Shown piece after piece: positions 1 to 64,000 of a stretch of DNA of 64,000 nucleotides (its first letter is position 1; each line of letters opens with the position of its first letter). Source of the stretch: a virus (lineage: Duplodnaviria; Heunggongvirae; Uroviricota; Caudoviricetes); the IMG/VR virus record IMGVR_UViG_3300021976_000008, positions 25,164 through 89,163 of that record. One strand, 5' to 3'. The position numbers and the translations under genes are program-made. A model generated the notes under the pieces. It did not search any database. It was not told where the DNA came from and worked only from the letters and a program-made list of their open reading frames with translations.

Positions 1-1
1 C

Positions 2-274
2 GCTGTCGCCGGCAACGCCACTCGCAAGAACGTGACGGCAGCCTTCCCGGCCGCGGCAGGCAACAGCGGGATCGTCAGCAACGATGTCGCTATCTCCTGG
101 ACCATCGTCGAGGTGGACACGGGTGAGGACTACACCCACTGGGCGCTCTTTGATGCCTCCACTTCTGGCACCTTCCTGGCCAGTGGGTTGATGACAGCCA
201 ACGCTGTTCTGGTCGGGGATGAGTTCATCATCCCGATCGGGGACTTGGACCTGAGCTTCCTCGTGACGGCGTGA
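2..274 (+). CDS. 3' end of an upstream structural (tail-region) gene, partial
   Basis: Reading frame is open from the window edge; GC3-rich codon usage; stop overlaps next start (GTGA). Confidence 0.4.
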   Translation, partial: AVAGNATRKNVTAAFPAAAGNSGIVSNDVAISWTIVEVDTGEDYTHWALFDASTSGTFLASGLMTANAVLVGDEFIIPIGDLDLSFLVTA

Positions 275-534
275 CAGTTCCAGAGATAGACCAAGCCGCG
301 GCGGATCACGACATGGCCGCGATGCGGGAAGCGACACGAGCGGCGGTTGTGTCTGGGACACCAGCGGCCGTCGTAGCCGAGTCGATCGTCGCGTACGCCG
401 AAGAACGGAGCCTGGCGGGCGACTCGCGCGCCGTGGGCATGGCCATGTTCCATGCAGTCCACGACGGGGTGCCCCCTGAGGCCCTGTTCGAGGAGGTCAA
501 GCGAATGGCCCGGATACCGAAGGAGAGGCCTTGA
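271..534 (+). CDS. hypothetical protein (87 aa)
   Basis: ORF with typical codon bias, translationally coupled to neighbours. Confidence 0.45.
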   Translation: MTVPEIDQAAADHDMAAMREATRAAVVSGTPAAVVAESIVAYAEERSLAGDSRAVGMAMFHAVHDGVPPEALFEEVKRMARIPKERP

Positions 535-675
535 ATGACTGTTAACGCTTCGTTCGTCATCTGTTCACGCTGCGGTGATGAGCGACCCATCCGTAGCAAC
601 GCGTTTCATGTGTGCTCCTGTGGTCAAACCCGCGTGAAGCTCGGGACGATCAACATCGTGGGTCAGGCGAACTGA
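535..675 (+). CDS. small zinc-ribbon protein (46 aa, CxxC..CxC)
   Basis: ATG 8 nt after AAGGAGAGG RBS; stop overlaps next ATG (TGATG). Confidence 0.5.
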   Translation: MTVNASFVICSRCGDERPIRSNAFHVCSCGQTRVKLGTINIVGQAN

Positions 676-1466
676 TGGCCGCTATCACCACCATGGACGG
701 CATCGCAGCAGGGCTCCAAGCCCAGGAACGCAAGGGCTTCCACAAGGGGTCGTTCACCCCGGCAGTGGCCGGCGGGTATTACTCGCTGTGGCTGACCAAC
801 GGGCAGCCGGGGCCAGGCGCGGCGCCAGGTGCCGTCAACGGAGTGGTGCCCACCGACGCGACGGCGGGGGCATTCCCATTCACCAACGCCGTGGGGGACA
901 GCTACCTCGGCTACGTAGCGGCCACTGGCCTCGCCGTGGGCACGCTCGTCATCTATGACCGCCTGTGGGCCAACAGCACCACCAACGTGACCGCAGGCGC
1001 GCAGGCGATCACCTTCCCCGGTCTATCTCGCTACACCTCTGGGGTTGGCGTCGAGGCATGGGTGGAGTGGTACGTGGCCGGCAGTGCCACAGCGGCCACG
1101 ATGACGGGCACCTTCACCGACCAGGACGGCAACACCTTGCAGCCCGGCACCTTCACTGTCCCGGCGGTGACCAAGGCCGTCGGGCAGATGTTCCCCATGG
1201 ACATGCCCACCGGTGACAGCGGTGTTCGGGCCTTCAGCTCGATGAACATCGGCACCACCCACGCAGCGGGCACGTGGGGCATCACGATGATGAAGCGTCT
1301 GGCGGAGATCCCCATCCGGCCTTCCGACCAAGGAGCGTCCGCTCTCAACATCATCGACCTCGCCATGCCGGAGATCACCGATGACGCCTGCCTGGCGTTC
1401 ATGTTCCAAGGAGCTGCCGCTGCCAACACGCTCGCAGGGTCCCTGGCGATAGCCAAGAGCCTCTGA
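675..1466 (+). CDS. putative minor tail protein (263 aa)
   Basis: Gly/Thr/Ala-rich structural-type protein in tail gene block; start by coupling to upstream stop. Confidence 0.5.
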   Translation: MAAITTMDGIAAGLQAQERKGFHKGSFTPAVAGGYYSLWLTNGQPGPGAAPGAVNGVVPTDATAGAFPFTNAVGDSYLGYVAATGLAVGTLVIYDRLWANSTTNVTAGAQAITFPGLSRYTSGVGVEAWVEWYVAGSATAATMTGTFTDQDGNTLQPGTFTVPAVTKAVGQMFPMDMPTGDSGVRAFSSMNIGTTHAAGTWGITMMKRLAEIPIRPSDQGASALNIIDLAMPEITDDACLAFMFQGAAAANTLAGSLAIAKSL

Positions 1467-1469
1467 CTC

Positions 1470-4400
1470 GTGGGTAGCGTCTCCGGGCTCGCCAGAGTCC
1501 TGAAGTCCTCTCGATCGCCTGTCCGGCTCTCCAACCTCATGGAGTTCCGGGGCACGGCCTGGGAGGCGATGAGTGACTACTTCTTTGGCGTTTCCGCCGT
1601 TGACTACGAGTGGTCTGACGTCGCTGATGAGAACCGGCTGACGAAGTGGGTCTACACCCAGGACGGCGTCGCCGTTAGCGACGCGACCGTCGATCCCGCC
1701 CTTCACGAGCTTGACATTGGGTTAACCGCTGGTCCGGACCCGATCTCCAACCAGCGTGAGATGTATACGATCCCCGAGACGGCGACCTGGGGCATCGCTC
1801 ACGCTCTCGTGGAGATCAAGGGAGAGGCGTACGAGGCTGGGATGGCGCTACCCCAGCACGGTATTGGGTTGCGAGCGCAGGAGGACACCGTCCGACGTGC
1901 GATCGTCGCTTGGCATGACGTCTTCATTGGCAATCCGCACGCGATCAACGTAGGGGTCTGGCAGGGCAACCTGGACGGCTCCGGCTTCACGAACCGGCAG
2001 GGCAACGCCAACCTCGATCTCAAGCAGATATACAACATCCTTTCCGGCGCTCGCGTCGGAGGGACGGTCACGGCTGTCACCAATGTGGCGCACGGGATGG
2101 TGGTCGATGACTATTTGAACATCTCTTGGACCCGGGAGTTTGCCGGGGCCACCCTGAACCGGGCAAGCAACGTTGTCACGGCGACGCTCGGCAGCGGCCA
2201 CCAGATGCAAGCCGGGGATATCGCTTTCTTGTTCGGTGCTGGGTCGTTCAGTGGCACCCATACCGTGACGAGTGCCAACGCCACGCAGGTGTTCTGGGCG
2301 CAAGTGGGCGCCAACGAAGGCGGGTCCGGGACTGTCAAGGATCGCTCTAGCGATGTCCGTCAGGTACAAGTCACCGAGATAGTCAACTCCACCACGTTCC
2401 GCTACGTGGACGGCAAGCACGACCTCACCAACCTCGGTACGTCGACCACTGCGAACGAGCGGCTGTTCCCCTACTTCATGGAGATGCGAGTCTCCGGCAC
2501 CGTGGTCCAGGTTCGCTGTTGGAGCCGACACCAGAGCATCCCTGTTTGGAACGAGCCCACCCGTAGCTTCAACATCGACCTCGACAAGGCGGACCGCGTC
2601 TACACGGTCACCGCTGGCAGTCGCACCTCGGGAATCTCCACCCTCACGATCGGAGCCCACGACTTCGCTGTTGGAAACATCATCACCGTCGATGTCACCG
2701 ATGCGAGTGGCGATGTCGCCAATGGATTTGTCACCGGGATCACCGCCACCGAGGTCCGGTATTGGAACCCAGGGACGGACAACGGCACCCTCGGCACGGG
2801 GACATGCACCCGCCACGGTGGAGCCACGACCGCTGCCGACATAGCAACCATCCCGACTCCTCGTGGCTCGGGGCGTGTCGCTGTCGCCGCGGCGCACGAG
2901 GGAATCACTCAGATCTCCCATTGTTCCTACGGGACGATCGTCGGCTCCAACTCCTACGACAGCAACCTCTTGCCGGTCTCAGCCACCGGAGTCTTCGGAT
3001 TCACCGGGGTCGCGTCGGGAGTGGTTCGGGTTGTAGGAGCTGGTGTCGGGTCATTCGGGTTTACCGGCACGGCTGCCGGCAGGCCACGGGTTGTGGCCGC
3101 GGCTACCGGCAGCTTCGGCTTCACGGGTGTAGCGAGTGGCATCACGAGAGTACGTGGCGCTGCTACGGGTAGCTTCGGGTTCGCTGGTGCCGCTTCTGGT
3201 GTGGTCCGGAAGCTTGGTGCAGCCACGGGGCTGTTTGGGTTCACCGGATCTGCGAGTGGCGAGACGGTGAGTGGCCCTGTGACCGGTAGTGGCACGGGCC
3301 TCTTCGGATTTACAGGTGCTGCTAGTGGTGGTGTCAGGAAGCTGGGCGCCGCATCTGGCTCCTTCGGCTTTACCGGAATTGCCGCCGGTAGACCTCGGGT
3401 CGTGGGAGCGGCTACGGGGAGCTTTGGCTTCACTGGTATAGCGAGCGGACGTCCTCGCGTGGTCGGTGTAGCTGTCGGCAGCTTTGGCTTCATTGGTGTA
3501 GCCGGCGGACACCCTCGTGTGTTCGGGGTGGCTGTAGGTAGCTTCGGTTTCACTGGTGTTGCGCAAGGACGGACGCCAGCCTTCGTATCCTCACATCGCT
3601 GGGCTCCGACAACCGAAGAGATCCTTGACCTCGACGGCGTGAGACGCCGCATCGACCGCTTCCGCTTCGAGCTATGCGATCGCGAGCTGAATCCGATCGG
3701 CGAACTCCATCCCGATCGAAGCGGGACCGTCCCGCAGATCCAGAACGACGCCTCGGACAACACGTCTCGTCGTCTGACCGGTCTCAAGCTAACCCCTGAT
3801 GAGTCCAGCGAAGTCAATACCCTCACCGACCGTCTGCGTGTCTACATGACATTGCAGAATGACGTCGAGTTCCGTCTCGGCACGTTCCTCTGGGCCGATG
3901 ACAGTCGGCCCGAACGGTCTTGGGGTAGCGAGCAGAACGCCGAGCTGGTGGATTTCAGCTACATCCTTAGCCAGCCATCGGCTACCGCCTATGGCTGGGG
4001 TAAGAACGCCACGATTTCGCTGATCATCTACTTCCTCATGTTCCGGGCTGGTTTCTCTCTTGAGGACATCGCCGTTGTTGGAGATGAGGCCAACCGTGGC
4101 CTAGCTGACCCTAAGACATGGGAGCCCGGAGCCACGTGGCTTCAAATGCTCACGGATATCGGGGCGGTGGTCGGATTTACGGCGCCATGGTTCGATCGAG
4201 ATGGGCGAGTCCACTTTGACCAGGCGCCGAACCCAGACGTAGATCGCGTCAGCATCCCCAGCTATGACACTGACACCAGGATCATAGCTGACTCGATTGT
4301 CCGATCAGACGACATGCTGGCCGCCCCAAACATCTTCACCGTCTACGACTCAGGCTCCGACCGACTCCGCTCGGGGACTTACGAGATTCCCTCCTCTGCC

Positions 4401-4682
4401 CCGCACAGCTTCGCTAAGCGAGGCTTCCGGATCGCCAAGGTCGAATCGGTGCAGGGTTTGAGTAATCAGACCATAGCGAATCAGGCCGCCCGCAACCTCG
4501 CCCGCAGTGGCGACGCGTTCGAGTGGTTGACATTCAGCTCGACCGCCGACCCTCGCCACGAGACCCTTGATGTCATAGAGGCGTTTGGTGAGCGATGGCT
4601 CGAAACAGCGTGGACCCTCGAACTTCGTTCTGGCGGGGCGATGCAACACACGATGAAGCGAGTCACCTATGACGTTGTCTGA
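1470..4682 (+). CDS. minor tail protein, 1070 aa, with 13 tandem Gly-rich ~20-aa repeats (GSFGFTGvASG..RVvGAA)
   Basis: Very large ORF in tail region; internal 60-bp DNA tandem repeats; C-terminal globular domain. Confidence 0.7.
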   Translation: MGSVSGLARVLKSSRSPVRLSNLMEFRGTAWEAMSDYFFGVSAVDYEWSDVADENRLTKWVYTQDGVAVSDATVDPALHELDIGLTAGPDPISNQREMYTIPETATWGIAHALVEIKGEAYEAGMALPQHGIGLRAQEDTVRRAIVAWHDVFIGNPHAINVGVWQGNLDGSGFTNRQGNANLDLKQIYNILSGARVGGTVTAVTNVAHGMVVDDYLNISWTREFAGATLNRASNVVTATLGSGHQMQAGDIAFLFGAGSFSGTHTVTSANATQVFWAQVGANEGGSGTVKDRSSDVRQVQVTEIVNSTTFRYVDGKHDLTNLGTSTTANERLFPYFMEMRVSGTVVQVRCWSRHQSIPVWNEPTRSFNIDLDKADRVYTVTAGSRTSGISTLTIGAHDFAVGNIITVDVTDASGDVANGFVTGITATEVRYWNPGTDNGTLGTGTCTRHGGATTAADIATIPTPRGSGRVAVAAAHEGITQISHCSYGTIVGSNSYDSNLLPVSATGVFGFTGVASGVVRVVGAGVGSFGFTGTAAGRPRVVAAATGSFGFTGVASGITRVRGAATGSFGFAGAASGVVRKLGAATGLFGFTGSASGETVSGPVTGSGTGLFGFTGAASGGVRKLGAASGSFGFTGIAAGRPRVVGAATGSFGFTGIASGRPRVVGVAVGSFGFIGVAGGHPRVFGVAVGSFGFTGVAQGRTPAFVSSHRWAPTTEEILDLDGVRRRIDRFRFELCDRELNPIGELHPDRSGTVPQIQNDASDNTSRRLTGLKLTPDESSEVNTLTDRLRVYMTLQNDVEFRLGTFLWADDSRPERSWGSEQNAELVDFSYILSQPSATAYGWGKNATISLIIYFLMFRAGFSLEDIAVVGDEANRGLADPKTWEPGATWLQMLTDIGAVVGFTAPWFDRDGRVHFDQAPNPDVDRVSIPSYDTDTRIIADSIVRSDDMLAAPNIFTVYDSGSDRLRSGTYEIPSSAPHSFAKRGFRIAKVESVQGLSNQTIANQAARNLARSGDAFEWLTFSSTADPRHETLDVIEAFGERWLETAWTLELRSGGAMQHTMKRVTYDVV
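2984..3575 (+). repeat. about 10-13 copies of a 60-bp tandem repeat encoding GSFGFTG(V/I)ASG..R(V/K)(V/L)GAA(T/V)
   Basis: Directly visible periodicity in DNA and protein (ggtagcttcgggttcaccggt... motif). Confidence 0.8.
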
Positions 4683-6495
4683 GCGGAGCATCGCCAGGAT
4701 CATTCGTCGGGCTGTCAAGTCGGCGATCGCTGAAGCTGTCTCGACGGCTCGGGTGTCGACGCAGCTCTCCGGCACTGTTGAGCAGGTGGACGAAGATCTC
4801 GATGTTGTCTGGGTTCGCATGGACAACGAGGTACTCGGCGCCGACCCCATGCAGTCGCTCAACTACGAGGCCCCTGGCATCGTTCCCGCGACGCGCCTGG
4901 GAGAGACCTTCACCGACGAACAGGTTCGAGTCACCTTCGATGGCCCTGCCGGTGCGACGGCTCAGCGCACCAGCGTCGAGAACCGGATCGTGCTGCCTTT
5001 CGGTGCTGAAGGTGAGCGCATCGTTCTTGACGGTGAAGAGGGAGCGATTGGCTTCTATGACATCGACGGTGATCTGGTCGGGTACCTGGACCCGGCTCAA
5101 TGGTTCATTGGCAAGTCTGGTGAATCTCTGCTCCGACTCGACCCCCTAGGCGGGCTTCGCCTGCGGGACAGCAACGACATCCTCAGGGCACAGCTCTCGG
5201 CCCCTGAGGGGCTCGTCATCTCAGACCCAGTAAGCGGCATCTCGGGCCTGATCGCCAACCACGACGGCCTGATGATCCTCGACCCGGCGACCGGGGAGCG
5301 GATCTCGATCACGAGTGGAGGAACGTCAGGCACGCCGACGCCGAGCTGGGCTGGGACCGTGGCGCTCAGTCCCGGCGCCACGCACAGCACGCCAGCGGTC
5401 ACTGACTTCGGGACGGGCGACGATCTCGATATCCGCTTCACGGCGTGCTCGGCCGCCGCCAACCTGGGCGCCCAGAGCTACACCCCGCCCGCCGGATGGA
5501 CCGAGCAGACCGATCAGAACGTGTCGGCGAGCGGGATCACGTTGGGATCCTCGTGCGCGACCAAGGACCCCGCGGACGCCGTGCCGGGCGTGGCCAACTT
5601 CACCAACACATCCGCAGCGTTCACGCGACGCAACGGTCATAGCGTCATCGTTCGAGGCGGAGGCGGGGTCTCGCCCGCCTTTCGCTCCGCCAGCACCGAG
5701 GCCGTCGTTTCCACCGCTGCATCCATCGGGTTCGACATTGACGCTCCGGCCGGGCTAGCTGCTGGCGACCTGGCCCTGGCGCACGTCTCTATCGCATCCA
5801 ACCGAGTCCCGATCGGCTGGACCGTGCCGGATGGCTGGAAGCAGGTCGGGATCGTGGTCGCTGGCCTCGGGACCACCCACATCCTCGCCTCGGGGATCTG
5901 GTACATCCAGGCGCCCGCCTCGCCCCCCTCGATGGAGCACGTCGCCATCAACATGGGCTCGACCGGACTTACCCGAGTGCAGGCCACCGTCGTGGCCATC
6001 AGCGATCCCTATGAGTTCCCGACTGGGCTCGACATCCGCCAGGGCAACCGGTCGATGCCAAGAGGTCTGATGGGTGAGGCAATCGGGACCTCCACTACCA
6101 CGAACTGGGCGAACGCCGCGCTACCGCAGACCGTCGAGACGATCAGCAACGTGGATCTGCTGGCCGGTCGGAGCTACAAGATCGCCTACGACGTCCCGAA
6201 CTACACGTTCAACGGGATCAGTTCTGCTTCTCGCTTCGCTATCGACATTGAGATGGACACGGGGTCGGGGTTCACGCTCTTCCATACGATCATCGCTCGA
6301 TCCATGAGCGTGGCCGGCACGGAAAACGGACCAGCGAGCGGCAGCATCTCCTATGTTCCAGCGGGGAATGAGACGATCAGCCTGCGTAGCCGGGTACGAC
6401 AGATAGCCGCTGGGACCGGTTTCAACATCCAGTTGAGCGGCTCGGCCCAGGCTCGCAGATGGCTCTATATCGAGGACACGGGCGCGGTGTTCTAG
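4669..6495 (+). CDS. minor tail protein (608 aa)
   Basis: Large Ser/Thr/Gly-rich ORF overlapping the upstream tail gene stop; position in the tail-gene block. Confidence 0.6.
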   Translation: MTLSERSIARIIRRAVKSAIAEAVSTARVSTQLSGTVEQVDEDLDVVWVRMDNEVLGADPMQSLNYEAPGIVPATRLGETFTDEQVRVTFDGPAGATAQRTSVENRIVLPFGAEGERIVLDGEEGAIGFYDIDGDLVGYLDPAQWFIGKSGESLLRLDPLGGLRLRDSNDILRAQLSAPEGLVISDPVSGISGLIANHDGLMILDPATGERISITSGGTSGTPTPSWAGTVALSPGATHSTPAVTDFGTGDDLDIRFTACSAAANLGAQSYTPPAGWTEQTDQNVSASGITLGSSCATKDPADAVPGVANFTNTSAAFTRRNGHSVIVRGGGGVSPAFRSASTEAVVSTAASIGFDIDAPAGLAAGDLALAHVSIASNRVPIGWTVPDGWKQVGIVVAGLGTTHILASGIWYIQAPASPPSMEHVAINMGSTGLTRVQATVVAISDPYEFPTGLDIRQGNRSMPRGLMGEAIGTSTTTNWANAALPQTVETISNVDLLAGRSYKIAYDVPNYTFNGISSASRFAIDIEMDTGSGFTLFHTIIARSMSVAGTENGPASGSISYVPAGNETISLRSRVRQIAAGTGFNIQLSGSAQARRWLYIEDTGAVF

Positions 6496-6549
6496 AGGGT
6501 TTGTCATCGCGGTGTTGACGTAATTCCCCCGATCCGAGAGGAACCCATT

Positions 6550-6789
6550 ATGACCGTTCAGGCCACTGTTGTTCCTGAAGATGGCACCCCTGCGCTGATC
6601 ACCGCCCCGTCGGGTGAGTTCATTGTCAGTTACTACTACGAAGTCAATGACGCCGAAGAGGCTCAATCCATATCTGGATGGGTCCGAGCAACTCATACTC
6701 GGGATGAATCGAACCGATCCACAGCCGTCACGCTTGTCGCTGAGTACCCCGGGACAGTGACATTCGAGGCGTTCGTGCTGTCGCTGTGA
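6550..6789 (+). CDS. hypothetical protein (79 aa)
   Basis: ATG preceded by GAGAGGAA RBS. Confidence 0.5.
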   Translation: MTVQATVVPEDGTPALITAPSGEFIVSYYYEVNDAEEAQSISGWVRATHTRDESNRSTAVTLVAEYPGTVTFEAFVLSL

Positions 6790-6980
6790 CCACAGGAGCT
6801 AGCGATCGACTCGAACAAGATCTGCATTTACTGCATGGTCCTTTGGCGAAGCTCGATTCGTTGCTGGGTGTGTGGTCGTCGTGGCGCTCCATGCAGGTTG
6901 TCGCTGCAACAGATACTCGTCCGCACTGAGCGGCAGTTGAGAGGCAGATATGCACGGTTTCAACAAGAAGGGAGAGACTG

Positions 6981-7829
6981 ATGGGAACCCTTGCCGGTCA
7001 TCGGTATCTGACGCGAGCTGAGTGGGTAGCCCGTCCCCCCACTTCGCCGTTTGCCCACATGCCGTCATTGCCGACTCCCCGCTTGTGGATTCACCACTCG
7101 GGCGACGATCGGCAGGGCGCTGCGGCGGTACGAGGTCATCAGCAGTATCACCAGAACACTCGGGACTGGAAGGACATCGCCTACAACTTCCTGGTCGACG
7201 ACGACGGCATCATCTATGAGGGCCGTGGCGCCGGCATCGCTGGTGGAGCGACCGAGGGCGACAACTCGAAGTCCCATGCCATCTGCCTGCTCGGCAACTT
7301 CGAGAACCGCCCTGTCACTTCGAGAGCCTGGCAGGCGACGGTCGACCTCGCTCGACACGGCCGCGATCGCGGTTGGTGGAAGCCGACCTGCGGCGGTCAC
7401 CGCGATGCCCCTGGTGCCCAGACCTCCTGTCCTGGCCGCCTTCTCTACAACCGGCTGCCCGACATGCGCCGCGAGGTCGTCAGTGGCGCCACCATCGCAT
7501 CCGAGCCCCCTGCTGCACCGGAGGAACCTGACATGACCCCAGAAGAGTGTCGCACCGTGGTGCGCGCCGAGAACCAGCGTCTCGCGCAGTACCTCATGAC
7601 CGGAGCAGGCAATCAGGCGTTCAACCCGAACATCCAGAAGTGGATGGCAGCAGCGACTACCTTGCCCCGGCTCTTTGCCGCTGTCCGCGCCGAAGGCACT
7701 GACGTCGATGAGGCGGAGATCGCTGCGCTCGTGCTCGCTGGGCTCAGCCCGCAGGCGATCGCCGATGCGATCCCTGCTGTCATCGCTGTTGAGGTGGTCG
7801 ATCTGCTGGCTGCGCGTCTGGCCGGTTGA
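6981..7829 (+). CDS. lysA: endolysin, N-acetylmuramoyl-L-alanine amidase (PGRP/Amidase_2 domain) with C-terminal extension
   Basis: PGRP-like motifs HHSGDD..YNFLVDDDGIIYEGRG..GHRD..C; located directly after tail genes. Confidence 0.8.
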   Translation: MGTLAGHRYLTRAEWVARPPTSPFAHMPSLPTPRLWIHHSGDDRQGAAAVRGHQQYHQNTRDWKDIAYNFLVDDDGIIYEGRGAGIAGGATEGDNSKSHAICLLGNFENRPVTSRAWQATVDLARHGRDRGWWKPTCGGHRDAPGAQTSCPGRLLYNRLPDMRREVVSGATIASEPPAAPEEPDMTPEECRTVVRAENQRLAQYLMTGAGNQAFNPNIQKWMAAATTLPRLFAAVRAEGTDVDEAEIAALVLAGLSPQAIADAIPAVIAVEVVDLLAARLAG

Positions 7830-8204
7830 GTGATCATCGCCGTCGGCCTAATAGCGGCTGGCCTAATGGAGCCGATCACCATTGTCGCGCTCATTGGCGC
7901 AAGCTCGACGCTGCTCAGTGCAGCGTTCGCCGCGTGGGCGGCGGTCAAACAGCGCCGCACCGAGGACGTCAGGCTCGGCTATGACGCCATGCGTTCCGCC
8001 CTGGACAACTACCGCACCGACAACGTCGATCTGCGGGGCCGAGTGGAGAAGGCCGACGTTCGTATCTATAACGCTGAGCAGCGCGTCTACACCGCGGAAC
8101 AGCGAATGATTGATCTCATCTCAAAGGTCGATCGATGTGAAGCGGACAAGGCTGTTCTTGGCGAGAAGGTCGCCGATCTCGAACGGAGGGCATCTGGTGC
8201 CTAG
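7830..8204 (+). CDS. holin-like membrane protein (N-terminal TM helices, C-terminal coiled coil)
   Basis: GTG start abutting the lysin stop; hydrophobic N-terminus MIIAVGLIAAGLMEPITIVALIGASSTLL. Confidence 0.5.
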   Translation: MIIAVGLIAAGLMEPITIVALIGASSTLLSAAFAAWAAVKQRRTEDVRLGYDAMRSALDNYRTDNVDLRGRVEKADVRIYNAEQRVYTAEQRMIDLISKVDRCEADKAVLGEKVADLERRASGA

Positions 8205-8523
8205 AGCGTTTTCAGCCCCAAATATCAATCTCCTCTCGGGGATCATCGGCGCCATTGCGTCGGTGTTCTTGAGCATAGCGGTGGTGGTGCTTGTCAATCA
8301 GAACAGCGGCCAAGCGGACGAGCTTGCGTGTCGCTCAGAACTCGCCGCTGAGGTTGACGTCCTGCGGAGCGAGATCACTATTGCCTTGAGTCAGGGCTTG
8401 ATCGCCATAACCAACGGTGATGACGCTGATGTCGTTGTCGTTGTCGAGCGGCTGCGTGGCCTTCAGGATGAGCTGGCCGAGGCGTCAGAGCGTCGGGCGC
8501 AAACCGTGGAGATCTGCGGATGA
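8197..8523 (+). CDS. membrane protein, possible second holin or lysis accessory protein
   Basis: GGAGGG RBS then GTG; TM segment LLSGIIGAIASVFLSIAVVVLV. Confidence 0.45.
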   Translation: MPRAFSAPNINLLSGIIGAIASVFLSIAVVVLVNQNSGQADELACRSELAAEVDVLRSEITIALSQGLIAITNGDDADVVVVVERLRGLQDELAEASERRAQTVEICG

Positions 8524-8711
8524 CGACCACCTGTCCAGCCGCCAAAGCAATGCAGCAGTTGACCGACCGGGAACGTGCAGAGATGCAGTCCATCCTCGAC
8601 AACGGCATCGCATCACACGTCATCGCTGTCTGGTTCTCCACCCAGCGCAACATCAAGGTCACGGCTGCTGCCGTGAACTCACATCGGAGAGGACTCTGTG
8701 GGTGTAGCTGA
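8520..8711 (+). CDS. hypothetical protein (63 aa)
   Basis: ATGA start/stop overlap with upstream gene. Confidence 0.4.
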   Translation: MTTTCPAAKAMQQLTDRERAEMQSILDNGIASHVIAVWFSTQRNIKVTAAAVNSHRRGLCGCS

Positions 8712-9798
8712 CGAGATTGCCGATCTTCAATTTGGGCAACGTGTCGCTGAGCTTGAGCTGCAAGTAGAGCAACAGAAGGCGAAGCTTTCGGCGAAGAGCG
8801 CGGCGTTCCGTTTGGTGACGAAGAAGCTCACGGAGCTTGAACGGCACGTACTTCTCAACGAGGCATTCTTCACAGCGACACCTGAGCCACCTCAGTGGCT
8901 CGTGCAGAAGCCGGCGCTGCGGACCCGACACGTGACTGTCTGCGCCATGCTCTCCGACACTCACTTCGATGAGGTCGTGAACCCTCGTGAGGTCAACAGC
9001 GTCAACGCCTACAACCGAGAGATAGCGACACAGCGGCTACGACGGTTCTTCGACAAGGTCATCAGCCTGCCTCGTGACCACTTCGGTGGTCACGAGTACC
9101 AGGGCGTCGTCATCTTCATGGGCGGCGACATGATCTCTGGCGACATCCATGAAGAGCTGCGCGAGACCAACGAGGACACCATCCTCGGCACCTGCCTCTA
9201 CTGGTCCGAGCAACTCGCCGCCGGTTTCAGCATGCTCGCCGATGCCTATGAGCAAGTACACGTCATCAGCGTGTGCGGCAATCACGCTCGACGCACTCGC
9301 AAGGAGAGAGCGAAGCTTCGGGCTCGGGACTCCTTCGACTGGCTGCTTGCCCACATGACAGCTCGTGCGGTGTCGGCCGAGAACGTGACATGGCAGATCC
9401 CAGAAGAGACCGACGCTCGGGTCACGGTGCAGAACACTCGTTATCTCCTCACTCACGGGAACCTGGGTTTCAGTGGAGGCGGAGGAATTGGCGGGGCCTG
9501 GATGTCGATTGTTCGAGGGGACCTGAGACGCCGGCAGCGCGAGAACGCTGCCGGCGAAACGTACGACACCTTGCTCGTCGGTCATTGGCACTGTTACCGA
9601 ACCGGCGGTGAGTTCGTCATCAATGGGTGCTTAAAGGGCGTGGACGAATATGCGTACTCGCGCTCGTTCGGCCTAGAGCCTCCGAAGCAGGCGCTTTGGT
9701 TGGAGACAGCGGACTATGGCCCCTTTGGTCACACGCCGATCTACTGCGCCCCCATGCTCCCCGATGGCCGGATCGATCGCAAGAACGAAGGTTGGTAA
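8698..9798 (+). CDS. calcineurin-like metallophosphoesterase with N-terminal coiled coil
   Basis: Motifs DTHFDE, GDMISGDIHEE, GNHAR, THGN typical of the metallophosphatase superfamily. Confidence 0.7.
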   Translation: MGVADEIADLQFGQRVAELELQVEQQKAKLSAKSAAFRLVTKKLTELERHVLLNEAFFTATPEPPQWLVQKPALRTRHVTVCAMLSDTHFDEVVNPREVNSVNAYNREIATQRLRRFFDKVISLPRDHFGGHEYQGVVIFMGGDMISGDIHEELRETNEDTILGTCLYWSEQLAAGFSMLADAYEQVHVISVCGNHARRTRKERAKLRARDSFDWLLAHMTARAVSAENVTWQIPEETDARVTVQNTRYLLTHGNLGFSGGGGIGGAWMSIVRGDLRRRQRENAAGETYDTLLVGHWHCYRTGGEFVINGCLKGVDEYAYSRSFGLEPPKQALWLETADYGPFGHTPIYCAPMLPDGRIDRKNEGW

Positions 9799-9987
9799 GT
9801 GACCCGGCGAAGGCTTGACCCGAAGGGCAGCCTGCCGGACTTTCCCTGGCTCTACAAGAACCCCAAGGCCTTCACCAATAGTCCGTCGAGGTACTCGCGG
9901 CGGTGCTCTTGGTGCAACGAGCCTTTCTGGATTCTCAAGAACATGTTCCGAGTCTGCCCCAAATGCGACATGAGTGAGGGTGAGTGA
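9799..9987 (+). CDS. zinc-ribbon protein (62 aa)
   Basis: CxxC...CxxC pairs; GTG start after upstream stop. Confidence 0.45.
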   Translation: MTRRRLDPKGSLPDFPWLYKNPKAFTNSPSRYSRRCSWCNEPFWILKNMFRVCPKCDMSEGE

Positions 9988-9988
9988 G

Positions 9989-10903
9989 ATGGCTCGCATC
10001 GGAATCGATCTCGACGGTTGCGTCTACAACTTCGTAGCCGCTCTCCGCAACTATCGCTCTTCGAAGGGCGTCTCATTCGAGTCGATGCCCGAGCCGACAT
10101 CTTGGGAGGTGTGGCGCGACTGGGGAATAACCAAGGAAGAGTTCATCCAGGCGCAGATCGACGCCGAGGCTGTCGGGCTCTTCCACCAGGGTCAAGCGTA
10201 CTTCGGAGCCATTGAAGCCTTGAAGCAGCTCAAAGAGGCTGGGCACTCCATCCACATCATCACCCACCGCCTGCGTCCGGCTGCTCAGACGAGCACGATC
10301 GGATGGCTCAACGCCAACGACGTCCCCTACGACACGCTCACCTTCACTGGGGAGAAGGGCGGCTACCCGGTCGATATCTGCATCGAGGACAACATCGACA
10401 ACGCCCGCGCCATCGAAGCATCGGGCGTTCCGTGCGTCCTTATGAACCGTAGCTGGAACTCTCGCGACACCTGGAGTCGACGTGTCGTCTTCTGGCATCA
10501 GTTCGTGGAGCTGGTACGCAAAGAGGACGTCCTCCTCCGTACGGCTCGCCCGGCTACAGGCGAGGTCCGTGAGACCTCGCCGACTGGTGGAGAGAAAGGC
10601 TCGAAGCCCGAGCAATACTCGATGATCCCGGTAGCCGCTCTGGCTGAGGTGGCCCGAGTCTACGCGATGGGCGCCGATAAGTACTCGCGAGACAACTGGC
10701 GCAAGGGATACCCATGGCACCTGTCCTACGACGCCCTACAGCGCCACATCAACTCCTTCTGGGCCGGGCAGGACTTCGACACCCAGAGCGGGCTCCACCA
10801 CCTTGCCCATGCGACCTTCCATCTCTTCGCTCTCATGACCTATGGCGGAGATCTTGAGAAGTATGCGCAGTACGACGACCGCTATCGGGAGGTGTCGGGA
10901 TGA
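9989..10903 (+). CDS. fusion protein: HAD-type 5'(3')-deoxyribonucleotidase-like N-domain plus dATP/dGTP diphosphohydrolase-like C-domain
   Basis: N-term IGIDLDGCVYNF (HAD motif I); C-term WRKGYPW..SYDALQRH..HHLAHATFHL resembles dGTP_diPhyd_N family. Confidence 0.55.
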   Translation: MARIGIDLDGCVYNFVAALRNYRSSKGVSFESMPEPTSWEVWRDWGITKEEFIQAQIDAEAVGLFHQGQAYFGAIEALKQLKEAGHSIHIITHRLRPAAQTSTIGWLNANDVPYDTLTFTGEKGGYPVDICIEDNIDNARAIEASGVPCVLMNRSWNSRDTWSRRVVFWHQFVELVRKEDVLLRTARPATGEVRETSPTGGEKGSKPEQYSMIPVAALAEVARVYAMGADKYSRDNWRKGYPWHLSYDALQRHINSFWAGQDFDTQSGLHHLAHATFHLFALMTYGGDLEKYAQYDDRYREVSG

Positions 10904-11136
10904 GGGGTATCTGCACCAACTGCATGGCGTTCGGGAACGTCCGGAATGTTCCCGTCGGCAACGACAAGGGGCACCAGCGAGATCCCTATCGGGATCAGAT
11001 CCCCCTCTGCTCCCTCTGCGAAGAGGCGCTTGGGAAGGGCTCGCTGCGCGAGTTCCATGAGCGCTATGAGGACAGCACGACGGTTTACCGCGACGCACTC
11101 GAACCGGAGAAGGAAACCGATGGCAGGGTCACGTAA
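10900..11136 (+). CDS. zinc-finger protein (78 aa)
   Basis: CTNCMAF..CSLCEE cysteine pairs; ATGA coupling. Confidence 0.45.
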   Translation: MRGICTNCMAFGNVRNVPVGNDKGHQRDPYRDQIPLCSLCEEALGKGSLREFHERYEDSTTVYRDALEPEKETDGRVT

Positions 11137-11503
11137 GCCCAACCCCACTCACATCACTCGCTACGAGAGCGAGAGCCACGGTACGAAAGACAGCCAGGGA
11201 ACGCCGTGGCGGTCTTCCCACTACGACCACGGGATCAACGTGCCGGCGGAGTACACGGACGAGATCCGACGCAAGGGGTTCGTTCGAGTCGATGAGACCA
11301 ACGCTGACTACTGGGGTCGCTTGCTCGACGAGCAGGACGATGGCCGTGGCGTCGGCTGGACCGATGGGTACCGGCGGATGGTGGAGAGTCGAGCCGGCGA
11401 CGAGGGGCTCCACTCGGTGCGGACGTGGACCGTTGGCCACATCGTCTGGCCCGGCAAGGCCGACGAGGCATGCAGGGACTGTTCTTATCGGGGAGAAGCG
11501 TGA
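11120..11503 (+). CDS. hypothetical protein (127 aa)
   Basis: ATG at codon 59 of the longer ORF; protein-like composition from MAGSRKPNP. Confidence 0.45.
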   Translation: MAGSRKPNPTHITRYESESHGTKDSQGTPWRSSHYDHGINVPAEYTDEIRRKGFVRVDETNADYWGRLLDEQDDGRGVGWTDGYRRMVESRAGDEGLHSVRTWTVGHIVWPGKADEACRDCSYRGEA

Positions 11504-12102
11504 TGCGACCCGGCGTCACGGTCGTGATTCCGACCATCCCACCTCGCGTTGACATGCTCGAACGCGCTATCCGCTCGACCATGCTTCAGACAAGGTCACC
11601 AGAGGCCCTCAGCGTCGCCCTGGACCTCTCGCACGAGGGCGCGGGTCCCACAAGGACCCGAGCCCTCCGCAACGTCTCTACGGAGTTCAGCGCCTTCCTA
11701 GACGACGACGACTACCTCTATCCCAACCACCTCGAAACGCTCATGGCCGTGCAGGAGCAGACAGGCGCCCTCGTCTGTTGGTCATGGTGGGACGGGAACC
11801 GAGTCTGGGACTACGAGTGCGAGGAACGGCGCTGCCCGGATAACTGCCATCGACACAAGGCGATGGACTTCGAGCACCCGCACCTCTTCGGGATCACCTA
11901 CCTGGTGAACACGGAACTCGCACAGCAGTGCGAGTTCCCCGGACCGGAGCCTGGCGAGGAGTTCTATGGCAACGAGGACTACCACTTCCTTCTACAACTG
12001 ACCAAGCTTACCAAGCCGAGCGACTGGGCTCACGATCCCCGGATCACCTGGCACTACTCCGTCCACGGGGGCAACACGAGCGGCCGAGGCGACCGATGGT
12101 GA
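11503..12102 (+). CDS. glycosyltransferase family 2
   Basis: VTVVIPTIPPRVDMLERAIRS...AFLDDDD (GT-A DxD) ; start overlaps upstream stop. Confidence 0.75.
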   Translation: MRPGVTVVIPTIPPRVDMLERAIRSTMLQTRSPEALSVALDLSHEGAGPTRTRALRNVSTEFSAFLDDDDYLYPNHLETLMAVQEQTGALVCWSWWDGNRVWDYECEERRCPDNCHRHKAMDFEHPHLFGITYLVNTELAQQCEFPGPEPGEEFYGNEDYHFLLQLTKLTKPSDWAHDPRITWHYSVHGGNTSGRGDRW

Positions 12103-12746
12103 GCATCTCCGTCGTCGTGCCGAGCATCCCGCCTCGGGTCGAGCAGCGCGCCGATATCCAAAGGCAGATCGAAGCGCAGACGCGTCCACCAGATGAGCTG
12201 ATCGTTTGGATAGACGAGGTTGGTGCAGGAGCCGCGGTTACTCGCAACATCGGAATGGCACAGGCCAGCTCTGAGTTCATCGCCTTCTTTGATGACGACG
12301 ACGAGATGTACCCCAATCATCTCGAACTGCTCGAACGCACGCAGCGGAGAACAAACGCCGACTTCGTCTACCCGTGGCACCACATCAGGCCCCCGATGCG
12401 CAATCCACTAGCGGTCTGCGGCGAAGATCCGTTCGGGCGACCATTCGATTACGCCGCGAGGCGACAGATCCTGCATGGCATCAACTTCATCCCGATAGCC
12501 GTGCTGGTCCGTCGCGAGCTGATGCTGAGCATCGGTGGCTTCCATGACTTCAAATTGGACGAATGGGACCCGGAGCGCTGCGAGATCCTCAACGCCTGGC
12601 AAAAGCTCCTACGAGCTGGGGCCTCCTTCGCCCACTGCCCATATAGGACGTGGGCCGCTGTGCGGAATGGCCAGAACACGGCCGGGCTCGGCTGGCGGGA
12701 ACACATCGGCACCAAGCAACGCGGCTACGACGAAGGAGACCGCTAG
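12096..12746 (+). CDS. glycosyltransferase family 2 (paralogue of previous)
   Basis: ISVVVPSIPPRV...AFFDDDDEMYPNHLE; ATGGTGA overlap. Confidence 0.75.
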   Translation: MVSISVVVPSIPPRVEQRADIQRQIEAQTRPPDELIVWIDEVGAGAAVTRNIGMAQASSEFIAFFDDDDEMYPNHLELLERTQRRTNADFVYPWHHIRPPMRNPLAVCGEDPFGRPFDYAARRQILHGINFIPIAVLVRRELMLSIGGFHDFKLDEWDPERCEILNAWQKLLRAGASFAHCPYRTWAAVRNGQNTAGLGWREHIGTKQRGYDEGDR

Positions 12747-13354
12747 TGCTGGAAGTCGTCCAGGAACCTTTCCCTCACGCCATCGTCGACGGCTACTGGG
12801 ATCAAGACCTTCTCCGCGACGTACGCGAAGAGATCTGTCTCATCGACGTCGCCCTCTGCCGCCGCTACAACAACGAACGCGAGAACAAGTACGACGCCGG
12901 GGTGCACCTGTTCGGAGCGCAGACGCGGGCGCTCTTCGATCAGATCCGCTCCTTGACTCCGCTACTCAGCGAAGCCTTCGGTGTCCCCGATCTGGAAATG
13001 GAGGAGAACAGCGGGTGTCACCTGATCCCCCCGGGCGGGTATCTCGCTGTCCACACTGACTGGAATCGCAGCCAGGTGACCAAGCTCTACCGGCGGCTGA
13101 ACCTCCTCATCTATCTCAATGAGGGATGGTCGGAGGAGGGGGGCTGCTTGCACATCGAGGGGGTCGATCCTCCGACGCTCATCCGCATCGAGCCCGAGTT
13201 CAACCGGATGGTCGCTTTCGAGGCAAGTGACCGGAGCTGGCATGGGCATCCGCTACCAGCGGAGCGGTGGCGCTTCAGCGCCGCCGGCTACTTCTCGTCA
13301 CCCGAGCCTCCTCCGGGCTACATGGAAGAGCACGACACGCTGTGGCTCCGATGA
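12746..13354 (+). CDS. 2OG-Fe(II) oxygenase superfamily protein (prolyl-4-hydroxylase-like)
   Basis: HTDWN..(Hx D) ...LNLLIYLNEGW...RMVAFEASDRSWHGHP (distal His, RxS). Confidence 0.65.
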   Translation: MLEVVQEPFPHAIVDGYWDQDLLRDVREEICLIDVALCRRYNNERENKYDAGVHLFGAQTRALFDQIRSLTPLLSEAFGVPDLEMEENSGCHLIPPGGYLAVHTDWNRSQVTKLYRRLNLLIYLNEGWSEEGGCLHIEGVDPPTLIRIEPEFNRMVAFEASDRSWHGHPLPAERWRFSAAGYFSSPEPPPGYMEEHDTLWLR

Positions 13355-13983
13355 CCCATATCGCAGTCTGCATCCCGTCGATCGGCAAGTCCGGGCAGAT
13401 GCTCGATGACCTCATTGCCGTGTGTCGTGCGGAGCGAAGCGTCATCCACATCGGCGTCTACGACAACAGCGCAGATGGCTCCTGTGGTCAGGGGATGCCT
13501 CGCCCAGGCTGGACGATCTACGAGGAGTTCAACGAATTCGGCGAGCTGTGGAACAACCACGCACACATGGCCTACCTGAATGACGACATCGTCATGGCCC
13601 CCGGCACACTCGACGCTCTCGCTGCTGAGTTCGTAGGCAATGCTGACCTCGGACTCATATCCGTCGATCGTGACGAGGCACGAGCGAGGGTTCGGCCTAG
13701 TCGTGTACGGCGCACCGCTGGCACGGTGCGCCAGGGTGGCATCAACTCCTGGCTGTTCATGGTTAGGCGCTTCTGCTGGCCGGGAATCGATGAGCGATTC
13801 CAGGTGTGGTATGGGGACGATGATCTCATTTGGAAGATCAGAGAGCGAGACAAGGAAGTCGCTGTCCTCGAAGGTGTAAGCGTCGAGCATCGCCATTCGC
13901 TGACACTGAACACGATCCCCGGTGTCGGTGAACTGCAAGCTGCCGACGCGGATCTGTGGCATCGACAGATGGGGCGCCCGTGA
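13351..13983 (+). CDS. putative glycosyltransferase (GT-A-like)
   Basis: ATGA-coupled; N-terminal Rossmann-like start HIAVCIPSIGK and YGDDDL motif. Confidence 0.5.
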   Translation: MTHIAVCIPSIGKSGQMLDDLIAVCRAERSVIHIGVYDNSADGSCGQGMPRPGWTIYEEFNEFGELWNNHAHMAYLNDDIVMAPGTLDALAAEFVGNADLGLISVDRDEARARVRPSRVRRTAGTVRQGGINSWLFMVRRFCWPGIDERFQVWYGDDDLIWKIRERDKEVAVLEGVSVEHRHSLTLNTIPGVGELQAADADLWHRQMGRP

Positions 13984-14600
13984 TCGGCTACGGAATTTGC
14001 GTTGGCTCGTGGGACAAGTTCCATCGCTACATCGCGCCGAAGGTCAGAGATCGACCCGTCATCGCCATGTCGGGACAGAAGTCGATCAGCATCGCATACA
14101 ACAAGATCCTCAACGAGTTCTACGACTACGACCCAGAGCTTGAGGCCGTCGTGTTGCTGCATGACGACCTTGAGATGGCAGACACCCACGTCGAGGAGAA
14201 GATCCGAGCGGCGATCGAACCCGACGTTGGGCTTATCGGCGTAGCCGGCGGCGGACCAAGCATGTGGTGGTGGAACCATGACCCGATCGGCCATCAGATA
14301 ACTGACACTCGCCTGCTTGAGTTTGGCAATAGGCGCTCCGGTGACGTCGCCATGATCGAAGGCAGCTTCATGGTGTTCACCCGCCGGGCGGTCAAGTGTC
14401 TTCGATTTGATGAGCGCTACGAGTTCTTGGGCTACGACGATATCTGTCTACATGCTCGGGAGATCGAGCTGCGTGTGGTGGTCGCTGACATCACCACCCA
14501 CCATCACTCGACCCTTGGCTTCAAATCGAAAGAGGTCGAGGCGATGTGGAAGCGATCCGAGCGGATCTTCGAGTCCAAATGGGGAAGGCCCCATGACTGA
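13980..14600 (+). CDS. glycosyltransferase (GT-A fold)
   Basis: VIGYGICVGSWDKF...VVLLHDDLEM...GYDDICL motifs; GTGA coupling. Confidence 0.6.
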   Translation: MIGYGICVGSWDKFHRYIAPKVRDRPVIAMSGQKSISIAYNKILNEFYDYDPELEAVVLLHDDLEMADTHVEEKIRAAIEPDVGLIGVAGGGPSMWWWNHDPIGHQITDTRLLEFGNRRSGDVAMIEGSFMVFTRRAVKCLRFDERYEFLGYDDICLHAREIELRVVVADITTHHHSTLGFKSKEVEAMWKRSERIFESKWGRPHD

Positions 14601-14838
14601 AGACTGTCGCTGTATCTGCTACTGCGAGCACACGCTAAGCGAGCACGGCGAGGGCATCTTCGGTCGTCCATGTCTAAAGGACTGCTACTGCTCAGCGTTC
14701 GAGCGCTACCTCGAAAACGACGCTGAGCCCTGCGGGAAGCACCCCGGCTGCGGCGTCCATCTCGACGGCTGGTGCTACTGCGGTGACATCGATGCCAGCG
14801 GGCACGCCATGGTCTGCGCGGAGTGCTTCGATGGCTAA
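14593..14838 (+). CDS. Cys-rich small protein (81 aa, 12 Cys)
   Basis: MTEDCRCICYCEH...; embedded in glycosylation operon by ATGA coupling. Confidence 0.5.
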   Translation: MTEDCRCICYCEHTLSEHGEGIFGRPCLKDCYCSAFERYLENDAEPCGKHPGCGVHLDGWCYCGDIDASGHAMVCAECFDG

Positions 14839-15796
14839 GCGAGTCCTGGTCACAGGCGGCCGGGGCTTCGCCGGCCGCCACACGATCGAGCATCTGCTTG
14901 CTACGACGGATTGGCACATCACCACGCTCGAACGGCCACGGCACCAGCCGTCCATCAGCGATCGCCTCGTGCAACTGCCACACGATCTACGCAAGCCGAT
15001 CCCCGACTGGCTGAGCGAGGATTGGATCGGCCACGTGGATGCGGTGATCCACCTCGCCGCCTCGGCGGATGTGCATCAGTGCTTAAAGGCCCCGTCTGAG
15101 CACGTGCTCAACAACGTGGGTGGCGTACTGACAATGCTCGAATGGGCACGCTCACGGCGCCTGAGCCACTTCGTGCTGGTATCGACCAACGAAGTCTACG
15201 GGCCGACCCTCGTCGGCCCGGACGGGAAGAAGGAGTGGTCGCCGATCATTCCCGCGACGCCCTACTCCGGCAGCAAGGCGGCGCAGGAAGCACTGGCGAT
15301 CTCGTGGTGGCGAACGTTCGATGTTCCCGTCGTCATCACCAACACGATGCAGCTCTTTGGCATTGGGCAACCGAACGAGCGATTCATCCCGACTGTCGTC
15401 AGGCACTTGACGCGAGGCGAGCCCGTACCGGTCTATGCCCTCTGGACCGGCAGCGAATGGCGTTCGGCTAGTCGATGCTGGACCTATGTCAACAACCACG
15501 CTGACGCCCTCAGATGGATTCTGAGCCGCGGGCCTCAAGCCTCGCCTTCGCGCCCCGCTCGATGGAACATCGCTGGCCCAGAGTTGAGCTGTGAGCGACT
15601 CGTGCGGCGCATCGCTGAGCTGCTTGGAGTCGAACCGGAGTTCGAGTTTGTCGAGAGTGACACCGCTCGTCCTGGCCATGAGCTGAGGTACTCGCTCGAC
15701 ACCACGAAGATCCATGACGCGGGTTGGAGCGAGCCATTCGACTTCGATTACGCGTTGGCGGAGACCGTAACGGAACTAGCGAGGGGAAAGCGATGA
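14831..15796 (+). CDS. NAD-dependent epimerase/dehydratase (NDP-sugar 4,6-dehydratase/4-epimerase family)
   Basis: VLVTGGRGFAGRH (GxxGxxG) and YSGSKAAQE (YxxxK) catalytic motifs. Confidence 0.8.
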   Translation: MAKRVLVTGGRGFAGRHTIEHLLATTDWHITTLERPRHQPSISDRLVQLPHDLRKPIPDWLSEDWIGHVDAVIHLAASADVHQCLKAPSEHVLNNVGGVLTMLEWARSRRLSHFVLVSTNEVYGPTLVGPDGKKEWSPIIPATPYSGSKAAQEALAISWWRTFDVPVVITNTMQLFGIGQPNERFIPTVVRHLTRGEPVPVYALWTGSEWRSASRCWTYVNNHADALRWILSRGPQASPSRPARWNIAGPELSCERLVRRIAELLGVEPEFEFVESDTARPGHELRYSLDTTKIHDAGWSEPFDFDYALAETVTELARGKR

Positions 15797-16989
15797 AGCG
15801 CCATTTCTGTGCCGCCTGCGGCTACGACAACCTTGAGATGTTCCTCGACCTCGGGCTGTCGCCAATCGCCGATGCCTATACGAGCGAGCCACGCGAGGTC
15901 AGTCCTCGATTCCCGCTTCAGGTGGGGGTCTGCACGGGCTGCTGGCTCGTGCAGCTCTTGGAAGTCGTTGACCATCAGATCCTGTTTGGCACCGGCTACA
16001 GCTTCTACAGCTCTGCATCGGCGCCGCTCTCGGCTTACCACGAGGACTACGCCACCGATGTCCTGAAGGATTTCCGTCCTTTGGCAGAACGGCTGACTGT
16101 CGAGATCGGATGCAACGACGGCGACATGCTGTATCACTTCGCCGAGGCGGGATGCAGGGTACTAGGAGTCGACCCGGCCTCTGGGCCGGTGTCGGTCGCT
16201 CGCACCCACGGGCTCGATGTCCGAGAAGAGCCGTTCTGCCTGAACACCGCTAAGCAGATCGTCGGCGAGCATGGCCCGGCCGGCGTCGTCATTGCCAACC
16301 ACGTCCTCGCTCATGTCGAGTCGGTGAGCGGTGTCCTTGAGGGCATTGCCTATCTACTGGCCGACGATGGCATTGCTTTCATCGAGGTGCAGTACCTGCC
16401 GGACCTCCTCGTGAACAATGCCTTCGATCTCATCTACCACGAGCACCGCAACTTCTTCTCGCTCACGAGCCTGACAAGCGCCCTAAGCCAATGGGACCTA
16501 CACGTAGCCAAGGTCGAGCTGACCGACCGACAGGGGGGCTCTCTTCGTGTCTGCGTCACCAAGCGGCCAGGCCACAACTCCGGCAGCGATCGCATCATTG
16601 CCAAGGAAGCCTGGCTCAATCAGGTCGGGGTCTACCGCGGGTTCCAGGGGCGAATCGAGCGCATCCGAGATCGACTGCTCGACCTGATCCACGGTGAGTT
16701 CGAGGGGCAATGCGTCGCTGGCTACGGCGCCCCGGCCAAGGCGACCACGCTTCTCAACTACTGCTCGTTGACCGACAGCGACATCAGCTTCGTGATCGAC
16801 TCCACGGCCGCCAAGCAAGGCCGCTACATCCCGGGCACGGGCATCCTGATCGTCAGTCCAGAGACCCCAATTGACTCTGCCGACGCGATGCTTCTTTTGA
16901 GTTGGAATTACTCCGCGCAGATCATCCGCAACAACGCCGACTATCGAGGTAAGTGGATCATCCCGATCCCGGCACCGATGGTCCTATGA
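15793..16989 (+). CDS. NDP-hexose C-methyltransferase (TylC3-like: Zn-ribbon N-domain, class I SAM MTase, C-MTase C-domain)
   Basis: CAACGYDNLEMFLDLGLSPIADAY N-terminal zinc domain; GCNDGDML SAM motif; C-terminal GYGAPAKATTLLNYC. Confidence 0.75.
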   Translation: MKRHFCAACGYDNLEMFLDLGLSPIADAYTSEPREVSPRFPLQVGVCTGCWLVQLLEVVDHQILFGTGYSFYSSASAPLSAYHEDYATDVLKDFRPLAERLTVEIGCNDGDMLYHFAEAGCRVLGVDPASGPVSVARTHGLDVREEPFCLNTAKQIVGEHGPAGVVIANHVLAHVESVSGVLEGIAYLLADDGIAFIEVQYLPDLLVNNAFDLIYHEHRNFFSLTSLTSALSQWDLHVAKVELTDRQGGSLRVCVTKRPGHNSGSDRIIAKEAWLNQVGVYRGFQGRIERIRDRLLDLIHGEFEGQCVAGYGAPAKATTLLNYCSLTDSDISFVIDSTAAKQGRYIPGTGILIVSPETPIDSADAMLLLSWNYSAQIIRNNADYRGKWIIPIPAPMVL

Positions 16990-17981
16990 AGGTCTTCGTG
17001 TCGCCAGGTGATACCGGCCCCTGTGGCTACTACCGCCTTATCTGGCCGGCACGTGCGGCCGCTTGGCACGAGGAAGTCGAGATCGCCGACGATCGCTACA
17101 TCGGCTGGCGGATGGATGACTACATCAACTATCTGACCAAGCCTCACGCTGACGTCGTCGTTATCCAGCGGCCATCGAATCAGACCACGGTCGACGCAGT
17201 ACCCAGGCTCCGTGCTCGGGGGATCGCCGTCGTCGTGGACATGGACGACGACCTCTCCTCCGTCCACCCCGACAACGCCGCCTACTACTGGGCTCAGGAG
17301 TTCAACGACTACGCGATGAAGGCATGCGCTCAGGCCAGCCTCGTCACTGTCACAACAGAAGCACTCGCCAAACGCTACGCGCCTCACGGGCGCGTACGCA
17401 TCCTGCCCAATTGCGTGCCGGCCTCGTATCTCAAGATCCCACATCGAGATAGCGGCTTGGTTGGCTGGGGAGGCGCCCTCAGGTCACACCCGAACGATCT
17501 CGACGTGCTCGGAGACTCGATAGCGAACCTGATCGCTGCCGGCGTTGACTTCAAAGTCGTCGGTCCCAAGGGCGGCCTCGGACGGGCACTGAAGTTGGAG
17601 AAAGAACCCTTCGCTACCGACGGGGTGCCGCTGGACTATTGGCCAACCGAGTTGAGCAAGATCGGCATCGGGATCGCTCCCCTCGCACTGACGGAGTTCA
17701 ACGCAGCGAAGTCACGGCTGCGGCCGTTGGAGTACTCGGCCCTAGGTGTGCCATGGGTCGCCTCGCCGACTGCTGACTATCAGAAGTTCCATGCGCTCGG
17801 CGTTGGACGCCTCGCTAGCTCTCCTGAGGAATGGGAGTCCGAGCTATGGGGCCTTGTGATCAATCGGCACCTTCGCGACGAGCTGGCCGACGCCGGTCGA
17901 GAACTCGCTAAAGCGAACACCATCGAGGCGAACGCTTCCCAATGGATCGAGGCTTGGTCTGATGCCACGAAGAACGCATAG
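16986..17981 (+). CDS. glycosyltransferase (GT-B-like)
   Basis: ATGA-coupled last gene of the cassette; two Rossmann-like halves. Confidence 0.55.
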   Translation: MKVFVSPGDTGPCGYYRLIWPARAAAWHEEVEIADDRYIGWRMDDYINYLTKPHADVVVIQRPSNQTTVDAVPRLRARGIAVVVDMDDDLSSVHPDNAAYYWAQEFNDYAMKACAQASLVTVTTEALAKRYAPHGRVRILPNCVPASYLKIPHRDSGLVGWGGALRSHPNDLDVLGDSIANLIAAGVDFKVVGPKGGLGRALKLEKEPFATDGVPLDYWPTELSKIGIGIAPLALTEFNAAKSRLRPLEYSALGVPWVASPTADYQKFHALGVGRLASSPEEWESELWGLVINRHLRDELADAGRELAKANTIEANASQWIEAWSDATKNA

Positions 17982-18051
17982 GAGCCCGCAGTGATCCCCA
18001 GTCGAGAAGTCATCGAAGAGATCATCATCCGGGAACAACACAGGAGAGAAC

Positions 18052-18255
18052 ATGCTCAACGATCTCCTGCACAAGGTGTCCCTCGTTCGGAACATCCGGG
18101 ATCGATCGAAGATCCGACGCGCTGCTGAGCGCTACCTCGATTCGCGGCACTACACGCTCTACGCCGATTGGGACATCTCTCATCCCGATCGTAAGGCAGA
18201 GGCTGCTGAGTGGCTGACGAATCAAGTCATCAACGTACTCGACGAGATCAACTGA
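18052..18255 (+). CDS. hypothetical protein (67 aa)
   Basis: ORF with RBS ACAGGAGAGAA upstream. Confidence 0.45.
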   Translation: MLNDLLHKVSLVRNIRDRSKIRRAAERYLDSRHYTLYADWDISHPDRKAEAAEWLTNQVINVLDEIN

Positions 18256-18271
18256 TCAAAGGAGAAGCGAC

Positions 18272-18445
18272 ATGCTCAAATACATCAAGGCCATCGCTGC
18301 TGCGGCGTCATCGTTTGCTGCCACGCTTGGCCTCGTCTTGCAGGACGACGCCATCTCCCTGGACGAGCTGAGCGTGCTCAAGGCGGCTGCCGTGGCGATC
18401 CTGGTCGCCGTTGGCGTGGCGTTCTCGCCCAAGAACCAGCCCTGA
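18272..18445 (+). CDS. small membrane protein (57 aa)
   Basis: AAAGGAGAAG RBS then ATG; hydrophobic AAVAILVAVGVAF. Confidence 0.45.
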   Translation: MLKYIKAIAAAASSFAATLGLVLQDDAISLDELSVLKAAAVAILVAVGVAFSPKNQP

Positions 18446-18453
18446 CCAGCGAC

Positions 18454-18481
18454 TTGACGGCGCGGTGCGGTGTGATACCAT
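18454..18481 (+). promoter_or_regulatory. SigA-like promoter TTGACG-16-TACCAT overlapping an operator half-site (GTGATAC)
   Basis: Hexamer match and spacing read from sequence; lies in a 120-bp intergenic gap before a rightward gene block. Confidence 0.3.
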
Positions 18482-18563
18482 ACCGAAGTGACGGCGAGTC
18501 ACCTGCAAGAGCCCTCGGCCTACCCCCCTGGTCCGGGGGCTCTTCCGCGTCCGACGGAGAGTC

Positions 18564-18731
18564 ATGGACATAACCGCTTGCTCCGAGTGTCGAGCTTTCT
18601 ACGTCAGCAACCGCGACGCCTTGATGTACGCGTGCGCGTCGGTTGGGATTGTTGAGGGGAAGTCCACTGGCGCGATGTTGCGGCTCTACATGGAGGGCTA
18701 CCACAACGACGGACATCGGGAGCCGGATTGA
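18564..18731 (+). CDS. hypothetical protein (55 aa)
   Basis: GACGGAGAG RBS; stop overlaps next start. Confidence 0.4.
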   Translation: MDITACSECRAFYVSNRDALMYACASVGIVEGKSTGAMLRLYMEGYHNDGHREPD

Positions 18732-19012
18732 TGGCAATCGAGAAGCCCGAAGATATCGACGAGGTCTTGGACGCACTAGATCGGGCGGGCGACTTGGACT
18801 CGGGCAATATCGAGGACGGCATCCTGCAACTGCACGAGGTATTGCTCAACAGCGGTGCCAACCCCGAGGACCCGACGAACTACCGAGCCATCATCGCCGT
18901 AGGAGCGGTCATCGCCAGCTTGCCCCCGGTGTTGTGGGTACCCATCACGGAAGAGCTGATTCGGGTAAGCATGCGAGCCCTGCGGGACCTGAGGAACCGT
19001 GGCGGGTCCTAG
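18731..19012 (+). CDS. hypothetical protein (93 aa)
   Basis: ATG coupled to upstream stop. Confidence 0.5.
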   Translation: MAIEKPEDIDEVLDALDRAGDLDSGNIEDGILQLHEVLLNSGANPEDPTNYRAIIAVGAVIASLPPVLWVPITEELIRVSMRALRDLRNRGGS

Positions 19013-19235
19013 AACCCGCTTCCGCTACCGGCGGGAGCGGGCGGACAACAAGGAGAACGACACCACCGACCGCAAGGCCTTCGAGCGCTGGCTCAGAGAG
19101 GCCGAGCCAGGCGATAGGTTCTTCGTCGCCGATTGCCGCTGGGTGCAATGCGAGCAGGACGGCACGGTCATCTCCGGCGGCGACGAGATCCCCCACGTGC
19201 GGTGGGTGACCGAAGCCGATGCAGTGGAGAACTAG
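18999..19235 (+). CDS. hypothetical protein (78 aa)
   Basis: GTG start overlapping upstream gene end. Confidence 0.4.
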   Translation: MAGPRTRFRYRRERADNKENDTTDRKAFERWLREAEPGDRFFVADCRWVQCEQDGTVISGGDEIPHVRWVTEADAVEN

Positions 19236-19310
19236 ACAGGGCTAGGTCGAGTGCTCGGGGGTTGACATGGCGTGGTACACTTCTTTCGGAAGCTACGGAA
19301 GGAAGCGTAC

Positions 19311-19733
19311 ATGCCTAGTCAGATACGGCCAGGGGATCTCGATCTAGTCGAGCCCGGCGACGATGCAGGGGTCGGCTGGGAGCCCCCGCCGCCGCTCACG
19401 GGACGCACGAGGAGCAAGCAGCCGTCCAAGTACCTCGAAGTCATTGCTCGGGCGAGTCGGGGCGCCGATGCTGGCACCCGGCCCGAGCAGATCGGAGATG
19501 AGAAGGTGCAGGTTGGTCCGTGGGCGTACTACCCCACGGACCGCAAGCCCGTGGTTGGATACGAGGCCCGCAGGCTCCTGCTCGACACCTTCGGCTCTGA
19601 CACCAGCTATCACAAGGAGAACGGCTTCTACTACGAGGTCTTGCTTCGGGAGAAGGTTGAGGTGCCGTCGAGCAGCGGCAGTAGCACGCGCACCAAGGGC
19701 GTGCTCTGGGTGCGCAGGGTCGTGACCAAGTGA
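19311..19733 (+). CDS. hypothetical protein (140 aa)
   Basis: GGAAGGAAG RBS then ATG (MPSQIR). Confidence 0.5.
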   Translation: MPSQIRPGDLDLVEPGDDAGVGWEPPPPLTGRTRSKQPSKYLEVIARASRGADAGTRPEQIGDEKVQVGPWAYYPTDRKPVVGYEARRLLLDTFGSDTSYHKENGFYYEVLLREKVEVPSSSGSSTRTKGVLWVRRVVTK

Positions 19734-20062
19734 AGACACCCGCCGACAAGCTACGAGCGATGGTCGACGCTGACCGACTGCGAGCCCCAGCAGCGCTAGA
19801 GATCCTCGAAGAGTGGGAGTCGGTCGAGCAGTGGGCCGAAGCACTCACCGAGATCGCCAGCGCGATTGCCACCGCCAAGGACAGCATCGAGGCGTACCAG
19901 TACGCCGAGGGCCGCGATGAGAAGGCAGACGCTCGCGACGACGCCCTCACTGTCATCGAAGAGCTGCTCGGCTCGATCATGACGCTGGATGAGCTGCCGG
20001 ACCTGCCGAACGTCAGCGAGACCCCGGCCATGTTCGAGATCGTCACCAAGGCAGCATCGTGA
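19730..20062 (+). CDS. hypothetical acidic protein (110 aa)
   Basis: GTGA coupling. Confidence 0.5.
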   Translation: MKTPADKLRAMVDADRLRAPAALEILEEWESVEQWAEALTEIASAIATAKDSIEAYQYAEGRDEKADARDDALTVIEELLGSIMTLDELPDLPNVSETPAMFEIVTKAAS

Positions 20063-20251
20063 GCACCGCCGAGCGCTACATCGAGCTGTGCGAGCTGGCC
20101 AAGTGCGTGGATGAAGATGAGCTGTGATGGACACACTCTCTACCGGAGCGCTGGTTCTAGCGATAGCGGGAGCCACCTACCAAGACGGGCGTTGGTTTGT
20201 CGCCGCTGGTGTGTGCGTCGGACTCAGGCTCGCTGCTGAGTGGTGGGCAGG

Positions 20252-20677
20252 ATGAGCACCGACACCACCGAGTTCGAGACTGTCGAGTGGGTCTATCTCG
20301 GCCGGCGGATCTTCAAGGGCGGCAAGCTGTCCCACGTGTTCCAATCGGACGACGACATCAAGATCTTCTCCAAGGCCCCGAGGCACCCGGTAGTGGGCGA
20401 CCTTTACGCCATCGAGTGGAACGGGCAGAGCGCGAGACTCGCTGACGCCAAGAGGCTCAGCGCAACCCACGATGAGCGCCTCTCCGAGTGGCGACTCCGC
20501 GATCGCGAAGCTCTGACCAACGACGAGGCACGCAAGGCGACCAAGCGGCTTCATGACCGCAATGGTGACCTCGGTGAGCTGACTCTGGATGATCTCAAGG
20601 CGATCATGAGCAAGCAGCCTCAACACATCCGTGCTGGCACTGTCGCTACCGTTCTGTCCTACCTGGGGGCGGTCTGA
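20252..20677 (+). CDS. hypothetical protein (141 aa)
   Basis: ATG MSTDTTEFE; coding bias. Confidence 0.5.
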   Translation: MSTDTTEFETVEWVYLGRRIFKGGKLSHVFQSDDDIKIFSKAPRHPVVGDLYAIEWNGQSARLADAKRLSATHDERLSEWRLRDREALTNDEARKATKRLHDRNGDLGELTLDDLKAIMSKQPQHIRAGTVATVLSYLGAV

Positions 20678-21027
20678 TGGTCGCCACTCAGGCGCACGGC
20701 AAGATCGGCCATACGCTTTACCGGTGGAGCCTCACTCGATGGCACGAGGAGTTCGGTGACAACGTGCTGCTAGCCGACGGCGAATGCTACGCCGGCATTC
20801 GCGAGCCCGCCCAATGGCGGGCTCGGGTCTTCGCCAAGAGGGCGCTGGATCGGTACCCCGGAGCCGACCAAATCGAAATCACCCGCGGCACCTACGAGGA
20901 GTCGATCATCGAAGATCAAGAGGTCGGCACCATCTACGACGCCGATTGGGTCAGGGATGAACGCTGGGTCGAGCACGGTTGGCCGCAGGGGTCGAGCGAG
21001 ATCGAGTGGGAAGAGGAGTCGCTGTGA
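20677..21027 (+). CDS. hypothetical protein (116 aa)
   Basis: ATG overlapping upstream stop. Confidence 0.5.
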   Translation: MVATQAHGKIGHTLYRWSLTRWHEEFGDNVLLADGECYAGIREPAQWRARVFAKRALDRYPGADQIEITRGTYEESIIEDQEVGTIYDADWVRDERWVEHGWPQGSSEIEWEEESL

Positions 21028-21320
21028 GTCACGAACGCTTCCGACTGAACGTCGACCTCGCCGCGATGAACCTGCCCCACCCGAAGCAGGAGCTGGCCGA
21101 CATGCTGCGCTACATCGCTCGGGATATCGAGAAGGGCCGCGGCGGTGACGCCGCTACAACCTGCCGTGGCGACAAGGTTGGCGAGTGGGCGCTTGAGGAC
21201 ATCTCATGTCCAAGGTGCCGTCGTGACGGCGGCTCCCGTGCCACCAACGTGCTCATCTACGCCGACGGCCGCCTCTATCGCTGCGATCAGCACGCACTCG
21301 AAGGGTCGGTGCCGTTATGA
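21024..21320 (+). CDS. hypothetical protein (98 aa) with CxxC pair
   Basis: GTGA coupling. Confidence 0.5.
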   Translation: MSHERFRLNVDLAAMNLPHPKQELADMLRYIARDIEKGRGGDAATTCRGDKVGEWALEDISCPRCRRDGGSRATNVLIYADGRLYRCDQHALEGSVPL

Positions 21321-21538
21321 GGGCCAAGCCGAAGAGACGATTCGCCGAGCTGGCTACCATCGGCTTCGAGGACGGTGCGATGTGGATCGAGTGTGAGTTG
21401 ATGGCGCCCCCCTCGATGGCGGGTCGGTCGGTCGACGTGTACTTCGACCCGGCCGAAGTGACGGAGCTGCTGCTGGACGCACGTCGCGCCGCCGTGCGTG
21501 GGCGCTCGAACAGTGAGGTAGGTCGAGTCGATGGCTGA
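21317..21538 (+). CDS. hypothetical protein (73 aa)
   Basis: ATGA coupling. Confidence 0.45.
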   Translation: MRAKPKRRFAELATIGFEDGAMWIECELMAPPSMAGRSVDVYFDPAEVTELLLDARRAAVRGRSNSEVGRVDG

Positions 21539-21773
21539 GGAAGAGCGAGGTCAGTGCCCCGACGAAGGCACGTGTCACCACGAGTGCGGTGATGCCGGCT
21601 GCTGGCGAGTCACGTTCTGTGCCCCGCTGTCGAGCTACGGCGACGACTGGACAGACGAGGATCGAGCAGCGAACCCCAACCCTCCGCTCCGGATCGAGGC
21701 GGCGCTCATCATCGAGAAGCCCCTCGGGCTGCCGAGGGGGCCGATCCTCCGTAGAGCTGGCTACGAGCCATGA
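21531..21773 (+). CDS. hypothetical Cys/His-rich protein (80 aa)
   Basis: Coupled ORF. Confidence 0.45.
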   Translation: MAEEERGQCPDEGTCHHECGDAGCWRVTFCAPLSSYGDDWTDEDRAANPNPPLRIEAALIIEKPLGLPRGPILRRAGYEP

Positions 21774-21931
21774 GCGAGACCGAGATCAAGCTGACCTGCA
21801 TGCACTGCCAGCGACCCGTCGGCAGGATCGGCGGCTGTCTCGCCAGGGCGTACACGATCGAGATGACCGGCCAGGGCGTGGGGCCGGCGTGCAGGGACAA
21901 GGGCTCGTGCCGGCGTGCCCGGCACGAGGAC
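21770..21931 (+). CDS. zinc-ribbon protein (53 aa)
   Basis: CMHCQ...C..C; ATGA coupling. Confidence 0.4.
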
Positions 21932-22023
21932 GGAAAGTAGCGACCCCCTCTTCCACCCCGCCGTGGCCGCTGCTACCGTAACGCCGTGATGCGGTATCAC
22001 ACCGGGCGGACCGGGGGAACGAA

Positions 22024-22290
22024 GTGAGCGGCGAGCACGTGTTCAAGGACCTGAAACGGCAGGTAGCGAGGGACTTCGGCGCCATGAGCCCGATGGCTCT
22101 GCAAGTCAACGCGATGCAGGCGGCCCTCGATCGCAAAGACCAGAGGATCGCCGATCTCGAACGGCAGAACGCCAGCCTGTATGCGGCGGTCGGCACCCTT
22201 GAGGGGAAGATCCTGCGGGTGGTCAGCGAGACCCGCCTCGGGCTCGCCGTGGAGAAGCTGGTCGACCACAAGAACGGCGATGGCAAGTAA
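22024..22290 (+). CDS. hypothetical coiled-coil protein (88 aa)
   Basis: GTG start 24 nt downstream of a palindromic operator-like site. Confidence 0.45.
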   Translation: MSGEHVFKDLKRQVARDFGAMSPMALQVNAMQAALDRKDQRIADLERQNASLYAAVGTLEGKILRVVSETRLGLAVEKLVDHKNGDGK

Positions 22291-22308
22291 AGCCCCCCAA
22301 GGAGAGCG

Positions 22309-22563
22309 ATGAAGATCATCCGGCGGACAGCAATGCTGATCGTGGTCATGCTGCCGGCGATTGCCTGCGGTAGTGACGACGATGGCATAGACGAATCTGC
22401 ACCACCCGAAGAGTGGTGCGAGAGTCTATGGGAAGAAGGGCTCGCCCCGTCCGACTGGGATCACGCCCGGTTCATGCGCGACTGCTTAACCGCTCTCGAA
22501 GCCGGGTTCGCCCGCGACGTGACGCTTGACATCTACGAGGAACGCAAGGCTGCCGGTGGATGA
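22309..22563 (+). CDS. lipoprotein (84 aa, signal peptide + lipobox AIACG)
   Basis: MKIIRRTAMLIVVMLPAIAC. Confidence 0.5.
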   Translation: MKIIRRTAMLIVVMLPAIACGSDDDGIDESAPPEEWCESLWEEGLAPSDWDHARFMRDCLTALEAGFARDVTLDIYEERKAAGG

Positions 22564-22614
22564 TCCGGTCGGAAGACTCGTCGCTGCGTTGGCGCGACGT
22601 AGCGGAGGCGAACC

Positions 22615-22803
22615 ATGTCTGAACAACACCGTGCCCCACGTTGGTGGCGCTGGCTGCGAGCGTTCATCGGTGGCTACTTTTGGTGGCCGTGCCCGAGATG
22701 CGGGGAGCCGTTCGCTGGGTACGAAGTCACTGGTGCCACCATCGAGCGTGGGGGCAAATCCTGGGCCGTGTGCCCGCCCTGCGCCAGAGACATCAGAGAA
22801 TGA
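22615..22803 (+). CDS. zinc-ribbon protein (62 aa)
   Basis: CPRCGEP...CPPC. Confidence 0.45.
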   Translation: MSEQHRAPRWWRWLRAFIGGYFWWPCPRCGEPFAGYEVTGATIERGGKSWAVCPPCARDIRE

Positions 22804-22900
22804 CCCCATCGCCCGCCTGGTGGCCGATGGGCGGCGCCTCAGCGCCGCCTGGGGACAAGCCCTACTCGAACCCAACTCACGCAACGAGGGCGCAACCTAA

Positions 22901-23212
22901 GTGGTGAAACGAGTCCACGATCTACATGCGCTCCTGGCGCTCAGTCGCCCCGGCGAACTCATACTCGACACCGATTCCATCGTCGGCCAGCACCGACGAC
23001 TCGACGTCGTAGACGAGCCCGTCGAAGGCATCCCTGCTGTCAGGAGCGTTGACGGCATGGCCATGCCGCTGATGCGCTGCCACATCGACGGCGAAGGCAG
23101 CGGCCTCGAAGACCTCATGCGCCTAGGACAACTAGTCGCCACGCAGCAACAGGTGCGGCTAGAGCTAGTCCGGTTCACCTTTCGCCACCACATCCAATGG
23201 ATCGAGCCATGA
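22901..23212 (+). CDS. hypothetical protein (103 aa)
   Basis: GTG start; ATGA coupling to next gene. Confidence 0.4.
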   Translation: MVKRVHDLHALLALSRPGELILDTDSIVGQHRRLDVVDEPVEGIPAVRSVDGMAMPLMRCHIDGEGSGLEDLMRLGQLVATQQQVRLELVRFTFRHHIQWIEP

Positions 23213-23601
23213 GAACATTCCACAAGGACGGCACGTTGCCCGATGACGACGACGTGATCTTCGTGTTCGGCAGCAACATGGCCGGCTTCCACGGTGCTGG
23301 CGCCGCCAGGGTCGCAGCGCATCAGTTCGGGGCCGTGCATCGCATCGGTGTCGGGCGTCGGGGCTCGTCATATGCCATCCCGACCAAGGACTTCGAGATC
23401 CGCACGCTGCCTCTACCGATCATCAGGGTCTATGTAGACAGGTTCGTCGCCTACGCCAGTGAGAACTCGGATCTGACATTCTTCGTCACCTCGATCGGCT
23501 GCGGGCTGGCGGGCTACGAGCCTGCAGCGATCGCGCCGTTGTTCAAGGGTGCCCCAGAGACATGCAGCTTCCCCGACACCTGGGAGGAGCGTCTTGGCTA
23601 A
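23209..23601 (+). CDS. conserved phage protein with Rossmann-like motif VIFVFGSNMAGFHGAGAA
   Basis: Gly-rich loop GSN.AG.HG.GAA..A and SYAIPT resemble a widespread phage/bacterial small domain; family name not recalled with certainty. Confidence 0.45.
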   Translation: MRTFHKDGTLPDDDDVIFVFGSNMAGFHGAGAARVAAHQFGAVHRIGVGRRGSSYAIPTKDFEIRTLPLPIIRVYVDRFVAYASENSDLTFFVTSIGCGLAGYEPAAIAPLFKGAPETCSFPDTWEERLG

Positions 23602-23815
23602 CGCGATACATCCAGCCAGGATCGATCACGTTATATACGTCGCCTACGGTCTCGAAGAGTTCACCATCGTCGAGTTAGCTAATAAATCTGACGAACTGGT
23701 GACGGTCGTCAGGAAGTTAGTTGACAAGAAATTCGCTGCTGGCGAGTTGATTCGGATGAACAAAGGCAGCAGATACAACCCAAGTAAGTACAGGTGGGCT
23801 TCCGATGACAGGTGA
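23594..23815 (+). CDS. hypothetical protein (73 aa) in a low-GC patch
   Basis: TTG start 5 nt after GGGAGGAG RBS; local GC about 50%. Confidence 0.4.
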   Translation: MANAIHPARIDHVIYVAYGLEEFTIVELANKSDELVTVVRKLVDKKFAAGELIRMNKGSRYNPSKYRWASDDR

Positions 23816-23923
23816 CGACCAATTAGAGAGGAAGGCCGTAATGATCAAGGTTCTCGGAATAGCACTCTTCACCGGATGCGTTGCCGTCTGGCTCTACGCA
23901 CACCTGCGCGGGAGGAAGCAGTG

Positions 23924-24073
23924 ATGAACGAGGACAAGGCGACCGAGGACTTTGGGTTCCTAACCCGGATGTTCCAGGAAGTCGATCTTGCCCTGTACGA
24001 CGCGGAGCTGAAGGTGCAGGCGTTCAAGCGCGGTTCGAGACGGTGGCTCCCGGAACGTGGGGTGGCGTCATGA
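23924..24073 (+). CDS. hypothetical protein (49 aa)
   Basis: Short ORF with ATGA coupling to the next gene. Confidence 0.3.
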   Translation: MNEDKATEDFGFLTRMFQEVDLALYDAELKVQAFKRGSRRWLPERGVAS

Positions 24074-24324
24074 ACGGCTGGCTCCTTGCCATGGAGACGG
24101 AGTCGGCGAACGCGATCTTCTACATCTGCGTGGCAGCCGTTGCCGTCGTCTTCATCATCTGCGCAGCGTGGGTCTTGCGGGGCTGGGGTCCTCTGCAGGG
24201 GCCAGCGGTCAAGGTGAGTGATCCGCCCATGTGGTCAGAGACGACGGTTGAGTACGGGCCAGCAGCGGCATCGAGTGCTCCCGCTGCGGACAAGACCGAA
24301 GAGGCGACAGGAGAACAGCAGTGA
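24070..24324 (+). CDS. membrane protein (84 aa)
   Basis: TM helix AIFYICVAAVAVVFIICAAWVL. Confidence 0.45.
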   Translation: MNGWLLAMETESANAIFYICVAAVAVVFIICAAWVLRGWGPLQGPAVKVSDPPMWSETTVEYGPAAASSAPAADKTEEATGEQQ

Positions 24325-24809
24325 GATCCCCCACAGTCAACGGAGACCTCGATGGGGCCGCATTTGCCGTCCAGGTTGGAGCCCGACTCCGAGCCTTGCG
24401 TAAGGCCAGGATGTGGTCGCTTCAAGACGTCGTGAACCGGCAGGCCGGTTGGAGCGCCTCGGCGATAGGAGCCTGGGAGCGAGGCTCACGCGCCATCAGC
24501 GTGCCCCTCCTCTACGAGGTCGCTGCTTTCTACGGCGTCTCTGTCTCGCTTCTACTCGGCGGCGACCGTGAACTGAAGCCGAAGCCCAAGCAACGCCGGC
24601 TGGTCTTCGATCTCGAAGCCCTGCAAAGCACTCCCGACGCTGCCATGGTCGAGCGCTTCGTCCGGACGATCATCGTCGAGCGCGGCGACTACAACGGTCG
24701 GGTCCTGACGATCCGCGACGACGACATGAACGCGATCTGCACGCTGGTCGGCGTCGAGACCCACGCCGAGGCGATCGCTCAGCTCGACAACTGGGGCGTA
24801 CTCGCGTGA
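24321..24809 (+). CDS. helix-turn-helix (XRE-like) DNA-binding protein
   Basis: LRALRKARMWSLQDVVNRQAGWSASAIGAWERG HTH; GTGA coupling. Confidence 0.55.
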   Translation: MRSPTVNGDLDGAAFAVQVGARLRALRKARMWSLQDVVNRQAGWSASAIGAWERGSRAISVPLLYEVAAFYGVSVSLLLGGDRELKPKPKQRRLVFDLEALQSTPDAAMVERFVRTIIVERGDYNGRVLTIRDDDMNAICTLVGVETHAEAIAQLDNWGVLA

Positions 24810-24894
24810 GCCGAGCCGTCGCCTGGACCGTGGGCGTCTCCGGTCTCCTGGCCTTCTGGCTCTACGTCGTCATCGGCACCCAGAAGGGATGGCT

Positions 24895-25059
24895 GTGAAC
24901 CAGCGCAAGTGGGTGCTCCACCTCGATCTCACCCGGTTCGGCGATCAGGGCGACGAGATCCAACACGAGATCGAGCACCTGCTTCAGGGCCACGCCTACC
25001 TCGCTGATGTCGCTCCCCATGACATCCGCACGTGGAAAGAGGTCGAGGGGACTTGACGA
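24895..25059 (+). CDS. hypothetical protein (54 aa)
   Basis: Short ORF after a 30-aa membrane peptide ORF. Confidence 0.3.
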
Positions 25060-25248
25060 CCAGCGCCATCTGGCCCTAGCTTTACCCCTGTCGTCAGTAC
25101 GGCGGCAATCCATCATCAACACCAACTGAATGCCGATTCCGTAGAACACCCGCCCAGGCGGGTGTTCTACGTTTGTATCTCCGTGACTCGGAGAGCCCCG
25201 GGCGATCGTATGAACGCCAGCTCGGATGTCGTCCGGTAGACGCGGAAA

Positions 25249-25279
25249 GGCCCGGCCCTTTGGGGCCGGGCCTTTGTCG
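25249..25279. terminator. bidirectional rho-independent terminator GGCCCGGCCC-TTTG-GGGCCGGGCC with T-runs on both strands
   Basis: Perfect 10-bp stem plus flanking TTTG / TTTCC. Confidence 0.7.
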
Positions 25280-25285
25280 AGGAGA

Positions 25286-25888
25286 TCACTCCGGCGTCGG
25301 CGTCTCCGCCGGCTTGACCTGGTACAGATGCGGTGCCCGGCCGCGACCGGTGTAGTCGGGCGTCGGACCCAGCTTCTCGACCTGACCAGAGGCAACCAGC
25401 TCATCGAGGGCGCCGCGGACGGTGGCCTGGCTGCTGCCGATGGCCTCGATGACCTCGGCGAGCTGGAAGGGCTTCGTCAGGGTGAGCACGTGGGCCTTGA
25501 CCGCCTCGACCGGCACGGCCTTCGCCCGCAGACGAGCGGCACCGCCGAGCTTCGGACGAGAGACGGTGATGTCGAAGCCGGCGGCACGCAGCACCTCGGG
25601 CGGCACCTTCAGATCCGTGAACGCCTTCCACGGGACACCCGCCTCCTCACTCCATGCCTTCGCATGGGCGACGAACCCCTCACGCAGCGGTGCCTCGTCC
25701 ATGTTGGTGGCCGCGTCCAACGCAGCGAAGGCCTTCAGCTTGTCGATCGGGTCGATCGCCCCGGCGACATCCTTGGTCGCCTTCTCGACCTCGTCGGCGT
25801 CGATGAGCTGCCTCGGGTCGTCGAGATAGAGCATGTAGTTGCGGACGGCGTCCTCGGGCTTGGTCTTATCGGTGGTGGTCTTCGGCAT
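25286..25888 (-). CDS. winged-helix DNA-binding protein (200 aa), terminator-flanked stand-alone unit; candidate regulator
   Basis: C-terminal QATVRGALDELVASGQVEKL wHTH; hairpin terminators on both sides. Confidence 0.5.
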   Translation of the reverse strand: MPKTTTDKTKPEDAVRNYMLYLDDPRQLIDADEVEKATKDVAGAIDPIDKLKAFAALDAATNMDEAPLREGFVAHAKAWSEEAGVPWKAFTDLKVPPEVLRAAGFDITVSRPKLGGAARLRAKAVPVEAVKAHVLTLTKPFQLAEVIEAIGSSQATVRGALDELVASGQVEKLGPTPDYTGRGRAPHLYQVKPAETPTPE

Positions 25889-25969
25889 AGCCGGCACCCT
25901 AGCGCTTAGAGAGAAGGATGCGATGGATCATCACGAAACAGGCAAGAAAAATCCCCGTCGACGCGGAAA

Positions 25970-25993
25970 GGCCGGCTCTCATCGGAGCCGGCC
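25970..25993 (-). terminator. terminator hairpin GGCCGGCTC-loop-GAGCCGGCC followed by TTTCC on minus strand, downstream of integrase
   Basis: Stem-loop 40 bp after the integrase stop codon. Confidence 0.6.
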
Positions 25994-26033
25994 TGATCCT
26001 AAAGTCCTGGTAGATCGGCGCTTCTGCGATCTC

Positions 26034-27578
26034 CTAAGCCGCCGCTTCCCCGGTACCCGCTGGCGCATTGTCCATCGCGATGGGTGTAAGGCAGCGAGTC
26101 CCATCGCGCCCGGGGAGGTCTCGGGGGACGCTGGGGTCGTTGCGAGTCCAGATGCGGAACTCCCCGCCACGCTGGACGGCGATGACCTCGAAGGCATCGG
26201 CTAGGAACGCTCGCCTCTCTTCGATACCGAGCGTCTCCCAGATCTCGCTGAGGTTCACGGGCAGAGCAACGCCGAGCACGGCGTTGCGAGCTTCAGCGAC
26301 AGCCTCGCGAGCTTCCATTACCCGAGCCAGACGAGCCTGTTGCCCGTCCTCGACCCAGGACTTGCCCAGAACCCGCCCCATTTCGATCGTGCTGTCCGAG
26401 ACGAGGAACTCCCTCAGCTCTGCCTCTGCGGTCTCCTGCTCCAACAGCGCGGCTTCTAGGGCGTCTGTGGACACCTCGCCACGAGCGAAGCGATCGCAGC
26501 ACGGACCGAGGAACTTGGTCCTGAAGACCTCCTCGACCGCTGCCTCGATGACGTCAGCTCGGATACGGGCCGGCGCCGGGCACTTGCCGAACGTGTGGTT
26601 GCGGCGGCAGTCGTAGTAGCGGTAGTGGCCGTAGGCGTTCTTGGTGCCGACGCCGCGCATGGTGACACCGCAGCCGGTGCAGCGGATGATGCTGGTGAGC
26701 TTGTACGTGGCCTCGTCGTTCCGCAGGACGTTCCGGTTGTGAGCGTTGGCTCGCTGCCACAGATCGAGCGACACGATGCCCTTGTGGGCGTTGAGGTTCA
26801 CGAACTCACCCGAGGTGATCTCGCCGAGGTAGACGCGAGACTGGACGAGGCGGCGCACACTGTTGATCCCCCAGAGGCCGCCTTCTCTAGTCCGGATGCC
26901 CCCTTCGTTGAGCCAGTCGGCGATCTTGGCCCAGGCCATTGGCCCGGTAGTGCCGTCGGGTCGGGGAGCTTCGGCTCGCCGCTCGAACATGCCGACGACC
27001 CAGTCCTCCTCGTCGGGGACGGACACCAAGCGACGCGTTCCGATGAGCTTGCCGTTCGGACCGGGCACGCCGTCCTTGCGGTAGCCGTAGGGCTCGGCTG
27101 TGTGGACACCGTTGGCGACGCGGCGCCGGGTGACGTCCTCCCAGCCCTTGGTGACGGACTTGAGGTACCACTCAGCCATCCACAGCAGCACGGCCAGGAT
27201 CAACTGCGACAACTCGCTACCGTCGCCGTAGATGCCGTCCTTGACGGCGATGAACACCTTGCCGTTGTTCTCCAACTCGCGCACGGCCAGGAGACCACCG
27301 ATCATGTCGCGAGCGAGGCGATCGACCTTCATGACGATGATCCCGTCGGCCTCGTCAGCAAGAACCCCAGCGACGGCTTTCTGAAGCTCCTTGCGCTCGA
27401 CCGTCTTGCCCGAGACCGAGTCGGACTCATCGAACCAGTGCACGATGCGGTGGCCGTTGGCCTTGGCCCAGGCCTCGCAGGAATCGACCTGCTCGAAGGG
27501 CGAGTGGTACGAACCGTTGTCCGAATCCGAGCGGTTGTTGTCTCGGGAGACACGCTTGATGCCGAAGAGGTCAGCCAT
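26034..27578 (-). CDS. int: large serine recombinase (phage integrase, resolvase catalytic domain + recombinase domain + zinc ribbon/coiled coil)
   Basis: N-terminal resolvase motifs with catalytic Ser (VSRDNNRSDS...), RLARD, long C-terminal recombinase domain with Cys cluster CTGCGV..C. Confidence 0.9.
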   Translation of the reverse strand: MADLFGIKRVSRDNNRSDSDNGSYHSPFEQVDSCEAWAKANGHRIVHWFDESDSVSGKTVERKELQKAVAGVLADEADGIIVMKVDRLARDMIGGLLAVRELENNGKVFIAVKDGIYGDGSELSQLILAVLLWMAEWYLKSVTKGWEDVTRRRVANGVHTAEPYGYRKDGVPGPNGKLIGTRRLVSVPDEEDWVVGMFERRAEAPRPDGTTGPMAWAKIADWLNEGGIRTREGGLWGINSVRRLVQSRVYLGEITSGEFVNLNAHKGIVSLDLWQRANAHNRNVLRNDEATYKLTSIIRCTGCGVTMRGVGTKNAYGHYRYYDCRRNHTFGKCPAPARIRADVIEAAVEEVFRTKFLGPCCDRFARGEVSTDALEAALLEQETAEAELREFLVSDSTIEMGRVLGKSWVEDGQQARLARVMEAREAVAEARNAVLGVALPVNLSEIWETLGIEERRAFLADAFEVIAVQRGGEFRIWTRNDPSVPRDLPGRDGTRCLTPIAMDNAPAGTGEAAA

Positions 27579-27808
27579 CAGCGGACTTCCATGAACTCGG
27601 CAATGCCTTCGACCGCCTGGGACTTGGTCTTCCAGTAGTGCCCGCATTCGCATGACACCGAGGCGAACCCGCCAGCTTCAGCGAGGGCCTCGCCCATGAT
27701 CATCTCGCCGGTCTCCTCATCGATCGAGACGTCCTGCACGAGGACGCCTCGACGGATTACGCGGAAGGTGAGTGAGCCGCAGCTGGTCGGGCAGTAGAGA
27801 CGGCGCAT
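27578..27808 (-). CDS. zinc-ribbon protein (76 aa) translationally coupled to integrase
   Basis: CPTSC...CECGHYW; TGATG overlap with int start. Confidence 0.5.
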   Translation of the reverse strand: MRRLYCPTSCGSLTFRVIRRGVLVQDVSIDEETGEMIMGEALAEAGGFASVSCECGHYWKTKSQAVEGIAEFMEVR

Positions 27809-28185
27809 CACTTGGCCTTCCTCAGACTCATCCGCAGAGCGTCGACGGTGATCGGGGCGACGTAACCATGCGGGCTGCGAACGTGCTGCTTGTAGCAGCC
27901 GGCATCTTCGACCCACACCGGAGAGCCGACGACCTCGTACTCGCCGATCGGGTCGCTGAACTTCGATCCGACCGGCACGCCGTTGACCTCTGGCTGCTCG
28001 GGCAGCGTGATCTTGGCCGGAGCCCATTCGGCGCTGGCCAGCTCGACTCCGCCGATGTCGGTGGAGAGCCGGTGTCGCAGATCCTCGGTGAACGTGTCGA
28101 TGATGTCGGCGGCGAGATCCTCGGGGTCGGTCAGGGCCGGGTCAAGGTCGTCAGAGACCTTGACCCGGATGATCAGCTCGGCCAT
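27808..28185 (-). CDS. hypothetical acidic protein (125 aa)
   Basis: Coupled ORF in the int operon. Confidence 0.5.
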   Translation of the reverse strand: MAELIIRVKVSDDLDPALTDPEDLAADIIDTFTEDLRHRLSTDIGGVELASAEWAPAKITLPEQPEVNGVPVGSKFSDPIGEYEVVGSPVWVEDAGCYKQHVRSPHGYVAPITVDALRMSLRKAK

Positions 28186-28352
28186 CAGGCCACCATCCCG
28201 TTGTTCAGGTCGTCGTCCATCGTGCGACCTTTGGCCTCGTACCAGGCCTGCACCTGCGCCCGAGACGCGAGTCCCAGGCGGCCGTAGAAGGCGTTGATCT
28301 GTCGTCGGGTGTCGTCGTCCACCTCGACGGTGTAGCTCACTCGTACTCGCAT
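28185..28352 (-). CDS. small protein (55 aa), ribbon-helix-helix-like N-terminus (low confidence)
   Basis: MRVRVSYTVEVDDDTRRQINAFYGRLGL; coupled ORF below the 60-aa ORF-track cutoff. Confidence 0.35.
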   Translation of the reverse strand: MRVRVSYTVEVDDDTRRQINAFYGRLGLASRAQVQAWYEAKGRTMDDDLNNGMVA

Positions 28353-28573
28353 CACTCAGCCGCCTTGTGCTTGTGCGTGTTGAACTCGTCGTCCGCCTCT
28401 GCCCGGCTCACCGCTTGAGCGGGGAAATCGTCGCACTCCTCGCAGTGGACGTCGTAGGCGGTGTGCTTCGACTCGCCGACCACTCGGCCGTACCGCTCGA
28501 TCTCGTAGGTGACCTCCGTCTCTACGAGCTGCAACGGCCCGTTCTCCTCGATGACGTGGCTCGTGATGGACAT
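28352..28573 (-). CDS. hypothetical protein (73 aa)
   Basis: ATGA coupling. Confidence 0.45.
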   Translation of the reverse strand: MSITSHVIEENGPLQLVETEVTYEIERYGRVVGESKHTAYDVHCEECDDFPAQAVSRAEADDEFNTHKHKAAE

Positions 28574-28881
28574 CAGGTGTTCTCCTTCAGGTTGTCGTAG
28601 CCAATTCGGACAGCGTGCTTGCCCCACTGCTCATCGAGCAGTATCAACAAGCTGCGGCCAGTCTCGGTCAGGTGGCTCACGTGCTCACCCTCACCGATCT
28701 GGACCTTCTCGACGCATCCCCAGCGACGCAAGGTCGCCAGGCACGTGCGCATGCCCCTGGCCTCCGAAAAGGGGGTCGTGGGGCCGGAGAGTTTCAGATC
28801 GAGGGATAGGCACGTGAGCACCTTGTGATGACCGCTGAGCGACCGAGCTGCCATCTGCTTGAGCGTCGGGGCTGCTGCCAT
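28573..28881 (-). CDS. winged-helix transcriptional regulator (102 aa), first gene of the integrase operon
   Basis: LATLRRWGCVEKVQIGEGEHVSHLTETGRSLL wHTH pattern. Confidence 0.5.
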   Translation of the reverse strand: MAAAPTLKQMAARSLSGHHKVLTCLSLDLKLSGPTTPFSEARGMRTCLATLRRWGCVEKVQIGEGEHVSHLTETGRSLLILLDEQWGKHAVRIGYDNLKENT

Positions 28882-28898
28882 AACCGCAGCGTACAGCT

Positions 28899-28948
28899 AG
28901 TTGTACCAAGTTGACATCCCCCAACGGCAGCGAGAACTTGGTACAACT
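28899..28948. promoter_or_regulatory. 50-bp element with perfect 14-bp terminal inverted repeats (AGTTGTACCAAGTT-22 bp-AACTTGGTACAACT): candidate serine-integrase attP or operator
   Basis: Read directly from sequence; 18 bp upstream of the int-operon start; contains TTGACA. Confidence 0.4.
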
Positions 28949-28987
28949 ACTCTGACCAGGAGGTTCAGGGGAAACGGGTGACGGATG

Positions 28988-29305
28988 TCATGATCGTGAG
29001 GGCCGTCGTCGTTCCTGCAAGTCAGTCTCATCGTCGCTGTCGCCAGGAACCAGTCCTATCGCCACCCACACCTTGCGAGCGCAGGATTGGCACACGACGA
29101 CCATCTCCGGATCAGCGGCCATCTCACGAACGAGTTCGTCGTCCTCGACCTCGGCGCCACACTGGTGGCAGGCGAAGTCACTCACGAGAACCTCCGACGG
29201 CTGGCCCGGCTCGCCGCACCAGTGACACGCCGACTCGGGCCAGTGAGCGCAGTGGTCGCAAGGGGGGATGGCCAAGCGGCCCGGCTCTACGACGGTCACA
29301 CTCAT
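28988..29305 (-). CDS. zinc-finger protein (106 aa, three CxxC pairs, acidic tail)
   Basis: CDHCAHW..CHWCGE..CHQCGA..CQSCA. Confidence 0.45.
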   Translation of the reverse strand: MSVTVVEPGRLAIPPCDHCAHWPESACHWCGEPGQPSEVLVSDFACHQCGAEVEDDELVREMAADPEMVVVCQSCARKVWVAIGLVPGDSDDETDLQERRRPSRS

Positions 29306-29334
29306 GAGCGTACTACTTGTCCGGGAACGAGGGC

Positions 29335-29359
29335 GGCCCCCGGCCGAGAGCCGGGGGCC
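29335..29359. terminator. GC-rich stem-loop GGCCCCCGGC-CGAGA-GCCGGGGGCC (no U-tract)
   Basis: Perfect 10-bp stem between convergent/tandem leftward units. Confidence 0.4.
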
Positions 29360-29571
29360 GCAGCGTGAGTCACGCAGAGCGCGACCGCACATGTTTGGCG
29401 GGAGAGACACTACTCGAAGGGTCGCCCGTCAACAAACATGCGAGCATCGGAGCTGGCTACTGATTCATGGGTTCTGATGGCGGACCGGCCGAGGATCTCC
29501 CTCGGCACCACAACACCAGCTCCGACGCTGGCAATGATCCTAGTCGTCCTCGATGTCGCGGGGAGCCGCAT

Positions 29572-29847
29572 TCAGCTCGACCACTGCTGCTTGACGGATG
29601 CGACGAGAGCGAACACTTCGGCGATGCGGCGGACCCGACGAATGGCAGAGTGATAGGTGAATGCACTGCCACGCGCGTCGAAGGGTCCCACAGCGACGCG
29701 ATAGTGGTACCGGAGCCTCTTGTGGGTGATCGTCATGATGAGTGGATAGCGGATCGCATTCGACTCATCGAAGACCTCGGTCTGGCTACTCACTCGCCTG
29801 CCTCCGTCGAGAGAATGGGTCATTCCGCAGGATTGGGACGACGACAA
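29572..29847 (-). CDS. hypothetical protein (91 aa), weak
   Basis: ORF at the end of the leftward island; composition only moderately protein-like. Confidence 0.3.
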   Translation of the reverse strand: MSSSQSCGMTHSLDGGRRVSSQTEVFDESNAIRYPLIMTITHKRLRYHYRVAVGPFDARGSAFTYHSAIRRVRRIAEVFALVASVKQQWSS

Positions 29848-29892
29848 CCACGCCCGCTACACCGAGGCCCATCGAGGCGAGGAGGAGGGCGA

Positions 29893-30513
29893 TCATGCGA
29901 TGACCGGATATCTCTGCTTGAAGAACTCCTCGACTTCACCTCGACGCCAAGCCGGACCCATGGCCAGGACAAGGGCCGGCTCAGGGAAGCCAGACTCCTT
30001 GGAAAGCTGGTTCGCTCGCTGCCTGCTGAACCCACGCATCTCACCGATCTCCGCGAGGCCGACGAAATCCGGGATCTCGATGCCCTCCCGGCGGTAGCCG
30101 GCCAGCTCGAACTCGGCCTCAACCTCCACGCTGTCGGGTAGCGCTGACAGCTCATCCAGGTCTTGCTCGTAGAGCCAGATCAGGAAGGGCTCGAACAGCG
30201 GACACACCCAGATGCGGTGCTTGCTGAGGTCGTGGCTAGCATCACCGCCCGGAAAGAAGGCGGCGCCTTCCTGGGTCTGAAGGTCGAACACGATGATGTG
30301 ATTCAAGCCCCAGCCGATCTGCGCCAGCAGAGAGCGATCGGCGATGTGCTCGGGTTCCCAGCCAAGCATCGCCAGTATCTCCGGAGCGGCCTCTACCTCA
30401 CACCCCGGAGTCGCGGCCGATCGCTTCCACTCGACGTCGGGGTGCATCACCATGAACTTGCCCCAGTTCTGAGGGACACCCGGTTGCACGGCCTCAATGA
30501 TCTTGGTTTGCAT
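29893..30513 (-). CDS. protein with C-terminal AlpA/excisionase-type HTH_17 domain (206 aa)
   Basis: C-terminus LAEIGEMRGFSRQRANQLSKESGFPEPALVL..WRRGEVEEF resembles HTH_17. Confidence 0.5.
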   Translation of the reverse strand: MQTKIIEAVQPGVPQNWGKFMVMHPDVEWKRSAATPGCEVEAAPEILAMLGWEPEHIADRSLLAQIGWGLNHIIVFDLQTQEGAAFFPGGDASHDLSKHRIWVCPLFEPFLIWLYEQDLDELSALPDSVEVEAEFELAGYRREGIEIPDFVGLAEIGEMRGFSRQRANQLSKESGFPEPALVLAMGPAWRRGEVEEFFKQRYPVIA

Positions 30514-30522
30514 CAGAGCCTC

Positions 30523-31116
30523 CTAGAAAACGATGCCGGGCCGGACGTGTGTCCCACCCATGGACGAGACCATGAGCAAGGTGTCGGCCATGTACCGCAG
30601 ACCCTCGGGGATGGCTCCTTCAAGCGTCGCCTCGCGCTCGTTGTCGGGGAGCGCAATGATCTCGTTCTGTCGGCGAAATCGGATGACAGAGTAGACCGTC
30701 GATCCGGCCATGAGAGTCCCGAGCACGATGCGGTTCTCGCGCCGATTGACGTGTTGGTGGATGCGGCGCTCCCGAGCGACCCGCTCGACGTCTTCTGCCT
30801 CATCGGTGCCAAGCGCCCAACCCTCACAGACGACGCCCACTCCGATCATGTCAGGACGTATCAGCTTGGACGTCATGCCCTGATGCTGTGAGATCAGGTC
30901 AGCGCTGCGATGCAGGAACCCGCCCAACGTGCGATTCATGCCCCAGACCCATGGCTCAAGCCTGACATCGTTGGCGGTCACCCCGTCTCTGCCCTTGTTG
31001 TAGAGGAGGTACAGGTACGGCGTGGCTTGGCCCGAAGGACGCCATCCGTCGACCCCGTTGTGGTGTGCCTCTAGCTCTAGCAAGCACGCCTGTAAGCGCT
31101 CGACCAGCTTGCCCAC
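30523..31116 (-). CDS. hypothetical protein (198 aa)
   Basis: GTG start 10 nt after AAGAGGGG RBS; upstream part of the long ORF is Arg-rich artefact. Confidence 0.45.
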   Translation of the reverse strand: MGKLVERLQACLLELEAHHNGVDGWRPSGQATPYLYLLYNKGRDGVTANDVRLEPWVWGMNRTLGGFLHRSADLISQHQGMTSKLIRPDMIGVGVVCEGWALGTDEAEDVERVARERRIHQHVNRRENRIVLGTLMAGSTVYSVIRFRRQNEIIALPDNEREATLEGAIPEGLRYMADTLLMVSSMGGTHVRPGIVF

Positions 31117-31391
31117 TACGGATCTACCCCTCTTATCCGGCGGATAATATGGCGGAGGTAGAAGAGCCCCCCGACACCCGCTGCCGCGTCCACGGCAGCC
31201 CAGAACCAGTTGCCGAGGGCAAGGTTGAGGAGCACAATCGCCGTAAAGGGGAGAGTGGCGGCGAGGTACGGATACCTCTGCACGAGCTTCAACAAGGGGT
31301 CGCCTCCCGGAAGCGAGCCCCCACGTTTCCGTGGGGTGCAGTGGGCCTGACTCTCGGGAACGGAAGGCGACCCCTTGCAGGATGTTAGCAC
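31116..31391 (-). CDS. small membrane protein (91 aa)
   Basis: TM segment LAATLPFTAIVLLNLALGNWFWAAV. Confidence 0.4.
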   Translation of the reverse strand: MLTSCKGSPSVPESQAHCTPRKRGGSLPGGDPLLKLVQRYPYLAATLPFTAIVLLNLALGNWFWAAVDAAAGVGGLFYLRHIIRRIRGVDP

Positions 31392-31394
31392 GGC

Positions 31395-31595
31395 CTAGCA
31401 GGTTGGAGGATCGAACTGCCCAGAGGTGGCCTCGGCCAGGAACGCCTTCCACGCGGCGGTTGTGAAGTGGAGGACCAGGCCATCCGGTGCTGTCGAGCTG
31501 CGCACCATGACTCCTTCCGGAGTCACGCACACTTCGACACAGGCAGCATCTTCGCACGCGAAGCTTCGTTGCCAGAGCAGTGCCTTTTCCGTCAT
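31395..31595 (-). CDS. DUF397 domain protein (66 aa)
   Basis: WQRSFACEDAACVEVCV..VMVRSS..GLVLHFT..AWKAFL matches DUF397 pattern (WRKSSYS..CVEVA..VRDSK). Confidence 0.7.
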   Translation of the reverse strand: MTEKALLWQRSFACEDAACVEVCVTPEGVMVRSSTAPDGLVLHFTTAAWKAFLAEATSGQFDPPTC

Positions 31596-32692
31596 CGCTC
31601 GATCCCTGCCTTGACGTGCTCACCGTTCCCGTTCTTCTTCTCGAACACCTCTTCGTCCATCGCCGCGAAACCAGGTGCCGTGGGGACTTGACGATCATGG
31701 CGGCGACCACGTCGCCGGAGAACCTTCTTGCGAAGCACCTTCCCATGTCTGTCGTATAGTGCCGGGAAGTCCTCTGCCGCGTAGCCCGCGCCACGCCAAC
31801 TCAAAGCGCCGTTGATCTCATCACCCATCACCCACGCGTTCCATGCCTTGACCGTGACGGCAAGACGTGTAACTTGGCTCGGATTCTCACGGTCCGAATG
31901 CTTCCGCCCAGACCACCTGCGTAGCTGATATGTACCACTGCGCTCAGTTAGATCCACCCCCCGCATCAACTCATCATGGAACTTGTCCGAAAGCTCGGGC
32001 TCATAGCTGCTGATGACGTAGTGAAAGGCAGTGGTCACCGACTCGACGAAACCTAGTGCCTTCTCGCGACGAGCTAGAGCCCGAGCGAGTCGAAGCGATG
32101 CGTGGACCTCGTCATGGTTGCCCAGCCAACGAAGCACCTGATTCGCTGTTGGAGGCGTGTTCGACATCAGAGTGCCGAGGTCCCATCGAACGAGCAGTCG
32201 TGCAGCCGGCGCCAACTTGGCTGGTTGGGCGTATTTGTGCATCGCCAGGACATGCTGAAGGCTGCGCCTTCGACCGGTATCGATGGTGTCCCACGCGTCA
32301 GGCGAGGCGTGAGTGAGAACGATTGTGCGGAACGTCTCACTCTTCTCGATGCATGCTTCCAGACGTGTTTGCCCGTCCATCAACCGACCCCAGGGTGGGA
32401 AGCGTTCATCGTCACAGAAGGAGATCGTGCTCCCGTTGACGAACCACACCCCATCCGCCATGTCCTCGCCATAGCGATCGATGTGGCCGTCGCTCTTCGG
32501 ACGGTTGCGTTCGTTGCCAGCGAGCATCTGCTTGGCGATCTCGGGGGTGATCCACATGATCCGGACCTCTTCGGTCCAGACCTCTTCCTCCGACGGCGTC
32601 TTCTCGGATCTAACTGTCGAGGCCATCTGCACCACCTTGGGGTTCGAGGACTGTGTCGCCATCGTAGCAAAACTTGGTGGGCCGAGGGGCAT
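31592..32692 (-). CDS. ParB/Srx-fold protein (ParB-like nuclease domain; DGQTRLEA motif resembling DUF262 DGQQR)
   Basis: N-terminal domain with DGQTRLEA; start may be at a downstream Met (codon 11 or 23). Confidence 0.55.
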   Translation of the reverse strand: MPLGPPSFATMATQSSNPKVVQMASTVRSEKTPSEEEVWTEEVRIMWITPEIAKQMLAGNERNRPKSDGHIDRYGEDMADGVWFVNGSTISFCDDERFPPWGRLMDGQTRLEACIEKSETFRTIVLTHASPDAWDTIDTGRRRSLQHVLAMHKYAQPAKLAPAARLLVRWDLGTLMSNTPPTANQVLRWLGNHDEVHASLRLARALARREKALGFVESVTTAFHYVISSYEPELSDKFHDELMRGVDLTERSGTYQLRRWSGRKHSDRENPSQVTRLAVTVKAWNAWVMGDEINGALSWRGAGYAAEDFPALYDRHGKVLRKKVLRRRGRRHDRQVPTAPGFAAMDEEVFEKKNGNGEHVKAGIER

Positions 32693-32721
32693 ACCCTTGC
32701 CCCCCGGCCCGGGGAAGTGTT

Positions 32722-32795
32722 TAGCGATGACGGGACTTGAACCCGCGACATCACGCGCCAGAGGCGTGCGCTCATACCAACTGAGCTACATCACA
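32722..32795 (-). tRNA. tRNA with anticodon CUG (Gln) on minus strand
   Basis: Hand-folded cloverleaf: D-arm GCTC/GAGC, anticodon stem CACGC/GCGTG loop CTCTGGC, T-arm GCGGG-TTCAAGT-CCCGT, 7-bp acceptor with one T-T mismatch at 1:72; no CCA encoded. Confidence 0.65.
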
Positions 32796-32866
32796 CTTTT
32801 GATATCGGACGTTGGCTTGCCCGTGTCTAAACCGGAAGAATCTTGCCATTAGATCATCCCGCCATG

Positions 32867-32912
32867 TGGAGGCGGGAGCGGGGATCGAACCCGCATGTCC
32901 CCGGATTGGGCT
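32867..32912 (-). pseudogene. tRNA 3'-half-like fragment (T-arm GCGGG-TTCGATC-CCCGC + acceptor strand + encoded CCA) without a matching 5' half
   Basis: Perfect T-arm and ...TCCCGCCTCCA; no GGCGGGA 5' acceptor strand within 100 nt. Confidence 0.4.
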
Positions 32913-32924
32913 CACCTGTCCGAA

Positions 32925-33000
32925 GGTTTAGCTTGAGCTTAAGCTTGGAGCGAGAGCTTCAGCTTGATTCATGAGCTTGAGCTTGAACTTGAACTTGTGC
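32925..33000. repeat. array of about 10 degenerate hexamers AAGCT(C/T)/GAGCTT including two AAGCTT palindromes
   Basis: gcttgagcttaagcttggagcgagagcttcagcttgattcatgagcttgagcttgaacttgaactt. Confidence 0.5.
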
Positions 33001-33020
33001 TCCACTCCCTCTCGGGAGAT

Positions 33021-33758
33021 CTATGGGGCGAGAAGATACTCGAACACAGGGCTGCCGACCTTGAGGTCGGTGACCGGGGTCCGGTTGGCTTCCTCTCGCG
33101 CGAACGTGACGGCGTCGATGAGAACGTCGATGCGATCGAGCAACTGCTGCCGCCGAGAACCGTCGATGGCGCCGGAGAGCTTGGTCACCGTCCAGGTCCC
33201 TTCCGGCTCGCTGACCGTGTAGACGTGGACTTTCTCAGGATGCTCCTTCGTCGCCGGGGAGATGCGGTGGTTCTTGAACACCTCGTGAGTCTTCTGCCGC
33301 TCTTCGGGTTCCGATCGGGAGACACCGGTCGTTTCATCGGTGTTCCAGATCTCAGCCGGGTCGAGGATTGGGAGGTGAACCAGGAAACCGCGCAACTCGA
33401 TGAGCTGCTTCTCGAACCACACCAGGTACGAAGCAGGGACATCCGCGAGCAGCACGTCCCCCTCGACCACGATGTTCGCCTTGGCCTCGGTGTTCGTCCT
33501 GTCGCGACTGGCCGTGATGTCCCACCAGCGACCGAGATCGGCGGCGAGGCGATCGGTGATGCCCTTCACCGTGAGCTGCACTTGGGTCGACTCCTGCGGG
33601 TACCCCTGCTCGCCGTCCACCTTGGGCGCGTACTTCCGAGCTAGCCCATTCAGTGGACCGCTCTTGTTGATGTCATCCGTCGCCTGAGCCCGAGTGCTTT
33701 CGGCCTTCGCTCGGGCTCGCCCCTCGACCCCGAGGAGCTGGTTAAGTAGTGTCGGCAT
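33021..33758 (-). CDS. hypothetical protein (245 aa)
   Basis: Long protein-like ORF; no recognisable motif. Confidence 0.5.
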   Translation of the reverse strand: MPTLLNQLLGVEGRARAKAESTRAQATDDINKSGPLNGLARKYAPKVDGEQGYPQESTQVQLTVKGITDRLAADLGRWWDITASRDRTNTEAKANIVVEGDVLLADVPASYLVWFEKQLIELRGFLVHLPILDPAEIWNTDETTGVSRSEPEERQKTHEVFKNHRISPATKEHPEKVHVYTVSEPEGTWTVTKLSGAIDGSRRQQLLDRIDVLIDAVTFAREEANRTPVTDLKVGSPVFEYLLAP

Positions 33759-33969
33759 GGCTCGATACCGTACCGAACGGTTGGTCGTCGGGGCAAGGGG
33801 TTTCTAGCCGGGCGTGAACAGCCTTCCGCGCCTCGGCTTGAACAGTTGAGGTGACCGGCCCGCAGAACCAGCACGTGCAGCCTTCCCTCGTGCACGGGAA
33901 GTTCGCTATCACTCCGTTTCCGAGGTCGTAGTGACCCTTGCGGCAGTCGGCGCAGCGTCCGTCGGTCAC
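33742..33969 (-). CDS. Cys-rich protein (75 aa)
   Basis: CADC..C..C.C.FC cysteine cluster. Confidence 0.35.
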   Translation of the reverse strand: MTDGRCADCRKGHYDLGNGVIANFPCTREGCTCWFCGPVTSTVQAEARKAVHARLETPCPDDQPFGTVSSHADTT

Positions 33970-35084
33970 GGCCCGATGAGACTCAGCGTGGACACGATGT
34001 GTTCCCGCAGGTCGTCCGCCTCGGGTCCTCTGAACCTGGCCGGGTCGAGGATGTTGTGCATGCGAGTGATGCGGTCAACGACTCGACGAGACATCATCCC
34101 GTTGCGCTCCACGCGCGACAGCATGTCGTGGCCGAGGGTGTAACCCCTTTCGATCTCGACCCCGCCGTCTGTCAGGTGGAGCCAAACGAGCGAACCGCAG
34201 ACGAGAATCCCGCTTCGCTCGTTTGCGTCTGCCGTGCCGGTGAGCGCCTGCTCGTAGAGCCCGATGGCGGCTGAGCGGTGTCGGTAGCCATGGCCCACCA
34301 GGGCTCGTAGCGCGGCGCCCGTGTCGCCCTGGTGGTGGGCGACGTCGTAGTGGCTGATCCACGGTCGGTCGGCCGCGTCATCGGGGCTGCTCTTGGAGTA
34401 CATGAATTTGTCAGCTTCGCCGATCTCTGTGAGCGTGGCTTGCTCGTCGCCGAGCTTGCCGTACGCACGAGCCCGTAGGGCGTGCAGCATGGCTAGGTCC
34501 GTACCCGACAGCTCCTTACGTCGGTCACCCTCGATCGCATGCGAGAGGTCGGCGAGGGCCTTGTCGGGCTGGCCGATCGCCAAGTGCTGACGCGACTGCT
34601 GGCCGAATATGCGCGCGGCCAAAGGCCAGTTGTTCGCTGACTTGACCGTCTCAATTGCCAGCCACCACAAGCGGTAGGCCTCCAAGTGTTCGCCGACGTC
34701 GTGACGAGCGAACGCCGCGTTGTTGAACACCCACGCTGCTGCTGCTGCTCGCTCGCCGAACAAGTTCGGCTTGCTGGACGGTCGACAGGGTGCTTCGAGG
34801 ACCATCTTGGCCTGCTTGACCTGCGCATCCGCTTGCCGCAGGGCGTAGCCCCCTCCGTTGCGCATGTCTGCCCGCTTGAGACGCATTGCTGCGCCTCGGA
34901 GCCCTTCGACTTCCGCCCAGCCCACCGAGGTGGGCGGTTCCGTGAGCAACATCTGTCTGCCTCCCATTCCAAGGAAGAGCGCAGCGGCGGTCCCACCCAC
35001 GACGAAGGTTCGACGTTCCATGCCGTCTATGGTAACCCCTGCACTGCTCCGTGTTGATCGGTCAACCCTCCACGACACCCTCAA
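33966..35084 (-). CDS. hypothetical protein (372 aa; alternative start at codon 22 gives a twin-arginine-like N-terminus MERRTFVVGG)
   Basis: Long ORF with helical repeat-like composition. Confidence 0.45.
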   Translation of the reverse strand: MRVSWRVDRSTRSSAGVTIDGMERRTFVVGGTAAALFLGMGGRQMLLTEPPTSVGWAEVEGLRGAAMRLKRADMRNGGGYALRQADAQVKQAKMVLEAPCRPSSKPNLFGERAAAAAWVFNNAAFARHDVGEHLEAYRLWWLAIETVKSANNWPLAARIFGQQSRQHLAIGQPDKALADLSHAIEGDRRKELSGTDLAMLHALRARAYGKLGDEQATLTEIGEADKFMYSKSSPDDAADRPWISHYDVAHHQGDTGAALRALVGHGYRHRSAAIGLYEQALTGTADANERSGILVCGSLVWLHLTDGGVEIERGYTLGHDMLSRVERNGMMSRRVVDRITRMHNILDPARFRGPEADDLREHIVSTLSLIGP

Positions 35085-35418
35085 CCGTCGCTCCGGTTGC
35101 GCACTCGATCAGCTCGATCAGGGCTCCGATGTCAGCGGAGTCACGGAACCGAGCCACCAGGTCTGATCGTTCCTCGACCCGTTGAACGACATCGAATCGG
35201 GTCGAGAGCTTCCAGGCGACGGGCAGCGGCTCGCCGCCGGTGATGCCGGCGTCGAGCACTCGGAGGTGTCCGACGAGATCGTCGAGCATCCGGAAGCAGT
35301 CGAGGGGCGGGTCGAACCAAGGCCCAGCCGCGTCGTACTGGGCGATGAGCTGGCGCAAGCGCTTCAGGCGCTCATCGAGCGTCAGTAACACTTCGCTAGA
35401 CCTCTTCAAGGTAGCCAT
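35062..35418 (-). CDS. hypothetical protein (118 aa)
   Basis: ORF in the leftward island; helical composition. Confidence 0.45.
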   Translation of the reverse strand: MATLKRSSEVLLTLDERLKRLRQLIAQYDAAGPWFDPPLDCFRMLDDLVGHLRVLDAGITGGEPLPVAWKLSTRFDVVQRVEERSDLVARFRDSADIGALIELIECATGATVEGVVEG

Positions 35419-35642
35419 TCAGAAACCTGTCTCTTGCGGCGACGATCGATGAACCACAGCCCGAGCAGCAGACAGGCGCCATGAGAGACCGCCAACCCGG
35501 CGATGAGCGGCCAGGCGCTCCATAGCAGCCAGTAGCTGTACAGCACCGCCCAAGCCGGAACAGGCAGAGCAGCGATCACGAGCACCCTCGTTGCCCTCGG
35601 TGGAGGCCGGCGAAGCGCGGTCACGAGTGTGCCCAGTCCCAC
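35406..35642 (-). CDS. membrane protein (78 aa, two TM helices)
   Basis: VLVIAALPVPAWAVLYSYWLLWSAWPLIAGLAV. Confidence 0.4.
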   Translation of the reverse strand: MGLGTLVTALRRPPPRATRVLVIAALPVPAWAVLYSYWLLWSAWPLIAGLAVSHGACLLLGLWFIDRRRKRQVSEWLP

Positions 35643-35953
35643 ACAGCAAGGGCATCTTCGCGGTCAGTGCGGCCCGCGGCCTTCTGTAGCTCGTTGCAGT
35701 GGCCGATGTACTCACATCGACCTTCGACGTGATCGAGCCCTCCCAGGATCATCCGTAGCTGGCACTCTCGGTGGATCGGCAACTGCTCGGGAGCCAGGCT
35801 CTTGAACGCTGTCTGTATGAACCCGCGGTCGGCCTCAGCGATCTCCTCGCGGCAGTACAGGCAAGGCTCGCCGACGGGCGTAGGCACCTGTCGAACGTCG
35901 CCGTCATCGAAGATGGCGGCGTCCCAGCGCTCACCGAAGTACATGACCGTCAT
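35621..35953 (-). CDS. Cys/His-rich zinc-binding protein (110 aa)
   Basis: CLYC..HREC..C..C; start at internal Met MTVMYFGERW. Confidence 0.45.
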   Translation of the reverse strand: MTVMYFGERWDAAIFDDGDVRQVPTPVGEPCLYCREEIAEADRGFIQTAFKSLAPEQLPIHRECQLRMILGGLDHVEGRCEYIGHCNELQKAAGRTDREDALAVWDWAHS

Positions 35954-36122
35954 GACGATCCACACCGGGCGGGGCGGACCCCTCGCGCCCCACCCGGTGC
36001 CTGCGAGTGCTCCCGGGAGGCAGACCCTCCTCCACATACGGCCACGCGAAGCGGTCTAGGTCCAACGTGGCCGCGCGTGGGGAGAATGGGATAACGTCCG
36101 CTCCCCCGGGAGCGCAGGGACC

Positions 36123-36827
36123 CTAACACGGGACTAGGCCCGGTGTGCGTTGCTGGTACAGGAACTGCGCATAGGCGGTTTGACCAGCGAGAGTTTGATG
36201 GACCGGGTCGATGTACCACTCCGGATGACCCGTCGAGCAGGCTTGGAAGTCAGCGACCCGCAGCGCTCGCCAGGTGGGGTCGGCGGAAGCGTCGACCTGT
36301 CGCAGCCAGGCGTTCCACTGCTGGGTCTTGGTCAGACGAGCCCCGGTGAGTGCAGTCGTCGAGAGGTTCGGCACCACGACGGCGCTTGCTCTGGCGTTCG
36401 TCGTCTTGATCACCGCGTCGGCCAGTTGGAGCTTCGTAATGTCGAGGTTGGCGTCGAGGGTGATGTCGTTCGAGCCGAGAGCTATGACCACAACCGCCCC
36501 TGACTGGGATGGAGCATTGCCCACGAGGCTGTACTTCTGCACCCAAGAGGGGCTCTCGAACTGAGTCCCGCCGAAGCAGTTCAGCGACGTCCGCCAGGCG
36601 GGGTCAGCTACGTAGAAGACCGTCAGTCTGCTGGAAGCATCCCAGCAGAGCGAGTCGCCGAAATACACGGCGATGTTCGAGCCGACGTCGCCCGGTACCG
36701 GCGTGTTGACCGGAGTCCCGTCGGCGGGGAGGCAACCCACGATCAGCACCGTCAGAGCAGCGGCTGCGAGGGCAACCTTCAATCGACCTATCACTATCCA
36801 CCCACCATCCAGTTGTTCGCGTCGCAA
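36123..36827 (-). CDS. secreted SGNH/GDSL hydrolase lipoprotein
   Basis: Lipobox LIVGC; GDSL block VYFGDSL, GSND block, DPVH catalytic His block. Confidence 0.65.
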   Translation of the reverse strand: MRREQLDGGWIVIGRLKVALAAAALTVLIVGCLPADGTPVNTPVPGDVGSNIAVYFGDSLCWDASSRLTVFYVADPAWRTSLNCFGGTQFESPSWVQKYSLVGNAPSQSGAVVVIALGSNDITLDANLDITKLQLADAVIKTTNARASAVVVPNLSTTALTGARLTKTQQWNAWLRQVDASADPTWRALRVADFQACSTGHPEWYIDPVHQTLAGQTAYAQFLYQQRTPGLVPC

Positions 36828-37009
36828 TCATGGTGATCGGCGTACCAATGCACGCGCCTGTCGCGGTCGACCTCGTTGATCGGCGGCACGAAGTTCACGT
36901 AGCTTCCGCACTCGTCATGGAACATACGTACCCATCGCCGGACGGTCGGCACGAGCCTGAACCGTCCCCCTCCGCGACCGGTGATCTCCTGATCGCTAAG
37001 CTCCGCCAT
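36794..37009 (-). CDS. hypothetical protein (71 aa)
   Basis: First ORF of the leftward island. Confidence 0.4.
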   Translation of the reverse strand: MAELSDQEITGRGGGRFRLVPTVRRWVRMFHDECGSYVNFVPPINEVDRDRRVHWYADHHDCDANNWMVGG

Positions 37010-37475
37010 CGGGTCGTGACCTCCCGTTAGGTCCGACTCGCCCCGGGCGCTGTGCGATCGGCGCCTGGGGCACTATGCAACTTTGCAGGGTCGAGCGTAC
37101 CGCTTGTTACGTCATCAAGCAACAGCTTCCTTGGACGCGAGACAGCCCGCCGCGGGGACGAGGCGGGCTGTCTCTGGGGGAGTGGTTATGGCCGGAAGGC
37201 AAACCCCCGGTGTCCTGCCGGAGTGTCGCGCCCCGCCACCGCCCCAACCCCAACCGGGCCTCGACAGTAGCCAGGTTGTTGCCGTGATGGTCTATCACGG
37301 CGTCGGATGGGGATCAAGGGGCTGTGGCGAGGAGACCGCAGCGCCTCCCCGCCACAAACCCCAACGGCGAGCACGGGGGCTGGCGGTAACTCCCGTCGCT
37401 CACGCGTCACCCATGCTAACGCTCTGACCGCTCCTCGTCCAACGGCTTGATACGTCATCACACGCCGAGTGAGAC

Positions 37476-37490
37476 CGTGATACGGTATCG
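37476..37490. promoter_or_regulatory. palindromic operator-like site GTGATAC-G-GTATCGA immediately upstream of 37496 gene
   Basis: Member of a recurring GTGATAC-N-GTATCAC family (also 21986-22000, 39701-39715). Confidence 0.4.
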
Positions 37491-37495
37491 AGCCG

Positions 37496-37780
37496 ATGAC
37501 CAGCAAGGCGACGTCCATGCTCCGGGCTCTCACCCCGCCAGCAGCAGCCGGCGATGATGTCGCTCTCAAGCTGAGGGACCGCATGTCGATGGCCCTCGAC
37601 GCCGGGATGGACCCCGACGAGGTGGCCGACGCCGTCCTCGACCAGCTCTTCCATCATCTCGACCACAGCGACTGCGAGTACCACCGCACCGCTCTGCTCA
37701 TGTGGAAGGGGCTCGTGAACTGGGGCATCACCGACGCGTACCTGTACATCAACGATCCAACGAACCATGGGAACACGTAG
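37496..37780 (+). CDS. hypothetical protein (94 aa)
   Basis: ATG 5 nt after an operator-like site. Confidence 0.45.
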   Translation: MTSKATSMLRALTPPAAAGDDVALKLRDRMSMALDAGMDPDEVADAVLDQLFHHLDHSDCEYHRTALLMWKGLVNWGITDAYLYINDPTNHGNT

Positions 37781-37813
37781 CCTGGTAAGTTCACTCCCGG
37801 TGGTGAACGAGCC

Positions 37814-38536
37814 ATGCTGATCGTGGCCGGCGTGATCCTCGCGATCGCGTTGGCAGCCGGGTCACTGGTCGTATCGACGCGCACTCGGCGCTCACAGCAG
37901 GATCTTCAGAGTCGGGTCATGGAGGCCCTTGATGTGCTCGACGCCGAGACCGCTGCGGCCACCGATGCCAAGCGCATCATCAGCGAGGCCCGAGGCGGGA
38001 AGCTGGTGTCGGTTCCAGCGGCGGCATGGCTGGCCAAGAAAGCCGGAGAGAACAAGCGGACCACCGGGGTGTTGCTCGCCCTGGCGATCATGGCGTCGAC
38101 CGGAGTCGGAGTCGTGGCCCATCGGGACCCGAAGCCAGAGCCAACAAGGCAAGAACCCACCGTTGGCCTGACGACCGCTATTCCATCGACTTCGACCACG
38201 ACCGTGCCGTCGAGCACGACGAGCCCCAGCCAGCCGGCGCCGTCGCTTCCCGCTGGCGAGACGACCACGACCACCACGGCATCCACGTCGACGTCACCTC
38301 CGCCTGCGACGACAGCGCCCCTATCCGACGAGCTGCTGGTCCTCGCCAGCCTGCAACTCGGCAACGAGTTGCAGGCGAGTGTCCTGGGGCAGGACATCGT
38401 GCTCCATGATCTGACGGACGTCCTGGCGGGTCAGATCGGGGACGACTTGGCGGGCGCTAAAGAGCTGCTTGACGTGGTCGAGCGCTGCCTCACCGGAGAC
38501 GTACCCAGCCCGACAGAGGACTGCCCCCCGCTGTAG
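37814..38536 (+). CDS. membrane protein with S/T/P-rich linker (240 aa); 3' end overlaps the convergent HTH gene
   Basis: N-terminal TM MLIVAGVILAIALAAG and a second TM; Thr/Ser/Pro tract. Confidence 0.4.
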   Translation: MLIVAGVILAIALAAGSLVVSTRTRRSQQDLQSRVMEALDVLDAETAAATDAKRIISEARGGKLVSVPAAAWLAKKAGENKRTTGVLLALAIMASTGVGVVAHRDPKPEPTRQEPTVGLTTAIPSTSTTTVPSSTTSPSQPAPSLPAGETTTTTTASTSTSPPPATTAPLSDELLVLASLQLGNELQASVLGQDIVLHDLTDVLAGQIGDDLAGAKELLDVVERCLTGDVPSPTEDCPPL

Positions 38537-38716
38537 ACCGCAGCAGTCCTCGATCTGGATGATCTTGCGCAGATCGGGCTCGAAGCGACCCAGCGCCCAA
38601 TCCGACACGGCGCTCTGTTGCACACCAAGCGCTGTAGCCACGTCACGCTGCCGGAGACCGGCACTCGTGTACGCCCAGCGGATGGCTTCGCCCAGCGGTG
38701 ACCTCACGCCTGACAT
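38321..38716 (-). CDS. XRE-family HTH regulator (131 aa as ORF; functional protein may be shorter)
   Basis: LRQRDVATALGVQQSAVSDWALGR HTH; divergent from the 38866 gene. Confidence 0.5.
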   Translation of the reverse strand: MSGVRSPLGEAIRWAYTSAGLRQRDVATALGVQQSAVSDWALGRFEPDLRKIIQIEDCCGLQRGAVLCRAGYVSGEAALDHVKQLFSARQVVPDLTRQDVRQIMEHDVLPQDTRLQLVAELQAGEDQQLVG

Positions 38717-38865
38717 CGTAACGTAACAGTGCAGCCCTTACAACCAGAGCCCCCTTAGCGGGCCTGAGCAGGGAAAACGCCTGCTGCCCATAGGTGCTTG
38801 ACTGTTATGACCGCCACTGCCAAACTGAGCCGCTTATTGACGCCTCTTGGAACCGAGGAAAGCTA

Positions 38866-39162
38866 ATGGCGATCACGGACAGTGCTGTGCGTGACGACCC
38901 GGCGGAAGATGCGGCCGTTCGCATTGCACTGCTGGAAGCCGCTGTCGAGCGCTTGCGTTCGGAGATCGAAGCGTACCGGCGGGCCTTCGAGATCATCAGG
39001 GTGGCTGGCAAGATCATCGCCATGGGAGTGAGCCCCCTGTGCGAGCAAGGCGGCCCCCCGTCCGGATCATCCAGGGGAAAGGATGAGAAACCCCTGAACA
39101 TCGCAGACGAGGGACCGCTTGGTCAGCCCCTGTGGTATCCCGTCTCATCCACCGGGGGCTGA
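38866..39162 (+). CDS. coiled-coil protein (98 aa)
   Basis: GAGGAAAGCTA RBS region then ATG. Confidence 0.45.
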   Translation: MAITDSAVRDDPAEDAAVRIALLEAAVERLRSEIEAYRRAFEIIRVAGKIIAMGVSPLCEQGGPPSGSSRGKDEKPLNIADEGPLGQPLWYPVSSTGG

Positions 39163-39172
39163 GACCTAAACC

Positions 39173-39556
39173 CTATCCGGTCCACTCCTTGACGACAAAC
39201 GCCCGGTAGAGTTCGCGGAAGGCGCCCTTCTGAGCGAGGTTCAACTCGCGCCGGGACATGACGAACGTCTCGAAGTCCGTGTCATCCTCGACGGCGTGTA
39301 GCCGCTTGAAGATGGCCCCTCTCGGCAGCTCGAAGACATCTTCGAGCGCCATGACGTTGTGGATGTGCAGGCCCCCGAAGTGACGGCCGCCGTTCTCCCA
39401 CGTAGAGACGCCCGACTGGCGCATCCCGAGCCTCTCGGCGAGCTGCGCCGCGGTCCAGTCGCGACGCTCGCGCTCCGCCTTGATGAGCGCGCCCAACGCC
39501 GCGGAAAGCTCCAAGGCGTGAGCCTCACGCCGTGCCGCCACGTCTTCACCAGGCAT
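39173..39556 (-). CDS. XRE-family HTH protein with C-terminal domain; candidate immunity repressor (cI-like)
   Basis: WTAAQLAERLGMRQSGVSTWENG HTH; divergent from a promoter/operator region. Confidence 0.5.
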   Translation of the reverse strand: MPGEDVAARREAHALELSAALGALIKAERERRDWTAAQLAERLGMRQSGVSTWENGGRHFGGLHIHNVMALEDVFELPRGAIFKRLHAVEDDTDFETFVMSRRELNLAQKGAFRELYRAFVVKEWTG

Positions 39557-39681
39557 TTTTAGCCCCACTCCTCTTATCTGCATATCGAGGGTCCACAGTA
39601 CGTTATCGCACCGCGACTTGCAACGAGTCCTATGTCACGAATCCTACCCGTGGTAGGGGTCGCGGACTGTGGTCGAGTTGT

Positions 39682-39715
39682 TTGACCAGCCAAAAGGGGC
39701 GTGGTACGGTATCAC
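39682..39715 (+). promoter_or_regulatory. promoter TTGACC-17-TACGGT overlapped by palindromic operator GTGGTAC-G-GTATCAC
   Basis: Hexamers and spacing read from sequence; intergenic between the divergent HTH gene and rightward early genes. Confidence 0.4.
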
Positions 39716-39944
39716 ATCACACAGCACGGATGGTGGATGGAAGGAGGTCAGAGGTGCCGTCTGTTCGTCGCCGACCCCGTGGTTCCGGGGGAGTTACCAG
39801 CGCGTCACTACTCGCCCAGTGTAGGCGATGCGGCGCCACGAGCACAGCTCGCCTGACCCGTCGAGGAGCGACGGTCTACCTTCCCATCGAGAAGGGCCGC
39901 CACGCCGGCTGCGGTGGCTGGTTCCGCCTGTTCAGGAACGTCCC

Positions 39945-40403
39945 GTGAGCGGCGGCAAGGAACCGTTCACCGGAGCGGAGCTGCGCAGGTTCTTCGAGAG
40001 ACGCTACTCGGCGAAGAGCTTACGGCAGACCGGCTCTCACCTCTCGATGGAGTTGCCCGACGGCCGCGTGCTGCGCTGCACGGACGACAAGGGCACCGTG
40101 ACCAAGGTGTTGATGCAGTGGAACGCCAAGGTGCTCGGCGTCAGCTATGCGGAGCTACGGGCTCAGCTCGCTCCGATCCAGAACAAGAACAAGCCCCGCT
40201 TCAGACCTCGTACGCATCCTCCCGCTCGACCGGTGTCGAGGAAGGATGCGCTGTCATGCCTCGATGAGCTGATCGGCGACGCGAGGCAGATCAAGCACCA
40301 GATCTGCAATGGCGACCGGGACCCGTCTGTCTACCGCCGCATCCACGATGCAGCTCGCTCAGCGCGTGGATCACTGCGCCAACACAACCGGGTGAAGAGA
40401 TGA
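39945..40403 (+). CDS. HicA/YcfA-like domain protein (possible mRNA-interferase-type toxin fold), 152 aa
   Basis: TGSHLSMELPDGRVLRCTDDKGTVTKVL resembles the HicA GSH...P.G...TV motif; GTG start. Confidence 0.35.
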   Translation: MSGGKEPFTGAELRRFFERRYSAKSLRQTGSHLSMELPDGRVLRCTDDKGTVTKVLMQWNAKVLGVSYAELRAQLAPIQNKNKPRFRPRTHPPARPVSRKDALSCLDELIGDARQIKHQICNGDRDPSVYRRIHDAARSARGSLRQHNRVKR

Positions 40404-40579
40404 CAGATGGCCCGGTTGACGCGGTGAGCCTCTACGGCGATGACCCGAGCGTCATCCTGGCTGGCCTGACCGATGGCGCCCAACACGCGACTTGCGAGTC
40501 ATGTCGAGACGTGATGCGACGTGCTCACGACCTGATCGAACAACTGCTGCTAGGAAGCGACCGTGGCCTTCAGTCCTAA
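40400..40579 (+). CDS. hypothetical protein (59 aa)
   Basis: ATGA coupling. Confidence 0.4.
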   Translation: MTDGPVDAVSLYGDDPSVILAGLTDGAQHATCESCRDVMRRAHDLIEQLLLGSDRGLQS

Positions 40580-40850
40580 CCTCATCCCCATGACCTGCGG
40601 CAACTGCGGTCGAATTCTTGACTGCCATCATTCGCTCTTCCGGTCGGGGGCGACTCCGTCTGATGGTGACGCCATGTTATGCGCCAAGTGTGGAGCCCTT
40701 GGTGTCTGCGAGGCAGGAGTGCTTCGGCCACCCACACCGGCCGAAGCCAAGCGGCTACGTGGTGACCCCCGGATCGCCATGGCGCTCTTCAGCGCAGCCT
40801 CCATCTCTTCCGTCGATGAGGCGATCAAGCGGTGGGGCAAGTGGACATAG
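40563..40850 (+). CDS. zinc-ribbon protein (95 aa)
   Basis: CGNCG...CAKCG. Confidence 0.4.
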   Translation: MAFSPNLIPMTCGNCGRILDCHHSLFRSGATPSDGDAMLCAKCGALGVCEAGVLRPPTPAEAKRLRGDPRIAMALFSAASISSVDEAIKRWGKWT

Positions 40851-41154
40851 ACCTAGTACAAGGAGATGACGACCATGGCTAACATCGGCCGGCCAACGAG
40901 CGACGAGCCCCTTCAGGTCCCGGCGCCATGGGAGTGGCCTGAGCCCAAGCGCGAGACCACGCCGGAGCCCGAGCGCAAGCCGGAGCAGGTGCCAGCGGGG
41001 GTCTAGGTGTTCTGCTCGATCCTCGAATGTGTTGAGCACGGGCGTCAGGGTGTGATCGGCGTTCAACGGACGCAGGGCTACACCGTCACGCTCGACAACG
41101 GCACTCGCTCAGAGGGCACCTGGCCGGCGACGCCGCGATCGCGATGTCCCATCT

Positions 41155-42546
41155 GTGATGGACGGCTCTCCTTCTACACCTACCCCGGCGGGGCCTGAGC
41201 TTCGCGGTATACGTCAAGCTGAAGAAGATCTAGACAGACTGCGTCGATGGCCACCGGACTCCCTGGTCTTCTCGCCAGACGGAGAGCCATGGTGTCGCTT
41301 CATCGTCGGTACGACAGAGTGCGTCTATCAGGACGCCTGTCTCAATCCCCGTCACAACATCCCGAGCTGTAAGCGCTGTGGTTGGCAGTGGGATGGCTTT
41401 GGCGACCCTCCGCGGGCCTGTCAGAGGTGTAAGTGCTCGAAGTGTGGCTGGCAATATCCAGGCACCAAGGAACTGCCAGATCCATGCAGTGTCTGCAAGG
41501 CGAATCTCTATCTCGAACCCGCCGACCCGAAGGACCCATGGAACGTGGACGTACGAATCAAGCACGATCACTGGGGACGCTACGTTCTCCCCCATCCGAT
41601 CACCGGCAAGGAGACCCACTTCACTCGGGTCACTACGGCGGCAGGTGCTCTTGAAGACACGTACGGGCTCATGGACTGGAAGGCCCGCATGGTCGCCTTC
41701 GGCATGGGTCAACGTGCAGACCTCGTCACCCTTGCTGCATCGGCGAACGGCTCGGATGACAAGGACGTCCTGAACCAGGTAGTCAAGCAAGCGGAGCAAG
41801 CAGCCGCTGTTGACAAGAAGGCAAACATCGGTACGGCACTGCATGCGATGACCCAGCGGATTGACTTGGGCGAGGCCGTGAAGATTCCGCCTGACCATCG
41901 CGACAGGATCATCCGCTACAAGACCGCCGTCGCTCAGCACCGACTGGACTTCATCCCCATCTTCATCGAAGCAGTCGTGTGCGTTCCTGATCTCGGGCTC
42001 TGCGGCACCATGGACCGTGGGGCCATCTGGCCCCACGCTTCCCTACCAGTGATCTATGACCTGAAGACTGGCTCTCTCGACTACATCAAGGTCAAGACAG
42101 CGCAGCAGTTGGCGGCCTACGCCAATGCGACACATCGGTGGGATGGCTCTCGCTGGCACGAGATGCCGCCGTTCAACAAAGAGATGGCTCTCGTCATGCA
42201 CCTGCCAGCCGAGGGCGATGACGAGCCCAAGCTCTACCGAGTGAACATCAGAGAAGGCTGGCGGCTACTAAACCAGGCGATCGACGTGCGCAGCCTGCGC
42301 TCAGGACGGGGCAAGCACCTCTTCACCGAGATCACCGCTGACGCCATTCCGACGCCTTCCGCCAATCGCGAGGAAGAGCTGCGGGAGCGCATCACGAAGA
42401 TCGTGGCGGTCGCTGCGGCGAAGCAGGCGCTGCTCGGCATGTGGCCTCAATCCATGCCCACGCTGTCCGAGGGGGGCCTGAGCGATACCCAGCTCGATCT
42501 CATCGAGGGATGGTGCGGTGAGGTCGAGAGGGAGCACGGGCTATGA
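41155..42546 (+). CDS. PD-(D/E)XK nuclease (Cas4/RecB-like exonuclease) with N-terminal multi-CxxC zinc-finger region
   Basis: CVPDLGLCGTMDRG...VIYDLKTGS matches the D..(D/E)xK core; N-terminal CKRCGW..CQRCKC..CGW..CSVC. Confidence 0.6.
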   Translation: MMDGSPSTPTPAGPELRGIRQAEEDLDRLRRWPPDSLVFSPDGEPWCRFIVGTTECVYQDACLNPRHNIPSCKRCGWQWDGFGDPPRACQRCKCSKCGWQYPGTKELPDPCSVCKANLYLEPADPKDPWNVDVRIKHDHWGRYVLPHPITGKETHFTRVTTAAGALEDTYGLMDWKARMVAFGMGQRADLVTLAASANGSDDKDVLNQVVKQAEQAAAVDKKANIGTALHAMTQRIDLGEAVKIPPDHRDRIIRYKTAVAQHRLDFIPIFIEAVVCVPDLGLCGTMDRGAIWPHASLPVIYDLKTGSLDYIKVKTAQQLAAYANATHRWDGSRWHEMPPFNKEMALVMHLPAEGDDEPKLYRVNIREGWRLLNQAIDVRSLRSGRGKHLFTEITADAIPTPSANREEELRERITKIVAVAAAKQALLGMWPQSMPTLSEGGLSDTQLDLIEGWCGEVEREHGL

Positions 42547-42953
42547 CCGGTGCTCTGGCTCGTGTCTACGAGTCGCTAATGAGAGAAGCACAGTTTGAGA
42601 GGCTGAGGAACTACGCCGAGGCGATCGGGTTGCCGAGAACCAGAGCGGACGAGGTAATGGTACACCTCGTCGCCCGGCGACAACGGGTGGAGTCATACGA
42701 GGCGGTAGCGCGTCAGTGCCTCATGGCTGAGGTGGCGTACCGAGTCGGGGCTTTCGACATGGGCTTGGGTTCGCTAGTCGCTTCTTCGATAAATGCCGCG
42801 GCAGCCATACAGGCGGTCAGCGGAGTCCTCGGCAACTCTGACCAGATGGCCTACGACGCTAGCCCTGATGATTGCTGGCGCTGTGATGCCAAGCCCGCCG
42901 ATGGGGCACTCGGGCTATGCACAACTTGCCGGCGGGATCTGACGGAGAAGTGA
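42543..42953 (+). CDS. hypothetical protein (136 aa)
   Basis: ATGA coupling. Confidence 0.5.
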   Translation: MTGALARVYESLMREAQFERLRNYAEAIGLPRTRADEVMVHLVARRQRVESYEAVARQCLMAEVAYRVGAFDMGLGSLVASSINAAAAIQAVSGVLGNSDQMAYDASPDDCWRCDAKPADGALGLCTTCRRDLTEK

Positions 42954-43147
42954 GGGCTCGGTTTCGACGCCCACACATAGAAGGTAGCCGTTGGCGTTAT
43001 GGATTACTGATGACGCACTACGACGAGGACACGCAAACCGCTGCCATCAAGGACGACAACACAGGCGGACTCTACGTCATAAGCCGAGAACATGTGCAGG
43101 TGCAGGGTAAAGGCCCACGAGGAGGAGCTAAGTGGTTGCCACTCTAG
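42950..43147 (+). CDS. hypothetical protein (65 aa)
   Basis: GTGA coupling. Confidence 0.35.
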   Translation: MRARFRRPHIEGSRWRYGLLMTHYDEDTQTAAIKDDNTGGLYVISREHVQVQGKGPRGGAKWLPL

Positions 43148-43347
43148 CGAGACCGCTCGATGCCACTAGCGACGGCGATGAGGAGATCGACCACATCGTC
43201 TGTTGCATCGATGACGACGTTTCTTTCTGCGGGGAGGACGTTGAAGGTGCGGTGTGGATTACCGATGGTCCCGCCGTCGCCTGCCTTGCCTGCCGCGAAG
43301 TCGACCGACGAACCAGTGGATGTCCATTCGGGAAGAAGTGCCCCTAG
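43132..43347 (+). CDS. zinc-finger protein (71 aa)
   Basis: CCIDDD..FCGED...CLACRE. Confidence 0.4.
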   Translation: MVATLARPLDATSDGDEEIDHIVCCIDDDVSFCGEDVEGAVWITDGPAVACLACREVDRRTSGCPFGKKCP

Positions 43348-44009
43348 TGACCGTCTACGACCTCGCTGAGCCCATCGAGGCATATCGCTGGTGGCGGAGC
43401 ACCCCACTGTGGCAGCCGGCCGCTCAAAAGCTGGCCTCAGTCTCCTTCCAATTCGTCTGGGACAGGGAAGTCACCGCTAGCCCCTGTCATACGACCGCCA
43501 TACGGTACAACTTCGGTCCACGAGCCTTGCCGGCATGTGACGGGCCGCCATGCTCTGAGCCCAAGAGCGACCAAATCAACGCTCGGCAGTCCTTCTCGAT
43601 AGCCAGCGGCTGTGGGATATACGCCCTCAAGACTCTGACAGATGCGCTGCTCCAAGTCGAGAGCGGCGGGATACTCGGGAAGGTGCTCCTTGGCGGGAAG
43701 GTGTGGCCATACGAGAAGGGCTATCGCGCCGAGAAGGCACAAATAGTCGGCCTCTATCCGCCTAGCGCCTTCGAGCGATACAACAGGTACTTCGACGACA
43801 GGATGTTTCTGACGTTGAGCTGCCCGGTTGAAGAGCTGGCACATCGCTACGACGTGGAAGTGCTAGAGCCGACGAGCGGCGAACACGAAGGCATCCTCTA
43901 CGCAGCCGAGGCACACTTCGTCGCGTCACGCGTGGGTGCGGCGGTTTCGGCTTCGCGGTACTACAGCCATTCACGGGTCTACAGCCAGACCAGAAAGTTT
44001 CCCTGGTGA
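43347..44009 (+). CDS. hypothetical protein (220 aa)
   Basis: GTG start overlapping the upstream TAG stop. Confidence 0.5.
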   Translation: MTVYDLAEPIEAYRWWRSTPLWQPAAQKLASVSFQFVWDREVTASPCHTTAIRYNFGPRALPACDGPPCSEPKSDQINARQSFSIASGCGIYALKTLTDALLQVESGGILGKVLLGGKVWPYEKGYRAEKAQIVGLYPPSAFERYNRYFDDRMFLTLSCPVEELAHRYDVEVLEPTSGEHEGILYAAEAHFVASRVGAAVSASRYYSHSRVYSQTRKFPW

Positions 44010-44377
44010 GCGGCAGCAAGTCTCGCCGCAAGGGAGACAACTACGAACGCGATGTCGTCACGTATCTGAACTCGATCGGTCTGCCTGTGCGTCGAGCAAA
44101 GCGGGGCAACGACACGGGCGACATCCTCGGGACTCCAAGGCTCGTCCTTGAGTGCAAGGACGCGGTGCAATTCAAGTTGGCCGCTTGGGTTGATCAGATG
44201 CAGGTCGAGAAGTTAGCAGGCAACGCTACCTTCGGTGCCGTCATCGCAAAGCGGCCCAGGAAACGAAACGTTGGCGAGCACTACTTCGTGATGACCGTTG
44301 AGGACGGCCTGCTGCTCTTGCAGCAGGCCGGCGTGATCGAGCTAGCCGAGCCAGAGGCTCGTCATGGCCTTACATGA
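44006..44377 (+). CDS. Holliday-junction resolvase-like endonuclease (Hjc/PD-(D/E)XK type)
   Basis: KGDNYERDVVTYL...GDILG...LECKD resembles archaeal Hjc / actinophage resolvases. Confidence 0.5.
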   Translation: MSGSKSRRKGDNYERDVVTYLNSIGLPVRRAKRGNDTGDILGTPRLVLECKDAVQFKLAAWVDQMQVEKLAGNATFGAVIAKRPRKRNVGEHYFVMTVEDGLLLLQQAGVIELAEPEARHGLT

Positions 44378-44606
44378 TGAGGATATCGCCACCATCATCA
44401 ACGTCGAGATCGGTGATGAAGGCATGGCCGATCTGCTGGCCATGGTTGGCCTTGAGTCATCGGGCAACTCCGTAGACGACATGAAAACCATGGCTGGGGC
44501 GATGGGCGTCGAGGCCGAAGATCTGCTCTATGCGTTGTTCGTCAACGAACCTCTCTTTGATGACGACACATGGACGAACCTGACGACAGGGGATGGATCA
44601 TCATGA
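44364..44606 (+). CDS. hypothetical acidic protein (80 aa)
   Basis: Coupled ORF. Confidence 0.4.
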   Translation: MALHDEDIATIINVEIGDEGMADLLAMVGLESSGNSVDDMKTMAGAMGVEAEDLLYALFVNEPLFDDDTWTNLTTGDGSS

Positions 44607-44887
44607 TCGTGTTGAAGATAGTTGGAATCCTCATTGCGACAGCGATCATCGCATATGCGCTTTACCTGCCCATCATCGCTGAACGCAAGCGTCAGGGGAT
44701 CGTCAAAGTGGGCGCTGATCTCATTCCCCCGAATCGATTCTTGGTGGTCTACACCCACGATCTCCAAGCAACCCGTTGCCTTGAGCGGGTGCTCCAACAA
44801 GACCGCACTCTCGCAATCCTCAGTGATGAGGATCGAGTGGAAGCGGAACGCCTAGTCAAGGCGTTCTACAACGACAAAGGAGATTGA
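44603..44887 (+). CDS. membrane protein (94 aa), NfeD-like partner of the SPFH protein (inferred)
   Basis: TM MIVLKIVGILIATAIIAYALYL; immediately upstream of the SPFH gene. Confidence 0.45.
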   Translation: MIVLKIVGILIATAIIAYALYLPIIAERKRQGIVKVGADLIPPNRFLVVYTHDLQATRCLERVLQQDRTLAILSDEDRVEAERLVKAFYNDKGD

Positions 44888-44891
44888 GCAC

Positions 44892-45893
44892 GTGATCTGG
44901 TTCATTAGTGCCGTGGTTCTCTTGCTCTTCGCTGTGGGCTGCTTGGCCGCTCCTGGTATCCCCGCAGAAGAGAAGGTGGCGTCCCGCGTCATCGGTGTCG
45001 TGCTGGCCCTGATCGCGTTGATCTTCCTCGCCGTGTCGGGCTCGTACACGCAATCGACCGGCGAGACCGTGCTCATCCGCGGTGCCGGCGGCAACGTCAT
45101 CGACACCGACAGCACCTCTGGCTTCGGGTGGACGGCGCCATGGAACAAGCGAGAGAAGTGGGACACCCGCCTGCAACGGATCGAGCTGGCCGGCAAGGGC
45201 GATGATGTCGATGGCCCGGCGGTCCCGGTCCCGAGCCTCGGCAACGACGCTTCGATCAACGTGGCGCTCGTCTACAACATCGAAGGCGAGAGCGTCGAGA
45301 AGCTCGACAACGAACACCGCGATCAGGGCAAGCTCGAAGACAACCGCCTGCGGCTCGCCCTTCGCGACGTCACGGCGACCGTCGGATCGGACTACAACGC
45401 GGTCGAGATCAGCGGGCAGCGCGATGAGCTACAAGAAGAGCTGACGCGACGCCTGAACGAGGAGCTGACCGAGGTCGACGTCGAGCGAGTCGAGGTCGGC
45501 GACATCAACCTGCCGAAGTCGACGCGGGACGCCCTCGACCGGGTGAACCAGCGCCAGCTCGAAGTCGAGGAAGCTCGGGCCAACCTCAACACGGTTCGGA
45601 TCAACGGCAACGCCAGGCGAGAGGAATCGCTCGCCGACGCCGACGCCGACCAGATCGCCCGCTGCGGAGCCACCGTCGAGAGAGTCGACACCGAGGTTGC
45701 CGGCGCCACCACCGAGGAGATCATCGTCACTCCGATCCCCAATGCGCAGTGCCAGAACCGGCTCAACGAGCAGGTGCTGATCTCGAAGTGGATCGACGCC
45801 ATGACGGAGATGAGCAAGGACGGCACGGTCTTCGTCCTTCCCGATGACCCGAGCCAGATCCTTCAGCTCCCCGTGCCGGCGGTGCAGGAGTGA
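44892..45893 (+). CDS. SPFH/Band-7 (stomatin/prohibitin-like) membrane protein
   Basis: N-terminal TM then the SPFH-like block TVLIRGAGGNVID...INVALVYNIEG and a long coiled coil. Confidence 0.55.
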   Translation: MIWFISAVVLLLFAVGCLAAPGIPAEEKVASRVIGVVLALIALIFLAVSGSYTQSTGETVLIRGAGGNVIDTDSTSGFGWTAPWNKREKWDTRLQRIELAGKGDDVDGPAVPVPSLGNDASINVALVYNIEGESVEKLDNEHRDQGKLEDNRLRLALRDVTATVGSDYNAVEISGQRDELQEELTRRLNEELTEVDVERVEVGDINLPKSTRDALDRVNQRQLEVEEARANLNTVRINGNARREESLADADADQIARCGATVERVDTEVAGATTEEIIVTPIPNAQCQNRLNEQVLISKWIDAMTEMSKDGTVFVLPDDPSQILQLPVPAVQE

Positions 45894-46309
45894 CAGCCAA
45901 GGGCGGGGACGGTGACGTCCCCGCCCGCTTCCCTGAGTTCGAAGCTGTGCTGAGCAGGTATGTGAATCGCCTCATGGGCGGCCTGCTGCACCTCGCCATG
46001 TTCGGCGAGTACTACGCCCCGGGCGGTGGACCGAACTGCGGCTACCGCGGCAATGGTCAACCACTAGCGAACCTGCGCGGCCTACCCGTCACCCTAGGCG
46101 TCGCGGGCATGTCGCTTCGGGAGTGGATCGACAAGGGCACTGAGCACATCTGTGGTCAACAGTTCCACTCCTGTCGCTGCGGGGTGGCCGCTGGTACGGA
46201 GCATGATCTTCATGTCTGCAAGTGCGGCGGGAGTTGGCGTGGCGAGCCGGGCAGCGAATGGGTTGTCCAGCTCCCCCATGGGCCATGGGATCTGTGGAGC
46301 AATGACTAA
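45890..46309 (+). CDS. hypothetical Cys-rich protein (139 aa)
   Basis: GTGA coupling. Confidence 0.45.
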   Translation: MTAKGGDGDVPARFPEFEAVLSRYVNRLMGGLLHLAMFGEYYAPGGGPNCGYRGNGQPLANLRGLPVTLGVAGMSLREWIDKGTEHICGQQFHSCRCGVAAGTEHDLHVCKCGGSWRGEPGSEWVVQLPHGPWDLWSND

Positions 46310-47051
46310 GGCGATCGAGACCGCCAAGGCGGCGCTGCGGGCGATGTACCCCGACGTGCCAGACATCGAGGCGATAGCGGAGACAGCGATCGAGGTGGCG
46401 CTCGAAGCCCTCTATCCCACCAAGAGCAGCGTTGTCGCCTGCTACCCATGGCGCACCAACGCTGACCTCATCTACGACGCGTGGCGACTCGGGTATGTGA
46501 CGGGCTTCGTCTACGACGCCACGCCCGGCGCAGGAGGGCTCTGGTCTTCCAGGCTCGGACCAACTCCAACTTCGCAATGCCCTGAGGGCATCGAGCAGAT
46601 CACGCTCAACCTCAACGGCAGCGACTTCCGGCGATTCTCATTCGAGGACAAGTCCTTCGACACGGTCTTCTTCGATCCGCCCTACAAGCTCAACGGCAAC
46701 CCCGATGGACTGTCAGAGCTGAGCAAGCGCTACGGCGTCGACGTGCCCGCAAAGGTCGTCGACCGTCACGTGCTGATGCTCGACGGGCTCGCCGAGTGCA
46801 TCCGCATCTCACGCAAGTACGTACTGGTCAAGTGCCAGGACCAGGTGGCCAACGGTCGCGTCTACTGGCAGACAGAAATGCTGACTCGGTTCACCGAGGA
46901 ATCCAGCGAAGCGACCCTCGTGGACCGCTTCGACATGCTCGGCCACCACATCCCTCAGCCCATGGCGCCGTCAGAGCGCTATCCCAACGGGCGCGAGCAG
47001 CGCCACGCCCATGGCCGACCCTCGACATTGCTGGTCTTTGAAAGGACTTGA
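46302..47051 (+). CDS. DNA methyltransferase (amino-MTase, DPPY motif)
   Basis: VFFDPPYKL catalytic motif IV of N6A/N4C DNA methyltransferases. Confidence 0.7.
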   Translation: MTKAIETAKAALRAMYPDVPDIEAIAETAIEVALEALYPTKSSVVACYPWRTNADLIYDAWRLGYVTGFVYDATPGAGGLWSSRLGPTPTSQCPEGIEQITLNLNGSDFRRFSFEDKSFDTVFFDPPYKLNGNPDGLSELSKRYGVDVPAKVVDRHVLMLDGLAECIRISRKYVLVKCQDQVANGRVYWQTEMLTRFTEESSEATLVDRFDMLGHHIPQPMAPSERYPNGREQRHAHGRPSTLLVFERT

Positions 47052-47368
47052 TGATGGACACAATCGTGATCGTCTTGGTCTTGGCGGGCCTGGCCGTCTT
47101 GTCCGAGTTCCAGCGACGAATGGGCAACAAGCTGCTCGTCGCCATGCTCGACAAGATCCACCTCCTGGTCAACAGCAACCTGACCACAGTGATGCAGTCT
47201 GAGCTGAACTCGCTACAGGGACAACTCATCCTCATGAGGAGGGTGGAAGCGGTGCCCGGAGAAACCGTGGTCGATCCGAGCGTCGAAACAATCGAGGCGC
47301 GGATCAGCGAGCTATCAGCGCAACTGAACGATCGTTACAAGACGGCAGATCGAGAGGCAGCCCAATGA
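47048..47368 (+). CDS. membrane/coiled-coil protein (106 aa)
   Basis: TM IVIVLVLAGLAVL. Confidence 0.45.
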   Translation: MMMDTIVIVLVLAGLAVLSEFQRRMGNKLLVAMLDKIHLLVNSNLTTVMQSELNSLQGQLILMRRVEAVPGETVVDPSVETIEARISELSAQLNDRYKTADREAAQ

Positions 47369-47508
47369 AGCGCAAAGACGACGATCTCGACAACCTCGTG
47401 AACGGCTGCGCGGCGGCGTTCGGCTGTGTTTGGCTGGTGTACGCAGCTCTGATCATCTCCATCGTGGCCGCTGTGTCGGTGATCCTGTGGAGGATCGCGT
47501 TCGGATGA
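47365..47508 (+). CDS. small membrane peptide (47 aa)
   Basis: Coupled ORF with a TM helix. Confidence 0.3.
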   Translation: MKRKDDDLDNLVNGCAAAFGCVWLVYAALIISIVAAVSVILWRIAFG

Positions 47509-47831
47509 GCAAGGGGCTGAACATCAAGTTCAACATCACTGCGCCCGAGGGCATCAAGTTTGAGGACATCAAGGCCAGCCTTGATCACAGCCTGCGGGCG
47601 CCGACCTTCCGATGCGTGTTCTTCGACGGTCCCTTTCATGGCGAGGTCCGATATATCTACGACGGTGAGCCCAAGCAGTACCTCATCCTCGCAGAGCCTC
47701 CAAGGATGGAGGATTGGAACATCGCCGATCGCAACCCGCTGTTGCCCGACCTTCGTGAGCACCACTACCGGCTAGCGAGAACCTTCCGCGAGTTCATGAC
47801 GGTGCTCTACAACTATGACGGTCCGCGTTGA
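47505..47831 (+). CDS. hypothetical protein (108 aa)
   Basis: ATGA coupling. Confidence 0.5.
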   Translation: MSKGLNIKFNITAPEGIKFEDIKASLDHSLRAPTFRCVFFDGPFHGEVRYIYDGEPKQYLILAEPPRMEDWNIADRNPLLPDLREHHYRLARTFREFMTVLYNYDGPR

Positions 47832-48058
47832 TGATGCAGACGTATGAAGGTTTCCGGACACGAGTCTCACTCTCCCTTGAGGAGCAACGACTTGACGTCC
47901 GTCCTGGACAACACGCCTTCATTGCCCTGAACCGAGCACGGCCTGATATCGCCAACCAGATCCGTGGGCGCTACCGGGTCGATCCGTTCTACATAGACGA
48001 GAACCTGCCGGAGTTCTGGGCCGCTGTCGAGAAGCTATGGGGATCTGATGTCTCCTGA
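47828..48058 (+). CDS. hypothetical protein (76 aa)
   Basis: Coupled. Confidence 0.45.
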   Translation: MMMQTYEGFRTRVSLSLEEQRLDVRPGQHAFIALNRARPDIANQIRGRYRVDPFYIDENLPEFWAAVEKLWGSDVS

Positions 48059-48072
48059 GAGGAACCTAATCA

Positions 48073-48372
48073 ATGGCTGTTGATTACGATGTTGATGCTG
48101 CGAGGATCACGCTTTGGCGCGATCATCACCGCGCCCGGTCTCGCGTGCATAAGAAACGAGCAACAATGATGAACGCCGAATCAACACGCTGGAAGGAGGA
48201 CCAAAGAGAGATTGAACACAGGTTGGACCAACTACATGAACGCGCAGGTAACGAATGTTCGGCGCTCAAGTCAACACTCAAAGAGCTTGACTCGTTGTAT
48301 ATTGAATATTGGCGTCTATTCTATGAGGGTTCCCAAAAGTTCCCAGACGGGAAGTGGAATGACACCCCGTGA
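48073..48372 (+). CDS. hypothetical protein (99 aa) in a low-GC patch
   Basis: Local GC about 48-50% against 66% background. Confidence 0.45.
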   Translation: MAVDYDVDAARITLWRDHHRARSRVHKKRATMMNAESTRWKEDQREIEHRLDQLHERAGNECSALKSTLKELDSLYIEYWRLFYEGSQKFPDGKWNDTP

Positions 48373-50116
48373 GCTTGCACAAGACCTGATGGCTCGTGGC
48401 GCAGCGGTGCTACCGCTGCGCTCCGACAAGAGCCCGGTGACACACCTCGTGCATGATGGATTCCATGACGCTTCGAGCGATACCCGGGATCTGTGGTGGT
48501 TCGAGCACGAGGACACCGAGATGGTCGGGCTCGTCCCTGGCAGCTTGGGGCTCATTGTCCTCGACGTCGACACCAAGGGAGAGAGGAGTGGGATCGATGA
48601 ATTGAACGAGATCGCTCCGGGCTGGGGTCACAACGACGCCTGGGGGGCGGTAGTCGGAACGCCATCTTACGGTCGGCCGTATGGACGGCCGACCGGCTAT
48701 CACGCCTATCTTGCCAAGCCGATCACAGCCGAACACATCGGCAACCATGATCTATGCCCCGGCGTGAACGTGCGCAGCGACGCCGGCTACGTCGTCGCTC
48801 CCGGCAACATGGCCTATGAGTTCACCCATGGCGACCTCACGGGGTGTCTCCTCGCCCCTGACTGGGTCATGGAGCGGCTGCGGGCAGCAGCGAAGGCCGA
48901 GGCTGAGGTGTCGCTCGACGACCCGTATGACATCCCTGACGCCCGCATGGAGGCAGTGCACGAGTGGCACCCGAAGGTGACCGCGGCATTCAGCAGCTTC
49001 GACCCCCAGGGGGACCGTCACACGTCCATGACTGTCGCTGTAGCCGCCTTGTGCAACCACGAGTTGCTCGGCTATCCCGGGGCGACGCGAGCACTGTTCA
49101 TCCTCGAAGAGAACTTCACGAAGGCAGTAAGGGATCGCTCCGACGAATGGGCAGCGAGGCGGGAGTTCCGGCGAGCCCTCGATGGGGGTCGGGCTCGGGT
49201 GCGGAGCACCGTAAGCATCGGGCTCGAAGAGCGGGACAAGGATCGTCAGTTCGTGGAGCAGATCATCCTCGAACACGGCGGTAGCCAGGAGGACGTCGAG
49301 AAGGTGCTGAGTCAGCACCCGTCGCATCTGCGCATGTTCACGATGCGAGAGCTGATGGCGTCGGACCTCACGTTGAACTGGCTGGTGCGCAACGTCATGG
49401 TCGTGCCGACCTATGGCCAGATAGCCGGCGAGAAGAAGACGCTCAAGACCTATTTGTCGCAGTACCTGGCGGTGGCGGTGGCGACCGGCGAGCCCTTCCT
49501 GCGTCAATTCCCGGTGGAGAAGCAGGGCAACGTGGTCATGTTCGTCGGCGAGGGCGGCAAGATCCCCTGGACGAGGCGCATGCCTCGCATCGCCGAGTCC
49601 GTCGGCATCCGTGACATCGGTGATGCGCCGATACACGCGGTGTTCCAGACAGCACCGCTGCTATCGCCGGCCTTCAAGGGGACGGTGGAGACGGCGATAG
49701 AGCAGCTCGACCCGGTGCTCACGATCATCGACCCGTTCTACGCCTATCACGGGTCCGAGACGAACTCGGCGAACATACATGAGGAGGGTGCCCTGCTGAC
49801 CGCGGTAGCCGCTCCGTTCATCGAGCATGGAAGTAATTTACTGATAGTAAATCACTTCAAGAAGGGCTCGGAGTCGAGGGGGATCAACCGCATCACGATG
49901 GCGGGCTCGGGTGAGTGGGTCGACTCCTGGATCTTCACCGAGGAGAGGGAGTCGGCTGACCTCAACAGTGGCGACTTCTACATCGCTGCGGAGTTCGGCT
50001 CCCGCCAGTGGGGCGGGAGCCGCTGGGAGATCGACTTCAACATCGGGGTGCAGAACGCCATGGGGGAAGAGCCAGACTCTCCGATCCACTTCGAGCTACG
50101 GAGGAGCTACTCGTGA
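48359..50116 (+). CDS. bifunctional DNA primase/polymerase (Prim-Pol N-domain) with C-terminal RecA/RepA-like NTPase region
   Basis: Prim-Pol-like N-terminus (AAVLPLRSDKSP...LIVLDVDTK...YHAYL...GYVVAPG); C-terminal P-loop-like segment. Confidence 0.65.
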   Translation: MTPRELAQDLMARGAAVLPLRSDKSPVTHLVHDGFHDASSDTRDLWWFEHEDTEMVGLVPGSLGLIVLDVDTKGERSGIDELNEIAPGWGHNDAWGAVVGTPSYGRPYGRPTGYHAYLAKPITAEHIGNHDLCPGVNVRSDAGYVVAPGNMAYEFTHGDLTGCLLAPDWVMERLRAAAKAEAEVSLDDPYDIPDARMEAVHEWHPKVTAAFSSFDPQGDRHTSMTVAVAALCNHELLGYPGATRALFILEENFTKAVRDRSDEWAARREFRRALDGGRARVRSTVSIGLEERDKDRQFVEQIILEHGGSQEDVEKVLSQHPSHLRMFTMRELMASDLTLNWLVRNVMVVPTYGQIAGEKKTLKTYLSQYLAVAVATGEPFLRQFPVEKQGNVVMFVGEGGKIPWTRRMPRIAESVGIRDIGDAPIHAVFQTAPLLSPAFKGTVETAIEQLDPVLTIIDPFYAYHGSETNSANIHEEGALLTAVAAPFIEHGSNLLIVNHFKKGSESRGINRITMAGSGEWVDSWIFTEERESADLNSGDFYIAAEFGSRQWGGSRWEIDFNIGVQNAMGEEPDSPIHFELRRSYS

Positions 50117-50268
50117 ACGTCTTCCGTCTCTGGCTACGTCGTCGGCGTCAGCGACGCTGCCTGCATGCCTGGCGGCCAGATCCACCCGGCTGGTGCTGTA
50201 TGTGGTGTGACGCTCCCGCACCTCCGGGCCACGGCGGCATGTTCAGCTACGAAGGTGAGGGGCAGTGA
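50113..50268 (+). CDS. hypothetical protein (51 aa)
   Basis: GTGA coupling. Confidence 0.3.
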   Translation: MNVFRLWLRRRRQRRCLHAWRPDPPGWCCMWCDAPAPPGHGGMFSYEGEGQ

Positions 50269-50843
50269 AGAAGATCCCGACGCTCTTCAAGCGCGACCCC
50301 GACGACATGCGTCGCCTGTTACCCGAGGTCACTCCCGGCTGCGAGTGGGTGCTAGCCGGCGAAGGCATAGCGACTCGCAAGTACGACGGAGTCTGTGTCC
50401 GGCTGACGGCGGATGCTCAGTGGTGGGCTCGGCGAGAGGTGAAGCCCGGGAAGGAAGCGCCGACTGCGTTTGTAGAGGTCGACTACGACCCGGTGACCGA
50501 CAAGCGATACGGCTGGGAGCCGATCGAGCAGACCGGCTGGGGCAAGTTCCTGGCCGAGGCGGACTTTGACGTCGAGTCGCTTCTAGACGCCGGCACCTTC
50601 GAGCTGTGCGGCCCGAAGATCAACGGCAACCCTGAGCACTATGAGACGCATCGACTGGTGCGCCACGCCAGCGCACAAGTCGCCCCTGACGCGGAGCTGC
50701 GTCTATCCGGCGTCTCCATCGAGCAGGCGTACGAACGACTCAAGCCCTGGATTCTCGACCTGGGTCAATACGGCTGGGAAGGCGTGGTCTGGCATCACCC
50801 CGACGGGCGCATGGCCAAGCTCAAGGCACGGGACTTCGTGTGA
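50265..50843 (+). CDS. minimal ATP-dependent ligase-like nucleotidyltransferase (RNA/DNA ligase KxDG family), 192 aa
   Basis: Motif I TRKYDGVCVRL (KxDG), motif IV-like WEGVVWH, motif V-like KLKARDF. Confidence 0.45.
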   Translation: MKKIPTLFKRDPDDMRRLLPEVTPGCEWVLAGEGIATRKYDGVCVRLTADAQWWARREVKPGKEAPTAFVEVDYDPVTDKRYGWEPIEQTGWGKFLAEADFDVESLLDAGTFELCGPKINGNPEHYETHRLVRHASAQVAPDAELRLSGVSIEQAYERLKPWILDLGQYGWEGVVWHHPDGRMAKLKARDFV

Positions 50844-51031
50844 TGAAGGCCTACCTCATGCCGGGAGCTGACCTTCGTCTCATTCGGGAGGGCCTTTGCC
50901 CTCATGGACATGGCCCGCTTGAGCGCCGCGACGACTATGGCTGGTGTGCAGAGTGCAGTGCCGGCTGGTCGATAACTGCCAGCACGTTCGCTGTTCACTT
51001 CGAGTTCGAGTTCCGGCAAAGCCACGCATGA
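50840..51031 (+). CDS. zinc-finger protein (63 aa)
   Basis: CPHGHG...CAEC. Confidence 0.4.
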   Translation: MMKAYLMPGADLRLIREGLCPHGHGPLERRDDYGWCAECSAGWSITASTFAVHFEFEFRQSHA

Positions 51032-51357
51032 TGAAATACGAATCGCCCGAGGAAGTCGCGGGGGTGGTGGAGCGCGTCCGTATGTGCATGGCCGAAGCCG
51101 GCTATGTGGACCACGTAGATGGGCGTATCGACGTAGTTGAACACGACGACGGCTTCTATGAGATTCGTTGGTGGTGGTTCGTTGATGAGCGTCGACCACC
51201 AGCCGAGACCCTTTGGCGAGCACGTGAGCTGTCGAGTGTCGGTGAGCCGGCATGCTTCAAGCATTACGAGGAGGAGTGCTACGAAAACTACGACACAGGG
51301 CGAGGGCTTTACCCATGCCAGGCCAGTAGCCGCCTGGTCAAGGATTGCAAGGAGTGA
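51028..51357 (+). CDS. hypothetical protein (109 aa)
   Basis: Coupled. Confidence 0.45.
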   Translation: MMKYESPEEVAGVVERVRMCMAEAGYVDHVDGRIDVVEHDDGFYEIRWWWFVDERRPPAETLWRARELSSVGEPACFKHYEEECYENYDTGRGLYPCQASSRLVKDCKE

Positions 51358-51674
51358 TGAATTTGCCGGCGGCCTGTCCAGCGCTGGGCTACGGCTCTTA
51401 CATGTGTCCGTCGTACTCGCACACCTTCATCATCACGGACTGCTGGTACTGCGAGAGCCTGCTGCCCGAGGTGATGCGGAAGATGGAGGAGTTGAAGGAT
51501 AGGCAACCGGGGCGGTTCCCGAACCTGCGCGAACTCATACACCCGGCGAACCTCATATACGACGATGCCTACCTAGAGGTCTTTGATGTCGCGGTCAGCA
51601 ACACGATCGGACTCTGTCCTCGCTGTCTCGCGAGGTTGAGCAGAGTTCGCCCTAGTTCTCCTGGCTATCGGTGA
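51357..51674 (+). CDS. Cys-rich protein (105 aa)
   Basis: CPALG..CPSYSH..CWYCE..CPRC. Confidence 0.45.
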   Translation: MNLPAACPALGYGSYMCPSYSHTFIITDCWYCESLLPEVMRKMEELKDRQPGRFPNLRELIHPANLIYDDAYLEVFDVAVSNTIGLCPRCLARLSRVRPSSPGYR

Positions 51675-51704
51675 TGCAAGCGGCTACTTCGACTTTCAAT
51701 GCAG

Positions 51705-51729
51705 CCAGGTCGCCTCTAGGGCGACCTGG
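51705..51729 (+). terminator. terminator hairpin CCAGGTCGCC-TCTAG-GGCGACCTGG
   Basis: Perfect 10-bp stem 30 nt after the stop of the upstream gene. Confidence 0.55.
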
Positions 51730-52130
51730 CTCTATGACCTCACCGGTGGCGGGCGCCAGAGCCTCCCGCGGAGGCGACCGCCTTCTATGCTTCTTCAGAG
51801 ATCTCTGTAAACCCCGCCCTGGGGAGGCCCACCGAACCTTTTACCGAATGAATCGCAGTTTCCTGCGAGGCTTCGGAGAGCTGTCCTCGCTCGGCCTGTC
51901 GTCCTTTTGCTTCGGCCTCGAAGAGCACTCGTTGCTCTCCAAGGCCGCGACGACTAATGCCCCTCTGACGGGCGAAGCGACCTCGGGTGGCCAAGCCTCT
52001 GAGGTCCGCATGACCGTTCCCCGACCGTTCGGGAAACTCTGCTTGTCCCTGACTTCAACCAGTACTCTACCCAACATATGCCCAGATAATACATCATTGT
52101 TATTACAACCGTGTAACTTCCGTGTTGCAA

Positions 52131-52361
52131 ATGAATGACACTTGTCGGCTTTGCAGAAAGAGTGAGGCGAAGTGGCTCGTCCTCGACGAGAAGCAGCACG
52201 TCTACTGGGAGGTGTATCTCACTCCCCGGCTGGTGCTCGACCTGAAACGTAGGACTCAGCAGGACGCCTACGTCGTATGCAGGCAATGCAGGAAGCAGAT
52301 CGAACGCTACAACTCTCGATCCAAGTGGCCCAGAGGACTGAAATTCCTACCTTGGAGCTGA
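52131..52361 (+). CDS. zinc-finger protein (76 aa) preceded by an AT-rich promoter-like region
   Basis: CRLCRK...CRQCRK. Confidence 0.4.
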   Translation: MNDTCRLCRKSEAKWLVLDEKQHVYWEVYLTPRLVLDLKRRTQQDAYVVCRQCRKQIERYNSRSKWPRGLKFLPWS

Positions 52362-52364
52362 CCT

Positions 52365-52946
52365 ATGCACAGCCAAGCCCCCCGCCCTCGGCTCATCGCC
52401 AAGAGGATGATCTCGACCTGTGAGAAGTTGATGAACGGTGGCGACACCGCACTGAGGGTCGCGAGGGAGCAGCAGTCCCCCCTCCGGGCTCGGAACTACA
52501 GCTCCGACCGTGCCCATGGCCGGAACCAGAACGAGGACCACGAGGAAGACCCTGGCTACAACGATCAGACTGGCGCGGTGGCCTGCGCCAGGGCCACTCG
52601 TAAGGGCACGTCCTACGACTCCTTCGTGCGGGCGCTGCGTGGCCTCGACCTCAGCCTCACCAAAGTCGATGGCGTCTACGAGGACATCATGGGCAAAGCG
52701 AGGCGTCACGAGGCGCAGCGCAAGCTCAGAGAGGAGGGGCAGGTTGCCGGTTCTGGGCGTTGCGTGGCCTGTCATGAGTGGATGCCAGGTGGCGAGGACC
52801 GAGCCAATCGGATCGTGAATGGGTTCTGTCCTGGGCATAACAAGGGATGGGACCGGGCCAAGCGAGGCGGTGAGATCAGGTCCGACTACATCGCTCGGGT
52901 GAGGCGGAATCGGGGCGTAGACTTGGAGGATGCCGATGAGTCGTGA
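52365..52946 (+). CDS. hypothetical basic protein (193 aa) with C-terminal CxxC
   Basis: Protein-like ORF; antisense ORF rejected. Confidence 0.45.
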   Translation: MHSQAPRPRLIAKRMISTCEKLMNGGDTALRVAREQQSPLRARNYSSDRAHGRNQNEDHEEDPGYNDQTGAVACARATRKGTSYDSFVRALRGLDLSLTKVDGVYEDIMGKARRHEAQRKLREEGQVAGSGRCVACHEWMPGGEDRANRIVNGFCPGHNKGWDRAKRGGEIRSDYIARVRRNRGVDLEDADES

Positions 52947-53319
52947 CCGACACACCTGCCCTCGTCGCATGCAGGAGATGGGACCCTGGGATCGCGAGGA
53001 GAACCTTGATCGCTGGTCAAAGCGCAGCGGTCTTGTCAAGTCCAAGGAGCCGGCGTGCACCTTCTGTGGCTCGATGCAGCCGGATCGATTCATGCACCTG
53101 ATCGAGCACGGCTACGAGCTGGGCACGACCGTTAAGGACTACAAGGCGTACTTGCATAACCCCACCGGAGGAACGGTTGGCAAGTTCTACTACCAGCACT
53201 TGGATGAAGAGCAGAAGCTTCGCTTCATCCATTTGCTGAACAGCCGAGAGGTGAACATCGGAGTGCCCGGCTACTTCCCTGTGCTCCCCTTCTTCTGTCG
53301 ACCGAACCCAGCGGGGTGA
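52930..53319 (+). CDS. hypothetical protein (129 aa)
   Basis: Coupled ORF. Confidence 0.45.
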   Translation: MPMSRDRHTCPRRMQEMGPWDREENLDRWSKRSGLVKSKEPACTFCGSMQPDRFMHLIEHGYELGTTVKDYKAYLHNPTGGTVGKFYYQHLDEEQKLRFIHLLNSREVNIGVPGYFPVLPFFCRPNPAG

Positions 53320-53326
53320 CAATCCA

Positions 53327-53569
53327 GTGAGTGAAGTGCAACGTCCGACAGTGCGTGCGTTCCCTAATGGGGAAGACGAGGACCACTGGCGATACGACAT
53401 CTTCCTGCACGATGAGGACCGCTGGACTGGGATGGTGATCGCCTCTGAGGCACGGCTACTGCTCCGGTCCAAGGGTCTCAACAAGAAGCAGGTGATTCAG
53501 AGGTTACAGGGCGCTCGACGCCGCTATGCCGGCAAGGTCAACGGTACGTGGAAGGGTGACCGGAGGTAA
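53327..53569 (+). CDS. hypothetical protein (80 aa)
   Basis: GTG start. Confidence 0.4.
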   Translation: MSEVQRPTVRAFPNGEDEDHWRYDIFLHDEDRWTGMVIASEARLLLRSKGLNKKQVIQRLQGARRRYAGKVNGTWKGDRR

Positions 53570-53919
53570 TGGCGCGACCCAAGTCCATTGATGTCCGTCG
53601 ACTAGCGGTCGAGCTGCACCAGAAGCGTGGCCATCCTGCTGAGTACGACGGTCCATGTTGGGGTCCGACGCCGGCTGATTTTGCTGAGGCTCGACGGCAC
53701 GTGGAGGAAGACCCCCAAGCCACCTCCGAGGTCCCCTCGAAGGGCCATACGGGTTCGCCACATGAACCCCTATGGGGGGTCGCTGGGATCTCGGGATTTC
53801 GTGGGGCCGGATTTGAAAAGACCGTATGGGGGGTCGGCTACGCCCCAGGAAAGGGTATGGGGGTGTTTTCAAATTCTCGGATTTCTCTGGGACGGATTTC
53901 GGATTTGTCATGCACATAG
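53569..53919 (+). CDS. hypothetical protein; the 3' half runs through a DNA repeat region so the true stop is uncertain
   Basis: N-terminal 60 aa protein-like; C-terminal part encoded by TATGGGGGGTCG / GGATTTC repeats. Confidence 0.3.
   Translation: MARPKSIDVRRLAVELHQKRGHPAEYDGPCWGPTPADFAEARRHVEEDPQATSEVPSKGHTGSPHEPLWGVAGISGFRGAGFEKTVWGVGYAPGKGMGVFSNSRISLGRISDLSCT
53750..53910. repeat. short direct repeats (TATGGGGGGTCG x2-3, GGATTTC x4) upstream of the SLOG gene
   Basis: cccctatggggggtcgctgggatctcgggatttcgtggggccggatttgaaaagaccgtatggggggtcgg... Confidence 0.5.
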
Positions 53920-54278
53920 TGACGACCGGACCGCGCGACTGTCGCAACAGCGAGGTGATTCGGTTGCTAATGGTCCACCTGCGCGAGGCGATCGGGCCTG
54001 ACCTCCTAGTCATCCAGGGTGGGGCTCGTGGCTCTGATCGACACGTCAAGGAGGCATGTAGAGCCCTTGGCGTGGTATGTGAGACGGAGTGGGCCAACTG
54101 GACTGGCCCCTGCGATATCGAGGGAGGCTGGTGCCGCCCCTTCCATCGACGCCGGCGCGCTGATGGCACCGAATACTGCCCTGCAGCTGGCCCCCGACGC
54201 AACGCCATGATGCTCTACAAGTGGGAGCCGGCGCTTGTCATCGCCCTCTATCGGAGACCAGGGGCACCAAGGACATGA
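53910..54278 (+). CDS. DUF2493/YspA-type SLOG domain protein
   Basis: IVTTGPRDC...LLVIQGGARGSDRHVKEACRALG pattern typical of DprA/LOG-like SLOG proteins common in actinophages. Confidence 0.55.
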   Translation: MHIVTTGPRDCRNSEVIRLLMVHLREAIGPDLLVIQGGARGSDRHVKEACRALGVVCETEWANWTGPCDIEGGWCRPFHRRRRADGTEYCPAAGPRRNAMMLYKWEPALVIALYRRPGAPRT

Positions 54279-54388
54279 TCGAGCGAGCAGAGAGGGCCGG
54301 TTGTATGTACGTCGAGGTCGACGTGCGCTTCGGGCTGGGCAGGGCCGTCGCTGCTGTCGAGTCGAAGCTTGCCGAGCTGGCCGCTTGA
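54275..54388 (+). CDS. hypothetical peptide (37 aa)
   Basis: ATGA-coupled short ORF. Confidence 0.25.
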   Translation: MIERAERAGCMYVEVDVRFGLGRAVAAVESKLAELAA

Positions 54389-54409
54389 ACTTTGCCTAGC
54401 CTCTCTCCC

Positions 54410-54520
54410 CTAGGTATTTTTTTTTTCTATTATGTATTATATATATATATATATATAAAGTAGGGACGATATCGGCCCTATATCGGCCTCGATCCTCGGT
54501 TTTTTTTTTCGGGGTACAGG
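54410..54520. repeat. AT-rich tract: T10, (AT)9 microsatellite, ATATCGGCC direct repeat, T10
   Basis: ttttttttttctattatgtattatatatatatatatataaagtagggacgatatcggccctatatcggcc...tttttttttt. Confidence 0.8.
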
Positions 54521-54527
54521 TGTTCGT

Positions 54528-54640
54528 ACGAACAGACGTTGGGGGTACGGGCGTTCGCCCCGAACAGGTGCGCGGGGAACGGGCGTTCGCAGGCGAACAC
54601 GTGCGCGCACGTACAGACGTTCGTACCGATCGGCCGATAG
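54528..54640. repeat. cluster of four palindromes with GTTCG...CGAAC arms (GTTCGTACGAAC, GTTCGCCCCGAAC, GTTCGCAGGCGAAC, GTTCGTACCGATCGG)
   Basis: Read directly from sequence. Confidence 0.7.
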
Positions 54641-54799
54641 CGCTCTAGGCGCGCACTCCGCCGCTCTACGTGGGAGACCCGGAAATCGGCGCCGATAGAT
54701 GCCCTGGTCAAGGCTCTTGACAAGTCGCGATTCGTCCCAGATCTCCCGCGAGGGTCGCCCATGGGTGCTAGGTGCTGCCAGCACTTCAAATGGAGTAGG

Positions 54800-54860
54800 C
54801 GACCCTCTAGACCCCAATGGGAGCACGTCAGTCGGTAGACCCCAATGGGTGGACTAGACC
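54800..54860. repeat. direct repeat TAGACCCCAATGGG x2 plus CTAGACC motifs
   Basis: ctctagaccccaatgggagcacgtcagtcggtagaccccaatgggtggactagacc. Confidence 0.6.
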
Positions 54861-55396
54861 GGGGAGACTGTAACGGGATCGCAACACGTTCTAGACCTCC
54901 GGCACTAGAGCAGGGACTACGCTGGGGGTTGATCCCAGGAGAGACCGAGCACCCCGCGAGGGACGGTCCCCAGCTAGAGCACCTAGCGAGCGATAGGGCA
55001 GGGATTCACCCCTAGGGGATGCGCTCCGATCTCGGGAGCGTCCCCCTATCTCTTGGTGGGTGACGGCCAGTGCCAGGCCAGGGATATATGGCAGGCCAGA
55101 CTTAGCCACCGTTGACGGTTCGGCAGTCGTTCCGCGTGAGGGAAGCAATCCGCGGCAGTAGACGACACTTGACCTAGGGGTGAAGGGTCTCCGTAGCGCA
55201 CGGGGGTTTACGGCTCAGCTATCGGGCTAGTTCCCCGGTAGCGAGCTAGTGGACACTGCCTAGGCCTTCCCGGTCTGCCGCTAGTAGCTATACGGACCGC
55301 GCTAGCGAGACCTCGGAGACCTAATGGTCTCTAACGTTGCTCGCTTTAACGACTCGACATCGTCGCGGTTCACTGACCTAGAAGAGGGATGAGGCT

Positions 55397-55606
55397 ATGC
55401 CTAGCAACGAAATCGTTACTGAGGATGGTGTCACGGTTCACAAGGGTGACCGCGTGTTCAACTACTACGATCGCGTCTACTGCGTGATCACGGAAGATCC
55501 CGACTCTCAGGGATGGTTCAACACAACCGAGGACGATGGCAGGCGGACGCCACTGAACGGGGCTCGTATCTGTTCCGTTGCTTTCGCAGAAAGGAAGGGT
55601 TGGTAA
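55397..55606 (+). CDS. hypothetical protein (69 aa), first gene of the compositionally distinct right-hand segment
   Basis: GAGGGATGAGG RBS; lower-GC codon usage. Confidence 0.5.
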   Translation: MPSNEIVTEDGVTVHKGDRVFNYYDRVYCVITEDPDSQGWFNTTEDDGRRTPLNGARICSVAFAERKGW

Positions 55607-55818
55607 TGGCAGTCACAACGCGGGCCATCAACGGCCGTACCTATGAGGTTTACCGGCCGGTAGGTCACAAGCGCGGTGGCAACGCGGCGGTAGCGATCTC
55701 TGGTCACCTCACGGACGACTTGCGAGGAGAGATCTCGCATGCTGGCAGACAGTTGAATGTCGACCAGGTCGCGGTATGGCGCGGTGATGAGGTGATCGCC
55801 ATGGTCCCCGCATCATGA
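55606..55818 (+). CDS. hypothetical protein (70 aa)
   Basis: TAATG coupling. Confidence 0.45.
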   Translation: MAVTTRAINGRTYEVYRPVGHKRGGNAAVAISGHLTDDLRGEISHAGRQLNVDQVAVWRGDEVIAMVPAS

Positions 55819-56246
55819 GCACCCACCAATGCGACATCGCTACGTGCACGCTCACGTTCCCGACTGATCGGGAGCGCTACTTGCACCGTATGAACGATCA
55901 CACCGCGGACGAACGCGGCGACGTCGTTCCGGACGGACCTACCACTAGGGCCAGCTCGGGCGCGCCACCCGCGGAGTACGCGGAAGCGAAGAGCAACCGT
56001 CGCGCCGCTCGCCGCGCCGCTCGTGCCGATCACGTGATGTCAATGCGAACGACACTAGGGCTCGTGCGCTTCAGCGAAGCTACGGAGGACGGCGCGTGTC
56101 CTCGTTGCCACGGCTACACATTCAAGGCTAAGCGCTCCGCTGGTGCGAAGCTCTTTGGCGCCGTGTTCGGGGGGATCGGAATCCTCGCCATGCCAAAGGG
56201 TGACGTTCAGTGCGAGTCGTGCGGAATCACATTCAAGAGGGGATGA
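55815..56246 (+). CDS. zinc-finger protein (143 aa)
   Basis: CDIATC..H..H and CPRCHG...CESCG. Confidence 0.45.
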   Translation: MSTHQCDIATCTLTFPTDRERYLHRMNDHTADERGDVVPDGPTTRASSGAPPAEYAEAKSNRRAARRAARADHVMSMRTTLGLVRFSEATEDGACPRCHGYTFKAKRSAGAKLFGAVFGGIGILAMPKGDVQCESCGITFKRG

Positions 56247-56250
56247 GGAA

Positions 56251-56640
56251 ATGAGCTACTACGACACTCCGACCTGGTCGGATTTCAACTACCAAGAGCG
56301 TCACGGACACCTACCGGACAAGGGCTCTAGCGCGGAGGAAATGCGCGAGTACTTCGGAGATCCCGACGGTGGCGACTACGATCATGAGCACGTGCGCGAC
56401 GTCATGCGCGCCGTTGGGGAAGAAAGCATGTCGCAACGTATGCGCGAGTTAGAGGACGAGAACGCGGCGCTGCGCGAAGAGCTTGACGTCAACTACTGCG
56501 GTACTTGCGGGAGACGAGAGGTTAAGGGCGTGCCCTTCCCGACTCGCGCTCGCCACGTGGCAAGCGGAGAGGTACACGCGACCGACGGTCTCGTTTGTGG
56601 CATATGCCTAGTTCGGGACGGTTACGAGCATGTCGGTTAA
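56251..56640 (+). CDS. hypothetical protein (129 aa) with C-terminal CxxC pairs
   Basis: AAGAGGGGATGAGGAA RBS. Confidence 0.5.
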   Translation: MSYYDTPTWSDFNYQERHGHLPDKGSSAEEMREYFGDPDGGDYDHEHVRDVMRAVGEESMSQRMRELEDENAALREELDVNYCGTCGRREVKGVPFPTRARHVASGEVHATDGLVCGICLVRDGYEHVG

Positions 56641-56872
56641 GCGACTTACCCCGCATCAACGCGAAGTGTGGAAGCGCCTTTGCAAGTACGCAAGCAACGA
56701 TAACGCTCGCGGCGGCGACGGTTGGGTTAGCGCTAAGGACATTGGGAGTCGGGGCGCGCTTGACCACCTAGTGGCTAAGGGCTACGCGGAGCGGAAAGAG
56801 GACATCGGCCCGCGGGGCGGTAGCCACTACTTCTATCGCCAGACCGGCGCCAATTGGGACTGGCAGGGCTAG
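56630..56872 (+). CDS. winged-helix DNA-binding protein (80 aa)
   Basis: RGALDHLVAKGYAERKE wHTH-like. Confidence 0.4.
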   Translation: MSVKRLTPHQREVWKRLCKYASNDNARGGDGWVSAKDIGSRGALDHLVAKGYAERKEDIGPRGGSHYFYRQTGANWDWQG

Positions 56873-57120
56873 TGACGACACTTCTATTCGCACTCGCCTA
56901 CTACGCGTCGCGACCATTCAACCGCAAGCGCTCCGACCCCTACCGGTCAACGCGAATCGGTCCTAACGGAAACGTCATCGTCGTCTATCGCTATCCCGAC
57001 CCAGGACCGATCCCCGATCCTGGCCAGGGGGACTAGCACCTACCGAGCGATACCGGTCTAGGCGGAATCGGTATTAGCTCGGATGGCTACTAGGCCAGTA
57101 GAGCAACAAAGGATGGGAAA

Positions 57121-57261
57121 CATGAACGCATTTCGTTTCTTCGCAATCGTCGCGGGCAAGATCACCCGCGGGACTGTCCTGGCAATCGATGCCGCGGAAG
57201 CGCGAGCGATGGTCCGCGAGCACTTCGACAATGTCGCCAACGTCAACGTTCGTGGCATCTA
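57121..57261 (+). CDS. small protein (46 aa) after the conserved leader CAAAGGATGGGAAAC
   Basis: RBS motif shared with genes at 57477 and 62993. Confidence 0.4.
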
Positions 57262-57476
57262 GGTGGACGCACTCGACTACTACGACGCTTGGTTTCGTGG
57301 CGTCAATGACGCTAGTCGCCAAGCGATGGTCTACGTTCCCCCGCCGAACGCACAAGAGCGTAAGGCCTATAGCGAGGGATGGCACGCCTACAGCGCTTGC
57401 TAGTCGCTAGATCTAGGCGCACTCTCGCGAGTGCGCCTACACCTAGTTATTAGGGCAAAGGATGGGAACACAAAGG

Positions 57477-57641
57477 ATGTTGGAAACCGAGAGAGTGCGT
57501 TCGCTCATGGATGGGGTCGAGCGCGTGATCAGTGAGTATCAGAACAAGGACGCTCCGACCCCTACCGATAGCGCTATCGCGTTTGGTCGCGTTCTCGGAG
57601 TGATCGACTACTACCGCGAGCGATTCGGCGTGACGTCATGA
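57477..57641 (+). CDS. small protein (54 aa)
   Basis: Preceded by CAAAGGATGGGAACACAAAGGATG leader. Confidence 0.4.
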   Translation: MLETERVRSLMDGVERVISEYQNKDAPTPTDSAIAFGRVLGVIDYYRERFGVTS

Positions 57642-57841
57642 GTCGTCTCATAGAGGACTACCTAGACGCCGCGGAGCGCATGCGTTGGACACCAGCGACG
57701 TTCCTAAAGCGCAAGGGTCATGATTTCGTGCGACATCACGCCGCGCTAATCTGTGCGCTAGATGAGCGCGTGTCCGCCGGACGTGTCGTCGCGGTGTCAT
57801 CGAAGAATGGTGGCATTGCCTACCTAGAGGTAATCGAATGA
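57638..57841 (+). CDS. hypothetical protein (67 aa)
   Basis: ATGA coupling. Confidence 0.45.
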   Translation: MSRLIEDYLDAAERMRWTPATFLKRKGHDFVRHHAALICALDERVSAGRVVAVSSKNGGIAYLEVIE

Positions 57842-58002
57842 TGAGGCATGATGTTGACATTACCTACGGTCCGCATCAATGCCCTGACTGCAACTACGTA
57901 ATGATCCCTCCCGAACCTTTGGGGACTCCGGGCGATGATTCGTGGTACTGCGATCGTTGCGGACAATCCTGGTCGTTAGACCTAACCACCCGCGTACTGT
58001 GA
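57838..58002 (+). CDS. zinc-ribbon protein (54 aa)
   Basis: CPDCNY...CDRCG. Confidence 0.4.
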   Translation: MMRHDVDITYGPHQCPDCNYVMIPPEPLGTPGDDSWYCDRCGQSWSLDLTTRVL

Positions 58003-58016
58003 ATAGAGGTAATCAA

Positions 58017-58226
58017 ATGAGCGACTATATCAAAGACATCGCTGGTGAGACCGTTGCGACGGTCGTTGGCGACATGGGCGCGGTGCGCTGGTTTCTCGAT
58101 AACGGTCGGAGAGGTGATCGCCTAGCCAGTACCAACGAGCTAATGAGCGATCTCACCTCCGATCTCATGCCAGACCTGGCAGTCACCTTTGACGGTGACG
58201 GACAAGTGAAAGGTGAAAGGAAATGA
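58017..58226 (+). CDS. hypothetical protein (69 aa)
   Basis: AGAGGTAATCAA RBS then ATG. Confidence 0.45.
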   Translation: MSDYIKDIAGETVATVVGDMGAVRWFLDNGRRGDRLASTNELMSDLTSDLMPDLAVTFDGDGQVKGERK

Positions 58227-58552
58227 GCAATAGCGCTCCGATCTTTCTCCGGGCGGATAATTCGCCATGGGAAGAGCAGGGTGACGCGATCCGCGCCGCG
58301 CTCTTTGGCGAGCTGGTCAAGGTTGGCCACGATGTCGTCAAGCACTATCACTCCGACATCTACCACGATGCGACATGGGTTCAGGAGTACGTGGACGGAC
58401 CCATGACGTTCTACTACGCGGTACGTGATACCGGTACGTCTATCGGTACCGATCTCGCGCTGGTCGACCGTATAGCAGCAGCAGCGACTTACCGCGTTGA
58501 TCTCTCCGAGAACCGTGGCCGTTGGACCGTGACTATCCGAGAGGTGAATTGA
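58223..58552 (+). CDS. hypothetical protein (109 aa)
   Basis: ATGA coupling. Confidence 0.45.
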   Translation: MSNSAPIFLRADNSPWEEQGDAIRAALFGELVKVGHDVVKHYHSDIYHDATWVQEYVDGPMTFYYAVRDTGTSIGTDLALVDRIAAAATYRVDLSENRGRWTVTIREVN

Positions 58553-59328
58553 TGAGTAAGACCCTTACGTCTGACGAAATGGTCGTCATACTCCGCGAGG
58601 ACGCGGGCGACCATTTCTCGTTCCTGACATCAACGCGAGACCGGGTAAACGAATGGCTGGCGCGAGGTGATGGGATCGCGGTCTATCAGAACGAGGACTT
58701 AGGTTCTCGTAATGTTGGGGCGCGTCGATTCGTCTCTTTCGGCTCCCACGATGCGATGATCGAAACCGATGATCCCACGCGACAAATGCCAGGTGCTAGG
58801 GGTGAGATCACGTGGCGTTATCAACTAGAGGCTACGTATCGCGGCGCTCCGTTGGTGTTCGTTGTCGACAACCCTCGTGATCTCCGCCAAACGAGCAAGC
58901 GTTCCGATCTCCGCGACGTGGTCGATTTGTGGTGGTCCGCGACACTGGACAATCACGAGCCTGCGCGTTCGTGGGGATCGGGATACGCGCAAGAGTATTC
59001 GACCGATCATGGCACTCGCTCCATTGTCCTCTGGGATAGCGAGGAATTGCGTGATGCTGACAAGTGCGTATTCCTCATCGATGATGGGGATACGGTGCGT
59101 CCGTACTACGTATCTGGGCATCCTGCCGATAACGAGAGTCTTTGGCTTAAGCCCTTCCCGACAACGATTCACGCATGCGATGAGTGCGGAATCGAGTTCA
59201 CGGAACGCGAAGAGGCTTGCGACTCTTGCTACTCGCGTAAGCAGCGCAATGGATTCCGTCCGATCGAATTCGGCACGTGGTCGCTCGGACCGCGTCGCGC
59301 CTATCACTTGAAAGTGAGGAGAGGTTAG
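58552..59328 (+). CDS. hypothetical protein (258 aa) with C-terminal CxxC..CxxC
   Basis: Long protein-like ORF. Confidence 0.5.
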   Translation: MSKTLTSDEMVVILREDAGDHFSFLTSTRDRVNEWLARGDGIAVYQNEDLGSRNVGARRFVSFGSHDAMIETDDPTRQMPGARGEITWRYQLEATYRGAPLVFVVDNPRDLRQTSKRSDLRDVVDLWWSATLDNHEPARSWGSGYAQEYSTDHGTRSIVLWDSEELRDADKCVFLIDDGDTVRPYYVSGHPADNESLWLKPFPTTIHACDECGIEFTEREEACDSCYSRKQRNGFRPIEFGTWSLGPRRAYHLKVRRG

Positions 59329-59331
59329 GCA

Positions 59332-59544
59332 ATGGTGACACTTACGGGTTTCGAGCATGATATTGAGCGCGCTCACTATTATGCACTAGGCGCGATGCAT
59401 CGCGTTTATATCGCTGGTGTCGCGTGGGATGATCTCTACGCGGTTGCTACCGGTTTCACTTACTACTACACGCGGCACGTAGGCAAGGGTCTCGGCCACG
59501 CGTGGGAGGAGTACGCGAAGGCGCTAAGCGAGTTGAGTTCGTAG
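59332..59544 (+). CDS. hypothetical protein (70 aa)
   Basis: GAGGAGAGG RBS. Confidence 0.45.
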   Translation: MVTLTGFEHDIERAHYYALGAMHRVYIAGVAWDDLYAVATGFTYYYTRHVGKGLGHAWEEYAKALSELSS

Positions 59545-59612
59545 CTCTACTACGCGTAGCGAGCCTTAAGGGTTCGGTACGCGTCATGGCACTACGAAAG
59601 GGAAGGAAGGCT

Positions 59613-60050
59613 ATGCGAGCAATTGAGTTTGTGCGTAAGTATCGGATCACCGGTGAGATCATCGATGGTCCGAATACGTCAAGCGATGGTGGTTGGGAGC
59701 ACTACGCAATGCAAGTGCGTCTATCCCTCACAACTGGCGTGGGCGAGATTCGACACTTTGAAATGTCGTTCATGGCAGGCGTTGCGTGGAGCATGCCGGA
59801 GTTCACCGGTGATAGCGACACTCTTCCTGCTAAGTCGGTTGGGGAGATCATCGGCTCGTTGGCTGACAATCTCCGTAGCCGCGATAAGTCATGGGGCGAG
59901 TACGCGAGCGACTTTCATCCCGGTGACCCCAATGACTTGACGGTGCGCGAGCACAACACGTGGGAAGAAGTGATCGCGCAGGGTCGCAAGGTCGCCGATT
60001 GGCTTTACAGTCAAGCCATGCTTGACGACATGGAAAGTGTGGTTGAGTGA
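59613..60050 (+). CDS. hypothetical protein (145 aa)
   Basis: GAAAGGGAAGGAAGG RBS then ATG. Confidence 0.5.
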   Translation: MRAIEFVRKYRITGEIIDGPNTSSDGGWEHYAMQVRLSLTTGVGEIRHFEMSFMAGVAWSMPEFTGDSDTLPAKSVGEIIGSLADNLRSRDKSWGEYASDFHPGDPNDLTVREHNTWEEVIAQGRKVADWLYSQAMLDDMESVVE

Positions 60051-61240
60051 TCGAACTATTCCTCTTAGGCGCCGCGGCTGGCGCGGTGGTCAAGGCGCGG
60101 CAAGCGCGCCCGGCCAGGGTCGGCCCTAGACGTCGTAGGGGGCGAGCGTGGGAGCTACCCGGCCTAGATGTACTGGCAAGCGCTCCGCGGCCCTTAGGGG
60201 GCGATCTAGGGGGCTATGGCGAGACCCTGATCTCCGGACTCTCTGCCCGTGGCCTAGAGGTCCGCTTAGCTGGGACCGTCACCGGTCCCAGCGTCGTCCG
60301 GTACGAACTAGACCTAGGCGACGCTCGACTCTCACGGTTGACGGGGCTTACGAGGGATATTGGCTACCTATTGGGTGCTTCTAACCCTCGCATCCTGACT
60401 CCCGTAGACGGTCGGAGCGTCGTAGGTATCGAAGTGCCGCGTAGGGAGCGTGAGCTAGTCACGCTTGCGTCCGTCCTCGGACGCAAGCGTCTAGGGGTCC
60501 TAGACGTAGCCATAGGGCTAACGACTGACGCCATGCCAGTAATGGCAAACCTCGCGCAGCTACACCACGTGCTAGTAGCGGGAGCTACTGGCGCGGGCAA
60601 GTCGACATTCCTCAATTCGCTTATCGTAAGTCTGCTAGTAGGTGCTAGCCCTAAGGACTTGCAGCTACTGCTAATCGACCCTAAGCGAGTTGAGCTATCA
60701 CAGTACGCAGGCTTACCTCATTTGTGGCGACCGATAGCCAAGGATGGCGGTGACGCCATAATCGCATTGGTGGCAGTCGTAGAGGAAATGAACCGACGCT
60801 ATGCGTTCATGGAGCGCAAGGGTTTCCGGAACATCGCGGAGGCTAGGGCGAAAGGCGTTGACCTTCCTTACTTGGTTGTCATCATCGATGAGGTAGCAGA
60901 GTTGATGATGGTCGCTAGGGAGCACGTAGAGCCTGCCATAGCGGGTATAGCTCGCTTAGGACGGGGCGCGGGAATTCACCTCGTGCCAGCTACGCAGAGA
61001 CCAGACGTGAAAGTCATTACCGGAGAGATCAAAGCAAACATCCCGGCTCGTGTTGCCTTTGCAGTCGCTAGCAACACTGATAGCAGGGTGATACTTGACG
61101 CCAACGGAGCGGAGAATCTCACCGGTAAAGGTGATCTCCTCTTTAGTACCGGCGGACATGAGTTGACACGAGCGCAAGGCGCGTACGTGACAGACGACGA
61201 AATTAGGAAGGTAGTGCAATGGTGGATAAAGCAAAGGTGA
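60047..61240 (+). CDS. FtsK/SpoIIIE-family DNA translocase (TraB-like), 397 aa
   Basis: Walker A VLVAGATGAGKSTFLNSL, Walker B VVIIDEVAEL, N-terminal TM helix. Confidence 0.8.
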   Translation: MIELFLLGAAAGAVVKARQARPARVGPRRRRGRAWELPGLDVLASAPRPLGGDLGGYGETLISGLSARGLEVRLAGTVTGPSVVRYELDLGDARLSRLTGLTRDIGYLLGASNPRILTPVDGRSVVGIEVPRRERELVTLASVLGRKRLGVLDVAIGLTTDAMPVMANLAQLHHVLVAGATGAGKSTFLNSLIVSLLVGASPKDLQLLLIDPKRVELSQYAGLPHLWRPIAKDGGDAIIALVAVVEEMNRRYAFMERKGFRNIAEARAKGVDLPYLVVIIDEVAELMMVAREHVEPAIAGIARLGRGAGIHLVPATQRPDVKVITGEIKANIPARVAFAVASNTDSRVILDANGAENLTGKGDLLFSTGGHELTRAQGAYVTDDEIRKVVQWWIKQR

Positions 61241-61620
61241 CGACGACGGTAAAGATTGACGTGGAGATCACGTCAGTCCGCTACGTCAAGGCGGTTGACC
61301 CTGACCCTGACCTTTCGTGGTTAGAGCAGGAGTGCTTTAACGACGCGACAGATACCGAACCGGCTGATTACGGTAAGCGTCGTATTGAGGCTTACCGTCA
61401 AGGGGAATGGTGGGCGGTTGGGATCTACGCGGAAGCGTTGACTCGCGACGAGACCGTCATTGCTCGGAGCGGAGGAGTGTGGGGAATCGAAAGCGATTCC
61501 GATGACGCTCATTTCAACGAGGTTGCTAGTGACGAACGTTCCGAGCTTTCCTCATCACTAGGGCTCGGCGTTGACGGACTCGATAGCGTTCGGACCGATT
61601 GGGTTGAGTTAGATGTCTAA
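61219..61620 (+). CDS. hypothetical acidic protein (133 aa)
   Basis: Overlaps translocase 3' end. Confidence 0.45.
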   Translation: MVDKAKVTTTVKIDVEITSVRYVKAVDPDPDLSWLEQECFNDATDTEPADYGKRRIEAYRQGEWWAVGIYAEALTRDETVIARSGGVWGIESDSDDAHFNEVASDERSELSSSLGLGVDGLDSVRTDWVELDV

Positions 61621-61795
61621 GGACGAACGTATTCCGCTTCCCGATAACACGTTCTATCGTCCGATGCGAAGGGGTCATCTTATCCTTAAGGGGCATGAGC
61701 TTGACGCTTACTACGGTCCGTTCGACGAGACGACCGGTATCGGTACCGGCATTATCCGCGTGTGTTGCGGAGAGGACAAGTGCGATGACGACTAA
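61613..61795 (+). CDS. hypothetical protein (60 aa)
   Basis: Coupled ORF. Confidence 0.4.
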   Translation: MSKDERIPLPDNTFYRPMRRGHLILKGHELDAYYGPFDETTGIGTGIIRVCCGEDKCDDD

Positions 61796-62399
61796 CGCAT
61801 TTCGCGTGTGGTCAGAACGCTTGGATACTGGCACTTTGACCAAATCGCAAGTGCAGCAATTCGCGGGTGCTATCAGTACCGTTGCGCTAGGTCGAATGCA
61901 ACGCGGCAGGCACTCCGCCTTGACTCATGAGGAGTGCGTCTCTCTGTATAGGCGCATTCGTTCGCAGTCCGTTCGCTTGACCGATGATCACACGCGGCAA
62001 GGTCACGATTGGCTAAGTCGCTATGGCGCAAAGGTGCTCGCTATGGATAGCGAGACTCATTCCGCCATGATGCTCGCATTCGACCATTTCTCATGGGACG
62101 GTCAAATCGTAGATGGGTCGGTATTGCCTATCTGGACTGTTCACCTCACGACTGGCGCGGTTCTGCAATACTTCAATGCGTCATGGGTCAGCAAGGCTTA
62201 CGACAACGAGCGTGACTCTGCTTACTGGTGGGGTATTCGTGATAGCGAGCCTATCGAACGGTCGGATTACGACTATCTCGATTCGTTTGCTGACGCGGAA
62301 CGCGTGTCTGTCTTTGCAGACAACGAGATCGACGAATGGAATTCGTTCGTTGATGGCATCCGCGAGCGTACTAAGAGCTTGCGAGGGAAGGTGCGCTAG
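61785..62399 (+). CDS. hypothetical protein (204 aa)
   Basis: GGAGAGGACAAG RBS then ATG. Confidence 0.5.
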   Translation: MTTNAFRVWSERLDTGTLTKSQVQQFAGAISTVALGRMQRGRHSALTHEECVSLYRRIRSQSVRLTDDHTRQGHDWLSRYGAKVLAMDSETHSAMMLAFDHFSWDGQIVDGSVLPIWTVHLTTGAVLQYFNASWVSKAYDNERDSAYWWGIRDSEPIERSDYDYLDSFADAERVSVFADNEIDEWNSFVDGIRERTKSLRGKVR

Positions 62400-62918
62400 A
62401 TGGCACTCATACTGAAATCCGAATGGTGCAAGCACTGCCGCGAGCGAATCACGCTTAGGCGTTATGCCGCGGCTCGACCGTTACCCGGATTCCCCGCGGC
62501 GGATAGCGTTGATCTCTGGGTCAACGGTAACGGCGCGTTCCCTGGTGATCAGTCATTGTGCGAGCATCACGACATAGGCGACGACATCGGTTCCTATGGG
62601 CATCACGAGCCGGCCGGTAACTCTCTGGTCGTTAGTGTCTGGTCTGCCTATGGGCATCGGTTCCTTTGGGAAGATGGCAGAAAGGCCTGTTTCGCATGCG
62701 GAGCGGTTTATGATCTAGTAGCGGACTCCGATGACCCAACCCGCGGCGAGTATGTCAATCGACGCGGTGATGCTGCTATGTCTTGCGCTGACTTGCGAGA
62801 TCTCGTTCATGGCATAGAGCGCAATTGCGAAGTTGACAATGGGAAACCCTGCAATGGCGGTAGCGAGCCGTGCGAGCACACTGACCACGATTGCAACTGC
62901 CTACAGTGCCAAACCTGA
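62400..62918 (+). CDS. Cys/His-rich protein (172 aa)
   Basis: Coupled ORF; multiple CxxC/H pairs. Confidence 0.45.
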   Translation: MALILKSEWCKHCRERITLRRYAAARPLPGFPAADSVDLWVNGNGAFPGDQSLCEHHDIGDDIGSYGHHEPAGNSLVVSVWSAYGHRFLWEDGRKACFACGAVYDLVADSDDPTRGEYVNRRGDAAMSCADLRDLVHGIERNCEVDNGKPCNGGSEPCEHTDHDCNCLQCQT

Positions 62919-62992
62919 CCCTCTAGTCCCTGATAGTCTCCGGTACCGAGCGCTACCGTAAAGCGCTCATCAACAAAGGATGGGAATCCAAC

Positions 62993-63496
62993 ATGCGTAA
63001 GTTCATGATCATGGCCGCACTCGCGGCAACCGTGGTGATGCTGGGAGCGTGCGATGCCGCGCCCGAGCGCGAAGGTCCGACCGCGGAATCTATCGAATCC
63101 GCCCTAGAGAACTACGATCGCCGCACGTCTGACACGACCACCCCCGACGCGGATGGTCCCGCGGTCGACCGCGAGGACACCATGACGTCAACCGAGCGTG
63201 AGCGTTTCGGTTCGTGGGATGGCACGGGCGACACGCCCTATGGCGACGACTCTGACAACGATGGTCGGTTCTCGGACGTCACGTGCGGAGGGTGGCACGG
63301 TAGCGAGCACAAGATGACGTGCACGTATGGCGATGGCACCATTGCTGCTATCGGCATCGACTACGTCAACGCTGGTTGGGTGTGGGGCATCACGCCTATC
63401 TCCCAGCCTGGCCAATGTCCCAGCGAGTCAATGTGTCTGGTCACGTGGGACCATGCCACGACGAGCCCCGTGGTCGTGCCAGTCCCAGGAGGCTAG
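62993..63496 (+). CDS. lipoprotein (167 aa; signal peptide, lipobox LGAC)
   Basis: MRKFMIMAALAATVVMLGAC; CAAAGGATGGGAATCCAAC leader. Confidence 0.6.
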   Translation: MRKFMIMAALAATVVMLGACDAAPEREGPTAESIESALENYDRRTSDTTTPDADGPAVDREDTMTSTERERFGSWDGTGDTPYGDDSDNDGRFSDVTCGGWHGSEHKMTCTYGDGTIAAIGIDYVNAGWVWGITPISQPGQCPSESMCLVTWDHATTSPVVVPVPGG

Positions 63497-63535
63497 GCCT
63501 AGCCCTAACCCTCTAGCCCCCTAAGCCTTGCATTA

Positions 63536-63570
63536 GGCCCCTCCGCCTACGGGCGGAGGGGCCTTTGCGC
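63536..63570 (+). terminator. strong rho-independent terminator GGCCCCTCCGCC-TACG-GGCGGAGGGGCC-TTTGCGC
   Basis: Perfect 12-bp stem plus T-run. Confidence 0.8.
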
Positions 63571-63677
63571 GCCCGCACTCTGATTAGTTGCGCAGTCAAC
63601 TACTTTGAATGGGGTCGACCAGCTCGCACCGCGTGGCTACTGTCAACGCTCGTGCACGAGCGCTCGTGCTCCCCTCA

Positions 63678-63750
63678 GTAGCCAGGGTGGAGGAGGGGGG
63701 TAGTAGGTGGGAGGGTAGGTAGATGGGAGGAGGGATGGATGGGGACGGGG
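63678..63750 (+). repeat. 70-nt purine/G-rich C-free tract (GGTGGAGGAGGGGGGTAGTAGGTGGGAGGGTAGGTAGATGGGAGGAGGGATGGATGGGGACGGGG)
   Basis: Read directly from sequence; many GGG runs. Confidence 0.8.
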
Positions 63751-64000
63751 CGCGGTAGAGTGACAGAGTTGTCATTTGTTAAGGTAATGAACAAACTCGC
63801 CCCGCCGGCCAGCTATCCACCCTCATGCATAAGTACGCATAGCGAGCGCTATGCTGACTGCGCATACCCCCACCCCGTATACCGATCTAGGGTCACATAC
63901 CCCCGTAGGGTATGGGTGGAGAGGCGAGCCTAGATGCTAATACCCTGGTCAGAGGGTATGGGGCCGCGAAAGGTTGCGGGGTACCCCCACCCCGTAAGGC

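Follow-up and report, generated by a model that had tools for sequence, protein, structure and literature searches.

Long non-coding stretches of phage genomes are usually dismissed as genome ends or recombination scars. The 1008-bp gap at positions 54389–55396 of the 64,000-nucleotide stretch of viral DNA analysed here (the window) raises the question of whether such a region can be explained in either way, or whether it carries functional elements of its own. The genome that contains it belongs to a temperate siphophage, an uncultivated actinobacterial phage, and closes as a circle of 89,135 bp (89,276 = 89,135 + 141). It is represented by two independent 89-kb assemblies, an ENA contig that breaks near window position 12465 and a Logan contig, both of which are circular and cross the gap. 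The gap separates the replication module, with a Prim-Pol/AAA_25 gene (48359–50116) and exonucleases, from a long, rightward-oriented series of small and variable genes, co-directional over about 60 kb.

A gap of 0.9–1 kb occupies the same syntenic site in four distinct metagenomic phages (five contigs), the closest relatives (L003, L119, L122 and L124), where it lies directly 3' of a YAcAr/SLOG gene. A fifth relative, L127, has a shorter gap of 0.66 kb with the same RNA motif, and the contig of L125 terminates about 350 bp inside its own gap. The genes of the left flank are conserved among these relatives, while those of the right flank are mosaic, poorly conserved and mostly unshared. Searches of 50,697 phage and 72,556 plasmid records with the gap (megablast and blastn) returned no match, and tblastn of the tail and primase proteins against the same records found nothing. 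For the FtsK-like protein, the only relatives come from Cluster J mycobacteriophages and Bacillus phages and are less than 46% identical. When IMG/VR, JGI metagenomes and GTDB genomes were scanned with proteins as guides, one related contig emerged in total, and the YAcAr neighbour used as a query retrieved just three proteins. This is a phage lineage without a cultured member.

The initial annotation had described the region as non-coding, and this holds: the interval contains no + strand open reading frame of at least 60 aa, and no reading frame is conserved in the relatives, the similarity being spread over several frames of both strands with stops present. A hidden protein gene was rejected as well, since the − strand ORFs of 103–129 aa are GC-rich artefacts without frame-specific conservation. 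The compositional picture, an AT-rich kilobase marking a sharp boundary in a genome of about 66% GC, had to be redrawn. Genome GC is 0.616 and that of the whole gap 0.588, and the AT-rich description fits only some 110 bp (54400–54510). No boundary falls at the gap itself: GC is still 0.603 at 55.4–57.4 kb, drops to 0.561 at 57.4–63 kb and is back to 0.638 at 63–71 kb, so the reported downstream fall to 55–58% is real for an island, which is set off from the gap by 2 kb and extends to 63 kb. Within this island, third codon positions are indeed less GC-saturated, with GC3 values of 0.57–0.66 in most genes compared with 0.64–0.86 in most upstream genes. The abundance of CTAG was also borne out (18 sites in 1008 bp, or 17.9 per kb, against 1.2–1.6 per kb upstream and 5.5–6 per kb at 55.4–63 kb), although local trinucleotide content already predicts 12.2 of the gap's 18. 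The distinct leader motif noted downstream, CAAAGGATGGGAA, recurs in three exact copies (57107, 57456 and 62974).

The left part of the gap (54389–54640) contains the following features:

54394–54426, + strand: weak terminator-like feature, a 7-bp hairpin GCCTAGC...CCTAGGT followed by T10 (54417–54426), just 3' of the upstream stop codon
54413–54472, no strand assigned: AT-rich tract containing (TA)10 at 54438–54457 and TATAAA at 54453–54458
54469–54488, no strand assigned: direct pair of ATATCGGCC, copies at 54469 and 54480, spaced by 11 bp or one helical turn
54500–54509, + strand: second T10 run, 83 bp downstream of the other and not kept in relatives
54511–54622, no strand assigned: iteron block of three 31–32-bp direct repeats, GGGG(T/A)AC(A/G)GG-GTTCG-N2-4-CGAAC

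Both T10 runs, the AT microsatellite and the ATATCGGCC repeat had been listed initially and were all recovered. No other 60-bp segment of the 74 kb examined is as poor in GC as the AT-rich tract, at 0.17 against 0.33 for the next lowest; across these 74 kb the mean of such segments is 0.618 (sd 0.06), which places the tract about 7 sd below. An AT-rich (TA)n tract occurs at the equivalent site in all four closest relatives, making it a candidate DNA-unwinding element. It could also act as the -10/UP region of a rightward promoter, the TATAAA/TATAAT at its 3' end being separate from the TTGACA box described below. The ATATCGGCC pair, with the consensus C(C)C(G/T)ATATCG, is found at a spacing of 11–12 bp in L003 (16227/16238) and L119 (16706/16718), and L122 and L124 have one degenerate copy each. 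The hairpin at 54394–54426 folds with −7.6 kcal/mol (z = +0.29), shuffled sequences do as well, and it is absent from the relatives.

The iterons are the most repetitive component. Three perfect GTTCG-N2-4-CGAAC palindromes (54522–54533, 54553–54565 and 54585–54598) lie within the 31–32-bp repeats, and a fourth, which had been counted with them, reduces to a GTTCG at 54618 without a proper partner. None of 100 shuffles reached at least four matches window-wide, and the seven GTTCG/CGAAC pentamers in 150 bp form the densest cluster of the genome, whose background is 3.2 per kb. L119 shares the block at 86% identity and has 10 pentamers in 150 bp, and L003, L122 and L124 carry other short repeats at this site; the iterons are thus lineage-specific. 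As RNA, the iteron block folds like its shuffles (z = −0.53), and the left module gives no RNA-fold signal (z from −0.5 to +0.3). It would therefore be expected to work as DNA, with the AT tract, the phased repeats and the iterons forming a docking platform for a sequence-specific protein, and it may be a replication origin or a platform for transcriptional control. Two other identities were considered for these repeats and set aside. They do not resemble CI operators, the repressor's own divergent region having a different inverted repeat, and a type III toxin-antitoxin locus (ToxI-like repeats of about 36 nt with a ToxN/AbiQ toxin) does not fit 31–32-nt repeats that precede 0.8 kb of non-coding DNA and then orphan genes.

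The remaining two thirds of the gap (54695–55375) are more conserved than their surroundings, with 79–86% nucleotide identity compared with 67–69% for the flanking genes. The features of this part, up to the first gene, are as follows:

54695–54811, + strand: conserved block C, CCCTGGTCAAG-GCT-CTTGACA, with a -35-like TTGACA at 54717–54722
54808–54849, + strand: pair of exact copies of TAGACCCCAATGGG at 54808 and 54836, 28 nt apart
55065–55208, + strand: RNA domain D, three covarying helices (H1, H2 and H3)
55065–55074 paired with 55090–55097, + strand: domain D helix H1, with covariation
55117–55131 paired with 55161–55174, + strand: domain D helix H2, enclosing a variable hairpin (55132–55155) and the conserved CAGUAG (55156–55161)
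55186–55193 paired with 55201–55208, + strand: domain D helix H3, directly 3' of the conserved GAAGGGU
55292–55375, + strand: three-way-junction motif, ending 21 nt before the ATG at 55397
55294–55301 paired with 55364–55371, + strand: three-way junction, P1
55304–55309 paired with 55340–55345, + strand: three-way junction, base of P2
55349–55352 paired with 55360–55363, + strand: three-way junction, P3
55397–55606, + strand: first downstream gene, a 69-aa orphan with its ATG at 55397; the genes that follow the leader vary among relatives

L003, L119 and L122 share block C at 72–79% identity, and it can be recognised in L124, L126 and L127 as well. Its TTGACA is invariant in seven sequences, in L126 about 150 nt upstream of a gene, and CATGGGT (54760) follows TTGACA at a distance of exactly 43 nt in all five of the genomes compared (the window and the four closest relatives). 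A -10 of the form TANNNT was sought 16–18 nt past TTGACA and not found, the aligned hexamers being AGATCT, AGCTGC and AGTGCC, and a consensus promoter scan of the gap returned no promoter. Block C is put forward as a candidate promoter together with the first part of a leader. The repeated TAGACCCCAATGGG of the initial annotation is present in two copies, the only ones in the window, and the relatives have a CTAG-N5-CAATG-N-GGG-like motif at this site. Between 54736 and 55075, RNAalifold produced poor alignments with a positive covariation term, and no specific helices emerged for 54740–55057.

Downstream of this stretch lie covarying helices on the + strand, which, like the strong conservation, the initial annotation did not mention. 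In domain D (alignment A4), 93.5% of cells are paired and both sides have changed in 10 of 29 pairs, with 30–49% in slid controls. The three-way junction is folded alike by each of the six homologues individually; 95.3% of its cells are paired and 9 of 18 pairs show compensatory double changes, against 31–50% in slid controls, all of these comparisons resting on six distinct but related sequences that leave the covariation controls underpowered. The last base of CAGUAG (55161) also closes the inner H2 pair, and the motifs GUAAG, CAUAGGCAGGGA, CAGUAG and GAAGGGU are conserved and single-stranded, alternating with helices of variable sequence. Domain D contains 31 G-U cells and no A-C cells, and overall the count is 38 to 1, which points to a fold of the + strand, on which all neighbouring genes also lie; the domain D structure was itself derived by RNAalifold on the + strand, a procedure that favours G-U pairs. 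G-T pairs are tolerated in hairpins of single-stranded DNA, and a role of these folds at the DNA level is thus possible.

A covariance model of the three-way junction finds one copy per genome, at 59–82 bits, with everything else in 0.9 Mb at or below 18.5 bits. Pattern searches added little: the 14-mer TAGACCCCAATGGG gave chance matches only, two block-specific DNA patterns matched solely the L003 contig, and none of the 70 matches to a three-way-junction DNA pattern passed the covariance model. Matches to a domain D pattern in unrelated coding genes, including five Arthrobacter genomes, were judged non-homologous by nhmmer. Among 4,227 Rfam models compared with the window and six relatives, nothing reached its gathering score and none was convincing even at E = 5, the best match at E ≤ 5 being frnS with 18 bits against a cut-off of 60. 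ARAGORN detected no tRNA and no tmRNA. An identity as a tmRNA-, tRNA- or Y-RNA-like molecule was also dismissed: the tRNA-like 3' half seen in L127 stays below threshold with 19.6 bits and has no counterpart in the window. Taken at the level of sequence, this pattern shows a predicted RNA fold under purifying selection that matches no described family.

These observations are probably best explained by a conserved two-part intergenic control region, in which a DNA platform is followed by a structured RNA leader. We infer that the right module is transcribed, together with its promoter and function, from comparative evidence. Transcription on the + strand would most likely start from the TTGACA-box promoter at 54717, or alternatively from a start with a -10 alone where the AT tract ends, and the transcript would be a non-coding leader of about 650 nt made of a series of conserved helices with the three-way junction at its 3' end. 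The orphan genes behind the leader encode 69–70 aa without a family match. Since the downstream gene varies while the leader is kept, the leader would act in cis and affect the transcript or the polymerase as a whole, and a gene-specific translational switch is unlikely. The leader might serve in anti-termination, in stabilising or processing the transcript, or in providing an abundant, stable leader RNA of the kind described at the Pleft promoter of L5 and D29. A bolder proposal, which we would sooner doubt than expect to be true, is that the right two thirds represent a new class of large (about 650 nt), multi-helix phage RNA acting as an RNA machine, for instance in processive anti-termination via RNA polymerase over the rightward unit of about 60 kb or in priming or activating the adjacent AT-rich/iteron origin. 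The core of such a class would, equally tentatively, comprise GUAAG, CAUAGGCAGGGA, CAGUAG and GAAGGGU plus the terminal three-way junction.

Several known systems share some of these traits. In the mycobacteriophages L5, D29 and StarStuff, an abundant stable non-coding RNA arises from a leader of about 500 bp behind the early promoter Pleft (PMC5712189). As in L5 and D29, a temperate actinobacteriophage here has a promoter (a candidate one), about 500–650 bp without a conserved ORF and then a long operon of small genes. However, blastn against the 50,697 phage records found no sequence similarity between that leader and the gap; the L5 leader lies at the right end of the genome beside cos, whereas this one is internal and follows the replication genes. 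Moreover, for L5 it is expression that has been demonstrated rather than conserved structure, while here a conserved secondary structure is known from sequence alone. Cis-acting anti-termination RNAs are exemplified by HK022 put (about 70 nt, two stem-loops) and Bacillus EAR (about 120 nt). Like them, the leader would be a structured RNA that closely follows a promoter, opens a very long co-directional transcription unit and is kept independently of the genes behind it; unlike them, it would comprise at least seven helices in about 650 nt, and it has no sequence or Rfam similarity to them. The likeness would extend to function only by analogy. With the GOLLD, ROOL and raiA classes, the element shares a phage-borne location, a length of several hundred nucleotides and many covarying helices, but it matches none of the 4,227 Rfam models at E = 5, adjoins a gene without a terminator and is represented by six sequences.

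Among the rival explanations, a replication origin is a possibility that we hold well short of probable. The AT tract would unwind, the ATATCGGCC pair and the iterons would bind an initiator, and the structured right part would activate or prime replication, for which the transcription-activated lambda ori and the RNA II pre-primer of ColE1 offer models. Phased repeats immediately adjoin the 60 bp with the highest AT content in the genome, three units 31–32 bp apart carry pentamer iterons of either orientation, and the replication module ends here. Lineage-specific iterons next to an AT tract common to all four closest relatives are also what co-evolution of initiator and iterons predicts. Yet the Prim-Pol/helicase gene is 4.3 kb distant, and neither its product nor the neighbouring replication proteins have a recognisable winged-helix or HTH domain. 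Thus, of the elements of an iteron origin, the AT-rich element and at least three phased repeats are present, and a cognate initiator that tracks the iterons was not found: in no segment of Prim-Pol is the window more similar to L119, with which it has iterons in common, than to L003 with its other repeats, and no other gene or protein follows the iteron type either. GC skew, which tracks gene orientation, takes no turn at the gap, and the AT tract is upstream of the candidate promoter, unlike in transcript-primed origins of the T7, T4 or ColE1 type. SaPI origins, which lie beside pri-rep and have an AT-rich centre surrounded by penta- or hexanucleotide iterons (PMC9371898), are a close parallel. 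In common with lambda ori and P4 ori/crr they combine an AT-rich melting region with short initiator repeats in both orientations that vary among relatives, downstream of primase/helicase genes. In the gap, by contrast, the iterons stand on a single side of the AT tract, 4.3 kb from Prim-Pol/AAA_25. The initial suggestion of an origin or cis-acting locus thus remains plausible as an origin for the left 250 bp, and its other half, a transfer site, is not supported. A rather less likely reading takes the right part as one or more stand-alone, trans-acting non-coding RNAs of a new large class instead of a cis leader. Conserved single-stranded motifs between variable helices are typical of ribonucleoprotein and ribozyme RNAs, the downstream gene is not conserved and Rfam gives no match; however, the 21 nt that separate the three-way junction from the start codon contain no terminator-like hairpin with a U-run, and the element always stands on the strand of a co-directional gene block, which it immediately precedes.

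The readings under which the gap has no regulatory role, or serves DNA translocation, fare worse. That it is the physical end of the genome (cos/pac), as initially proposed for a circularly assembled phage, is very improbable. A circular assembly hides the true ends, large repeat-rich non-coding regions often flank cos sites, and the contig of L125 does stop within its gap; nevertheless, both 89-kb assemblies and five related contigs run through it, the small terminase gene (Terminase_4; 20292–20756 in L001) lies about 15 kb downstream with some 30 genes between, and conservation falls on RNA helices and iterons, with no terminase-proximal motif present. A second, 611-bp 'gap' upstream of the terminase was discarded as a cos candidate because it looks coding. 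Still less credible is a passive scar, either a junction with an acquired low-GC module or decayed genes. The junction proposal retains some basis in the poorly conserved, mosaic right-hand genes that face a conserved left flank and in the lower-GC, CTAG-richer island at 57.4–63 kb, but that island begins 2 kb too far to the right, and a gap that is better conserved than its flanking genes and carries compensatory base changes is not what decay leaves; the covariation largely refutes this reading. A clt- or KOPS-like loading site for a phage FtsK/TraB-like translocase is the kind of explanation to which we attach hardly any weight. An FtsK/SpoIIIE-family ATPase is encoded 4.6 kb downstream and the iterons open with the G-rich GGGG(T/A)AC(A/G)GG, but the protein stops where the gamma domain of E. 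coli FtsK would start and so lacks a recognition domain, and its match to TraB is weak (64 bits against a cut-off of 800). The TraB 8-mer GACCCGGA is not enriched, with three copies in the window against 4.5 expected, one of the three being in the gap, and L003, L122 and L124 encode or adjoin FtsK-like genes without having these iterons. 

The preferred reading, a DNA platform joined to a structured leader, bears on how this phage lineage may express its genes. If the leader controls elongation or replication, it would extend the biology of actinobacteriophages by an RNA-based regulatory device and would explain the expression of about 60 kb of co-directional genes. If the RNA-machine proposal is true, the gap would be a coupled replication–transcription switch with no described counterpart in actinobacteriophages. 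Should it be merely a stable leader like that of L5 and D29, it would still provide a second and structurally defined case of a little-understood phenomenon. In practice, the covariance model and the fixed anchors make the element recognisable in new metagenomes.

The best-supported reading of the gene-free region at 54389-55396 (the gap) is a two-part control region, made up of a left module (54389-54640) of AT-rich DNA and repeats and a right module (54695-55375) that is a candidate leader RNA. The surrounding genome is that of a temperate siphophage-like virus, with a GC content of 61.6% rather than the 66% initially estimated. Its landmarks are as follows.

1.5-6.5 kb: tail genes
6981: amidase lysin
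26034-27653, minus strand: serine integrase
32722-32795, minus strand: single tRNA gene, tRNA-Gln (CUG), adjoining a 366-aa protein (phrog_5931, function unassigned)
39173-39583, minus strand: CI-like HTH_31/HTH_3 repressor
Rightward block: two exonucleases, an SPFH protein, a Prim-Pol/AAA_25 primase-helicase, an RNA-ligase-like protein and a YAcAr/SLOG protein
48359-50116, in the rightward block: the primase-helicase
53910-54278, in the rightward block: the YAcAr/SLOG protein

Two further public assemblies carry identical sequence (ENA ERZ27267804 k141_1022293 and Logan SRR7026477_4311), and searches found no close cultured phage. About 77 kb of the genome appears oriented for transcription in one direction. 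The region from the lysis genes to the integrase includes a sugar-modification cluster (window ~11500-17900; L259 14523-20849) encoding two GT2 glycosyltransferases, a 2OG-Fe(II) oxygenase, an NAD-dependent epimerase, a methyltransferase and a GT1-like protein. The repressor locus (39173-39669) includes an 86-bp divergent region with a CCACAGT/ACTGTGG inverted repeat, and together they are likely the immunity switch.

Relatives were obtained through homologues of the primase-helicase and their contigs. Four were usable, at 61-74% primase identity (L003, L119, L124 and L122/L123, the last being two contigs of one phage), and three are more distant (L125, L126 and L127). L124 carries DUF397, DUF5753 and DUF732 genes, which points to an actinobacterial host. 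In the primase-helicase alignment, a 40-residue segment (positions 81-120) is ~20% identical in every relative, whereas the remainder reaches 50-100% in the closest ones; the alignment marks this segment as a hypervariable insert. A gene-free gap of 0.9-1 kb lies directly 3' of the YAcAr gene in all four closest relatives. In parts of it the window and L003 share 79-86% identity, compared with 67-69% for the flanking genes, and most genes to its right are not common to the relatives at all. No reading frame is conserved within the gap, where similarity extends over several frames and both strands, with stops, so the minus-strand "gene" called in one assembly is spurious.

The right module contains block C, in which an invariant TTGACA is followed exactly 43 nt later by CATGGGT in all five sequences (the window and its four closest relatives). 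The same box occurs ~150 nt upstream of a gene in the distant L126. Because no -10 hexamer lies at the usual distance, TTGACA is tentatively called a promoter; an alternative transcription start is TATAAA/TATAAT, where the AT tract ends. Downstream of block C, conserved single-stranded motifs are interleaved with helices of phage-specific sequence. Two domains could be properly tested, the alignments of 54740-55057 being too poor for helix claims. The three-way junction at 55292-55375 is adopted by six of six homologues, each folded alone; in their alignment, 95.3% of cells pair and 9 of 18 pairs changed on both sides, while slid partners lower pairing to 31-50%. With its covariance model, each genome yields a single hit at 59-82 bits, and all other matches stay at or below 18.5 bits. 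In domain D (55065-55208), 93.5% of cells pair, compensatory changes affect 10 of 29 pairs, and slid partners pair at 30-49%. Across both domains, 38 G-U cells against one A-C cell place the fold on the plus strand, with the caveat that the domain D structure was itself predicted on that strand; all genes around the gap share it. Between the end of the junction and the ATG at 55397 are 21 nt that contain no terminator. Searches against Rfam gave no family match, even up to E = 5, and the motif is known from six independent sequences only. In L127, a degenerate tRNA-like element (12311-12373), absent from the window, directly follows the junction; its T-arm (GCAGGTTCGAATCCTGC) is perfect, it ends in CCA, and the Rfam tRNA model gives it a sub-threshold 19.6 bits. 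It could represent an attP core or the tRNA-like terminus of an RNA.

As RNA, the left module folds no better than shuffled sequence, which makes it look like a protein-binding platform that acts at the DNA level. In all four closest relatives the gap opens with an AT-rich (TA)n tract, and a C(C)C(G/T)ATATCG repeat pair, 11-12 bp apart, occurs in the window, L003 and L119. GTTCG/CGAAC iterons are common to the window and L119 (86% identity); the pentamers number 7 and 10 in 150 bp, respectively, where the background is 3.2 per kb. In their place, L003, L122 and L124 have other short repeats. This anatomy resembles iteron origins such as the SaPI ori (PMC9371898), and for this module a replication origin remains a serious competing reading. 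A cognate initiator was not found, the neighbouring proteins having no recognisable DNA-binding domain, and the iteron-sharing window and L119 show no raised similarity in any protein or part of one. The iterons were also considered as operators of the repressor, and rejected since its divergent region has a different, unrelated inverted repeat. L126 has, in a 0.65-kb gene-free stretch near its contig end, an array of ~60-bp tandem repeats (18780-19140; GCACACTGCACAGTAGGTG...) and a second copy of the GGGGCGATCTAGGGGGCAA motif.

All motifs listed in the initial annotation are present in the sequence, with three perfect GTTCG...CGAAC palindromes instead of four, set within three 31-32-bp direct repeats. 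The AT-richness holds for 54400-54510, the most extreme tract of 74 kb examined (60 bp at GC 0.17, where the next lowest value is 0.33), but not for the whole gap (58.8% GC). CTAG is 12-fold denser in the gap than upstream, although two thirds of this is already predicted by the gap's trinucleotide content. A passive junction, suggested by a compositional boundary, is a weak reading: GC is 0.603 at 55.4-57.4 kb, with no change at the gap, then 0.561 at 57.4-63 kb and 0.638 at 63-71 kb. The proposal of a genome terminus is likewise weak; the phage assembles as an 89,135-bp circle in two independent assemblies that both read through the gap (one gene was mapped on each side of the 89,276-bp ENA contig, equal to 89,135 plus a 141-base overlap), and the small-terminase gene lies ~15 kb right of the gap. 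Also weak is a clt locus, and iterons as TraB/FtsK sites were rejected, given a translocase that has no gamma domain and no enrichment of the TraB 8-mer.

That translocase, an FtsK/SpoIIIE-like gene (60047-61240), sits with orphan genes in a low-GC island (57400-63000; GC 0.561 versus 0.616, GC3 0.57-0.66 in most genes, 5.5 CTAG per kb) that is probably an acquired cassette. Its alignment to E. coli FtsK stops at about residue 1261, hence the missing sequence-reading domain, and its nearest isolates are Cluster J mycobacteriophages (~45% identity). Within or beside the island, just ahead of small genes, the 13-mer CAAAGGATGGGAA occurs in exact form three times (57107-57119, 57456-57468, 62974-62986), with six matches at two or fewer mismatches, a number reached in 0 of 100 shuffles; candidate roles are a ribosome-binding leader common to these genes or a regulatory word specific to the module. 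An intergenic element at 57394-57452, GCTAGTCGCTAGATCTA and then a hairpin with an 11-bp stem (TAGGCGCACTC-TCGC-GAGTGCGCCTA), is 87-89% identical to two L003 copies (17351-17411, 17803-17857), far above the neighbouring genes, and could be a terminator, processing site or operator.

In the proposed control region, a DNA platform, either an origin or a regulator site, would come first, followed by a promoter and a long, structured, non-coding plus-strand leader heading the variable rightward genes. We infer transcription, promoter and function of this leader from sequence comparison. A non-coding leader of ~500 bp that follows Pleft in L5, D29 and StarStuff is its nearest precedent, with no sequence similarity; that leader yields abundant stable RNAs of unknown function (PMC5712189). 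Since the relatives retain the leader but differ in the gene that follows it, a transcript-wide function in cis, such as anti-termination, stabilisation or processing, or production of a stable leader RNA, would fit better than a gene-specific switch.
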